From a virus: a stretch of DNA of 39,567 nt. The notes beneath the pieces are model-generated. The model made no database searches, was not told the DNA's origin, and saw only the letters and a list, made by a program, of their open reading frames with translations. The stretch lies in UHGV virus genome UHGV-0061228; one strand, given 5' to 3'. The translations under genes were made by a program, and so were the position numbers. Shown here piece after piece: positions 1-39,567 of the stretch. How positions within the stretch are numbered: position 1 is the stretch's first letter; each line of letters opens with the position of its first letter.

Positions 1-109
1 CGGTAACGCTTGGGTATACGGTGACGCTCGGGTATACGGTGACGCTCAGGTATTCGGTGACGCTCAGGTATACGGTGATGCTTGGGTATACGGTAACGCT
101 TGGGTTCAA
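1..109 (+). repeat. 18-nt tandem coding repeats (ggtgacgctcgggtatac variants); this is the same array as 39227..39567.
   Basis: Direct reading shows the 18-nt period, with variation confined to the D/N, W/R/Q and Y/F codons. Confidence 0.85.
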
Positions 110-334
110 AACTGCCGTGATTATTCTGCTACAAGCTGCTTCGGATCGGAAAATAGGACGACAACATTTTTCCGCACGAAAGACGGCGGAATCAGCGTGA
201 GATGTGGATGTTTTTACGGAACACTGAGGGAATTTAGAGAAAAGGTGAAAGAACGACACGGAGACAGTCGACTGGCAAAGGAATATTTGATGCTGGCAGA
301 TTTGATGGAGTTTAGATTGTCTAAGGATGAGTAG
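2..334 (+). CDS. 3' portion of the hexapeptide-repeat protein gene; continues from 39083..39567 across the circular junction. It carries 'YG[DN]A[WRQ]V' repeats and ends in a Cys-rich tail (..QNCRDYSATSCF..RCGCFYG..), with stop TAG at 332-334.
   Basis: Frame 2 is open from the window start to the TAG at 332. The first 54 nt equal 39514-39567. The translation continues the GDAxVY repeat seen at the window end. Confidence 0.6.
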   Translation, partial: GNAWVYGDARVYGDAQVFGDAQVYGDAWVYGNAWVQNCRDYSATSCFGSENRTTTFFRTKDGGISVRCGCFYGTLREFREKVKERHGDSRLAKEYLMLADLMEFRLSKDE

Positions 335-345
335 GAGGATAAGCA

Positions 346-561
346 ATGGATAACAATAAAATTTATGTAAGCGAACAGGAATATTCCCGTCTTTGCAGAT
401 TAGATGGGAGGACGGATGCGTTGATCGGGTATATCGCAATGGCTGAAAAGGAGTATGAATCAAGAAGAAACACTGAGTTTACCACATATAACACAGATGA
501 CGATAAGTATTTTTTAGATGCAAATGTTGTAAAAGCAATTATTGGCATGGAGGACGAATGA
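346..561 (+). CDS. hypothetical early protein (71 aa)
   Basis: ORF with upstream RBS 'aggaggataagcaATG'. Confidence 0.4.
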   Translation: MDNNKIYVSEQEYSRLCRLDGRTDALIGYIAMAEKEYESRRNTEFTTYNTDDDKYFLDANVVKAIIGMEDE

Positions 562-773
562 TGTATGTAGGTATCGGATCGGAAAAAGGCAAAAAAGTAA
601 GTGATGAGGATGCATTTTCCTACGCTTGCGAACGAATCAATAATGGTACGGAAAGAGAACAGGAAGCATTTATGCAGATTATGAAAGAATCTGATAATTT
701 CCACATGGCGGTGATTGCAGTGGTTATCTGGTTTTATTCCGGTAATTGGGTGCACGAGGAGGTGAAGCCATGA
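558..773 (+). CDS. hypothetical early protein (71 aa)
   Basis: ORF translationally coupled to the previous one (ATGA overlap). Confidence 0.35.
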   Translation: MMYVGIGSEKGKKVSDEDAFSYACERINNGTEREQEAFMQIMKESDNFHMAVIAVVIWFYSGNWVHEEVKP

Positions 774-931
774 TTACGATGCAGCAGCGCAAGGAGAGGA
801 TTGAGGACATATTGGATGAGCGTCTCGGCATGATCGAGAACGGGGAGGTGAATACATATTACCAGACAAGGGATATCGCAAATCTGACGCAGGCACTTTT
901 GAATATTGTAAGAATAATGAAGGAGGAATGA
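746..931 (+). CDS. hypothetical small protein
   Basis: ORF in the operon; its end overlaps the next gene. Confidence 0.3.
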   Translation: MGARGGEAMITMQQRKERIEDILDERLGMIENGEVNTYYQTRDIANLTQALLNIVRIMKEE

Positions 932-933
932 TT

Positions 934-1578
934 ATGGCCAAGGTAATCGGTGTAATTGGTGAGAGTGGCGCAGGAAAAACTACATCCATGCGAAACTTAA
1001 ACCCAGAGGAGACATTTTACATTGACTGCGACAAAAAAGGATTGTCTTGGAAAGGATGGAAGAAGCAGTACATCGAAGGCAAGAACTACTTCCGCGGAGA
1101 CGTGCCGACAAATGTAATGCAATGCTTAAAAGCAATCAATGGAAACGAGAAATATAAAGACTTTAAGACCGTGATTGTGGACACGCTAAACGGAATTATG
1201 GTAGCTGAGGAAATGAGAAACGTAAAAGTTGCAGGATACGGAAAGTGGACGGATTTGGCGTCTTATATCTACGAGATTGTGGATTTTGCACTTTCCATGC
1301 GTGACGATTTAACAGTTATTTTTATTTGCCATTCCGAAACTGTTTCGGACGATAACGGGATGATTTTCACGAGAATCAAAACGAATGGTCGCAAGTTGGA
1401 CAAGATTGTGTTGGAAAGCAAATTTACAACAGTATTGCTCGCAGAATGTAAGGATGGAAAGTATATTTTCCATACACACGCAGACCGGAGTTCCGTAAAA
1501 ACACCGCTAGGTGCGTTTGAACAGGACGAGATCGACAATGACATAGTGGAAGTAATAAATGCATTGGAGGAGTACTAA
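934..1578 (+). CDS. P-loop ATPase, Sak4-like (RecA-like recombination/annealing ATPase)
   Basis: Walker A 'GVIGESGAGKTT' at the N-terminus. Size is about 215 aa. RBS 'aggagg' lies 7 nt before the ATG at 934. The gene sits beside SSB-like and nuclease genes. Confidence 0.55.
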   Translation: MAKVIGVIGESGAGKTTSMRNLNPEETFYIDCDKKGLSWKGWKKQYIEGKNYFRGDVPTNVMQCLKAINGNEKYKDFKTVIVDTLNGIMVAEEMRNVKVAGYGKWTDLASYIYEIVDFALSMRDDLTVIFICHSETVSDDNGMIFTRIKTNGRKLDKIVLESKFTTVLLAECKDGKYIFHTHADRSSVKTPLGAFEQDEIDNDIVEVINALEEY

Positions 1579-1580
1579 AA

Positions 1581-1868
1581 ATGGAAGAATGGAAAAGAGG
1601 ATATAAACCATTTATGCATATTTATGCAATTCCGCCAATCGATCTTTGGGAGAATGCTCTTGTTCCGAGCATGGATGAGGAGTTAAGAGTTATGGCTTAT
1701 ATGCCGGAAGAGCCAAGAGATGGTTCGGTGTATAAATTATATGTTCCATGCCCTGATACATTTCAGTTGGAGCCGATCTATTTATGCAAGGCAGAAAACA
1801 ACGGAACAGTATATATCTTTTCGGATATACCAGTAACACTTAAAACAGATTATTTTGAAGAATTATAA
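1581..1868 (+). CDS. hypothetical protein (95 aa)
   Basis: ORF that fills the interval in the operon. Confidence 0.4.
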   Translation: MEEWKRGYKPFMHIYAIPPIDLWENALVPSMDEELRVMAYMPEEPRDGSVYKLYVPCPDTFQLEPIYLCKAENNGTVYIFSDIPVTLKTDYFEEL

Positions 1869-1881
1869 GGAGATTATTATT

Positions 1882-2463
1882 ATGAAAAAACCAACAGGAT
1901 ACGACGAATTACAGGTAACATTTACACCAGTGGAGTTAGGCGGACACCATGCAATCATTAAGAATGTAAGAGAGATGCAGTCGAGGACAGGAAAAGCAAT
2001 GATCGTTGTCTCCATCGACTTTGCGCAAAACGACAAGCAGCCAAACTACTTCATGCATAGTTTCGACAATGATATCAGACCGGATAAAAAATGGCCATTT
2101 CAGGGGACACAATACATTTTATCCGAAGGTAACGATGGCAAAGTGTCTCGATCATTTAAGCAATTCATTGAAGCGTTTGAGGAGTCGAATAACCTTGAGG
2201 CTACATGGGGCGATGCGTTCTGCAATCAGTTTAAAGGTAGAAAAATTGGAGTTGTATTTGGGAACGTAGAAGAAGAGTACAACGGAGAAGTTAAAAAGAG
2301 AAGGAGAATTAGATGGTTCTGCAATGACAGTGCGGTTGACAACGCAAGGATTCCAGAGGACAAGCTGCTACCTACAAGTTCGAGACAGCCTGCTCCGCCT
2401 GTGACAGATAAAGATGGATTTATGAGCATCCCAGATGGCTCAGAAGAGGAGATTCCATTTTAA
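1882..2463 (+). CDS. putative SSB-like ssDNA-binding/recombination accessory protein with an acidic C-terminal tip '...DGSEEEIPF'
   Basis: RBS 'aaggag' lies 9 nt before the ATG at 1882. The C-terminus mimics the SSB 'DDDIPF' tail. The gene is in the recombination module. Confidence 0.4.
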   Translation: MKKPTGYDELQVTFTPVELGGHHAIIKNVREMQSRTGKAMIVVSIDFAQNDKQPNYFMHSFDNDIRPDKKWPFQGTQYILSEGNDGKVSRSFKQFIEAFEESNNLEATWGDAFCNQFKGRKIGVVFGNVEEEYNGEVKKRRRIRWFCNDSAVDNARIPEDKLLPTSSRQPAPPVTDKDGFMSIPDGSEEEIPF

Positions 2464-2966
2464 TGTTGGTGCAGGCAGATACTCGCGAAAAAAAGAAAGA
2501 ATGGGAAAGAATAGAAAAGCAATTTCAAAGCGCTGGGGTGGATTATTTCCGCTCCAAGCTCTACATAGGAGACTATTGCAACGTAGATAACCCAAGACTG
2601 GTAATCGACCGTAAAAAGGATTTATTAGAGTTGGCGGGGAATGTTACGCAAGATCACAAACGCTTCCATGACGAGCTTGTCAGGGCGGTAGCAAAGGGAT
2701 TTAAAATCATTATACTCTGTGAGCACGGAAAAGGAATCCAGTCTTTGGAAGATATTATCTTCTGGGAGAATCCAAGGCTAAAGAAATACGAATGGGTTAT
2801 GGAGAATGGTCATCCGGTTAAAAAGCAGAAATACCCAAAAGCAACAAAAGGAACTAGCTTGTATAAATGCTTGAAAACCATCCAAGATAGGTACGGAGTA
2901 GAGTTCGAGTTTTGCGATAAGGGAGAGACAGGGTTTAAGATTTTGGAATTGCTGGAAAGGAAGTGA
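2463..2966 (+). CDS. ERCC4/XPF-Mus81-type nuclease (structure-specific endonuclease / putative resolvase)
   Basis: ERCC4 motifs 'ADTREK', 'GDY' and 'IDRKKDLLEL(A)' are present. A later '..QDHKRFHDEL' and an 'IIILCEHG' block follow the family pattern. Confidence 0.6.
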   Translation: MLVQADTREKKKEWERIEKQFQSAGVDYFRSKLYIGDYCNVDNPRLVIDRKKDLLELAGNVTQDHKRFHDELVRAVAKGFKIIILCEHGKGIQSLEDIIFWENPRLKKYEWVMENGHPVKKQKYPKATKGTSLYKCLKTIQDRYGVEFEFCDKGETGFKILELLERK

Positions 2967-3475
2967 ACATGCACTTTCAAGGTTGGGTGAAATTACACCG
3001 AAAATTAATGGAAAATGAAGTTATCTGGGACACGAAAGAGCCATTCGACCGAAGAAGTGCATGGTTGTATTTGGTCATGATGGCGAACCATGAAGACCGA
3101 CAGATTGCAATAGGCAGCTCAGTAAGAGTTATACATAGAGGTGAACATTGGACTTCTTTTCGGTCTTTAAAAGAGAAGTGGCACTGGGACAGCATAGACA
3201 GGGTTCGGCGCTACATTAACATGCTTGTCGAGGCAAAAATGATTACAGTAAACAGTACAAGCAACGGGACGCTTGTAACCCTTGTAAACTATGGGGATTA
3301 TCAAGGTTCGCAGGACACCAAACGAGACACTAAACAGTACACGGACAAGTACACGGGCGAGACACAGACAAGTACACGGGCACTACCCAAACAAGAAGTA
3401 AAGAATATAAAGAATGAGAAAGAAGTAAAGAAATGTAGTTCGGCTTCGCCGTATTCCGGGGGTGAGTGGCAATGA
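2963..3475 (+). CDS. putative replication initiator/replisome-organizer-like DNA-binding protein
   Basis: The N-terminal 'W.KLHRKL....W......WLYLVMMAN' pattern resembles phage replisome-organizer N-domains. The gene sits directly upstream of the primase-helicase. Confidence 0.35.
   Translation: MNMHFQGWVKLHRKLMENEVIWDTKEPFDRRSAWLYLVMMANHEDRQIAIGSSVRVIHRGEHWTSFRSLKEKWHWDSIDRVRRYINMLVEAKMITVNSTSNGTLVTLVNYGDYQGSQDTKRDTKQYTDKYTGETQTSTRALPKQEVKNIKNEKEVKKCSSASPYSGGEWQ
3336..3380 (+). repeat. iteron-like direct repeats (3x 'AGTACACGG[A/G]') inside the initiator gene; candidate origin
   Basis: Copies start at 3336, 3348 and 3371, with 'GACAC' repeats interspersed. Confidence 0.3.
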
Positions 3476-5541
3476 TTCAAGAAAAAATTATCAACGAACT
3501 TGAAATCAGAAAAACGATTCAAATATTAAAACCAGGCAACCAGCTATTTGAAGTTAGAGTGATTGGAGATCGGAAACCATTAAGCGGATATTTCAAAAAC
3601 GCAGATACATTGATTCAAAAACTACATTCCGTTGATTTGAGAAAAACAAACGTGTACATGACATTGAATCAAGTTAACAATGGTTTATTTTCGAGAATAC
3701 AGTCAGAGAAGTTTGTAAGTGGTGGTAAGGCAACTGGAGATACAGAGATTGATGGATACAACTTTTTGTTTATTGATTTAGACCCAAAGAGACCGACTGG
3801 TATTTCATCATCTAAAGAAGAATATCTGGAAGCGTGTCAACGTGCAAAGAATATTTCCCAGTATCTTGAAAACTTAGGTTTTGAAAAACCTATCAAGGCA
3901 GTTAGTGGCAATGGTGCCCATTTACTTTACAAAATCCAACTGGCGAACAATGACAAGAATAAGAAACTTGTAGAACGGTGCCTAAAAGCATTGGCGTTGC
4001 TATTCGATGATGATGTGGTTCAAGTTGATACGTCGAACTTCAATCCGAGTCGGGTTTGTAAGTTGTATGGGACATTGGCTCAAAAGGGTGCGGACACCGA
4101 GGAGCGCCCACACCGAATGAGCAGAATTTTCGAATATCCAGACGAAGTCAAGGTAACTGATATTAAGTATCTTGAGAAACTCTCCAAAGAGTATCCGGAA
4201 GAAAAGAAGCCGACTCCGAGTAGATATAACAATTATAACACAGGAACGTTTGATGTGGAAGAGTGGATGAATCGTTATAACATTCGATACAAAGAAGGAA
4301 CTTGGAGGGATGGATGCAAGAAATACATTTTGGAGGAGTGTCCATTTGATAGCAATCATAAAGCTCCAGACTCCATGATATTGGTTCAGAGTAATGGTGC
4401 GATTGGATTCAAGTGTTTGCATAATTCTTGTGCAGACAAAACATGGAGAGATGTTCGCTTGATGTTTGAACCAGATGCTTATGACAGGTCGAATGACGAT
4501 GACAGAATTGAGCGTGGCTGGAAAGAGCATAACAAGAACAAAAAGGTTGATGAGGTCTTGTACGAACCAATCCAACAGGAGACACTGGATGAGCCAATGT
4601 TCGAAACAATCAAAATGATCTTTGAGAAGAAGGAAGAGGAAGAAGTGTACATCAAGACATGCTACAACGAAATCGACAGGAAAATGAGAGGATTGCAAAA
4701 AGGATGTATCTCAGTAGTGTCTGGACTTCGTGGTTCCGCAAAAAGTACATGGCTTTCCAATGTTGGCTTGAACGCAGTAAATAATAATCAAACAGTCATT
4801 GTTTACTCTGGAGAACTTTCTGACCAGAATTTTGCAAAGTGGTATTTCTTGCAAGCAGCGGGGAAAAGCAAGGTTGTTGCGTCAAAAATGTTTGAAAACG
4901 CCTATTACGTTCCGGAAAATATCAAAGAGAAAATATCAGACTGGACTGGGGAGAAGTTGTGGCTATACAACAACAAATACGGAAATGACTTCAACATGAT
5001 CAGCAAAGTTCTGGTTGAAAAGATTAAAGAAAGACAGGCGGATTTAGTTATCTTGGACAACTTGATGGCATTGAATCTGGAAATGTATGACAAAGATAAA
5101 TATGAAGCGCAGACAAAATTTGTTCAAAGCCTGAAGAATATTGCAAATCTTTGCAACGTACATATCATTTTCGTAGCGCATCCAAGAAAAGCAATGGGTT
5201 TTCTAAGGTTGGATGACATTTCCGGAAGCGGTAACATTACAAACTATGTAGACAATGCTTTTATCGTGCATAGGCGAAACGAAGATTTTAAAAGGCTTGG
5301 AAAGCAGATGTTTGGTTGGAAGGATGACCATTATCTTATGCAGGCGAACGTAACTAACGTAGTTGAAATTTGTAAAGATAGAAACAATGGTAATCAGGAT
5401 GTTTTTATCCCGCTATATTACGAACCGGAAACAAAGAGATTGAAAAATACACCAGTAGAGAATGTGATATACGGATGGAATACAGATGCAGATGGATTTA
5501 CAGAACTGGATGGTGATGAACTTGAAAAAATTCCATTTTAG
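3472..5541 (+). CDS. bifunctional AEP primase-polymerase / P-loop helicase replication protein
   Basis: The N-terminus has the prim-pol motif 'FLFIDLD'. A Cys/His zinc module 'CPFDSNHK...CLHNSC' follows. The C-terminus has Walker A 'GLRGSAKST' and Walker B 'LVILDN'. RBS 'gggggtgag' precedes the ATG at 3472. Confidence 0.8.
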   Translation: MIQEKIINELEIRKTIQILKPGNQLFEVRVIGDRKPLSGYFKNADTLIQKLHSVDLRKTNVYMTLNQVNNGLFSRIQSEKFVSGGKATGDTEIDGYNFLFIDLDPKRPTGISSSKEEYLEACQRAKNISQYLENLGFEKPIKAVSGNGAHLLYKIQLANNDKNKKLVERCLKALALLFDDDVVQVDTSNFNPSRVCKLYGTLAQKGADTEERPHRMSRIFEYPDEVKVTDIKYLEKLSKEYPEEKKPTPSRYNNYNTGTFDVEEWMNRYNIRYKEGTWRDGCKKYILEECPFDSNHKAPDSMILVQSNGAIGFKCLHNSCADKTWRDVRLMFEPDAYDRSNDDDRIERGWKEHNKNKKVDEVLYEPIQQETLDEPMFETIKMIFEKKEEEEVYIKTCYNEIDRKMRGLQKGCISVVSGLRGSAKSTWLSNVGLNAVNNNQTVIVYSGELSDQNFAKWYFLQAAGKSKVVASKMFENAYYVPENIKEKISDWTGEKLWLYNNKYGNDFNMISKVLVEKIKERQADLVILDNLMALNLEMYDKDKYEAQTKFVQSLKNIANLCNVHIIFVAHPRKAMGFLRLDDISGSGNITNYVDNAFIVHRRNEDFKRLGKQMFGWKDDHYLMQANVTNVVEICKDRNNGNQDVFIPLYYEPETKRLKNTPVENVIYGWNTDADGFTELDGDELEKIPF

Positions 5542-5579
5542 GAGAAAACATGACCAAAAAAAAATTGGAGTGAAACATT

Positions 5580-5786
5580 ATGGAGTTAAGAGAAGTTAAT
5601 TCTATTTTCAACGATTGCTATAAGCTATATAAAGAATTTTGCAGTAAAAAACTGGATTCAGACGATATGCATGAGTTTATCAAAGCTGTGGATCTGTTAA
5701 ATAAAAAGTATAACTGCAAATTGGCAGAGGAGATTCTGTTGGCAGTCATGAATGAGATAGATCGAATTGGAAAAGAAAGAAGATGA
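5580..5786 (+). CDS. hypothetical protein (68 aa)
   Basis: ORF. Confidence 0.35.
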   Translation: MELREVNSIFNDCYKLYKEFCSKKLDSDDMHEFIKAVDLLNKKYNCKLAEEILLAVMNEIDRIGKERR

Positions 5787-5790
5787 TTAA

Positions 5791-6126
5791 ATGCAAGAAA
5801 GAAAAAGGGACTTATACGAGCCGTATTTGGACGAAATAAGGCAAATGCTTGAAGATGGGTGCGTAATTACCCATATACACAAGGAAATTGCGAAAAAGAG
5901 CGGAATTGACGCAAATGTTAAGACGATGAAGCGTTTTATGAGAGAAAAAGGCTTAATCCAGGAGTCTGAACGCGAAAAGACCGAAATCAATAAATTGATA
6001 AAAGATAAGTTCAAGGGAATCAGTGAATACATGGATTTTTATGAGCGCTGGGTCAAGCAGAGTTGCAGTCTAAACCGCACAATCCAGAATCCAAACCGGA
6101 TATTAATGCGGAGGTATTTACAGTAG
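5791..6126 (+). CDS. putative HTH DNA-binding protein
   Basis: HTH-like 'ITHIHKEIAKKSGIDANVKTMKRFMREKGL'. Confidence 0.35.
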   Translation: MQERKRDLYEPYLDEIRQMLEDGCVITHIHKEIAKKSGIDANVKTMKRFMREKGLIQESEREKTEINKLIKDKFKGISEYMDFYERWVKQSCSLNRTIQNPNRILMRRYLQ

Positions 6127-6200
6127 GTTATAAAAAATAAGCGAAAATAGAAAGGAGCCAGCCTCCGGCCGGGGCAAGGGTATACCGGGCTTCTGAGAAA

Positions 6201-7085
6201 ATGGATAAAGAGAAAAAAGCAATCGAAAGAATTAAAATGGCAAGTGAAATGAGTCTACACCACTATGGTAGACCGCTTATTTGCACATACAGCGGAGGAA
6301 AGGATAGTGATGTGATGTTAGAGATTTTTAAGCGATCCGGGATCCCTTTTGAAGTACATAACAGCCATACAACGGCAGATGCGCCGCAGACAGTTCGGCA
6401 TATTCGGGAGGCATTCCGAGAACTGGAACTGCATGGAATTAAGTGCGAAATAGAAAAACCACGTTATAAAGGAAAACGGATTAGCATGTGGAGGTTAATT
6501 CCCGAAAAGCTTATGCCGCCGACAAGAATGGTAAGATATTGTTGCTCTGTGCTGAAAGAAACTGGATGTGCAAACCGGTATATCGCAACCGGAGTGAGAT
6601 GGGATGAAAGTGCTTCCAGGATGAAAAGAAAAGAGTTTGAAAAAATTGGACGAACCAAAAAGGAGCAAGAAAAATTCACAAAGATAATGTTGATGAATGA
6701 TAACAATTCGCAAAGAAGAATGAGCGAATTGTGCATGCAGCAAAATAAGATGATTGTAAATCCTATTATAGATTGGACGCATAGTGATATCTGGGAATAT
6801 ATAAATTCCGAGAAAATAGAGACGTGCGGGCTGTACCAGTGTGGATATGATCGTGTGGGGTGCATTGGTTGCGCGATGGCAGGGAAGAAACGATACAAAG
6901 AATTTGCAGACTTCCCGGGATACAAGAAATTATACATACATGCGTTTGAAAGAATGTTGCAAGAAAGAACAAGGAGAGGAAAAGAGAATACGTGGAAAAC
7001 AGGAGAAGAAGTTTTTAACTGGTGGATGGAAGACGAAAATATACCAGGGCAAATGAGCATAGAAGACTTTATTACGGAGGAATGA
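6201..7085 (+). CDS. PAPS-reductase/DndC-like PP-loop ATPase with a C-terminal Cys cluster (putative DNA-modification enzyme)
   Basis: PP-loop 'YSGGKDS' near the N-terminus. A C-terminal 'C..C......C..C' cluster (CGLYQCGYDRVGCIGC) is present. Confidence 0.65.
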   Translation: MDKEKKAIERIKMASEMSLHHYGRPLICTYSGGKDSDVMLEIFKRSGIPFEVHNSHTTADAPQTVRHIREAFRELELHGIKCEIEKPRYKGKRISMWRLIPEKLMPPTRMVRYCCSVLKETGCANRYIATGVRWDESASRMKRKEFEKIGRTKKEQEKFTKIMLMNDNNSQRRMSELCMQQNKMIVNPIIDWTHSDIWEYINSEKIETCGLYQCGYDRVGCIGCAMAGKKRYKEFADFPGYKKLYIHAFERMLQERTRRGKENTWKTGEEVFNWWMEDENIPGQMSIEDFITEE

Positions 7086-7088
7086 CTG

Positions 7089-7478
7089 ATGACAAAAACA
7101 GAAGAAACATGGATGGATGGGATCACTACAGAAATGATGGAGCATATATGCGACGACCTGTGCAGGCATCCAGATCATTTAAGTGGTGAAGCACTGGAAG
7201 ATAAATGCGCAGAATGCAAGATGGGACGGTTTGTGTGCGATATTTTGAACCAGTATGACAAGGTGAATGATTTTGCAAACAGCCAGTGCGAGAAGTTGAT
7301 GTGTGAGATGCATGAGCTGAAAGAACGAGATACGGCAAAGAAGCCGAATATAATGGACTACATACTTGGTGACATTAACTTTAAATGCCCTACGTGCAAA
7401 AGTGAATATATTTGTGAAAAAGGATATGAACATTTTTATTGCCCGAATTGCGGTCAGAAAATTAAATGGAGTGAGTAA
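7089..7478 (+). CDS. Cys-rich Zn-ribbon protein
   Basis: Multiple CxxC pairs, including 'CAEC', 'CPTC' and 'CPNC'. Confidence 0.4.
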   Translation: MTKTEETWMDGITTEMMEHICDDLCRHPDHLSGEALEDKCAECKMGRFVCDILNQYDKVNDFANSQCEKLMCEMHELKERDTAKKPNIMDYILGDINFKCPTCKSEYICEKGYEHFYCPNCGQKIKWSE

Positions 7479-7479
7479 C

Positions 7480-7659
7480 ATGGAGGAATTAAAGAAATGC
7501 CCGTTTTGTGGCGGAGATGCGATTCTGAAAGTCCATTATGGATTTGACGAAAAAGTTATATCATCTTTCGTGTACTGCAAAGAATGCGGAGTTGCAACAC
7601 GAAATTGTGCTTTAGAAGCTACGGCTAGGGGGAAATGGAATAGGAGAGTGGAAAAATGA
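7480..7659 (+). CDS. Lar-family restriction-alleviation protein homologue
   Basis: Sequence 'MEELKKCPFCGG....CKECG.....EA.A...WNRR' fits the signature of the small Lar family. Confidence 0.55.
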   Translation: MEELKKCPFCGGDAILKVHYGFDEKVISSFVYCKECGVATRNCALEATARGKWNRRVEK

Positions 7660-7808
7660 AAAAATATGATATTTTAATTGCGAAATTGTATGCGTGCTGC
7701 GGAAATCAAGAAGAGTTTCCACGCGAGCCGATTACCATTGATACTAATAAAATGAGCGAGTTATTGGAAGGTGTATTTATAAAAGCAGGATTGTTGGAGG
7801 TGGAATGA
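7656..7808 (+). CDS. small hypothetical protein (50 aa)
   Basis: ORF 'MKKYDILIAKLYACCGNQEEF...' with ATGA coupling to the Lar-like gene. Confidence 0.25.
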   Translation: MKKYDILIAKLYACCGNQEEFPREPITIDTNKMSELLEGVFIKAGLLEVE

Positions 7809-7999
7809 TGAAAATAATGATAACTATATTGCGAAAAAACGGAAGCTGCAGAACTTGGACAAATGCAAGCGCGGAAGAACACGTATCAATGGGGCTTACA
7901 GTTCACGCGGAAAGCATCAAAAGATGCGCGGAATCGTGGGGAACAGAGACAGATGAGGTGCTGAAAGTAATAAGAAAAGCACTGGAAAGCGAGGAATAA
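7805..7999 (+). CDS. hypothetical protein (64 aa)
   Basis: ORF. Confidence 0.3.
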   Translation: MMKIMITILRKNGSCRTWTNASAEEHVSMGLTVHAESIKRCAESWGTETDEVLKVIRKALESEE

Positions 8000-8000
8000 C

Positions 8001-8192
8001 ATGGACATCATAATCACAATCGCATTCCTAGCCCTGTACTATATCCTGGGGCTTGGAACAGTGATTACTTTAAAAACAGGAATCGAAGAGGAAGTAGAAC
8101 TTGAAGGAGCAGATTACCTTCTGGCTGGAGGATTCCCAATACTGCTATTTGTGGTGTTTTTAGATTGGATTGTGCGAAAGATAGTGAGGTAG
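8001..8192 (+). CDS. small membrane protein (two predicted TM helices)
   Basis: Hydrophobic segments 'IIITIAFLALYYILGLGTVITL' and 'GFPILLFVVFLDWIV'. Confidence 0.35.
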   Translation: MDIIITIAFLALYYILGLGTVITLKTGIEEEVELEGADYLLAGGFPILLFVVFLDWIVRKIVR

Positions 8193-8197
8193 GAAAT

Positions 8198-8794
8198 ATG
8201 AGAAAATTTAACTGGGATGAATTTAAAAATAAAGACAATAAGATTGCAGTGCGCTGCAAGACCGAGGAAGAGGCGAAAGACTTATGCAAGCAGATGCACG
8301 AACATGGAATGAAGTGGTGTAACGGAGAAAGTTATTTGAAAAATACAAATTATAATGCGCACAACAAAGGAACGTGTTATTACGGAAACGGAGAATATTC
8401 GTCTCGTGTTTTTGCAGAAAAGTACAATTATAAAATCTTGGAATGGAGTGATTACATGCAGAAAAAATTTACAAAGTCAGATTTAAAAGACGGAATGGTG
8501 GTCGAATATAATGATAACTATTTCAGGAAAAGACTTGTTATAGGCGGCTTTTTGACTGGCGAAGATGGATATGCGGATTTGGGAGACTATAACGAAAACT
8601 TAAAAAGTGTGGTAAGCGATTTGGAAATAGTTAGAGTATATAAGATTAAATGCATGGGGAAAATTAGCAGTATCATGAAAGACCACAATCTTGAACTCAT
8701 CTGGGAGCGCAAAAAACCAAAGAAAATGACAGTGGAAGAAATGAAACAGAAGTTGGAAGAGCTGACCGGAGAGGAAATTGAGGTGATGGAATGA
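8198..8794 (+). CDS. hypothetical protein (198 aa)
   Basis: ORF with RBS 'gaggtagga' before the ATG at 8198. Confidence 0.4.
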   Translation: MRKFNWDEFKNKDNKIAVRCKTEEEAKDLCKQMHEHGMKWCNGESYLKNTNYNAHNKGTCYYGNGEYSSRVFAEKYNYKILEWSDYMQKKFTKSDLKDGMVVEYNDNYFRKRLVIGGFLTGEDGYADLGDYNENLKSVVSDLEIVRVYKIKCMGKISSIMKDHNLELIWERKKPKKMTVEEMKQKLEELTGEEIEVME

Positions 8795-9000
8795 AGAAAA
8801 TAGAAGCATACACTATGGCAACGAGAAAGCCCTGTGAGACAGCTTTAAAGCAAAAGGGGCATAAAGCCTTTAAGTGCGACTTTAAAAGCCGTGAGAGGAC
8901 GAATAAGGACGCTGTGGAGTACATAGCAGAGAAATACAACATAAAAGATCCTGTTCCGGGAGGTGATAGAGTTGGACAAGAAAACACTGAAAAAGTATAA
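8791..9000 (+). CDS. hypothetical protein (69 aa)
   Basis: ORF with ATGA coupling. Confidence 0.3.
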   Translation: MKKIEAYTMATRKPCETALKQKGHKAFKCDFKSRERTNKDAVEYIAEKYNIKDPVPGGDRVGQENTEKV

Positions 9001-9400
9001 GCCAAACAAAGATAGACTTATCCGGATTGAGAACCAGATACAAGAACTCTGTGAACGGGAATCGACTGTTGTCATGGGGAAGGTAACGGGATCCAGCGCA
9101 GATTTTCCGTACACCGAAGTGAGAACATCTGTACAAATGTATGACCCTTACGAAGAAGAGAATGTAAGGCGTCAGATCAGAAGAAAAGAAGCAGACAGGC
9201 TGCGGATTCTGAAAGAGCAAAAAGAAGTAGAGGACTACATAAATGGGATTGATGATCCGGAGATTAAGGAGATATTTGAGTTATCGTTTATTGAGGGCAA
9301 GAAACAGGATGAAGTTGCGGAGATAGTAAATATTGACAGAAGTTACGTGTCAAAAAAAATAAGTGACTATCTTAAACTTTCACACTTTTCACAAAAATAA
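8963..9400 (+). CDS. ArpU/sigma-region-4-like late-gene transcriptional activator
   Basis: About 145 aa. The C-terminal sigma-70 region-4-like HTH reads 'EIFELSFIEGKKQDEVAEIVNIDRSYVSKK'. Position is upstream of the packaging module. Confidence 0.55.
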   Translation: MIELDKKTLKKYKPNKDRLIRIENQIQELCERESTVVMGKVTGSSADFPYTEVRTSVQMYDPYEEENVRRQIRRKEADRLRILKEQKEVEDYINGIDDPEIKEIFELSFIEGKKQDEVAEIVNIDRSYVSKKISDYLKLSHFSQK

Positions 9401-9507
9401 TATGCTATAATTATTCTAGAACGATTGTATATTGTTCTAAAACAATCTTTCCAAACATTCGGAATACCGCTGGACTTTACCCTTTCTCGTCTGGCGGTGT
9501 TTTCATG

Positions 9508-9576
9508 CGGAGTATAGCATCAATGGTAGATGCGCGGGGTATCGCCGCGTCCTTGGTTCGATTCCAGGTGCTCCGC
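9508..9576 (+). tRNA. tRNA-like element (degenerate or non-canonical tRNA)
   Basis: A 7-bp acceptor stem (cggagta/tgctccg with one G.U), U8, a D-arm 'gcat-caatGGtag-atgc' and a canonical T-arm 'cttgg-TTCGATT-ccagg' are all present. Total length is only 69 nt. The anticodon arm 'cgcgg-ggtatcg-ccgcg' lacks U33, and the variable region is too short. Confidence 0.25.
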
Positions 9577-9769
9577 TTTGTGATGTGAGTATACAGGCTG
9601 CACAGCTGAGGTCTGTTCTGGGAGTGCACACCGGACTTACATTGCAATGGTACCAAAACGCAGATATCCGCAGATCTGCAAAACAAACAAAAATAGATTC
9701 AGCAATCTATATTTAGTGTCAGTACCCGAGTGCGGATAGGGTAAAGGGTGTCAATAAAAGGCATCCTAC

Positions 9770-9842
9770 GGGTGTATAGCTCAATTGGTAGAGCAATCGG
9801 CTGTTAACCGATGTGTCGTAGGTTCGAGTCCTACTATACCCG
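9770..9842 (+). tRNA. tRNA-Asn (anticodon GTT)
   Basis: Manual fold: acceptor gggtgta/tataccc; T8A9; D-arm gctc-aattGGta-gagc; anticodon arm atcgg-cuGUUaa-ccgat; variable gtgtc; T-arm gtagg-TTCGAGT-cctac; discriminator G. Confidence 0.85.
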
Positions 9843-10000
9843 TTGTGGACTACTGCAAGTTCCCTCCTTGTGTTATAGAATCCAGTAAAGTTGCCAAGTT
9901 ACGTATTTCATTTTTGTGGTAGTTCTAAATATCAAAAAAGTTGAAAAAGTTCATAGAATAGAGTATCATGGAAATTAATTCGAGAAAAGAGGGAATAACT

Positions 10001-10735
10001 ATGAGTATATATTTGTTGTGGGGAATGCTTGCACTTCTTGGTTTTGTTTTTGTTATCATTTTTTTATATACAATATGCTGTATGTTTAAGTATATAAGAA
10101 AAAAAGAAAAACGAGATGACCATATCTTTGTATTATTTGAGAAAAATATTGGTTGTCTGGTAACAATAAGTATAGCATTAATTGCGAATTTGTTGAGTCT
10201 CAATAGTTACAATCATCAAAAGGATCAGGATGCTCATTCACGTTTAATAGAAAAATTGACTTACTCGTATGTGCAACCGTCTAAAGATGCAATAAGAAAT
10301 ATTCAAAATAATTTAGAAAGAGCTGATTTACAAATTCCAATAAAAATAGATGTTCGTACAGGAGAGGTGTATAAATTTTCAATTATCGAATTTAGTAACA
10401 ATAGAATTGAGGACATAGATCCTGTAAATGCAGCGACAATTAGAACAGAAGAATACGAAGATCCTGAAAGAGTATTAACTTTGAAATTAAATAAGGAAAA
10501 TGAACACTTCGAAGATGTTACTTTGACATATTATATACTGCTTGAAGGCATGGATGGCACTAGGAGTTTGGATAGGCTGCAGTTTACAGTGAACAGGTTT
10601 TTAGAAGTAACAGAGTGGAACCCTACATACTATACTTCAGTGATAGGATTTAATTACTTCAGCGAAGGACTTAAAGAAGAATACAAAGAATATAGAGAAT
10701 TATATGAAATCCTGAAAGAAGAAAATATATTGTAA
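10001..10735 (+). CDS. membrane-anchored protein of unknown function (moron; candidate superinfection-exclusion/abortive-infection factor)
   Basis: RBS 'agaggga' before the ATG at 10001. N-terminal TM helix 'IYLLWGMLALLGFVFVIIFLYTI'. The region is visibly AT-rich and is followed by a strong terminator. Confidence 0.5.
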   Translation: MSIYLLWGMLALLGFVFVIIFLYTICCMFKYIRKKEKRDDHIFVLFEKNIGCLVTISIALIANLLSLNSYNHQKDQDAHSRLIEKLTYSYVQPSKDAIRNIQNNLERADLQIPIKIDVRTGEVYKFSIIEFSNNRIEDIDPVNAATIRTEEYEDPERVLTLKLNKENEHFEDVTLTYYILLEGMDGTRSLDRLQFTVNRFLEVTEWNPTYYTSVIGFNYFSEGLKEEYKEYRELYEILKEENIL

Positions 10736-10738
10736 CAA

Positions 10739-10763
10739 GGAGACACTTCGGTGTCTCTTTTTT
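10739..10763 (+). terminator. rho-independent terminator (ggagacac-ttcg-gtgtctc + T6)
   Basis: Perfect 7-8 bp stem with a tetraloop and a TTTTTT run. Confidence 0.65.
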
Positions 10764-10800
10764 GCGCTAAAAATTAACAGATTGGAAGGTGGTGAGTCCT

Positions 10801-11370
10801 ATGACAGAAAAACAGAAAATATTTGCAGATGAGTACTTGATTGATCTAAATGCCACACGGGCTTACCGCGTTGCATATCCAAGCGTAAAGAAAGAAGAGT
10901 CAGCAGCAGTAAATGGAAGCAAGTTGCTAAGAAATGCTAAGGTTGCAGAATATATTACCGAAAGAATGGAAGAGCGGCAGAAGCGGACGGAGATCACGCA
11001 GGATCGAGTTTTAAATGAACTGGCTGCCATTGCTTTTTCCAAGGCTTCAGACTACGCGAAAGTAGTTGAGAAACAGGCTACAGCAGAAGTAGATGGAAAT
11101 ATTATTCCGCTCGTAGGAGAAGACGGAGAACCGATTCTGTATCGGACCGTAGAATTGGAGCTTACAGATAACCTTACTGAGGAACAGCAGCGAGCCCTCG
11201 GAACGATTAAAAAGGGGCGCGATGGATTGGAACAGAAGCCCTGCGACAAGGTAAAGGCGCTCGAGCTTCTCGGCAGGCATTTAGGTATGTGGAATGACAA
11301 GCTGGATGTAGCAGGAGATATGGACATGAAGATTGTAGTAGACTATGGTGATGAAGATGAAGGAAGTTAA
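10801..11370 (+). CDS. terS: terminase small subunit
   Basis: N-terminal 'FADEYLIDLNATRAYRVAYPS....AAVNGSKLLRNAKVAEYI' is the characteristic TerS (P27-like) signature. RBS 'ggaaggtgg' precedes the ATG. Confidence 0.8.
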   Translation: MTEKQKIFADEYLIDLNATRAYRVAYPSVKKEESAAVNGSKLLRNAKVAEYITERMEERQKRTEITQDRVLNELAAIAFSKASDYAKVVEKQATAEVDGNIIPLVGEDGEPILYRTVELELTDNLTEEQQRALGTIKKGRDGLEQKPCDKVKALELLGRHLGMWNDKLDVAGDMDMKIVVDYGDEDEGS

Positions 11371-12613
11371 TGTTGGATTTAACAGAAATTTTAAAGAATT
11401 CAATGAGTGTAAGAAACGATATCGACTGGCAAAAGGCTCTGCCGGATCCGGAAAGTCGGTAAACATTGCACAGAATTTTATCATCAAACTTGGCGATCCA
11501 AAGTATAAAGGTGCAAATCTCTTGTGCGTCCGGAAAGTAGACACAACAAACAAGGATAGCACCTATGCAGAATTGAAGAGTGCAATATATAAAATATACG
11601 GGGATAAAGCAGGATTATTCTGGCAGATCAGAAGTAATCCAATGGAGCTGATCTCGAAAGTGACAGGAAATAAAGTGATTTTCCGAGGAATGAAAGATGA
11701 TGGACAGCGAGAAAAAGTAAAGTCTATCACATTTGATGTCGGAAAATTAACATGGATATGGATTGAAGAAGCAACGGAGCTATATGAAGCGGATGTCGAT
11801 ATTCTCGATGACCGACTCAGAGGTGACTTGTCATTCAATCCATTTTTGTATTATCAGATCACGTTCAGCTTCAATCCGGTGTCAGCAACGCACTGGTTAA
11901 AAGCAAAATATTTCGACATAAAAAGTGATGATGTATACACACACCAGTCTACGTACCTGCAGAACCGGTTCATAGATGAAGCGTATCACCGGCGCATGAT
12001 GATGCGTAAAGAACGGGATCCGGATGGGTATCGGATTTACGGACTTGGTGAATGGGGAGAGACTGGAGGTCTTATCCTTACAAATTATGTGGTTGAGGAA
12101 TTCGATACATCCACTGATCGATTTGATTACATGGTAAATTCTCAGGATTTTGGATTCAACCATGCGAACTGTATCGGGGAGGTTGGATTCAAAGATGGAG
12201 ATATCTACTTATGCCGGGAATTGTATGTATTTGAAAAAGATACATCAGAGATCATACAGTTGGCTGAGGGAAAATTCCAAAAACGAATCACCATGTATTG
12301 CGATTCTGCCGAGCCAGACAGGATTAAGATGTGGCAGAAAGCAGGATACAGAGCATGTCCGGTCAAGAAAGAGCCGAACAGTGTAAAAGCGCAGATTGAT
12401 TATTTGAAGCAGCATACCATACATATCCATCCGTCTTGCGTAAACACGACTAAGGAGATTCAGCAGTGGAAATGGAAAAAGGATGAGAAAACGAACACAT
12501 TCACGGATGAGCCAGTGAATTTCTTTGATGATGCAATGGCGATGCTCAGGTATTCTATTGAGCAAGAGAGAAAAGGTAAGGTGAAGTTAAAGACCTTTAG
12601 AGGAGGAATATAA
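11345..12613 (+). CDS. terL: terminase large subunit (PBSX-family ATPase/nuclease)
   Basis: Walker A 'KGSAGSGKS'. About 420 aa. Follows TerS. Confidence 0.85.
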   Translation: MVMKMKEVNVGFNRNFKEFNECKKRYRLAKGSAGSGKSVNIAQNFIIKLGDPKYKGANLLCVRKVDTTNKDSTYAELKSAIYKIYGDKAGLFWQIRSNPMELISKVTGNKVIFRGMKDDGQREKVKSITFDVGKLTWIWIEEATELYEADVDILDDRLRGDLSFNPFLYYQITFSFNPVSATHWLKAKYFDIKSDDVYTHQSTYLQNRFIDEAYHRRMMMRKERDPDGYRIYGLGEWGETGGLILTNYVVEEFDTSTDRFDYMVNSQDFGFNHANCIGEVGFKDGDIYLCRELYVFEKDTSEIIQLAEGKFQKRITMYCDSAEPDRIKMWQKAGYRACPVKKEPNSVKAQIDYLKQHTIHIHPSCVNTTKEIQQWKWKKDEKTNTFTDEPVNFFDDAMAMLRYSIEQERKGKVKLKTFRGGI

Positions 12614-12614
12614 A

Positions 12615-13973
12615 ATGAATGGGAAAAGACCATACAGATTGCCGGAACCGCTTTTATGTTCCGCTGATAAAGAAATCAATATGACATTGATAGACGAATA
12701 CATTAGAAAGCATGAAGAACGAATGCCAAGGTACAGATACCTTGAGAATCTATACAAAGGATTCCATGATGTATTCCGTCTTCCGGAAAAGGAGTCATGG
12801 AAGCCGGATAACCGACTGGCAGTGAATTTCCCAAGGTATATCACAGAGACCTTTTTGGGATATGCCTATGGGATTCCAGTTAAAAAATCACATCCAGACG
12901 AAAAAATAAAAGATGCGATCCTTGAATTTGACCGGGATAATGATATCTCTGACCAGGAATATGAGTTGGCGAAGAAGTGCTGTATCTACGGACATGCATT
13001 CGAGTATTTTTACCAGGACGAAGAAGCAAAGACAAAGACAGTAGTCTGCAATCCAAAAGAACTGTTTGTTGTCTACGATGATACCGTAAAGAGCCGCGCT
13101 CTATTTGCTGTCAGATATGGGAAAAAAGACGATAATGTCACAAGGTATGGCGAGATACTTACAAGGACAGAAATTATCCCATTTGACGGAGAAAAGATGC
13201 AGGAGGGAATGCCGAACCCATATGGTCGCATCAACTGTGTTGAATATGTACTGAACGATGAGAGAATCGGTCTGTATGAAGAAGTGGCCGGTATGGTAGA
13301 AACATACAACCGAGTGATCGGAGAAAAGGCAAATGACGTAGATTCTTTCGCAGAAGCGTATCTTGCAGTGCTTGGCGCTGAACTGGATGAGGAAGGCGTT
13401 TATAAAATTCGTGATAATCGGATCATAAACCTTTATGGTACAGACAACGCAAAAGATATTATCGTGCAGTTTCTTGGCAAACCTACGGCAGACGGAACAC
13501 AGGAAAATCTTTTGAATCGGCTTGAGGATTTGATTTATCAGACAAGTATGGTAGCGAATATCTCAGATGAATCGTTTGGAAATGCTTCTGGAACTTCCCT
13601 TGCATACAAATTACAGTCTATGAGCAATCTTGCACTAACGTTCGACCGCAAAGCTGAAAAGTCCATGAGGAAACGGTATAAACTGTTTTGCTCTCTTGCA
13701 ACGAATGTGTCAGATCGGGATGCATGGAAAGATATTGATTTTACGATGAGTAGGAATATCCCAAAGAATTTACTTGAAGAAGCACAGACAGCACAAGCAC
13801 TTGAAAGTATCGTGTCCAAGGAAACACAGCTGCAGGTTCTCTCGATCGTCAAGGATGTTTCAGAGGAGATTGATCGAATGGAGAAAGAGGACAAAAAGAA
13901 GCAGGAAACAATCGTAGAGAAGCGGATGTTCGGAGGCGCGGAAGATGAGCAGCAGGACGTACTGGAAGAATAG
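12615..13973 (+). CDS. portal protein (SPP1 gp6-like)
   Basis: 452 aa, immediately after TerL. N-terminal 'YLENLYKGFHDVF' pattern. Confidence 0.75.
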   Translation: MNGKRPYRLPEPLLCSADKEINMTLIDEYIRKHEERMPRYRYLENLYKGFHDVFRLPEKESWKPDNRLAVNFPRYITETFLGYAYGIPVKKSHPDEKIKDAILEFDRDNDISDQEYELAKKCCIYGHAFEYFYQDEEAKTKTVVCNPKELFVVYDDTVKSRALFAVRYGKKDDNVTRYGEILTRTEIIPFDGEKMQEGMPNPYGRINCVEYVLNDERIGLYEEVAGMVETYNRVIGEKANDVDSFAEAYLAVLGAELDEEGVYKIRDNRIINLYGTDNAKDIIVQFLGKPTADGTQENLLNRLEDLIYQTSMVANISDESFGNASGTSLAYKLQSMSNLALTFDRKAEKSMRKRYKLFCSLATNVSDRDAWKDIDFTMSRNIPKNLLEEAQTAQALESIVSKETQLQVLSIVKDVSEEIDRMEKEDKKKQETIVEKRMFGGAEDEQQDVLEE

Positions 13974-15225
13974 GGAAGAAGAACAGAGGAAGAAGAATAT
14001 CAAGGACGAAGCTGAATACGCGAAAGAGATTGAGAAGATCTATGTGAATATGATGGATGAAATCCAGAAAGAGATCAATGGATTCTATACACGATATGCA
14101 AAATCAGAAGGGATCACAATCGCAGAGGCAAAAAAGCGGGTATCTAAAATGGATATTGATGCATACAGTCGAAAAGCAGCACAATATGTTAAGGATAAGA
14201 ATTTTTCGAAAGAGGCCAATGAGGAAATGAGACTTTACAATGCAGCTATGAAGATTAACCGATTGGAAATGCTAAAAGCAAATATCGGCATGCATCTTGT
14301 CGGCGGATTTGATGAGTTGCAAAAGTATTTTGAGCAGATTCTGACTGAGAAAACACTGGAAGAATTTGAACGGCAGGCAGGAATCCTTGGAAAATCCATC
14401 CAGAACAATGCGAAGATGGCACATTCGATCGTGAACGCTTCTTTCCACAATGCGAGATACTCAGACCGTATTTGGATGTATCAAGATATGCTGAAAGCTG
14501 AATTGTCGAAGCTATTACAGACTGGTTTGATACAGGGTAAGAATCCAAGAACACTGGCAAGACACCTTACCAAACTGTTTGGAGTAAGCCGGGAAAATGC
14601 AGAGCGACTGATGATAACGGAGCTGTCGAGAGTGCAGGCAGAAGCGCAGAAACAGTCTTATATCCGCAATGGATTTGATGAGTATGAGTTTATCGCGGAG
14701 CCGACAGCCTGCCCGATCTGCCGGGCTTTAGATGGAAAGCATTTTAAGGTATCAAAAATGATGCCAGGAGAAAATGCACATCCAATGCATCCACGTTGCC
14801 GGTGCAGTACAGCAGCATATATGGATGACAAAGAATATGATGAATGGCTGGACGGGTATTCTGAGCACGGGATGGATTTTGAAACTTGGAAGAACAGGGT
14901 TGAAAAGAAATCTGTGTTTGATATAATAAAAGCAGATAAAACAGTCAGCGGACATTCTGGAACGCCTAAAATGGCAGAGGCAGGAGCGGTAATAGACCAT
15001 ATCGGAAAAGACGGGAAAGTAGATGTAAGAGCTTTTTACGGAGAGTCGAAATTAAAATTTAAAGATATCCATACAACCGCACACGGGAATCCTAAGCAGC
15101 ATCCTTATGGAAATCATGGGGAACACGCGCATGACTATACATGGGGAGAAGACGGCAGACTGAAGGATAAGACAACTCGCGAATTAAGCGAAGAGGAAAG
15201 AAAGGAGAATGGGGATATATTATGA
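13945..15225 (+). CDS. minor head/head-morphogenesis protein (SPP1 gp7/Mu F-like) with a roughly 135-aa C-terminal extension
   Basis: MuF-domain hallmark '..ACPICRALDGK.....HPMHPRCRCS'. The extra His-rich C-terminal segment follows the domain. Confidence 0.8.
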   Translation: MSSRTYWKNREEEQRKKNIKDEAEYAKEIEKIYVNMMDEIQKEINGFYTRYAKSEGITIAEAKKRVSKMDIDAYSRKAAQYVKDKNFSKEANEEMRLYNAAMKINRLEMLKANIGMHLVGGFDELQKYFEQILTEKTLEEFERQAGILGKSIQNNAKMAHSIVNASFHNARYSDRIWMYQDMLKAELSKLLQTGLIQGKNPRTLARHLTKLFGVSRENAERLMITELSRVQAEAQKQSYIRNGFDEYEFIAEPTACPICRALDGKHFKVSKMMPGENAHPMHPRCRCSTAAYMDDKEYDEWLDGYSEHGMDFETWKNRVEKKSVFDIIKADKTVSGHSGTPKMAEAGAVIDHIGKDGKVDVRAFYGESKLKFKDIHTTAHGNPKQHPYGNHGEHAHDYTWGEDGRLKDKTTRELSEEERKENGDIL

Positions 15226-15461
15226 ATAAAGATGAATTAAGACAAATTTTATCTGAGTGTTGCAATGATATTTCTTTCTCTTACAGAGGATTGTCATCTG
15301 GAGTGACAGTTGAAGTTCATAATTATGTTCCGACATATCAAGTGTGGCATGGCGATGACGTGAAAGAGTATGATAATGTGGATAAAGTTATGAATGATAA
15401 ATTTTATAGTGGAAAGTCGTTAAACGATCTAGTAAAAGAAGTAGAAATTGAAGCAATGTAA
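15222..15461 (+). CDS. small hypothetical protein (79 aa), translationally coupled to the MuF-like gene
   Basis: ATGA overlap with the upstream stop. Followed by a terminator. Confidence 0.4.
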   Translation: MNKDELRQILSECCNDISFSYRGLSSGVTVEVHNYVPTYQVWHGDDVKEYDNVDKVMNDKFYSGKSLNDLVKEVEIEAM

Positions 15462-15494
15462 TACCATCGGTCGAGCGGGCTGATGGTATTTTTA
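15461..15494 (+). terminator. rho-independent terminator (ataccatc...gatggtat + T5)
   Basis: 8-bp stem and a U-run. Confidence 0.5.
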
Positions 15495-15518
15495 TGCGCA
15501 TTTTGGAGGTGATGTAAT

Positions 15519-15806
15519 TTGATTGAGGTGAGAATCCGTCCAGAGCGAATTGAAATCTCTGGACACGCCGGGTACGCTGAATATGGAAAAGACATTGTTT
15601 GTGCTGGTGTTACGGCGCTTACACAGACGCTGATTCAGTCGATTGATGACTTAACGGATGATGAAATAGAATACAGAATATCTCCCGGAAAGGCTGAGAT
15701 AGAATACAGGAATCTGTCAGAGAAATCAAAAACTCTGGTGGATTCCTTTTTCGTTGGCATTCGCTTGATTGCCGATGAGTTTCCGGATTATGTAGCAATT
15801 ATGTAA
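15519..15806 (+). CDS. prp: Prp-like cysteine protease (ribosomal-processing cysteine protease family)
   Basis: 'ISGHAGYAEYGKDIVCAGVTALTQTLIQSI' contains the family's conserved His and Cys. Size is 95 aa. Confidence 0.7.
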   Translation: MIEVRIRPERIEISGHAGYAEYGKDIVCAGVTALTQTLIQSIDDLTDDEIEYRISPGKAEIEYRNLSEKSKTLVDSFFVGIRLIADEFPDYVAIM

Positions 15807-15888
15807 TTCGCGCCCAAGTCTTGAAGGCGTAAAAAGCTAGGGGAAAGGACCATGAAGAATGTCATTAAACTTTTAGGAGGTAAAGAAA

Positions 15889-16464
15889 ATGAAGAGCAGG
15901 ATGTTTAGAATGCTGCAGTTATTTGCAGAAGAAACCGTAGATCACACAGCAGAACCTGATGCGGTGAAAGATAGTGTTAATCCGGAAAACACATCTGGTG
16001 ATAGCGGGGAAGAAAAGAAGTACACAGACAAGGATGTGGATGCGATTGTAAACAAAAGATTCGCAAAATGGAAAACTGAGCAGGAACAGGCGGTAAAGAG
16101 TGCTAAGGAAGAGGCAGAAAAGCTGGCAAAAATGAATGCTGAGCAGAAACAGAATTACGAGATCGAGAAGTTGCAAAAAGAGAATGAAAAACTGAAGCAG
16201 GAGGCTGCAAAGGTTGAGCTTAGCAGAAGCGCCACAGGCATTCTTGCAGAAAAAGGAATTGAAGCAACGCAGGATGTTCTTGATTTTGTTGTAGGGAATG
16301 ACGCTGATGATACGAATGCAAAAATTGATAAGCTTGTAAAAATCGTGGAATCCCAGCTTAAGAAAGCCGAGATCGCCAGAGCAACCGGAACTACACCAAA
16401 AACCATGACGAACTCAGGAAGCCAGTTGTCTGAATTTGAAAAGAGACTTGCAAAGTATAAATAA
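15889..16464 (+). CDS. scaffold protein
   Basis: Coiled-coil, E/K-rich 190-aa protein between the portal/MuF genes and the capsid gene. N-terminal 'MLQLFA' motif. Confidence 0.6.
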   Translation: MKSRMFRMLQLFAEETVDHTAEPDAVKDSVNPENTSGDSGEEKKYTDKDVDAIVNKRFAKWKTEQEQAVKSAKEEAEKLAKMNAEQKQNYEIEKLQKENEKLKQEAAKVELSRSATGILAEKGIEATQDVLDFVVGNDADDTNAKIDKLVKIVESQLKKAEIARATGTTPKTMTNSGSQLSEFEKRLAKYK

Positions 16465-16478
16465 AGGAGAATGTGAAG

Positions 16479-17399
16479 ATGAAGAATAAAGAATTTATGA
16501 TGTTACAGTTATTTGCGGCAGGAGACAACAATGATATGCCGGTAAGAAGCTACCAGCTTGAGTTTAAAAGCCTTTTGGAGGTAGTATTTAAAAAGATGTC
16601 TTATTTCGCGGATTTTTTCGTCGGCGAACTTGAGGTACTGGATGGAGTCAGAGAAAATGAAACAGCCTTTTATGTAAAAACATCAGACATTCCGGTTGTG
16701 GTTGGAACTGGGTACGATAAAACAGCTACGAAAGCGTTTGGAACGGGAACAGGGAACTCTAGCCGTTTCGGGGAGAGAAAAGAGATTATCTACGCGAACA
16801 CGCCGGTTAATTACTCTTGGGGATGGAATTACCACGAGGGAATTGACCGACACACGGTAAACAATGATTTTGACGTTGCGGTAGCAGATCGCTTGGAACT
16901 GCAGGCGAGGGCTAAGACAAAGCAGTTTAACAAGCAGCACGGAAAATTTATTTCCACATCTGCCGGAAAAACTTTAAGTGTTACTGATTATACAGAAGAC
17001 AATGTATTAAAGCTGTTTAATGAGCTGTCTAAGTATTTTAACAACATCGAAGCAGTTGGAACGAAAAAAATTAAGGTTTGCTCCGATCTGTACAATGCCG
17101 TTTCGGATCATCCTTTGAATACAACTGCTAAAAACTCTACTGTAAACATTGATGGCAATGAAGTTGTGAAGTTCAAGGGATTCCTTGTAGAGGAGATTCC
17201 GGATGAATTATTCCAGTCTAAAGAATGCGCCTATGCATATATTGCCGGAGTTGCAAAAGCATTTACCGGAATTAACACAGCGAGAACGATTGAATCGGAA
17301 GACTTTGACGGAGTAGCTCTGCAGGGAGCTGGTAAGGCTGGAGAATTTATTCCAAATGACAACAAGAAAGCTGTAGTTAAAGTGTCGGTGGGGGAATAG
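16479..17399 (+). CDS. major capsid protein
   Basis: About 306 aa, follows the scaffold. RBS 'aaaggaga' lies 8 nt before the ATG at 16479. N-terminal 'MMLQLFA' motif. Confidence 0.7.
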   Translation: MKNKEFMMLQLFAAGDNNDMPVRSYQLEFKSLLEVVFKKMSYFADFFVGELEVLDGVRENETAFYVKTSDIPVVVGTGYDKTATKAFGTGTGNSSRFGERKEIIYANTPVNYSWGWNYHEGIDRHTVNNDFDVAVADRLELQARAKTKQFNKQHGKFISTSAGKTLSVTDYTEDNVLKLFNELSKYFNNIEAVGTKKIKVCSDLYNAVSDHPLNTTAKNSTVNIDGNEVVKFKGFLVEEIPDELFQSKECAYAYIAGVAKAFTGINTARTIESEDFDGVALQGAGKAGEFIPNDNKKAVVKVSVGE

Positions 17400-17482
17400 C
17401 ACCCCCTGAAGACCTCGCCTTGGTAGGCAGGGGGAAAGTCGGAAAGGCAAAAGTAGGTAAAGCAAAATAGGAGGTATGAGTT

Positions 17483-17866
17483 ATGGCATATACAAAGAAA
17501 GACTGGGAAGACGGAGAAGTAATTACAGAAGCAGCAATGGACAACATTGAGAACGGCGTATCTGCAAATGATACAAAAAATATACAGCAGGACGGAAAAA
17601 TCAGCGAGATCGAGGGAAAACTCGTTAATGCAGTTGCCGGATCTAAAGATGGTTTGATGTCTAAAGAGGACAAAACGAAATTAGATGGCATTGCAGCACA
17701 GGCAAATAAATACACTCTTCCAGCGGCGAATAAAACAACGCTTGGCGGTGTGAAACAGATGGCTTTGATCGAAGATTTGTCCACAGAAACCGCAACTGAC
17801 CTGAAAAATAAAATCAATGCGATTCTTGCGGAGATGAAAAAACAGGGTATCATGGCGAATTTGTAA
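17483..17866 (+). CDS. hypothetical structural protein (head-associated?)
   Basis: ORF with RBS 'ataggaggt'. Confidence 0.4.
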   Translation: MAYTKKDWEDGEVITEAAMDNIENGVSANDTKNIQQDGKISEIEGKLVNAVAGSKDGLMSKEDKTKLDGIAAQANKYTLPAANKTTLGGVKQMALIEDLSTETATDLKNKINAILAEMKKQGIMANL

Positions 17867-17880
17867 GGAGTTGAAATTGA

Positions 17881-18207
17881 ATGCTGGATGATTTAAAAAT
17901 TCTTCTGGGAATTGATGTTTCCGATAGGGATTCTGATGAAAAGCTTTTATTGATTCTGGAATCTGTGCGAAATCGTTTGAAACTGCTTCTCGGTGGCATG
18001 GAAGTGCCATCGAGTATGCAGCATATCGTTACGGATGTGGCAGTGATCCGTTTTAACCGCATTGGCTCTGAGGGTATGTCTTCCCACAGTGTGGCTGGAG
18101 AAAGCACTTCGTACAATGAAAATGATTTTTCCGCCTATATGGACGAGATACAAGCGTATCTTGACTCTGTAGACGGGGCAAAACGGGGGAGGGTGCGATT
18201 CCTATGA
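17881..18207 (+). CDS. head-tail connector protein (gp6/gp15-like)
   Basis: N-terminal 'LDDLKILLGIDVSDRDSDEKLLLILESV' pattern. Position in the module. Confidence 0.55.
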   Translation: MLDDLKILLGIDVSDRDSDEKLLLILESVRNRLKLLLGGMEVPSSMQHIVTDVAVIRFNRIGSEGMSSHSVAGESTSYNENDFSAYMDEIQAYLDSVDGAKRGRVRFL

Positions 18208-18506
18208 GGTATGATAAAGCTATATATTTTCAAACGGCAGAACACGGAGCGTACAATCCAGAGACTGGTGATTACGCAGATGACTACGTGACGGAAGTGA
18301 AGAAGTATGGAAGTGTTTCAGATACTGGGACAGAAACGATGAATTTAGTTTACGGTGAGATTAAGCAAGGGAGCTTGACCATCCAACTACAGACGCACTA
18401 TAAGGAGCTATTTCACAGGATTCGCGTTGGAAGGAAAGTATACAGAGTGGATTTTGAACGAAAACTGCGAACAAAGCATGTGTTTGTGGTATCTGAGGTG
18501 CAGTGA
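18204..18506 (+). CDS. head closure/adaptor protein
   Basis: 100 aa. Position between connector genes. Confidence 0.45.
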   Translation: MRYDKAIYFQTAEHGAYNPETGDYADDYVTEVKKYGSVSDTGTETMNLVYGEIKQGSLTIQLQTHYKELFHRIRVGRKVYRVDFERKLRTKHVFVVSEVQ

Positions 18507-18841
18507 TGGCTACGTTAAAAATCGAAGGAATCGCAACGCTAAATAAAGGCTTGAAGAAGCGGATGGACATGAGCGCGGTCAAGACGGTCGTGAAAAAGAA
18601 TGGATCTGATATGCAAAGAAAAGCGCAGAGGAATGCTCCAGTCGATACTGGAACACTGAAAAGGAGTATCGGTATTGACATTTCAGACGGCGGAATGACT
18701 GCCACAGTAGAACCAACAGCTGAGTATGCGCCTTACGTAGAACTTGGAACCCGATTTATGGAAGCGCAGCCGCATTTAAAGCCTGCATTTGAGGAGCAAA
18801 AGAAACAGTTTGAAAAAGATTTGCAAAAGCTTGTGAGGTGA
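18506..18841 (+). CDS. HK97 gp10-family tail/neck component
   Basis: 'APVDTGTLKRSIG.......YAPYVELGTRFM.AQPHLKPA' signature. Confidence 0.65.
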   Translation: MATLKIEGIATLNKGLKKRMDMSAVKTVVKKNGSDMQRKAQRNAPVDTGTLKRSIGIDISDGGMTATVEPTAEYAPYVELGTRFMEAQPHLKPAFEEQKKQFEKDLQKLVR

Positions 18842-18844
18842 GAT

Positions 18845-19228
18845 ATGGATCCACAGCAAGAATTATTTACAAAATTACTTACAGAGATCAAAGCATTAGG
18901 ATATGACGTATATGACGGCTTCTTACCGCCGGATGGTACGCCGTATCCTTTTGTTTATCTCGCAGACAGCCAATTGATCGATGATGCGAATAAGACCGCT
19001 GTGTTTGGCAGTGTCCATCAGACAATCCATGTTTGGCACAACAATCCAAGACAGAGAGGAACGGTATCAAAAATGCTGTTGGCGATCAAAACCACATGCA
19101 GAAGACTGGATCATACCGAAAATTTTGCATGGAATGTCCGGAATGTAAATCAAAGGATTTTACCGGATAAGACCACGAAACAACCGCTCTTACATGGGCT
19201 GTTAGAAATAGAATTTAGTTTTAGTTAG
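18845..19228 (+). CDS. putative tail terminator/tail completion protein
   Basis: 127 aa, immediately upstream of the major tail protein. Confidence 0.4.
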   Translation: MDPQQELFTKLLTEIKALGYDVYDGFLPPDGTPYPFVYLADSQLIDDANKTAVFGSVHQTIHVWHNNPRQRGTVSKMLLAIKTTCRRLDHTENFAWNVRNVNQRILPDKTTKQPLLHGLLEIEFSFS

Positions 19229-19241
19229 AGAGGAGAAAAGT

Positions 19242-19766
19242 ATGTTTAAAACAGGACTACAGTTATTTGCAGAGGCGGTATCTGGCAAGAAAATCGTCTA
19301 TTTGTATCGACTTGCAGGAAAAGCAAAAGAAGAGGCTGCGAAAAATCTTGCGTTTACGACAGAAAATGGAAGAACAAAAAGCAAGGATGCAGACTCTACA
19401 GCAACGAAGGATGGAACGATTCGTACACCTGGGGCTGCGGAAACAGAAATCACGGCTACTGCTATCCTTGCGAAGAAAGATAAGTTGATCTCCGAGTTAG
19501 AGGACGCAATGGATTCGGATGAGTTGCTTGAAATCTGGGAGGCAAACCTTGAGGATCCGGCAGAACCTGGTCCGAATAAGTTTAAGGGCATGTATTTCCA
19601 GGGATATCTCACGGAATTTGAGATCATATCCTCGGCAGATGAAAATGTAGAGGTGTCTCTTACTTTTGGTGTTAACGGCTCCGGAAAACGAGGGGATGTT
19701 ACTGTAACTGCACAGCAGCAGGAAGTAGCAGCTTATGTGTTTAAGGATACGACACAGGAATCGTAA
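19242..19766 (+). CDS. major tail (tube) protein
   Basis: 174 aa, lies between the connectors and the chaperones, followed by a terminator. The N-terminus carries 'GLQLFA'. Confidence 0.6.
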   Translation: MFKTGLQLFAEAVSGKKIVYLYRLAGKAKEEAAKNLAFTTENGRTKSKDADSTATKDGTIRTPGAAETEITATAILAKKDKLISELEDAMDSDELLEIWEANLEDPAEPGPNKFKGMYFQGYLTEFEIISSADENVEVSLTFGVNGSGKRGDVTVTAQQQEVAAYVFKDTTQES

Positions 19767-19837
19767 CCCCCTCTGATGATGCCTTGGTCAGTGGTAGGAG
19801 ATCCGGAAGGGCAAAGAAACAGTTGAGTGATACATAG

Positions 19838-19862
19838 AGGGCGGTAAGACCGCTCTCTTTTA
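19838..19862 (+). terminator. rho-independent terminator (agagggcgg-taaga-ccgctctct + TTTTA)
   Basis: 9-bp stem with one mismatch and a U-run. Confidence 0.5.
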
Positions 19863-19877
19863 ATGGAGGTAAAAAAT

Positions 19878-20288
19878 ATGATGGAATTAACAATTAACGG
19901 ACAGGTGTACCAGTTTAAATTTGGAATGGGATTTTTGAGAGAAATCAACAAGCAGACAAATATGCCTGTGGATGGATTGCCGGGAGTAAAAAAAGACGTA
20001 GGATTCCGATATGCACTTATGAACTTAATAAATGGTGATCCGGATGCATTGGTAAATATCCTTGATGTTGCGAATAAAGGACAGAATCCGAGAGTGACAA
20101 GAGACCTTTTAGATGAGTATATCGACGATGAGGACACAGATATTGATGAACTTACAGAAACAGTAATGGGTTTCTTGAAGAGTGCCAATGCTACGAAAAA
20201 AGCTACGGACGAGATCGTGGACGCTGTGGAGAAAGAGAAACAGAGAATGGAAGAGGAAGAAGCGAAGAAGAGAGAGCTGATGATGTAG
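19878..20288 (+). CDS. tail assembly chaperone (gpG-like)
   Basis: Position before the tape measure. RBS 'ggaggt' precedes the ATG at 19878. Confidence 0.55.
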   Translation: MMELTINGQVYQFKFGMGFLREINKQTNMPVDGLPGVKKDVGFRYALMNLINGDPDALVNILDVANKGQNPRVTRDLLDEYIDDEDTDIDELTETVMGFLKSANATKKATDEIVDAVEKEKQRMEEEEAKKRELMM

Positions 20289-20626
20289 ATTTTGAAGAAT
20301 CCTACAGAGAGGTGGCGTTGAATTGTTTCCGATATCTTGGCTTTAAGAGCTTTGAAGAAGTGGATAGGTTGACAATTCCAGAATACACCTTGCTCATGGA
20401 GGCTGTGCAGCTAAGAGAAGTAGATAAGGACTATCGAAATCATCTGCAAGCATTCCTGAATTTTGCTGTGAAAGCAGAGAAAAAGGTCGGAAAGAATAAG
20501 ACTAAACCAGTTTATCAGAGATTCAGAAAGTTTTTTGATTACGAAAAAGAAGTAGATCGTGTGAGGAACCGAAAGCAAAAAAATGAAAGATTGGACATAA
20601 TCGGCAGAATGATGAAAGGAGAGTGA
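20196..20626 (+). CDS. putative -1 frameshift extension (gpT-like) of the tail chaperone
   Basis: The -1 frame is open from at least 20162 through 20626 across the chaperone stop. An 'AAAAAAG' heptamer lies at 20196-20202. Confidence 0.4.
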
Positions 20627-20630
20627 TGGC

Positions 20631-23405
20631 ATGGCAGAAAGTTTTTCCGTAAAGGCAATATTATCTGCGCAGGATAGAGGATTTACGTCTGCTTTCAAAT
20701 CTGCAATGGGTACCGTAAGCAATTTAAAAAGCACGCTCACGAGTGGAATAGGGTTCGGGATCATGGCCGGAATTGGGCAAAAGGCATTTGGTGCTGTCAC
20801 ATCCAGTATTGGTGGTATGGTGTCAGAGTTAAATTCTTCCAGCGCTGCATGGAAAACATTTAATGGAAACATGTCGATGGTTGGCAAAGGCGCTGACGAG
20901 ATTGCATCTGTAAAAAAGGAATTGCAAGAGTTTGCAGAAGATACGATTTATAGTGCATCTGATATGGCGAGTACTTATGCTCAGTTGAGTGCAGTTGGGA
21001 TTAAAAGTACAAATAAACTCGTGAAGGGGTTTGGAGGTCTTGCTGCGGCAGCTGAGAATCCAAAACAGGCAATGAAAACTTTAAGTCAGCAAGCTACGCA
21101 GATGGCAGCGAAACCAACGGTTGCATGGGCAGACTTTAAGCTTATGATCGAACAGACTCCGGCTGGTATATCGGCAGTTGCAAAGGAAATGGGCATGACT
21201 ACCACAGAGCTTGTGCAGAATGTGCAGGACGGAAAAATCGCGACAGAAGATTTTTTTGATGCTATCGCAAAAGTCGGCACAAATGACGCATTTACGAAGC
21301 TTGCTACAGAGTATAAGACTGTAGATCAGGCAATGGATGGTCTGACCGAAACAGTAAGCAATAAGCTGGCACCGTCATTTGATGTTCTATCCGGTCGAGC
21401 GATCAAGTCCCTAGACGGGATAATAAATAAAATAGGAGATCTTGATGGGGATGCAATCGCAGGGAAATTAACTGGATTTCTCGATAAAGCAAGTGGGTAC
21501 TGGAATGTTTTAAAAACAGAAGCATTGGAAGTAAAGACCGCTTTTGGAGATGCTTTTTCCGCAATCGGCGAAGATCTCGGAAAGATCACCGGTGCGTTTG
21601 GATCCACGGAAAGCATTAGTTCTTTCGCCGGTGTAATGGATTCCGCAAGCGGAGCCTTACAAACATTCGCTGGATTTTTAGAGGAGCATTCCGAGGTTAT
21701 TGCGAAAGTGATTCCTCAGATTCCCAAACTTGTTGTTGCGTATAAGGGCTTTAAGATTGCAAAAAGCGTTGCTCCATTTGTAGGTGCATTCACAAGTGCA
21801 ATTACGGGTCTTGCCGGAGCAGGTATAAGTGCCATCGCAGGAAAACTTTTCGGAATCTCTAAAGGGCAGAGAGAGGTTGGGGTATCGAGCAAAGAAAGTG
21901 TGAAAAGTACTATGGAATCTGCGAAAGCATTTATGATGCTCGGTGCAGGTGTCGCTCTGATTAGTGCAGGGTTTTTCCTGCTTTCCCAGGGGGCAAAGGC
22001 AGTAGCGGACTCGGGTCCTTTAGCAGTTGCAGTTTTAGTTGGAATGGTGGCAGCGATTGCAGGTCTTTTGATCGTTGCAAAAATGGTAGCTCCGACATTA
22101 TCCTCCGGCGCAGCTGGATTTGTTGCGTTCGGTGCAGCTGTTGTTTTGGCAGCGGCCGGAATCGCCGTATTAACTATGTCCGCAATTTCCTTGGCAAATG
22201 CAGGACCTCTTGCAATTGGAGTGATGTTCGGCCTGATTGTAGCAATTGGTGGATTGATGGTCGTAGCGGCTGCAGTAGCTCCTGTCCTTACAGCAGGAGC
22301 TGTTGGTTTGATTGCATTCGGTGTAGCTGCGGCACTTGTTGGAGCGGCAGTATTGCTTGCGAGCGCAGGACTTGCGATCGTTGCAAGTGTACTTCCGATT
22401 GTTGCCGAGTATGGCTTACAGGCATCTGTAGCTATCGGGGCGTTAGGTGCTGCAATGACGGTATTTGGAGCTGGTACGATTGCGGCAGGAGTTGGATGCA
22501 CGGTTCTCGCGGTTGGATTGCTTGCAGTAGGTGTTGCAGTACTTGGTGTCACAGTCGGAGTGGTAGCATTCGGTGTCGCAATGGTAGCAGCATGTGTTGG
22601 TATACTTGCAATGGCGGCGGCGCTATTGGCGGTAAATTCCAGTATGAAGTCCATTGCTAAGAACGCAAAGACAGCGCAGAAATCCATTACCAGCATGAAA
22701 GATTCTGTAAGCATTGTGAATGATGGACTTGATGCTCTTGGTAACAAGGCGAAAAGTGCGGTGAAATCTATTGTAAGCGCATTTGATAACGGCGCAGGAA
22801 AAGCGAGAAACTCTGGACAGAAACTTGGGGACAGTGCAAAAGAGGGTGTACAGAACGGACTACAGCCAACACAGGCAGTCGCAACCAAAACTGTATCTGC
22901 AGTATTATCATCCCTGGCTTCCGGTGCAAGCGGCGCATACAGTAGCGGATACAACATAGGGTTAGGCTTTGCGAATGGTATGTCGGCAACCTTAGGATAT
23001 ATCAGATCAGTTGCGGCGCAAATGGCTGCGGCTGCAGATGCTGCAGTCAGGGCAAAAGCAAAAATCCACAGTCCGTCAAGAGTATTTGCGGGGCTGGGCG
23101 CCTATGTAGGAGAGGGATTTGCGCTTGGAATTGAGTCGATGTCCAGAAAGGTTGCAGAAGCTACGCAGAACATTGTGGAGATCCCAACATTATCCACAGA
23201 CATGAGAATGCGAGCTTCAGGTGCTTTGGATTCTGAACTTTCCGGTGATTATTCTTATAACCGGAATACTACATACACAATCGTTGTTCCAGTTGAGTAC
23301 AACGGAAGAGAAGCGGCACGAGTTACGGCAGAATTTACGCAGAAAGAGCTGGAGAGTCGAGAGAGTATGAGGATGAGACTGAAAGGAGAACGAAGTCATG
23401 TATGA
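20631..23405 (+). CDS. tail tape measure protein
   Basis: 924 aa with an Ala/Gly-rich repetitive TM-like core and a C-terminal 'SPSRVFAGLGAYVGEGFALGI' region. Confidence 0.85.
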   Translation: MAESFSVKAILSAQDRGFTSAFKSAMGTVSNLKSTLTSGIGFGIMAGIGQKAFGAVTSSIGGMVSELNSSSAAWKTFNGNMSMVGKGADEIASVKKELQEFAEDTIYSASDMASTYAQLSAVGIKSTNKLVKGFGGLAAAAENPKQAMKTLSQQATQMAAKPTVAWADFKLMIEQTPAGISAVAKEMGMTTTELVQNVQDGKIATEDFFDAIAKVGTNDAFTKLATEYKTVDQAMDGLTETVSNKLAPSFDVLSGRAIKSLDGIINKIGDLDGDAIAGKLTGFLDKASGYWNVLKTEALEVKTAFGDAFSAIGEDLGKITGAFGSTESISSFAGVMDSASGALQTFAGFLEEHSEVIAKVIPQIPKLVVAYKGFKIAKSVAPFVGAFTSAITGLAGAGISAIAGKLFGISKGQREVGVSSKESVKSTMESAKAFMMLGAGVALISAGFFLLSQGAKAVADSGPLAVAVLVGMVAAIAGLLIVAKMVAPTLSSGAAGFVAFGAAVVLAAAGIAVLTMSAISLANAGPLAIGVMFGLIVAIGGLMVVAAAVAPVLTAGAVGLIAFGVAAALVGAAVLLASAGLAIVASVLPIVAEYGLQASVAIGALGAAMTVFGAGTIAAGVGCTVLAVGLLAVGVAVLGVTVGVVAFGVAMVAACVGILAMAAALLAVNSSMKSIAKNAKTAQKSITSMKDSVSIVNDGLDALGNKAKSAVKSIVSAFDNGAGKARNSGQKLGDSAKEGVQNGLQPTQAVATKTVSAVLSSLASGASGAYSSGYNIGLGFANGMSATLGYIRSVAAQMAAAADAAVRAKAKIHSPSRVFAGLGAYVGEGFALGIESMSRKVAEATQNIVEIPTLSTDMRMRASGALDSELSGDYSYNRNTTYTIVVPVEYNGREAARVTAEFTQKELESRESMRMRLKGERSHV

Positions 23406-24930
23406 TTTTGTAGACACGGGCGAGGTTGGGAGTGAAAACTCCCTGCCAAGTGAGGCCCTGCAGATTGATGGAGAATACATCGAAAATCTAATTGATGGGT
23501 ATAGAACTCTGTATGTGAGTGGACGTGAACTTTTGGAGTCTGAAATCACAGATAGGGAAATCGATAGAATTAGCGGGTCTGAATATCTGGAAAGCCGCAA
23601 CACTACAAGAAACATTACGGTTGGATATCAATTGCTTTGCAAGACCACAAGGGAATTTCGTGATAAGTTTAATAAGATTTCCAGTATTTTAAGTAAGGAG
23701 CAAGTTAAGCTGATTTTTGCAGATGAGCCGGATAAATATTTTATCGGGACAAAATCGAGTGTTGGTGATGTGGAACCGGGAAGAATGAATGTGAAAGGGG
23801 AATTTACTTTCTATTGCTGCGACCCGTGCAAGTATTCTTCCGCTGAAAAGCAGTTTCCCGGTGTACAGCAAGACGGATACCAGACCATTACCATCCAAAA
23901 CAACGGCACCGAATGGGCAGACGTGGACTATGAGATCACGCACCAACACGAAAACGGATTTATCGGACTTGTGAGCCAGTATGGAGTGATCCAGCTCGGA
24001 AAACAGGAAGAGGCGGACGGAGAGAACTACGAAGCGTCCGAAGAACTGTTTAACGGTTACGGCTTGTTTCAAGATGATCATGGCACCTCTTATCAGAATC
24101 CGGAAAACACAACGCAAGGAACGTTGGAAGTACGGAATGTTGCCGGATACAACGTGATGGCATTAAAAGGTGGACAAGTCACATCTGGATACTGGAACGG
24201 TGGAATGAAAACACTTACTATTCCGGTGGACACCGAGGGTAGAGGTGGTGCAAAGAACTTTTACTGCTACACGCAGCACTGGTTCGAAACCGGCTTGATG
24301 GGGCAGACAGGAGCGCAGACCATTGCATTCCTGACTGGAGATAACAAGGTGATATGTGCCATGTCTATTAACAAGAGTGATACGGTTGGTAATACGGCGC
24401 ATGTGGACTGGTTTGCCCCTCAAAACAAGAAAATTAAGACACTGGATTTCCAGCCGACATCCTACGAGGATAACCCGTTTAATTTAAAAATGGGCGGCGG
24501 ACACAATGACTTTTTAAAAGAGGGTGACAAGTTGCGTATTTTCTGGTACGGGAAGTATTACCACTTTACTATCCCGGAGATTAAAGACATGGTGTGTGAG
24601 AAGATACAGGTCTGGATCGGGCAGTGGGGAAGTAGAGATCTTGGAAATCAGCTGGTTACGCACAATTATTTAAAAAGTATCTGGTTCCGTAAGGATAACG
24701 TGGAAAAATACCGAGATGTGCCGAACCGGTATCGTGCCGGAGATGTGGTGTCTATAGATGGAGAGAGTACAAAGGTCTATGTAAACGGGATGCCGGCAAA
24801 AGGAGATGAGATTAATGGATCCAATTATCCAAAAGTGCCACCCGGAACAACAGAAGTGCAGTTCTGCTATTCTTCCTTTTCTTCTCCACCGCCACAGATT
24901 AAAGCGAAAATACGGGAGGTGTATTTATAG
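23398..24930 (+). CDS. distal tail protein (Dit), extended form
   Basis: Immediately after the tape measure. 510 aa. Confidence 0.55.
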   Translation: MYDFVDTGEVGSENSLPSEALQIDGEYIENLIDGYRTLYVSGRELLESEITDREIDRISGSEYLESRNTTRNITVGYQLLCKTTREFRDKFNKISSILSKEQVKLIFADEPDKYFIGTKSSVGDVEPGRMNVKGEFTFYCCDPCKYSSAEKQFPGVQQDGYQTITIQNNGTEWADVDYEITHQHENGFIGLVSQYGVIQLGKQEEADGENYEASEELFNGYGLFQDDHGTSYQNPENTTQGTLEVRNVAGYNVMALKGGQVTSGYWNGGMKTLTIPVDTEGRGGAKNFYCYTQHWFETGLMGQTGAQTIAFLTGDNKVICAMSINKSDTVGNTAHVDWFAPQNKKIKTLDFQPTSYEDNPFNLKMGGGHNDFLKEGDKLRIFWYGKYYHFTIPEIKDMVCEKIQVWIGQWGSRDLGNQLVTHNYLKSIWFRKDNVEKYRDVPNRYRAGDVVSIDGESTKVYVNGMPAKGDEINGSNYPKVPPGTTEVQFCYSSFSSPPPQIKAKIREVYL

Positions 24931-27900
24931 TGGATAACATCAGGATCGCGATTTTAAGCGCGAATAACACACCAGTAGCGTTTATGGACAATCAGCACAA
25001 GAAGTCCATGCACTACTGGGGAGATGAATTGCACGAATACTTACAGGGTGCGGCAAATACTTACACCTTTACGGTGTCCGCAAAGCATCAGGATGCAGAG
25101 AATGTTACCGCCGGGAATAAGGTGGCGTTTATACACAAAGGGAAATCCTACTATCTAAACATCGTAAACACTGAGCAGACAGAGGAGACGATCACAGCTA
25201 CGGCGTGGTCGTTATCTTTTGAGCTAATCAACGAGGATGCCGGAGAGTACAAAGCCGGAAAAGCAATGAGCTTTGAGGAGTACCTTGCCGTTTTTGATGC
25301 TGAGAGAACACTAAAACTGGGGCTCAATGAGGTATCAGACAAGAGGATTACCAACGAGTGGACAGGCACAACATCCATACTGAAAAGGCTGTTTTCTTTG
25401 GCAAACGTATTTTCTGCCGAAATCGAATTTGAAACGGTTTTAAATAAGGACTACTCCTTAAAAGAGATCGTCCTGAATGTCTACCGAGAACGCTCCGACA
25501 CCAACAGCGGAGTCGGAGAATACCGGAATGACATTGTACTGCGGTACGGGAAAGGAATTACCGGAATTCGAAAAACCACAGATGCCGAGAAGCTTTACAC
25601 CTGCATCCAGCCGACCGGAAAGGACGGTCTGACAATCAATGGTCTTGACAAGAAAGAATGCGATGAAAACGGCAATATCGAGTACTTTACAGACGGTGCG
25701 ATCATCCGCGCACCACAGGCAAGGGACCGGTTCCCATCCAACATCGTAAATAAGGCTGATGCTTATATCCTGATGCGTAAAGAGTACGATACAGACAGCA
25801 AGGACAAGCTCTATAGCATGGCTCTGTCTGATCTTAAAACAGCATCTGAACCGGTGGTGACTTACGAGGTGGACGGATATTTTGACACCAACATCGGGGA
25901 CACCGTGAGGATGCAGGATCAGGAGTGGACACCAGTGCTTTATCTACAGGCGAGAGTGTCCGAACAGGTGCGCAGTCTTACCAATCCAAAAACTGCAAAG
26001 ACGGTATTTACAAACTACAAAGAGCTTACATCCGAAATTTCGGATAGCTTGTTGCAGAGGATGGAAGATCTTATCAACAAAAATAAGGTCTACACTTGTT
26101 CCATCTCCACCAACAATGGCATCATCTTTAAAAATGGTATCGGCAGCACTACTCTGACAGCTTACGCTTACGATAACGGCGTGGACGTCACGGGCAATCT
26201 GGAAATCCGGTGGAGTAAAGATGGGACAGAGTTTTACGTTGGCAAGAGTGTTACGGTAAATGCTACTGACGTGGATACAAAGGCGGTGTACTCGTTTGAG
26301 GCTATGGAAAATGGGATAAAACGTGGGTATTACGAGGTTACGATTGCAGATTTAATGGATGGAGAGGACGGAAAAGACGGAGAACAGGGTCCGCAAGGTG
26401 AGAAAGGAGAGCAAGGCGAACAGGGACCTCCGGGTCCACAAGGCGCTCCGGGATTGGATGGTATACAGGGTCCAAAAGGGGATCAGGGAATCCCGGGAAA
26501 AGATGGGAAGGACGGAAAAACACAGTACACCCACATTGCTTATGCAAACAGCGCAGATGGGTCTAAAGATTTTTCTGTTTCTGACAGTAATCGGGAATAT
26601 ATCGGAATGTATGTCGATTTTATTCCGAACGACAGCACAGACCCGACAAAATACGCATGGAGTAAGATCAAAGGCACAGACGGGGCGATCGGAACACCCG
26701 GAAAGCCGGGAGCTGATGGAAAGACCCCGTATCTACATATCGCCTACGCAAACAGTGCAGATGGCAAGACGGGATTTTCCACCACGGATGGTACAAATAA
26801 GCTCTATATCGGGCAGTACACGGATTATACACAGGCAGATAGTACAGATGCTACGAAGTATACATGGACAAAAATAAAAGGCGAACAGGGGGAACGTGGT
26901 CCTCAGGGAGTCCCGGGTTTGCAGGGAATACAAGGTCCTAAAGGTGAACAGGGGATACAGGGACCTCAAGGAAATACAGGTGCTACTGGACCGCAGGGAC
27001 CAGCTGGACAGTCCACCTATTTTCATATCAAGTATTCCTCAGTTGCGAATCCTACATCAAGTAGCCAGATGACGGAAACGCCGTCTACATACATTGGCAC
27101 TTATGTAGACTCTGTTCAGGCGGATAGCACGGATCCAAAGAAATATACCTGGTCACGCTTCCAAGGACTCCAAGGGCCACAGGGAACGCAGGGCATACCT
27201 GGAACGAACGGCACAAACGGCAAGACAAGTTATCTGCACATTAAATATTCCAACGATGGAGGTAAAACGTTTACCGGAAACAGCGGAGAAGATGTGGGAA
27301 CGTATATCGGTACTTGTGTAGATTACAATCAGTCCGATCCTGCAAGTGTTAGATCTTATAAGTGGGCGAAGATTAAAGGGGAAAACGGACAGGATGGTCA
27401 GGATGGAGCAGACGGTCAGGACGGTGTTGGGATTAAATCTATTACAAAATACTACCTCGCATCCGAAAAAAGTACTGGAATCACGGCATCGACTTACGGA
27501 TGGACTACTACGATGCAGTCCATGACGGAAACGAATAAATACCTGTGGAGTTATGACAAGATATACTACACCAACGAAAAAACAGTAAACACAACACCTG
27601 TGATCATTGGAGTACACGGGCAAAACGGAAGTGACGGAACATCGGGCATCATCATATCTCAGACAGCACCGGAAAATCCAAAGGTAGGACAGCTCTGGCA
27701 GACCGCAAGCGGAGAGCCGATTAAAAGATGGGATGGAAGTAAATGGGTGATCTATTACATTTCCGTAGAGAATCTGAATGTAGAGACGCTAAGTGCGATT
27801 GCCGCAAACCTCGGAACTGTAACCGCTGGACTTATAAAGAGTCTGGACGGACACTTTTTTATCCAAGTAAATACCGGAGAGATCTACTCTGAAGATGAAA

Positions 27901-28451
27901 ACGGGATAAACAGCTCTGCAATAAGCAAGGGTGTATTTGTGGCGAATGGGATGAGCAGCGGCAGACACACAAGCTTATCTATATTCCCAACGCAGATTGC
28001 GCAGTATTTTGACGGAGCCACCATTTCAAACCTTGTTAATTTTAAACGGGACGGTATATTTGTTAAAAACTCCGGATCATACGAAATAAACATATCTAAA
28101 GCAACAAATTATGACTCCGGAAAAATAAAAGGACCATTCGCCAGCACAAACTCATCCAACTATATACAGGCGGAGCTAATAAGGAGAGGGTGCGTGGTTA
28201 CATGTAAAATCACAGCGCTTATACAGTTTCCGAACACGGGATCACACGGGCCATTTGAAGAATTAAGGATCCCTATAGGATATCGACCAGCCGTAGACAT
28301 AGTAGAGACGTACAGCGAATTGGTTGGTACGTCAGTTATCGGGACTGGCAGATATTACATCACAAAAGATGGAGGAGTATCCATTGTAACTGGCAAGACA
28401 GATTACTGTGAGCGTATAAAGACATTTACATGGATCACAGATGACGAGTAA
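24930..28451 (+). CDS. tail-associated/tip protein (Tal, anti-receptor-like) with collagen-like repeats
   Basis: 1173 aa. The N-terminal region follows the usual siphophage tail-tip pattern. Internal G-X-Y triple-helix runs are present. Confidence 0.7.
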   Translation: MDNIRIAILSANNTPVAFMDNQHKKSMHYWGDELHEYLQGAANTYTFTVSAKHQDAENVTAGNKVAFIHKGKSYYLNIVNTEQTEETITATAWSLSFELINEDAGEYKAGKAMSFEEYLAVFDAERTLKLGLNEVSDKRITNEWTGTTSILKRLFSLANVFSAEIEFETVLNKDYSLKEIVLNVYRERSDTNSGVGEYRNDIVLRYGKGITGIRKTTDAEKLYTCIQPTGKDGLTINGLDKKECDENGNIEYFTDGAIIRAPQARDRFPSNIVNKADAYILMRKEYDTDSKDKLYSMALSDLKTASEPVVTYEVDGYFDTNIGDTVRMQDQEWTPVLYLQARVSEQVRSLTNPKTAKTVFTNYKELTSEISDSLLQRMEDLINKNKVYTCSISTNNGIIFKNGIGSTTLTAYAYDNGVDVTGNLEIRWSKDGTEFYVGKSVTVNATDVDTKAVYSFEAMENGIKRGYYEVTIADLMDGEDGKDGEQGPQGEKGEQGEQGPPGPQGAPGLDGIQGPKGDQGIPGKDGKDGKTQYTHIAYANSADGSKDFSVSDSNREYIGMYVDFIPNDSTDPTKYAWSKIKGTDGAIGTPGKPGADGKTPYLHIAYANSADGKTGFSTTDGTNKLYIGQYTDYTQADSTDATKYTWTKIKGEQGERGPQGVPGLQGIQGPKGEQGIQGPQGNTGATGPQGPAGQSTYFHIKYSSVANPTSSSQMTETPSTYIGTYVDSVQADSTDPKKYTWSRFQGLQGPQGTQGIPGTNGTNGKTSYLHIKYSNDGGKTFTGNSGEDVGTYIGTCVDYNQSDPASVRSYKWAKIKGENGQDGQDGADGQDGVGIKSITKYYLASEKSTGITASTYGWTTTMQSMTETNKYLWSYDKIYYTNEKTVNTTPVIIGVHGQNGSDGTSGIIISQTAPENPKVGQLWQTASGEPIKRWDGSKWVIYYISVENLNVETLSAIAANLGTVTAGLIKSLDGHFFIQVNTGEIYSEDENGINSSAISKGVFVANGMSSGRHTSLSIFPTQIAQYFDGATISNLVNFKRDGIFVKNSGSYEINISKATNYDSGKIKGPFASTNSSNYIQAELIRRGCVVTCKITALIQFPNTGSHGPFEELRIPIGYRPAVDIVETYSELVGTSVIGTGRYYITKDGGVSIVTGKTDYCERIKTFTWITDDE
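26361..27425 (+). repeat. collagen-like (G-X-Y) segments alternating with four roughly 55-aa repeated modules ('YxHIxYxxx..G...F......YIGxYxDxxxxDSTDxxKYxWxKIKG')
   Basis: Direct reading of the translation. Confidence 0.75.
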
Positions 28452-28463
28452 AGGAGCGAAAAA

Positions 28464-28784
28464 ATGAGGATTTTAAGATTTATAGCAAATGGACAAATGC
28501 TTGAGCCTGATCCGGAATGTGATTTTACAGGTCTGGTGTCTGGAACAAGCGGATATTTGCACGCTGAATTTGATTTTAATAATGACTGGATAGGATGCAG
28601 AGTTGCGGCATCTTTTTTTAGCCTAGACAAAGAGTATCCAGCAATCGTGGAGAATTGTAGATGCGAGATTCCGGCAGAAGCACTATCCTTTAGAGACTTT
28701 TATGTGCAGCTTACAGGGATCCGGGATGGATACAAGATAACAACAAACAGGCAGATTGTAAGGCAAAGGAGACCGGGCGAATGA
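28464..28784 (+). CDS. hypothetical tail-associated protein
   Basis: ORF with RBS 'aaaggagcg'. Confidence 0.35.
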   Translation: MRILRFIANGQMLEPDPECDFTGLVSGTSGYLHAEFDFNNDWIGCRVAASFFSLDKEYPAIVENCRCEIPAEALSFRDFYVQLTGIRDGYKITTNRQIVRQRRPGE

Positions 28785-30649
28785 CGGAAGCAGAAAAGTT
28801 ATTACAGGAGACAAAGAGTGCGGCAGTTGTGGCAGAGTCGCAAGCAGAAGATATCTGCGTGATTGACTCCGACCTAAGAATTATCGGCATACCGGAACAA
28901 TTTAAAGTCCTTGGTGTCGAGCACGATAAAGATGTAAAAGTGATACAGTTTCGGATTCCGAAAGTTTATAAAGGTACAGACTTATCTGCCTTTAATATCT
29001 CCGTAAACTACCAAAATGCCAGAGGGACGAAAGACCGGTATATTGTTACAGATAAAAAAGTGTCTGGTGACCAGATCGAATTTTCGTGGACAGTCGGAAA
29101 AACAGCGATTGAATACAGAGGGGACACCCGTTTTATTGTCTGTATGCGTCTCACGGGCTCTGATGGTATAATCCAAAAAGAGTTTAATACTACACTCGCC
29201 ACAATGACCGTACTGGAAGGGCTGGAAGTTGACAATCCAGTAATCGAACAGGAAGAAAAAGACATTATCGCACAACTGTTGCAGATCGTGGATGACAAAT
29301 CCAAAGAAGCAGTACAGGCAGTTACAGCAGAGGGAACAAAGCAGATCAAAGCGGTACAGGCTGAAGCGCAGGAGATCATTGCGGACAGAGAGCAGATTAA
29401 GACCAACAAGGCAGATATCGCAGATTTAAGACAGATGAAGGCGGGAGCGATTATCAACAGTGCTAAAGGGGAGCGTATCGCTGTCGGAGATTCGGCAGAC
29501 GCGTTTTTTGAGGGATTGAAGCTACATGGGAAGAGTGAGCAAAACGGGTCGCCCACACCAGATAATCCGATACCGATAAAAAGCTGTGGAGATGGTGGAG
29601 CTATTGGGATTAGAGTGCTGAGAAAAAATCTATGCAAAGTCACTTCGGTGTTAAATGCGAGCTTTGATGAAAACACAGGAACTCTAGTCAATAATGCTAA
29701 AAACAACACTGTCAAATCTTATGTAAAAATACAAAAATACAAAGGAGATAAGTTTTTGGAAGAAATTCCCGTGAGCAATACCGGAAAGACGGAGAAAATA
29801 TTTTCCATTAACGGTACTTTTAATAGAATCCGATTGGCTTTCGCTGGTGATATATCTGAAGGAAGTATTATTATAGATGTTTCTTATCTGAATTACGGTG
29901 AATACACACTCAGTATGGATATAGAAGAGATTGGAATGAATGAAGGAAGAATTTCGAAAATCATGTTGTTAAATGAAGGGGAGTCCGATGAGATTTTTGA
30001 ACCATTTCAACACCAACAAGCTTCACTCTCCACCCCAAACGGTTTACCCGGTATTAAAGTAGATTCTGGCGGTAATTACACAGATTCTAACGGTCAACAG
30101 TGGGTTTGTGATGAGATGGATTTCAAGCGTTGGAAGTACGTGCAGAGAATCAGAAAGGTAAATCTGGAGGATCGCTCTTTCCACAAGCAAGCTTCTGATA
30201 GCTCTCTGGATTATTATCTTTTTGCAATTACATGCGAAGATAAAGCTGTGAAAAACATATATAAAAGAGCTGTACTTTGCAATACGTTTATTGCAAAAAA
30301 TGGTCAAAACATGCAGAATATAGACGGAATTGAAGGGATATCTACAAATCCAGGTGTAGCGTACTCGAATTATATCTATGTAAGGATAAAACCAAGCAGA
30401 TTGTCAGGTGTAGGAGATGCCGCTGAATTTAAAAAATGGTTAATCGATAATAACGTCCAAATTATCGAGCAAATAAACCCGATCGAAACTGACATCCCAG
30501 AAGAAACAATGCAAGCATACCAAAAACTCTACACCAACTACCCATCTACAGTTATTCAGAATGACTCTGGAGCTGGTATGGAAGTGGAGTATGTAGCGGA
30601 TACGAAGCAATTTATCTTAGACCAGATAAAAGCTCTTGTACAGGCTTAA
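28781..30649 (+). CDS. BppU-like baseplate/receptor-binding protein
   Basis: N-terminal 'VIDSDLRIIGIPEQFKVLGVEHDKDVKVIQFRIPKVY' resembles the BppU N-domain. 622 aa, after Tal. Confidence 0.5.
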   Translation: MTEAEKLLQETKSAAVVAESQAEDICVIDSDLRIIGIPEQFKVLGVEHDKDVKVIQFRIPKVYKGTDLSAFNISVNYQNARGTKDRYIVTDKKVSGDQIEFSWTVGKTAIEYRGDTRFIVCMRLTGSDGIIQKEFNTTLATMTVLEGLEVDNPVIEQEEKDIIAQLLQIVDDKSKEAVQAVTAEGTKQIKAVQAEAQEIIADREQIKTNKADIADLRQMKAGAIINSAKGERIAVGDSADAFFEGLKLHGKSEQNGSPTPDNPIPIKSCGDGGAIGIRVLRKNLCKVTSVLNASFDENTGTLVNNAKNNTVKSYVKIQKYKGDKFLEEIPVSNTGKTEKIFSINGTFNRIRLAFAGDISEGSIIIDVSYLNYGEYTLSMDIEEIGMNEGRISKIMLLNEGESDEIFEPFQHQQASLSTPNGLPGIKVDSGGNYTDSNGQQWVCDEMDFKRWKYVQRIRKVNLEDRSFHKQASDSSLDYYLFAITCEDKAVKNIYKRAVLCNTFIAKNGQNMQNIDGIEGISTNPGVAYSNYIYVRIKPSRLSGVGDAAEFKKWLIDNNVQIIEQINPIETDIPEETMQAYQKLYTNYPSTVIQNDSGAGMEVEYVADTKQFILDQIKALVQA

Positions 30650-30679
30650 AGATTGGAGATGGAATATGGAGATTAGGGC

Positions 30680-30703
30680 AAGACCGTAATGGTCTTATTT
30701 TTA
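30680..30703 (+). terminator. rho-independent terminator (aagacc-gtaat-ggtctt + ATTTTTAT)
   Basis: 6-bp perfect stem and a U-run. Confidence 0.55.
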
Positions 30704-30728
30704 TACTTAAAAAAACCGGAGGAAAGAC

Positions 30729-31010
30729 ATGACAGAAAATGAAGTAGAAGTGAAACTTGCAGAGCACGGAAAAGAAATCGGCTCATTAAAACACCGAATG
30801 AAAGAAGCAGAGGACGTTGTGAATGTGGTACATCAACTGGCGCAAGAAATGGTAGGGTTGACCAAGGAGGTTGGATTTATGAACCAGACCCTTGTGCAGT
30901 TGACCGCAAAGGTGACGCATCTTGAGCAGACACCGGCTAAACGGTGGGACGTAGTAGTAACCGCACTGATCGGAGCTGTGATTGGTGGAATAGTAGCGAT
31001 GTATCTGTAA
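30729..31010 (+). CDS. XhlA-like lysis-associated membrane protein
   Basis: 93 aa, coiled-coil N-terminus plus C-terminal TM 'VVVTALIGAVIGGIVAMYL'. Position just before the holin. Confidence 0.45.
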   Translation: MTENEVEVKLAEHGKEIGSLKHRMKEAEDVVNVVHQLAQEMVGLTKEVGFMNQTLVQLTAKVTHLEQTPAKRWDVVVTALIGAVIGGIVAMYL

Positions 31011-31023
31011 AGGAGAATGAAAA

Positions 31024-31272
31024 ATGAAGAAGATTAACTGGATTGTAAGAATTAAAAACAAGGCATTCTGGGTTGCACTGATCCCGGCAATCTTACTGTT
31101 GATACAGGCAATTGCGGCAGTGTTTGGGCTTAACATCAACCTTGGAGACCTTGGTGATAAGCTATTAACCGTAATCAATGCGCTCTTTGCAGTGCTGGCG
31201 ATCCTCGGTGTAGTGGTAGACCCAACAACACCTGGAACAGGAGATTCGGAGAGGGCACTTACATATAAATAG
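31024..31272 (+). CDS. holin (phiLC3-family-like)
   Basis: 'MKKINWIVRIKNKAFWVALIPAILLLIQAI' N-terminal signature. Two TM segments. Confidence 0.75.
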   Translation: MKKINWIVRIKNKAFWVALIPAILLLIQAIAAVFGLNINLGDLGDKLLTVINALFAVLAILGVVVDPTTPGTGDSERALTYK

Positions 31273-31277
31273 ATTCA

Positions 31278-31305
31278 GGAGAGCTTGGAAACAGGCTCTC
31301 TTTTG
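31278..31305 (+). terminator. hairpin plus U-rich tract downstream of the holin (possible attenuator)
   Basis: ggagagc-N10-gctctct followed by TTTTGTTGTG. Confidence 0.4.
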
Positions 31306-31323
31306 TTGTGCGACATCGCACAG
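31306..31323 (+). promoter_or_regulatory. 18-nt motif 'TTGTGCGACATCGCACAG' (imperfect palindrome TGTGCGA-CA-TCGCACA), copy 1, just upstream of the DUF2829 gene RBS
   Basis: Exact duplicate of 31851-31868. Confidence 0.4.
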
Positions 31324-31334
31324 GAAGGAGAAGA

Positions 31335-31850
31335 ATGATTATGAAATTTGAACAGGCATTAAAAGCAATGAAGAACGGAGAAAAAGTAAAACTGCCATCT
31401 TGGGGTGGCTATTGGTATTGGGATTCGGACAAGGAAACGGTAATGATTCAATGTAGACCACAGGACAGTGATAATGGAGAATTACTTGATATCAGAGAAA
31501 CACAGAGGGTTGAGTACACTCTTCTCAATGTGGCATCTGACGAATGGGAGATTGCAGACGAAAAGAATTGCCCGGTACTTGGTGGAATTGCAACATTTTC
31601 ATTTGGTGAAGCAATCAAATATATGAAACGTGGAATGAAAGTGAAACGTAAAGGCTGGAACGGAAAGAGTCAGTACATTCAGCTTGCTACCGGAATCTCA
31701 TATAAGGCTGCATCTGGGGAGGTTGTGAATTGTGAACATGAAGCCATTGGTAATATGGCAGTAGCTTTTGTCGGTACATCTGGTGTACAAATGGGATGGC
31801 TCGCATCACAAGCTGATATGCTGGCAGATGATTGGGTATTTGTAGATTAA
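31335..31850 (+). CDS. tandem DUF2829-like (Tad2-like) domain protein
   Basis: Two repeats of 'F[EG].A[LI]K.MK.G.KVK...W.G.......' each end in 'A.D.W...D'. The second repeat, 'FGEAIKYMKRGMKVKRKGWNGKSQYIQL...DMLADDWVFVD', matches the DUF2829 pattern. Confidence 0.5.
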   Translation: MIMKFEQALKAMKNGEKVKLPSWGGYWYWDSDKETVMIQCRPQDSDNGELLDIRETQRVEYTLLNVASDEWEIADEKNCPVLGGIATFSFGEAIKYMKRGMKVKRKGWNGKSQYIQLATGISYKAASGEVVNCEHEAIGNMAVAFVGTSGVQMGWLASQADMLADDWVFVD

Positions 31851-31868
31851 TTGTGCGACATCGCACAG
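31851..31868 (+). promoter_or_regulatory. 18-nt motif 'TTGTGCGACATCGCACAG', copy 2, just upstream of the endolysin RBS
   Basis: Exact duplicate of 31306-31323. Confidence 0.4.
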
Positions 31869-31880
31869 AGAGGAGAAAAT

Positions 31881-32855
31881 ATGAGTATTTGTCGTGGAGT
31901 AGCAGGAAACAGAGGAAGAAATCCGGTAGGAATCTTTTTTCACAATGACGCTGGAAGCAAGAACGCCAATGCAGAATTTTACAGAAATTGGTTACAGACA
32001 CATCCGCTTGAAAATGGATTTGCGCACTATTATGTAGCACAGGATGGCATCTTACAGGCAGAGGATGACTGGAATTGCGCTTGGCACTGCGGAGACGCAA
32101 ACGGGAACTTAAATTATCTTGGCATCGAAACGTGTCAGAGTATGGGTGATCTGGATGTATTTAAAGCAAATGAGGAAAAAGCATTGCAGCTGGCAGCACA
32201 GAAGTGCAAGCAATATGGAATCACACCAAGTACAAGCACGATAAGGCTACATCAGGAAGTGTATGCTACATCTTGCCCTCACAGATCTGTGGAGATTCAC
32301 GGTGGCAGGGAAGCTACAAAATCCTACTTTATTAAACGGATTAAGGAGTACATGGGTGGTAATGTCACGCCGCCAACTTATGTATCTGGAGGACAGGCGC
32401 AGGCTCAAGCTGCACAGAGACAGCCGGAAGTAGTATTTACTTACGCCGTCAAACTGGAAGACGGTACAATCTTACCATTTGTCCGCAATCTCACAGACTT
32501 TGCCGGGATACAGGGTAAGCGCATCACGGATGTAGCTATTAAGGTAGACAAGGGATCCGTAAAATACAGAGTTCATGTGATCGGAAGAGGGTGGCTACCT
32601 TATGTGACAGGATGCAACTGGAAAGATCACAATAATGGTTATGCCGGTACAGGACAGCCAATTGACGCAATCGAGGTGTACTACAATACTCCAGCAGATT
32701 ATGCGGCAAAATACGGCTACCAGAAAGCGCAGTACCGTGTCAGCCCGGTAAATGGAGCTTACTGGTCATGGCAGCATGATAATGAGACCGGAAACGGACA
32801 GGACGGATATGCTGGAGCGTTCGGACAGGCAATCGATAGATTCCAGTTGTTCTAA
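31881..32855 (+). CDS. endolysin, N-acetylmuramoyl-L-alanine amidase (Amidase_2/PGRP-type) with a C-terminal binding domain
   Basis: 'FAHYYVAQDGILQ...AWHCGDANGNLNYLGIETCQ' amidase_2 signature. RBS 'agaggag' precedes the ATG at 31881. Confidence 0.8.
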   Translation: MSICRGVAGNRGRNPVGIFFHNDAGSKNANAEFYRNWLQTHPLENGFAHYYVAQDGILQAEDDWNCAWHCGDANGNLNYLGIETCQSMGDLDVFKANEEKALQLAAQKCKQYGITPSTSTIRLHQEVYATSCPHRSVEIHGGREATKSYFIKRIKEYMGGNVTPPTYVSGGQAQAQAAQRQPEVVFTYAVKLEDGTILPFVRNLTDFAGIQGKRITDVAIKVDKGSVKYRVHVIGRGWLPYVTGCNWKDHNNGYAGTGQPIDAIEVYYNTPADYAAKYGYQKAQYRVSPVNGAYWSWQHDNETGNGQDGYAGAFGQAIDRFQLF

Positions 32856-32861
32856 TAAAAT

Positions 32862-32887
32862 CCCCTCGGAGATCGTTCTCTGAGGGG
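32862..32887. terminator. bidirectional hairpin (11-bp stem)
   Basis: cccctcggaga-tcgt-tctctgagggg. On the - strand it is followed by TTTTATT and would terminate the integrase transcript. Confidence 0.5.
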
Positions 32888-33009
32888 TGAATATTGTACC
32901 ATTTTTACTTCTTTATAATAGGTAGAAAAATAATTGTACGCTCTTGAGAAAAGGTTGACCTTTTTGCAACAACCGACAAAAGTCCAACAAACCCAGCAAA
33001 ATCAAGGGT

Positions 33010-34485
33010 TTACGGCATGTGGTAGTAGTATACTTTAAGTTCGTCTTCTTCTCGATCATAGACAATTTTCTCCACAACGCTTCTAAGCACCTCATTCTTT
33101 GTCGTCGCATCTACGGAATCGGATGAGAGAATATCGTACACATTTTTTACTCTCATCAACATATCATTGTCCTCATTTTTGGTGCTTATTTTCTCTTCTT
33201 TAAGCTCAGACAGTTGTTTTTCTAGACTGTCTTTCTCTCCCTGCACAATCCGTTTATTTTCCTTGTACTCTTCCATAGTATCAATTCCATTCATGTACGC
33301 TTCTTTGATTCTCTGCAATTTCACATCGATTTTCTTGATCTGATCTTCCAGTATGGTTTTCAAATCCGCAGTATCTTCCGTTTTAACCTCAATCTTCCGG
33401 TAGGTTATTTTTCCGGTATCCAATACAGACTTAATGGATTCCAATACCGCAGGTTCCAGCTTTAGAGAGCTTATGGAGTTCTTCGCTGCACATTTTCCCT
33501 TGGAGTATCCGTAACAGCGAAAATAGCAGTATGTCTGCTTATTGTTTTCAATCTTGCAGGCAGTCATCGTTCTTCCGCACGCTGGGCATTTAACGATCCC
33601 AGATAGCCAGTGTTTGTACGTACTCACCGGTCTTGCTCCACGTGGACGGTATTCTCTCTTGTATCGCTCCTGTGCCTTATCAAACAATTCCTTACTAATG
33701 ATTGCAGGTTGTTCTCCCTCAGCGATAATCCACTCGCTTTCTGGCCGGATCTCTTTCGATTCATTAATCGTCCGATTCCACCGCACCATCCCGCAGTAAG
33801 TGGGGTTCTGTAGGATATATTCGATAGACCTTCGTTCAAATTCTTTCCCATGTGATGTTTTAAAGTTATGGCTATTCAAGAGCCGTGCGATCTCAAACAG
33901 TCCCATGCCGTCATGCACATACTTTTCAAAAATCAGCTTCACGATTTCAGCCTCTTCCGGTACGATCACTGGCGGTTCTTTATGTGATACAATCTTGTAC
34001 CCAAGTGGTGGGCGTGCTTGGTATCCACCTCGTTCCGCTTTTTCTCTCATTCCTCTTGTTACTTCTCCGGATAGACGGACAGAGTAATATTCATCCATCC
34101 ACTCAATAATTCGTTCGATCAGAGAGCCGAATGGACCATCTACCAGTGGTTCAGAGATGCTTATTACGTCCACGTTATGTTTCTTTTTAAGCAGAGACTT
34201 ATATACAATGCTTTCCTCTTGGTTTCGTGCAAATCGGCTGAATTTCCATACCAGTATGGCATCTGCAGGATGATCTGATGCTTTTGCGAGCCCGACCATC
34301 TTTTGAAACTCCGGTCGCTTATCTGCTTTCCTTCCAGAAATCCCGACCTCGTAAAAAATCTTAGACACCACATACCCGTGACTCTTTGCGTAATCTTTTA
34401 ACAACTTCGCTTGGGAATCTGGGGATAATTCGTCTTGCTTTCCAGTGGATACACGGACGTATCCAAAAGCATATTTCGTTTCCAT
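33010..34485 (-). CDS. int: large serine recombinase (phage integrase)
   Basis: N-terminal resolvase catalytic motif 'GYVRVSTGKQ'. Recombinase domain, Zn-ribbon 'CPACGRTM..C..C' and a C-terminal coiled-coil are present. 491 aa. Confidence 0.9.
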   Translation of the reverse strand: METKYAFGYVRVSTGKQDELSPDSQAKLLKDYAKSHGYVVSKIFYEVGISGRKADKRPEFQKMVGLAKASDHPADAILVWKFSRFARNQEESIVYKSLLKKKHNVDVISISEPLVDGPFGSLIERIIEWMDEYYSVRLSGEVTRGMREKAERGGYQARPPLGYKIVSHKEPPVIVPEEAEIVKLIFEKYVHDGMGLFEIARLLNSHNFKTSHGKEFERRSIEYILQNPTYCGMVRWNRTINESKEIRPESEWIIAEGEQPAIISKELFDKAQERYKREYRPRGARPVSTYKHWLSGIVKCPACGRTMTACKIENNKQTYCYFRCYGYSKGKCAAKNSISSLKLEPAVLESIKSVLDTGKITYRKIEVKTEDTADLKTILEDQIKKIDVKLQRIKEAYMNGIDTMEEYKENKRIVQGEKDSLEKQLSELKEEKISTKNEDNDMLMRVKNVYDILSSDSVDATTKNEVLRSVVEKIVYDREEDELKVYYYHMP

Positions 34486-34572
34486 GTTATCATCTCCTTA
34501 TTTAATTTTATGCAAAAACGAGTACAAAAATAACAGCCAGCACATGAACGAATGTTCTGGATTGCAAGCTGT

Positions 34573-34622
34573 TTCCGAAGATGATACAATATTCTTGGAT
34601 TTCAATCGCATATCTTCGGATA
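34573..34622. other. candidate attP (50-bp imperfect dyad 'TTtCCGAAGAT...ATCTTCGGatA')
   Basis: 10-11 bp outer inverted repeats span about 50 bp, 90-140 bp upstream of the integrase start. Confidence 0.3.
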
Positions 34623-34819
34623 TGTAGACCGTCTCTGTTGGCGCAGGGGCGGTTTTTATTTTATTCTCCTAAAGAATTTAATGAATTCATTATGTCTTCT
34701 GTGCTCATTCCGGCAGCAGAAGCGGTATATGCATCAGTGATTTGCGTTGCGTATTGTGTATATACATCAGTTAATTTCAATGACCATTCTTCATAAACAC
34801 TGTACCTTTTCCAATACGA

Positions 34820-35785
34820 TTATATTGTTTTAGCTCCTTTTTTGCGGTTGCAACGCCAACAAAGGGTCTGAAGATTATCTTCTGTTGTCAGTCCGCCTTT
34901 AGAAACTGGAACTATGTGATCTATCTCAAGTAGTAAGTTTGGTTCTTCTTCTACGGATGCACCGCAGTTTTTGCATGTAAATCCATCACGTTCTTTGATT
35001 TTCTGCCTTAGCTTGCTTGTCATAAGCGCTCGTTGGCCAGCGGCACTTTTATTAAATTTTATCTTTTCCGAAAGAAACATCACAAATCGATTCAGGTTAT
35101 CGATATCCATCACAACATCACACTGGGTAGAAGCATTTCCTCCAGAGCTTACATATTTAAAAATATACTTCGGAAAATATGCAGTCCCCATATCAATTTC
35201 ATCGAACCCGAGTTTTCTTTCAAGCTTTGTTTTACCTATTTTCCTTATAAGGAAAGGGACTTCATCCTGAATACTTTCGATTATTCCGTTTTTTTCTGCT
35301 TTCAGTTTAACCTTTCCATCTTCAGCAGCTTCAAAATTATTCAGAACGTTTTCGAAGGCAGACAGATTTTCTTCAGTTGCTCTTATTCCGAAATATTTGC
35401 ATATATACTCAAACGGCTTTTTCTTTGCATTATTGCACACAGTACGAGAGCAGTCGTGAATGTTGGGGAAATATTCCTGATCGCTTAAGTGTTTCCGCTT
35501 GTAGTTCCATTTGCTTCTATCTCTATAAAGCGCGTCACCGTAGTCTGTTTTGGTTGAAACAAGCTGTGTGTGCTTTAGATGTTCGATATGACTGTTCAAT
35601 TCATTGCAATCATTTATGTATGACTCTATTCTGTCTTTTATTTGTAAAAACTTTCCATTTTTATAATAAAATAGTTCATACATTTTCCATGCAATAAAAA
35701 TAAGCGCCAATACTACAAAAACAGGCCATATTTTAATTGCGACTCCAATAAGTATTAATACAATAATAAAACCTATAAATTGCAT
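34820..35785 (-). CDS. membrane-anchored HNH endonuclease-domain protein (candidate defence/exclusion gene)
   Basis: RBS 'agagggag' precedes an ATG (MQFIGF..). Two N-terminal TM helices. C-terminal canonical HNH 'CKNCG....EIDHIVPVSKGG....NLQTLCWRCNRKKG'. The region is AT-rich. Confidence 0.55.
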   Translation of the reverse strand: MQFIGFIIVLILIGVAIKIWPVFVVLALIFIAWKMYELFYYKNGKFLQIKDRIESYINDCNELNSHIEHLKHTQLVSTKTDYGDALYRDRSKWNYKRKHLSDQEYFPNIHDCSRTVCNNAKKKPFEYICKYFGIRATEENLSAFENVLNNFEAAEDGKVKLKAEKNGIIESIQDEVPFLIRKIGKTKLERKLGFDEIDMGTAYFPKYIFKYVSSGGNASTQCDVVMDIDNLNRFVMFLSEKIKFNKSAAGQRALMTSKLRQKIKERDGFTCKNCGASVEEEPNLLLEIDHIVPVSKGGLTTEDNLQTLCWRCNRKKGAKTI

Positions 35786-35913
35786 TAGTCTCCCTCTTTT
35801 CTCCTGTACTTTTTCCCACAATTTATATATAAACGCCGAAGCGGTTATACCATATTAAATTAAAATCTGCCATCAAGTCCTATAAAATATTAGAACAAAT
35901 GTTCGAATAAATA

Positions 35914-35942
35914 TTGATTTTTGTTCTCCCTGATAGTATTAT
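35914..35942 (+). promoter_or_regulatory. sigma70-like promoter (TTGATT-17-TATTAT) for the sORF
   Basis: Hexamers and spacing read directly. Flanked by TTCGAA palindromes at 35902 and 35956. Confidence 0.4.
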
Positions 35943-35991
35943 ATTACTAGGGATTTCGAACAAGTGTTTTTGCAGTTAGGGGGATGGCAAA

Positions 35992-36090
35992 ATGGATTAC
36001 AAAAAACTTATAATAGAATTGGTCAACAAGTCCAACAACACTGAGATGCTGGAGCTTGTATACCGATTCTGCATAAAGCTTTTAGGCTAG
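35992..36090 (+). CDS. small ORF (32 aa) 'MDYKKLIIELVNKSNNTEMLELVYRFCIKLLG'
   Basis: RBS 'aggggga' 8 nt before the ATG. A strong terminator follows. Confidence 0.35.
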   Translation: MDYKKLIIELVNKSNNTEMLELVYRFCIKLLG

Positions 36091-36110
36091 GGGAAACCCT
36101 AGTCTTTTTT
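36087..36110 (+). terminator. rho-independent terminator (ctaggg-gaaa-ccctag + T6)
   Basis: Perfect stem, GNRA-like loop and a TTTTTT run. Confidence 0.65.
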
Positions 36111-36482
36111 AATTAAGCTCTCTGCGAGCTTTTCTAGGACATCCCATTCACTTTCATCCAGCTTTGCAAGAGCTTCTACTAATCTTTTTTTAAATGTATC
36201 ATTTTCCATTATAAGATCAGCAGCAAAGTCTGTAATCAACTGGTCTCTTGTTAATTGGATAAACATTTCACCGTTTCCGGTTCTTAACCATTCTTCGTTC
36301 ACATTGAACTCTTTACAAATCAACTTATATAAGGATTCTTTTTGATCTGGGCGTTTCAAGCGATCGTATTCTATATTAACAATAACGCTTTCACTGACGC
36401 CAAGCCTTTCTCCAAAAACTCTCCTGGACATACTTAAGTCTTTTCTTAAGATTTCAATTCTTTCTCCTATATTTAATTCCAA
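36099..36482 (-). CDS. CI-like repressor (XRE-family HTH)
   Basis: N-terminal HTH 'IGERIEILRKDLSMSRRVFGERLGVSESVIVNIE'. Divergent to the early operon. TTG start preceded by 'aaaggagg'. Confidence 0.75.
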   Translation of the reverse strand: MELNIGERIEILRKDLSMSRRVFGERLGVSESVIVNIEYDRLKRPDQKESLYKLICKEFNVNEEWLRTGNGEMFIQLTRDQLITDFAADLIMENDTFKKRLVEALAKLDESEWDVLEKLAESLIKKD

Positions 36483-36505
36483 AAGGCTTCCTCCTTTCTG
36501 AAATC

Positions 36506-36534
36506 AGTATATCATTATTATACTTGTTAGTCAA
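36506..36534 (-). promoter_or_regulatory. repressor-gene promoter (- strand: TTGACT-17-TATACT)
   Basis: Read on the reverse complement. Confidence 0.45.
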
Positions 36535-36538
36535 CAAG
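36523..36538. promoter_or_regulatory. operator palindrome O1 'CTTGTTAG|TCAACAAG', overlapping the -35 of the repressor promoter
   Basis: 6-bp arms with a 4-bp spacer. Confidence 0.45.
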
Positions 36539-36567
36539 AAAAATATTTAATTTTTTTAAAAATCTTA

Positions 36568-36596
36568 TTGACAAACAAAATAAAACGAGTTATGAT
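36568..36596 (+). promoter_or_regulatory. early rightward promoter (TTGACA-17-TATGAT)
   Basis: Consensus hexamers, 17-nt spacer. Confidence 0.6.
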
Positions 36597-36611
36597 TTGT
36601 TCATCAACAAG
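36596..36611. promoter_or_regulatory. operator O2 'TTTGTTCA|TCAACAAG' overlapping the -10/+1 of the early promoter
   Basis: Shares the right half-site with O1. Confidence 0.4.
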
Positions 36612-36688
36612 AAAGCAACAACACAAACCAAAACAAAAAAACGCTGACCTATCGGCATGACGGGGAAAAAGAAAGCGAGGTGAGAAAG

Positions 36689-37111
36689 ATGTGGGTTTCA
36701 AGACGATCATGGGATTGCTTGCTGTATCGCATCAAAAAGTGTGAAGATGACATCAAAATTCAGAAGGAAAATACGGAGAATTTAATCAGGAATACTGCAA
36801 AAAAAATTCTTGAACAACCAGAAGAGTTGCGCGAAGAAATTCAGGGGGTTGAACGTATCGAAAAATATATCGATGAGTTTATAGGTCTTGACGAAGAAAA
36901 TAAGGATAGAAAGATAAAAAAATTCGATGTATTGAAATCCATTACTAGAGAGAAAGAGTTTTCTAATATGGTATTTGGCTTGATCGAAGTCAAAAAAACT
37001 CCTGAAGCATTTGCAGAACTTCTTGAAGAGGAGATGCCTGAAAAAGAGCTACCTCATTTAAAAGAAGCAGCTCTTAATGGTTATCCGTTGTTTTTCTCTG
37101 GCATGCAGTGA
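36689..37111 (+). CDS. first early gene, hypothetical (140 aa)
   Basis: RBS 'gaggtga' before the ATG at 36689. Confidence 0.45.
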   Translation: MWVSRRSWDCLLYRIKKCEDDIKIQKENTENLIRNTAKKILEQPEELREEIQGVERIEKYIDEFIGLDEENKDRKIKKFDVLKSITREKEFSNMVFGLIEVKKTPEAFAELLEEEMPEKELPHLKEAALNGYPLFFSGMQ

Positions 37112-37338
37112 GCGCATCCGTTTCTTCTGATGTCAAGCATGGAAGAAAAAACAACAGCTTCCTCATAGGAACTGCAATTAAAGATATGTTCGGACTTTAT
37201 ATCATTTATGCGGCAGCACGAGGTTTCGCGGTCTAAATCATGGATTTCACCAGTGTTTTTATTAAGCACATAGCGATTGCCGTTAAATGGCGAATTACAA
37301 CGTCTCATAAAATCGCTCCTTTCGTAATACTCAGGCAT
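37081..37338 (-). CDS. possible Cys-rich small protein (85 aa)
   Basis: The only ORF covering the 320-bp gap. The RBS is weak. Confidence 0.25.
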   Translation of the reverse strand: MPEYYERSDFMRRCNSPFNGNRYVLNKNTGEIHDLDRETSCCRINDIKSEHIFNCSSYEEAVVFSSMLDIRRNGCAHCMPEKNNG

Positions 37339-37434
37339 GGCAGTGCCCTGTATTTACAGTATAGGAGATAAACAAAAAGAAAGCAATCCCGCCACGGAGG
37401 TTACGACGGCAATAAAAATAGGAGGTAAAAGGTA

Positions 37435-38148
37435 TTGAACAAATTGCAGCAAAAATTAGATAGCCGAGAAGTGGCTGAAATGGTTGGAAAGGAACACAAG
37501 AACATCATCAGAGACATAAGAGGGTATTTAGAAGAATTTTCACAGCTCAATTTTGAGCCGTCAGATTTCTTCCATGAATCTACATATAAGCGTCGCGGAA
37601 AAGAATACCCGTGCTATTTAATCACAAAAGAGGGCTGCGAATTTATCGCCCACAAACTCACAGGAGTCAAAGGGACGGAGTTCACAGCAAAATACATCAA
37701 ACGGTTTCATGAGATGGAAAATATCATCAAAGAGCACGTTCCGCAGGGTAAAGAACTTCTTGCACTGGCAGTTCTGGAAGCGCATAAGACCATTGAAGAG
37801 CAGACAGCGCAGATTGAGGAAATGAAGCCGAAAGCGATATTTGCGGATGCTGTCGCTACCAGTCATACATCCATCTTAATCGGCGATCTGGCGAAGATTT
37901 TGAAACAGAACGGCGTTGAAACAGGGCAGAAGCGCTTATTTGAGTGGTTGCGTGAAAATGGATATCTGAGTAAGAGAAAAGGAACGGAATGGAACTCGCC
38001 CACACAGAAATCTATGAATTTAGGGCTGTTTGAAGTGAAAGAGACAACAGCTATGAATCCAGATGGTTCCGTTCGGATTAACAAAACCACAAAAGTAACC
38101 GGCAAAGGACAGCAGTATTTTATCAACAAATTCCTGAATGTAGCATAG
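37435..38148 (+). CDS. antirepressor (Rha N-domain + KilA-C/AntA-like C-domain)
   Basis: 'SREVAEMVGKEHKNIIRDIRGYL' Rha-like signature. C-terminal '...LFEWLRENGYL....NSPTQ' is KilAC-like. RBS 'aggaggt' precedes the start. Confidence 0.75.
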   Translation: MNKLQQKLDSREVAEMVGKEHKNIIRDIRGYLEEFSQLNFEPSDFFHESTYKRRGKEYPCYLITKEGCEFIAHKLTGVKGTEFTAKYIKRFHEMENIIKEHVPQGKELLALAVLEAHKTIEEQTAQIEEMKPKAIFADAVATSHTSILIGDLAKILKQNGVETGQKRLFEWLRENGYLSKRKGTEWNSPTQKSMNLGLFEVKETTAMNPDGSVRINKTTKVTGKGQQYFINKFLNVA

Positions 38149-38157
38149 GAGGTACAC

Positions 38158-38313
38158 ATGAGCGAAAAAGAGAAAGAAATCATCAGAAAAGTGGCGCAAG
38201 CACTGCCGGATATGTCGGACATGAATAAAGGGTATTTTCTCGGCTTTGCAGAAGCTATGGCATCTCAGAAGAGCCAGAAGAACGAAGAAAATAAAGAAAA
38301 AGAAGATGACTAG
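38158..38313 (+). CDS. small hypothetical protein (51 aa)
   Basis: RBS 'aggaggtacacATG'. Confidence 0.3.
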   Translation: MSEKEKEIIRKVAQALPDMSDMNKGYFLGFAEAMASQKSQKNEENKEKEDD

Positions 38314-38638
38314 GACAACATATCTTGGACAATCCATCCGTCATACATATTAGAGAGGTGGTGCAAGTGACTATAAAAAACATCGTAGTAATCAACGGCA
38401 AAGAGGTAGAAATCAAGGACTTGCCGGACGCTGAACTGTTTGCAGAAAAGCTAAACCGGAAAGCTCTGACCGCAAGAAACTATGAGGAAGATAGGTGATG
38501 ACATGAAGCCAGATATGGAAAAAATCATACAAGTGTTGATATCTCTAATCGAAGAACAGGAACATGTGAAAATCGAGTACACACTTGAAAAGAGGACAGA
38601 AGAGAAAACCGCTTAGGCGGTAGAGGGGAGGACAAGCT

Positions 38639-38824
38639 ATGAAAAGGCTAACAATCAATCAAATTGAGAAATTTATCCAGACACTGGAATCCACGGAAAG
38701 AGTGGATGGTTATTCCGAACAGCAGAAACTTCATGCGATTGCCTGTCTGGAGAATTACAGAATGGAACTGGAAATCCAACATAAGAAATCCGTAAAACTA
38801 GAGGAGGACAAGCATGGAAATTAA
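38639..38824 (+). CDS. hypothetical protein (61 aa)
   Basis: RBS 'ggagga'. Confidence 0.35.
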   Translation: MKRLTINQIEKFIQTLESTERVDGYSEQQKLHAIACLENYRMELEIQHKKSVKLEEDKHGN

Positions 38825-38999
38825 AGGAACTTACCATTGCCAGACAACCCACCACCCCAACGCATTGAATAGCTGGGACATCCGGTCAGTATCGGTTGAG
38901 TTGCCGGAGCAGGACAAGCCTTACTGGCACAAGGTCGCGGCATCCGTGATCGGGTTCGTGCTGGCGTTGATCGGATGGTGGTTGGTGTTTGGGTATTAA
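38814..38999 (+). CDS. small membrane protein (C-terminal TM 'VIGFVLALIGWWLVFGY')
   Basis: RBS 'gaggagga'. The region is locally GC-rich. Confidence 0.35.
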   Translation: MEIKGTYHCQTTHHPNALNSWDIRSVSVELPEQDKPYWHKVAASVIGFVLALIGWWLVFGY

Positions 39000-39082
39000 A
39001 AATGAGCACCTACGAAAAGGGTAGATGTAGGTACTCAGGTAAAAAATCAATTTAATTTTAAGCGAAAAGGAGAGAAATGTAA

Positions 39083-39567
39083 ATGAAAAAATTTGAATTA
39101 ACCAGCGAATTTGTAACTTTTTTAGGAAAGACGCTCTTTAGAATCAAGGCTCTTGTGTCGTTTGGTGATGTAGCAGAGGGAGAATTGGGCGGATTTATAG
39201 AAAGGGAGAATAATCTTGACCAGTCCGGTGACGCTTGGGTATACGGTGACGCTCGGGTATTCGGTAACGCTCGGGTATACGGTGACGCTCAGGTATCCGG
39301 TAACGCTCGGGTATTCGGTAACGCTCAGGTATTCGGTGATGCTTGGGTATACGGTAACGCTTGGGTATACGGTAACGCTTGGGTATACGGTGATGCTTGG
39401 GTATTCGGTAACGCTTGGGTATACGGTGACGCTCGGGTATACGGTGACGCTCAGGTATACGGTGATGCTTGGGTATACGGTAACGCTCGGGTATACGGTG
39501 ACGCTCAGGTATACGGTAACGCTTGGGTATACGGTGACGCTCGGGTATACGGTGACGCTCAGGTATT
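39083..39567 (+). CDS. 5' portion of the hexapeptide-repeat protein gene (N-terminus plus at least 19 'YG[DN]A[WRQ]V[YF]' repeats); continues at 2..334
   Basis: RBS 'aaaggagag' before the ATG at 39083. The translation 'MKKFELTSEF...DQSGDAWVYGDARVFGNARVYGDAQVSGNARVF...' is open to the window end. Confidence 0.6.
   Translation, partial: MKKFELTSEFVTFLGKTLFRIKALVSFGDVAEGELGGFIERENNLDQSGDAWVYGDARVFGNARVYGDAQVSGNARVFGNAQVFGDAWVYGNAWVYGNAWVYGDAWVFGNAWVYGDARVYGDAQVYGDAWVYGNARVYGDAQVYGNAWVYGDARVYGDAQV
39227..39567 (+). repeat. 18-nt tandem coding repeats (same array as 1..109)
   Basis: Direct reading. Positions 39514-39567 equal 1-54. Confidence 0.85.

What the first reader, a model, noticed from the sequence alone, without database searches (positions are those of the whole stretch)
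31295..31880. Tandem DUF2829 (Tad2-like) gene inserted between holin and endolysin, bracketed by a duplicated 18-nt palindromic motif
ORF 31335-31850 contains two copies of a domain with the 'FGEA(I/L)K.MK.G.KV.R.GW.G...' start and a 'A.DDW..V' end. That pattern is characteristic of DUF2829, the family that includes the Thoeris anti-defence sponge Tad2. The identical 18-mer TTGTGCGACATCGCACAG (TGTGCGA/TCGCACA inverted repeat) precedes the RBS of both this gene (31306-31323) and the endolysin (31851-31868). This suggests the gene was inserted by duplicating the endolysin leader, so an anti-defence-like gene is co-regulated with lysis. Alternatively the motif is a shared operator or RNA hairpin controlling both.
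Basis: partly seen in the sequence, partly recalled or inferred. Interest (0 to 1): 0.7.

Follow-up and report, generated by a model that had tools for sequence, protein, structure and literature searches.

The report
Tandem Tad2-like gene cassette in lysis module
A gut-phage gene made of two Tad2-like (anti-Thoeris sponge) domains lies between holin and endolysin as a swappable cassette, bounded by a conserved palindrome that precedes many unrelated genes in Lachnospiraceae phages.

Summary
The 18-mer TTGTGCGACATCGCACAG occurs exactly twice in the window (31306 and 31851; 0.02 expected by chance). It brackets a gene that matches Pfam Tad2-like (PF11195) in both halves. AlphaFold models of the whole protein and of the N half match only Tad2 structures in the PDB. 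The C domain keeps the main gcADPR contact residues (W108, N109, W155, S158, D161). The N domain is a short, divergent copy.

The window is a Ruminococcus gnavus siphophage, about 99% identical to phiRg507T2_3 over the lysis region. Relatives show every state of this slot:
- empty (holin, terminator, one palindrome, same endolysin);
- filled with this gene;
- filled with a DUF6275 gene, also between two palindromes.

The palindrome is not endolysin-specific. In at least 118 viral contigs it lies 12-18 nt upstream of the start codons of at least 9 unrelated gene families, usually just after a terminator hairpin. Homology between genomes breaks at the palindrome.

Homologues of the gene recur in late operons, either between holin and lysin or at the head-module junction, often next to DUF6275 and DUF4406.

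Best reading: a late-expressed, pseudo-dimeric Tad2-family signal sponge, acquired by recombination at a recurrent leader element. Sponge activity and the palindrome's molecular role are untested.

The parts
30729..31010 (+). XhlA-like 'hemolysin'/holin-associated gene, first gene of the lysis module
   Evidence: phrog_937 'hemolysin', 8.4e-9. Annotated gp17 in phiRg507T2_3.
31024..31272 (+). Holin (82 aa)
   Evidence: Pfam Phage_holin_1, 2.5e-26; phrog_10091 and phrog_297 holin.
31277..31305 (+). Intrinsic-terminator-like hairpin (GAAA loop) followed by a T run, immediately upstream of palindrome copy 1
   Evidence: The terminator scan gives 11 pairs and a 4-nt loop, then TTTTG. The RNA fold of terminator plus palindrome is -27.8 kcal/mol, z -5.0. 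The hairpin is conserved in relatives, with three different hairpin sequences found in this position.
31306..31323 (+). Palindrome copy 1 (TTGTGCGACATCGCACAG; core 31307-31322). Homology to sibling phages that lack the gene ends just after it.
   Evidence: Similarity to phiRg507T2_2, phiRgIBDN1, phiRg519T2, RG-TP1 and phiRM10 stops at about window 31330.
31325..31330 (+). RBS (AAGGAG) of the Tad2-like gene
   Evidence: Read from the sequence. It lies 10 nt upstream of ATG 31341.
31341..31850 (+). Tandem Tad2-like gene (169 aa from ATG 31341; an alternative in-frame ATG at 31335 gives 171 aa)
   Evidence: PF11195, 7e-26, 2 stretches. phrog_1048, 4e-60, over the full length. 100% identical to phiRg507T2_3 gp19 'hypothetical protein'. 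AlphaFold2 pLDDT 89.2, pTM 0.74. Foldseek hits only Tad2 structures.
31341..31559 (+). N domain: a short, divergent Tad2-like domain (residues 3-75 of the 171-aa numbering). It keeps W23 (the equivalent of SPO1 Tad2 W25) but has SWGG instead of GWNG and lacks the WxxSQxD motif.
   Evidence: Pfam 25.3 bits, partial match. hhalign against the C-domain profile gives 96% probability over the first 23 residues only. The AlphaFold2 model of the N domain alone has pLDDT 90, and its top 4 PDB matches are all Tad2 (TM 0.61-0.67, 17% identity). It is the most conserved part of the tandem family.
31590..31847 (+). C domain: a canonical Tad2-like domain (residues 86-171)
   Evidence: Pfam 72.5 bits over profile positions 2-73 of 73. 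SPO1 Tad2 8sme, 2.9e-11. The gcADPR-contact equivalents W108, N109, W155, S158 and D161 are present and are invariant in 119-120 of 120 close clusters.
31851..31868 (+). Palindrome copy 2, starting directly after the TAA stop codon of the Tad2-like gene
   Evidence: The same stop-codon/palindrome junction (GATTAATTGTGCGAC) is present in all near-identical cassettes.
31870..31875 (+). RBS (GAGGAG) of the endolysin
   Evidence: Read from the sequence.
31881..32855 (+). Endolysin (324 aa, N-acetylmuramoyl-L-alanine amidase)
   Evidence: Pfam Amidase_2, 4.4e-17; phrog_670 and phrog_833 endolysin.

Best explanation
The gene encodes a two-domain member of the Tad2 (DUF2829) family. Its canonical C-terminal Tad2 domain is fused behind a short, divergent N-terminal Tad2-like domain. 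Known Tad2 proteins are homotetramers with ligand pockets at protomer interfaces. I therefore infer that two copies of this tandem protein assemble into a pseudo-tetramer that sequesters a TIR-derived ADP-ribose signal (gcADPR-type). If so, it would blunt Thoeris-like signalling immunity.

The gene is a dispensable accessory cassette of 545 bp (palindrome, RBS, ORF). It entered the gap between holin and endolysin by homologous recombination at a conserved 16-18 bp palindrome. In Lachnospiraceae phages that palindrome normally lies between an intrinsic-terminator hairpin and the RBS of many different genes.

In this position the gene is most likely transcribed late, by read-through or antitermination of the holin terminator, together with the endolysin.

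Shown: fold, family, residue conservation, cassette polymorphism, recombination junctions at the palindrome, and recurrent placement in late operons. Inferred: oligomer, ligand, anti-defence effect, expression timing, and the primary molecular role of the palindrome. I favour a 5'-UTR hairpin next to the RBS that also serves as recombination microhomology.
For: Family and fold:
- PF11195 matches both halves.
- Sequence matches in the PDB are to SPO1 Tad2, HgmTad2/AcrIIA7, ModTad2 and SptTad2, at 3e-11 to 6e-9.
- AlphaFold2 models have pLDDT 89-90. Foldseek returns only Tad2 structures, for the whole protein (24 hits at E<=1e-3; the next hit is at E 0.48) and for the N domain alone.

Ligand site:
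- The SPO1 Tad2 contacts are W25, N26, W73 and D79, plus S76 and T65 (bioRxiv 10.1101/2023.05.01.538930). The HgmTad2 contacts are W21/N22 and S90/T92/D93 (10.1101/2023.11.15.567273).
- These align with W108, N109, W155, D161, S158 and T148 of the C domain. They are invariant in 119-120 of 120 close homologue clusters.

Cassette:
- Five sibling R. gnavus phages have holin, terminator and a single palindrome, with no Tad2-like gene.
- In an unbiased set anchored on the holin, 62 of 78 loci carry the palindrome 38-41 nt after the holin stop. Six have it directly before the same endolysin. Four carry the Tad2-like gene and seven carry a DUF6275 gene, in each case between two palindromes.
- The 99-100% identical gene occurs behind 3 different terminator hairpins and in front of 2 different endolysin modules.
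- An 83%-identical homologue lies between an unrelated holin (Phage_r1t_holin) and other endolysins, again with a palindrome on both sides. The junction to the alternative endolysins lies right after the palindrome.

Late-operon placement:
- Three holin/endolysin types are involved: Phage_holin_1, r1t and Holin_5_2, with Amidase_2, Amidase_3 and Peptidase_M15_4.
- The gene also occurs at the MuF/minor-capsid to Prp junction.

Palindrome as a start-associated element:
- There are 126 instances in 118 viral loci. In 95 an RBS and start codon lie 12-18 nt downstream, across at least 9 gene families. In 93 a T run lies within 8 nt upstream.
Against: - No binding or defence assay exists for any tandem Tad2-like protein that I could find.
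- A canonical Tad2 pocket needs the same residues from two protomers. The N domain lacks the equivalents of N26, W73, S76 and D79. The assembly may therefore have only one canonical pocket, or two half-degenerate ones.
- T78 is replaced by Ala.
- Across the wider tandem family the N domain is better conserved than the C domain. Only 15 of 45 diverse representatives keep all five contact residues. The family's core function may therefore lie in the N domain and involve another ligand.
- Anti-defence genes are usually early genes, whereas this one lies in a late module behind a terminator.
- I found no evidence here that the host carries Thoeris.
- For the palindrome: about 9 of 78 relatives have lost or collapsed it yet keep terminator, RBS and lysis genes. 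No clean compensatory base-pair changes were found.
Confidence: 0.6

Rival explanations
1. The palindrome is a DNA operator for a dimeric helix-turn-helix protein, encoded either by the host or by mobile elements. That protein would block or regulate transcription into the downstream gene, for example keeping lysis, integrase and accessory genes silent in the lysogen. Cassette shuffling would be a by-product of the shared site.
For: - It is a dyad-symmetric 16-18 bp site with 7-bp half-sites. Variation is concentrated at the centre (CA, CG, TA, TG), as is usual for operators.
- It occurs in either orientation before an RBS (L029, L054, L123).
- It lies next to promoter-like elements in some contexts. 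It is directly upstream of a perfect TTGACA-N17-TATAAT (L239 7053). It is followed by ATATAAT before serine recombinases (17 loci). It is 4 nt after TATAAT in L210.
- It also occurs inside a coding region and next to tRNAs.
- It is present in non-phage mobile elements of Lachnospiraceae, before relaxase-like and integrase genes.
Against: - Its position relative to promoter-like hexamers is inconsistent. Its spacing to the start codon, by contrast, is tight: 12-18 nt in 95 of 126 instances.
- One variant deletes a single central base, which changes the half-site spacing but keeps a hairpin (L398). Other variants are changes that still allow G:U pairing (five loci with CGCATG; the double C>T in L126/L358). 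These fit RNA pairing better than protein recognition.
- No candidate binding protein was identified.
Confidence: 0.3
2. The tandem protein is not an anti-Thoeris sponge. It is a Tad2-fold protein whose function lies in the conserved N domain. That function could be binding a different small molecule or nucleotide signal, or serving a late-stage or lysis-related role.
For: - The N domain is the best conserved part of the family, with invariant W23, G25 and W71 and near-invariant Y26, W27, I53, R54, T62 and N65. The C-domain contact residues drift in distant members.
- Stand-alone proteins of the N type exist (RG-TP1 DUF2829 gene, C. perfringens phage CP51). One occupies the same palindrome slot in L118.
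- The family sits persistently in late operons, next to DUF6275 and DUF4406 genes of unknown function.
- Ligand specificity is known to vary within the Tad2 family: gcADPR, His-ADPR and cyclic dinucleotides.
Against: - In the clade that contains the window protein, the C-domain gcADPR contacts are under strong constraint, conserved in 119-120 of 120 clusters.
- A dedicated lysis role is unlikely. The gene is absent from most relatives that have the same holin and endolysin, is frameshifted in one relative (L395/L128), and lies in head modules elsewhere.
Confidence: 0.3
3. The two palindromes arose by a local tandem duplication of the endolysin leader when the gene was inserted.
For: The 18-mer copies are identical. 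The repeat extends to 27 nt at 25/27 identity, and the unit is exactly 545 nt.
Against: - The element precedes many unrelated genes in at least 118 viral contigs and in several Lachnospiraceae genomes.
- It is already present as a single copy at empty sites.
- A different cargo gene (DUF6275) is bracketed in the same way.
- The same cassette is joined to different flanks.
Confidence: 0.05

Closest known systems
Tad2 (Thoeris anti-defence 2; SPO1 gp34.65, HgmTad2/AcrIIA7, ModTad2; Pfam PF11195 / DUF2829)
   Same: - Same fold for both domains.
- The C domain aligns end to end with SPO1 Tad2 (about 32% identity, E 3e-11).
- The C domain keeps the GWNG and W-x-x-S-Q-x-D-x-L-A-x-D-W motifs that contact gcADPR.
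- It is phage-encoded, small and non-enzymatic.
   Different: - Characterised Tad2 proteins are single-domain chains of about 90-105 aa, or 158 aa with an insertion, and they form homotetramers. Here two non-identical domains are fused in one chain of 169 aa.
- The N copy lacks most of the ligand contacts.
- The gene lies in the late lysis or head modules.
- No biochemical data exist for this architecture. PHROGs lists it as phrog_1048, 'unknown function'.
PeSL cassettes of T4-type phages (promoter-early stem-loops that mediate modular shuffling; Arbiol et al. 2010, PMC2839356; PMC4122927)
   Same: Both are short conserved regulatory motifs that include a stem-loop or terminator. Both flank non-essential ORFs, and homology between related genomes breaks at them. 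Both allow insertion, deletion and replacement of small genes by recombination between copies (compared).
   Different: - Here the conserved unit is a 16-18 bp palindrome lying between a variable terminator hairpin and the RBS. No conserved promoter is part of it.
- The hosts are Firmicutes temperate siphophages.
- Mini-circle formation was not tested.
Start-associated sequences (SAS/ESAS) of Cluster K mycobacteriophages (Pope et al. 2011, PMC3203893)
   Same: Both are short repeats found immediately upstream of the start codons of a subset of unrelated genes. Both are conserved across related phages and are rare in the host. In both cases the function is unknown but a link to translation initiation is suspected. 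ESAS elements contain inverted repeats.
   Different: - The SAS is a 13-bp non-palindromic sequence that overlaps the RBS. ESAS are 17-bp imperfect inverted repeats with a variable spacer.
- Here the element is a single compact perfect or near-perfect palindrome upstream of the RBS. It usually follows a terminator, and it is demonstrably a cassette boundary.
Phage morons / accessory genes in the gap between holin and endolysin
   Same: A dispensable gene with its own RBS, inserted between two genes of a late operon and variably present among close relatives.
   Different: Classical morons carry their own promoter and a downstream terminator. Here the terminator is upstream and no convincing promoter is present.

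Membership tests
Tad2 / DUF2829 (PF11195) | Match to the family profile above the curated threshold | tested here: met
   The whole protein scores 91 bits against a cut-off of 25. The C half scores 72.5 bits over the full profile. The N half scores 25.3 bits, marginal and partial.
Tad2 / DUF2829 (PF11195) | Tad2 fold (N-terminal helix, antiparallel sheet, C-terminal helix carrying the L-A-x-D-W motif) | tested here: met
   For the AlphaFold2 model (pLDDT 89.2), the only significant PDB matches are Tad2 structures (TM relative to target 0.74-0.81). For the N-domain model (pLDDT 90), the top four matches are all Tad2 (TM 0.61-0.67).
Tad2 / DUF2829 (PF11195) | Conserved gcADPR-contact residues (SPO1 W25, N26, W73, D79; also S76, T78, T65, I63) | tested here: inconclusive
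   The C domain has W108, N109, W155, D161, S158, T148 and V146, but T78 is replaced by A160. The N domain keeps only the W25 equivalent (W23); the N26 equivalent is Gly and there is no W-x-x-S-Q-x-D motif. One half meets the criterion and the other does not.
Tad2 / DUF2829 (PF11195) | Homotetramer of two V-shaped dimers with two interfacial ligand pockets | not testable with these tools
   Only monomer prediction was available and no coordinates were returned. The single-chain model has pTM 0.74. A dimer of tandem chains is an inference.
Tad2 / DUF2829 (PF11195) | Binds and sequesters 1''-3' gcADPR (or His-ADPR or cyclic dinucleotides) and inhibits Thoeris or CBASS | not testable with these tools
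   This needs biochemistry and phage assays. No published test of a tandem member was found.
PeSL-like modular-shuffling cassettes | A conserved short motif at both ends of variable ORFs, with homology breakpoints at the motif | tested here: met
   Searches show empty, Tad2-like and DUF6275 states, and different flanks joined at the palindrome.
PeSL-like modular-shuffling cassettes | The motif contains a functional promoter plus a terminator stem-loop | tested here: not met
   A terminator-like hairpin precedes the palindrome. No sigma-70-like promoter is associated with it in the window. Promoter-like hexamers occur only in some other contexts.
Start-associated sequences (SAS-like) | A repeat at a fixed short distance upstream of the start codons of unrelated genes | tested here: met
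   In 95 of 126 instances an RBS and start codon lie 12-18 nt downstream, and at least 9 downstream gene families are involved.

The most novel reading that the evidence does not exclude
The terminator-palindrome-RBS unit is the cis element of a so far undescribed gene-cassette exchange system in Lachnospiraceae phages and other mobile elements. It would mark hot-spots in late operons, in the gap between holin and lysin and at the head junction, where counter-defence genes are swapped. On this reading its cargo set (tandem Tad2-like, DUF6275, DUF4406, single N-type domains) is an anti-defence island. The tandem protein would be a hetero-pocket sponge, with C-C' pockets that bind gcADPR and conserved N-domain pockets that bind a second, different immune signal.
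Probability: 0.25. Interest if true: 0.75.

Novelty: new variant of a known kind. Interest (0 to 1): 0.5.

Why it matters
If the protein is a working sponge, it would show that the Tad2 tetramer can be rebuilt from a fused pair of non-identical domains. That opens the way to asymmetric or dual-specificity pockets. It would also show that gut Lachnospiraceae phages deploy such sponges from late operons.

Independently of that, the palindrome gives a simple sequence handle for finding variable accessory genes in a very abundant group of human-gut phages. It already points to DUF6275 and DUF4406 as untested candidates that travel with the Tad2-like gene. The element is widespread and I found no paper that contains it. 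Its role, whether RNA hairpin, operator or recombination site, can be tested directly in the cultivable R. gnavus / phiRg507T2_3 system.

Tried and rejected
- Rfam scan of 30600-33100 at E<=1: only two sub-threshold sRNA matches, none at the palindrome.
- Full-text search for the palindrome sequence: no paper.
- Covariation test of the hairpin on variants from about 200 loci. There were a few variants that still allow G:U pairing, one loop deletion, centre inversions and several disruptive single changes, but no compensatory pairs. The result is inconclusive, and the first locus set was biased by the exact-match search.
- Promoter scan around the cassette: no sigma-70-like site near either palindrome.
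- Search for evidence of Thoeris in R. gnavus or Lachnospiraceae in the literature: nothing usable.
- Genome-wide scan of 185,579 species. Hits outside Clostridia/Lachnospiraceae are single copies in unrelated, mostly GC-rich genomes. I treat these as chance for a 16-mer in 596 Gb (inference). Lachnospiraceae hits lie next to phage or mobile-element genes.
- Rejected: a role as a lysis regulator or endolysin partner, because of variable presence, a pseudogene copy and head-module locations.
- Rejected: anti-CRISPR (AcrIIA7) function. The HgmTad2 study could not reproduce Acr activity.
Full report
**1. Observation**

The window sequence contains TTGTGCGACATCGCACAG at 31306-31323 and 31851-31868. 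With up to three mismatches allowed these are the only two sites in 39.5 kb. Shuffles give 0.02 on average and never two. The repeat extends through the RBS, 27 nt at 25/27 identity, and the copies are 545 nt apart.

The core is a 7+7 inverted repeat around a CA centre. As RNA it folds into a 6-7 bp hairpin with a 4-nt loop. Together with an upstream hairpin the fold is -27.8 kcal/mol, z = -5. That upstream hairpin (31277-31302; 11 pairs, GAAA loop, then TTTTG) scores as an intrinsic terminator.

The bracketed ORF ends at TAA 31848-31850, and the second palindrome begins at the very next base. The first in-frame ATG is at 31335. The biological start is probably ATG 31341 (169 aa), for four reasons:
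- It is 10 nt from the AAGGAG.
- It matches GenBank gp19.
- Homologues begin MKF/MNF.
- One relative has ACG instead of the first ATG.

**2. What the gene is**

Pfam places both halves in PF11195 (Tad2-like). The C half matches strongly and completely. The N half is marginal and partial. PHROGs has a family covering the whole two-domain protein (phrog_1048, 4e-60, 'unknown function'), so the architecture is already an established phage family.

Sequence search of the PDB finds only Tad2 proteins (SPO1 Tad2, HgmTad2/AcrIIA7, ModTad2, SptTad2), all matching the C half. An AlphaFold2 model built on 20 diverse tandem homologues is confident (pLDDT 89.2, pTM 0.74). Its only significant structural neighbours are Tad2 structures: 24 hits at E<=1e-3, with the next hit at E 0.48.

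The N domain modelled alone (pLDDT 90) also has Tad2 structures as its four best PDB matches (TM 0.61-0.67 at 17% identity). A profile-profile comparison of the N and C domains aligns only the first 23 residues, at 96% probability.

**3. Ligand-site residues**

Published structures show gcADPR held by W25, N26, W73 and D79 from two SPO1 Tad2 protomers, with help from T78, I63, T65 and S76. The Tad2 tetramer has two such interfacial pockets (bioRxiv 10.1101/2023.05.01.538930). HgmTad2 uses W21/N22 and S90/T92/D93 (10.1101/2023.11.15.567273).

In the alignment these correspond to W108, N109, W155, D161, S158, T148 and V146 of the C domain. Only T78 is replaced (A160). These residues are invariant in 119-120 of 120 homologue clusters at 80% identity or more. 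All five main residues are kept in 15 of 45 diverse tandem representatives.

The N domain keeps only the first tryptophan (W23), within SWGG. It has its own invariant or near-invariant set: G25, Y26, W27, I53, R54, T62, N65 and W71. Overall it is better conserved than the C domain.

**4. Where the window comes from, and the empty site**

The lysis region is 98.6% identical to Ruminococcus (Mediterraneibacter) gnavus phage phiRg507T2_3, where the gene is gp19, 'hypothetical protein'. Five sibling phages share the XhlA-like gene and the holin up to about window 31330, then diverge. They have the same terminator hairpin and one palindrome. After it come an RBS, a 28-31-aa acidic ORF and a different 267-aa endolysin. 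They have no Tad2-like gene.

I collected 80 viral loci by holin similarity, which is unbiased with respect to the palindrome. Of these 78 are informative:
- 62 have the palindrome 38-41 nt after the holin stop.
- 9 have it collapsed or altered (for example TTATGCAAGGAGG, TTGCGCAAGG, or a one-base loop deletion) while keeping terminator, RBS and lysis genes.
- 3 have a shortened version.
- 4 are a more distant lineage without it.

Among the 78, six have the single palindrome directly before the window's endolysin type, which is the true empty site. Four carry the Tad2-like gene between two palindromes, and one of those copies is frameshifted. Seven carry an 88-aa DUF6275 gene (PF19791, 1e-33) between two palindromes 300 nt apart.

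**5. The cassette moves**

The 99-100% identical Tad2-like gene, always with a palindrome on each side, is found behind three different terminator hairpins. It is found in front of either of two endolysin modules.

An 83%-identical homologue lies in unrelated prophages between a Phage_r1t_holin and Amidase_2/PG_binding_1 or Amidase_3/ChW endolysins. It is again flanked by the palindrome (centre CG) and by terminator hairpins. The sequences leading into the two different endolysins diverge immediately after the palindrome.

The palindrome is therefore a recombination junction, not a local duplication scar.

**6. The palindrome is a general, start-associated element**

Of 126 instances, 95 have an RBS and start codon 12-18 nt downstream, and 18 have them 23-24 nt downstream. 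In 93 a T run lies within 8 nt upstream, usually the tail of a terminator hairpin.

The downstream genes fall into at least 9 unrelated families:
- four endolysin types;
- the acidic small ORF;
- DUF6275;
- the tandem Tad2-like gene;
- a stand-alone N-type domain;
- two families of unknown function;
- serine recombinases.

A few copies are inverted, inside a coding region, or beside tRNAs.

In bacterial genomes the element is found in Dorea, Bariatricus, Sporofaciens, Mordavella, C. symbiosum and other Lachnospiraceae. One MAG has at least 5 copies in about 14 kb. These copies lie before relaxase-like and other genes, and one lies directly upstream of a perfect TTGACA-N17-TATAAT.

No Rfam family and no paper contains the element.

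Its molecular role is unresolved. The tight spacing to start codons, the variants that still allow G:U pairing and the one-base loop deletion favour an RNA hairpin. The dyad symmetry with central variation, the orientation independence and the occasional proximity to promoters favour a protein operator. Its loss in about 12% of relatives shows it is not essential for lysis.

**7. Where relatives of the gene lie**

The family is large: 6,644 hits at E<=1e-3 in the 90%-clustered collection, and 3,398 representatives at 50% clustering. Using marker proteins, I classified 80 viral loci that carry a homologue at 71-100% identity:
- 14 are in lysis cassettes.
- 34 are at the head-module junction, between MuF or minor capsid and Prp/scaffold/capsid.
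- 32 were not classifiable with my marker set.

Pfam-annotated contigs confirm both placements. In many loci the gene is adjacent to DUF6275, to DUF4406 (PF14359), or to both. Examples are Holin_5_2 | DUF4406 - Tad2-like - DUF6275 | Peptidase_M15_4 endolysin, and MuF | DUF6275 - Tad2-like - DUF4406 | Prp.

The gene thus belongs to a small accessory island that settles at junctions within late operons. The window itself has neither DUF6275 nor DUF4406.

**8. Mechanism and confidence**

Shown:
- Tad2 fold in both domains;
- conserved C-domain ligand residues;
- a dispensable cassette;
- recombination junctions at the palindrome;
- recurrent late-operon placement.

Inferred:
- Two chains form a pseudo-tetramer.
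- That assembly sequesters a TIR-derived ADPR signal.
- Expression is late, by read-through of the holin terminator.

Depending on which Tad2 interface the N-C pair mimics, there are two possible outcomes. The assembly could have one canonical C-C' pocket plus one N-N' pocket of new specificity. Alternatively it could have two hybrid pockets. I could not resolve this without coordinates or a multimer prediction.

My probability estimates are about 0.9 that this is a Tad2-family cassette acquired at the palindrome, and about 0.5-0.55 that it is a functional sponge for a Thoeris-type signal.

**9. Comparison with known systems, and novelty**

The protein is a member of PF11195 by profile and fold, but it is a fused, asymmetric variant that has not been characterised.

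The cassette behaviour resembles the PeSL-mediated modular shuffling of T4-type phages (PMC2839356). The start-codon association resembles the SAS/ESAS repeats of Cluster K mycobacteriophages (PMC3203893). It matches neither fully: there is no conserved promoter, and the element is a compact palindrome upstream of the RBS.

Overall this is a new variant of known kinds. It is of moderate interest because the element is widespread, apparently undescribed, and points to further candidate counter-defence genes.

Noticed in passing
window 1-105 and 39226-39566: The same 18-nt tandem repeat (unit CGGTGACGCTCGGGTATA; 5.8 and 18.9 copies) lies at both ends of the window. On the + strand it encodes hexapeptide repeats (YGDAWV/YGNARV/YGDAQV). 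The window therefore looks like a complete, circularly permuted phage contig cut inside a hexapeptide-repeat gene.
   Followed up: partly
relatives: L015, L018, L043, L048, L064, L094, L099, L108, L343, L347, L396, L410 and others: An 88-aa DUF6275 gene (PF19791; phrog_918, unknown function) occupies the same holin-endolysin slot, bracketed by two palindromes 300-301 nt apart. It is a second cargo of the same cassette site.
   Followed up: partly
L131, L133, L135, L137 (lysis cassette); L163-L174 (head junction): DUF6275, the tandem Tad2-like gene and DUF4406 (PF14359) travel together as a three-gene accessory island in different late-operon junctions. The two unknown genes are candidate counter-defence genes by association.
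   Followed up: partly
window 30680-30706 (+), 15455-15510 (+) and 34505-34560 (-): A second recurrent leader follows terminator hairpins just before RBSs. It reads TTATTTTTATAC(CC)ATTTT, or in one case TATTTTTATGCGCATTTT. In the window it precedes the xhlA-like gene, Prp and the serine recombinase. In relatives the palindrome lies between this leader and ATATAAT before the recombinase, whereas the window has a collapsed TTTTGCATAAAAT there.
   Followed up: partly
sibling phages L002-L005 about 3609-3700, and many viral loci: A 28-31-aa highly acidic ORF (MSEQNEFGR...EEQEEEKE) lies between the palindrome and the alternative 245-268-aa endolysins. Its stop codon overlaps the endolysin start (ATGA), which suggests translational coupling. 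It has no family match.
   Followed up: no
L395 (same contig as L128): The Tad2-like gene in this otherwise 99% identical cassette is interrupted by a frameshift, read as 40-aa and 50-aa fragments. This suggests the gene is dispensable.
   Followed up: no
window 15222-15461: A 79-aa ORF of unknown function fills the MuF/Prp head-junction slot, where relatives carry the Tad2-like island. It is followed by a terminator hairpin and the second leader.
   Followed up: no
window 26413-26963, within ORF 24930-28451: Collagen-like G-X-Y repeat DNA lies in the 1173-aa tail-fibre ORF, as an imperfect 86-nt direct repeat 465 nt apart.
   Followed up: no
L224 and L239 (Lachnospiraceae bacterium SIG339, SVFT01000002.1): At least five perfect copies of TGTGCGACGTCGCACA occur within about 14 kb of what looks like a conjugative or mobilisable element. 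Each follows a terminator hairpin and precedes an RBS. One lies directly upstream of a consensus TTGACA-N17-TATAAT promoter.
   Followed up: no
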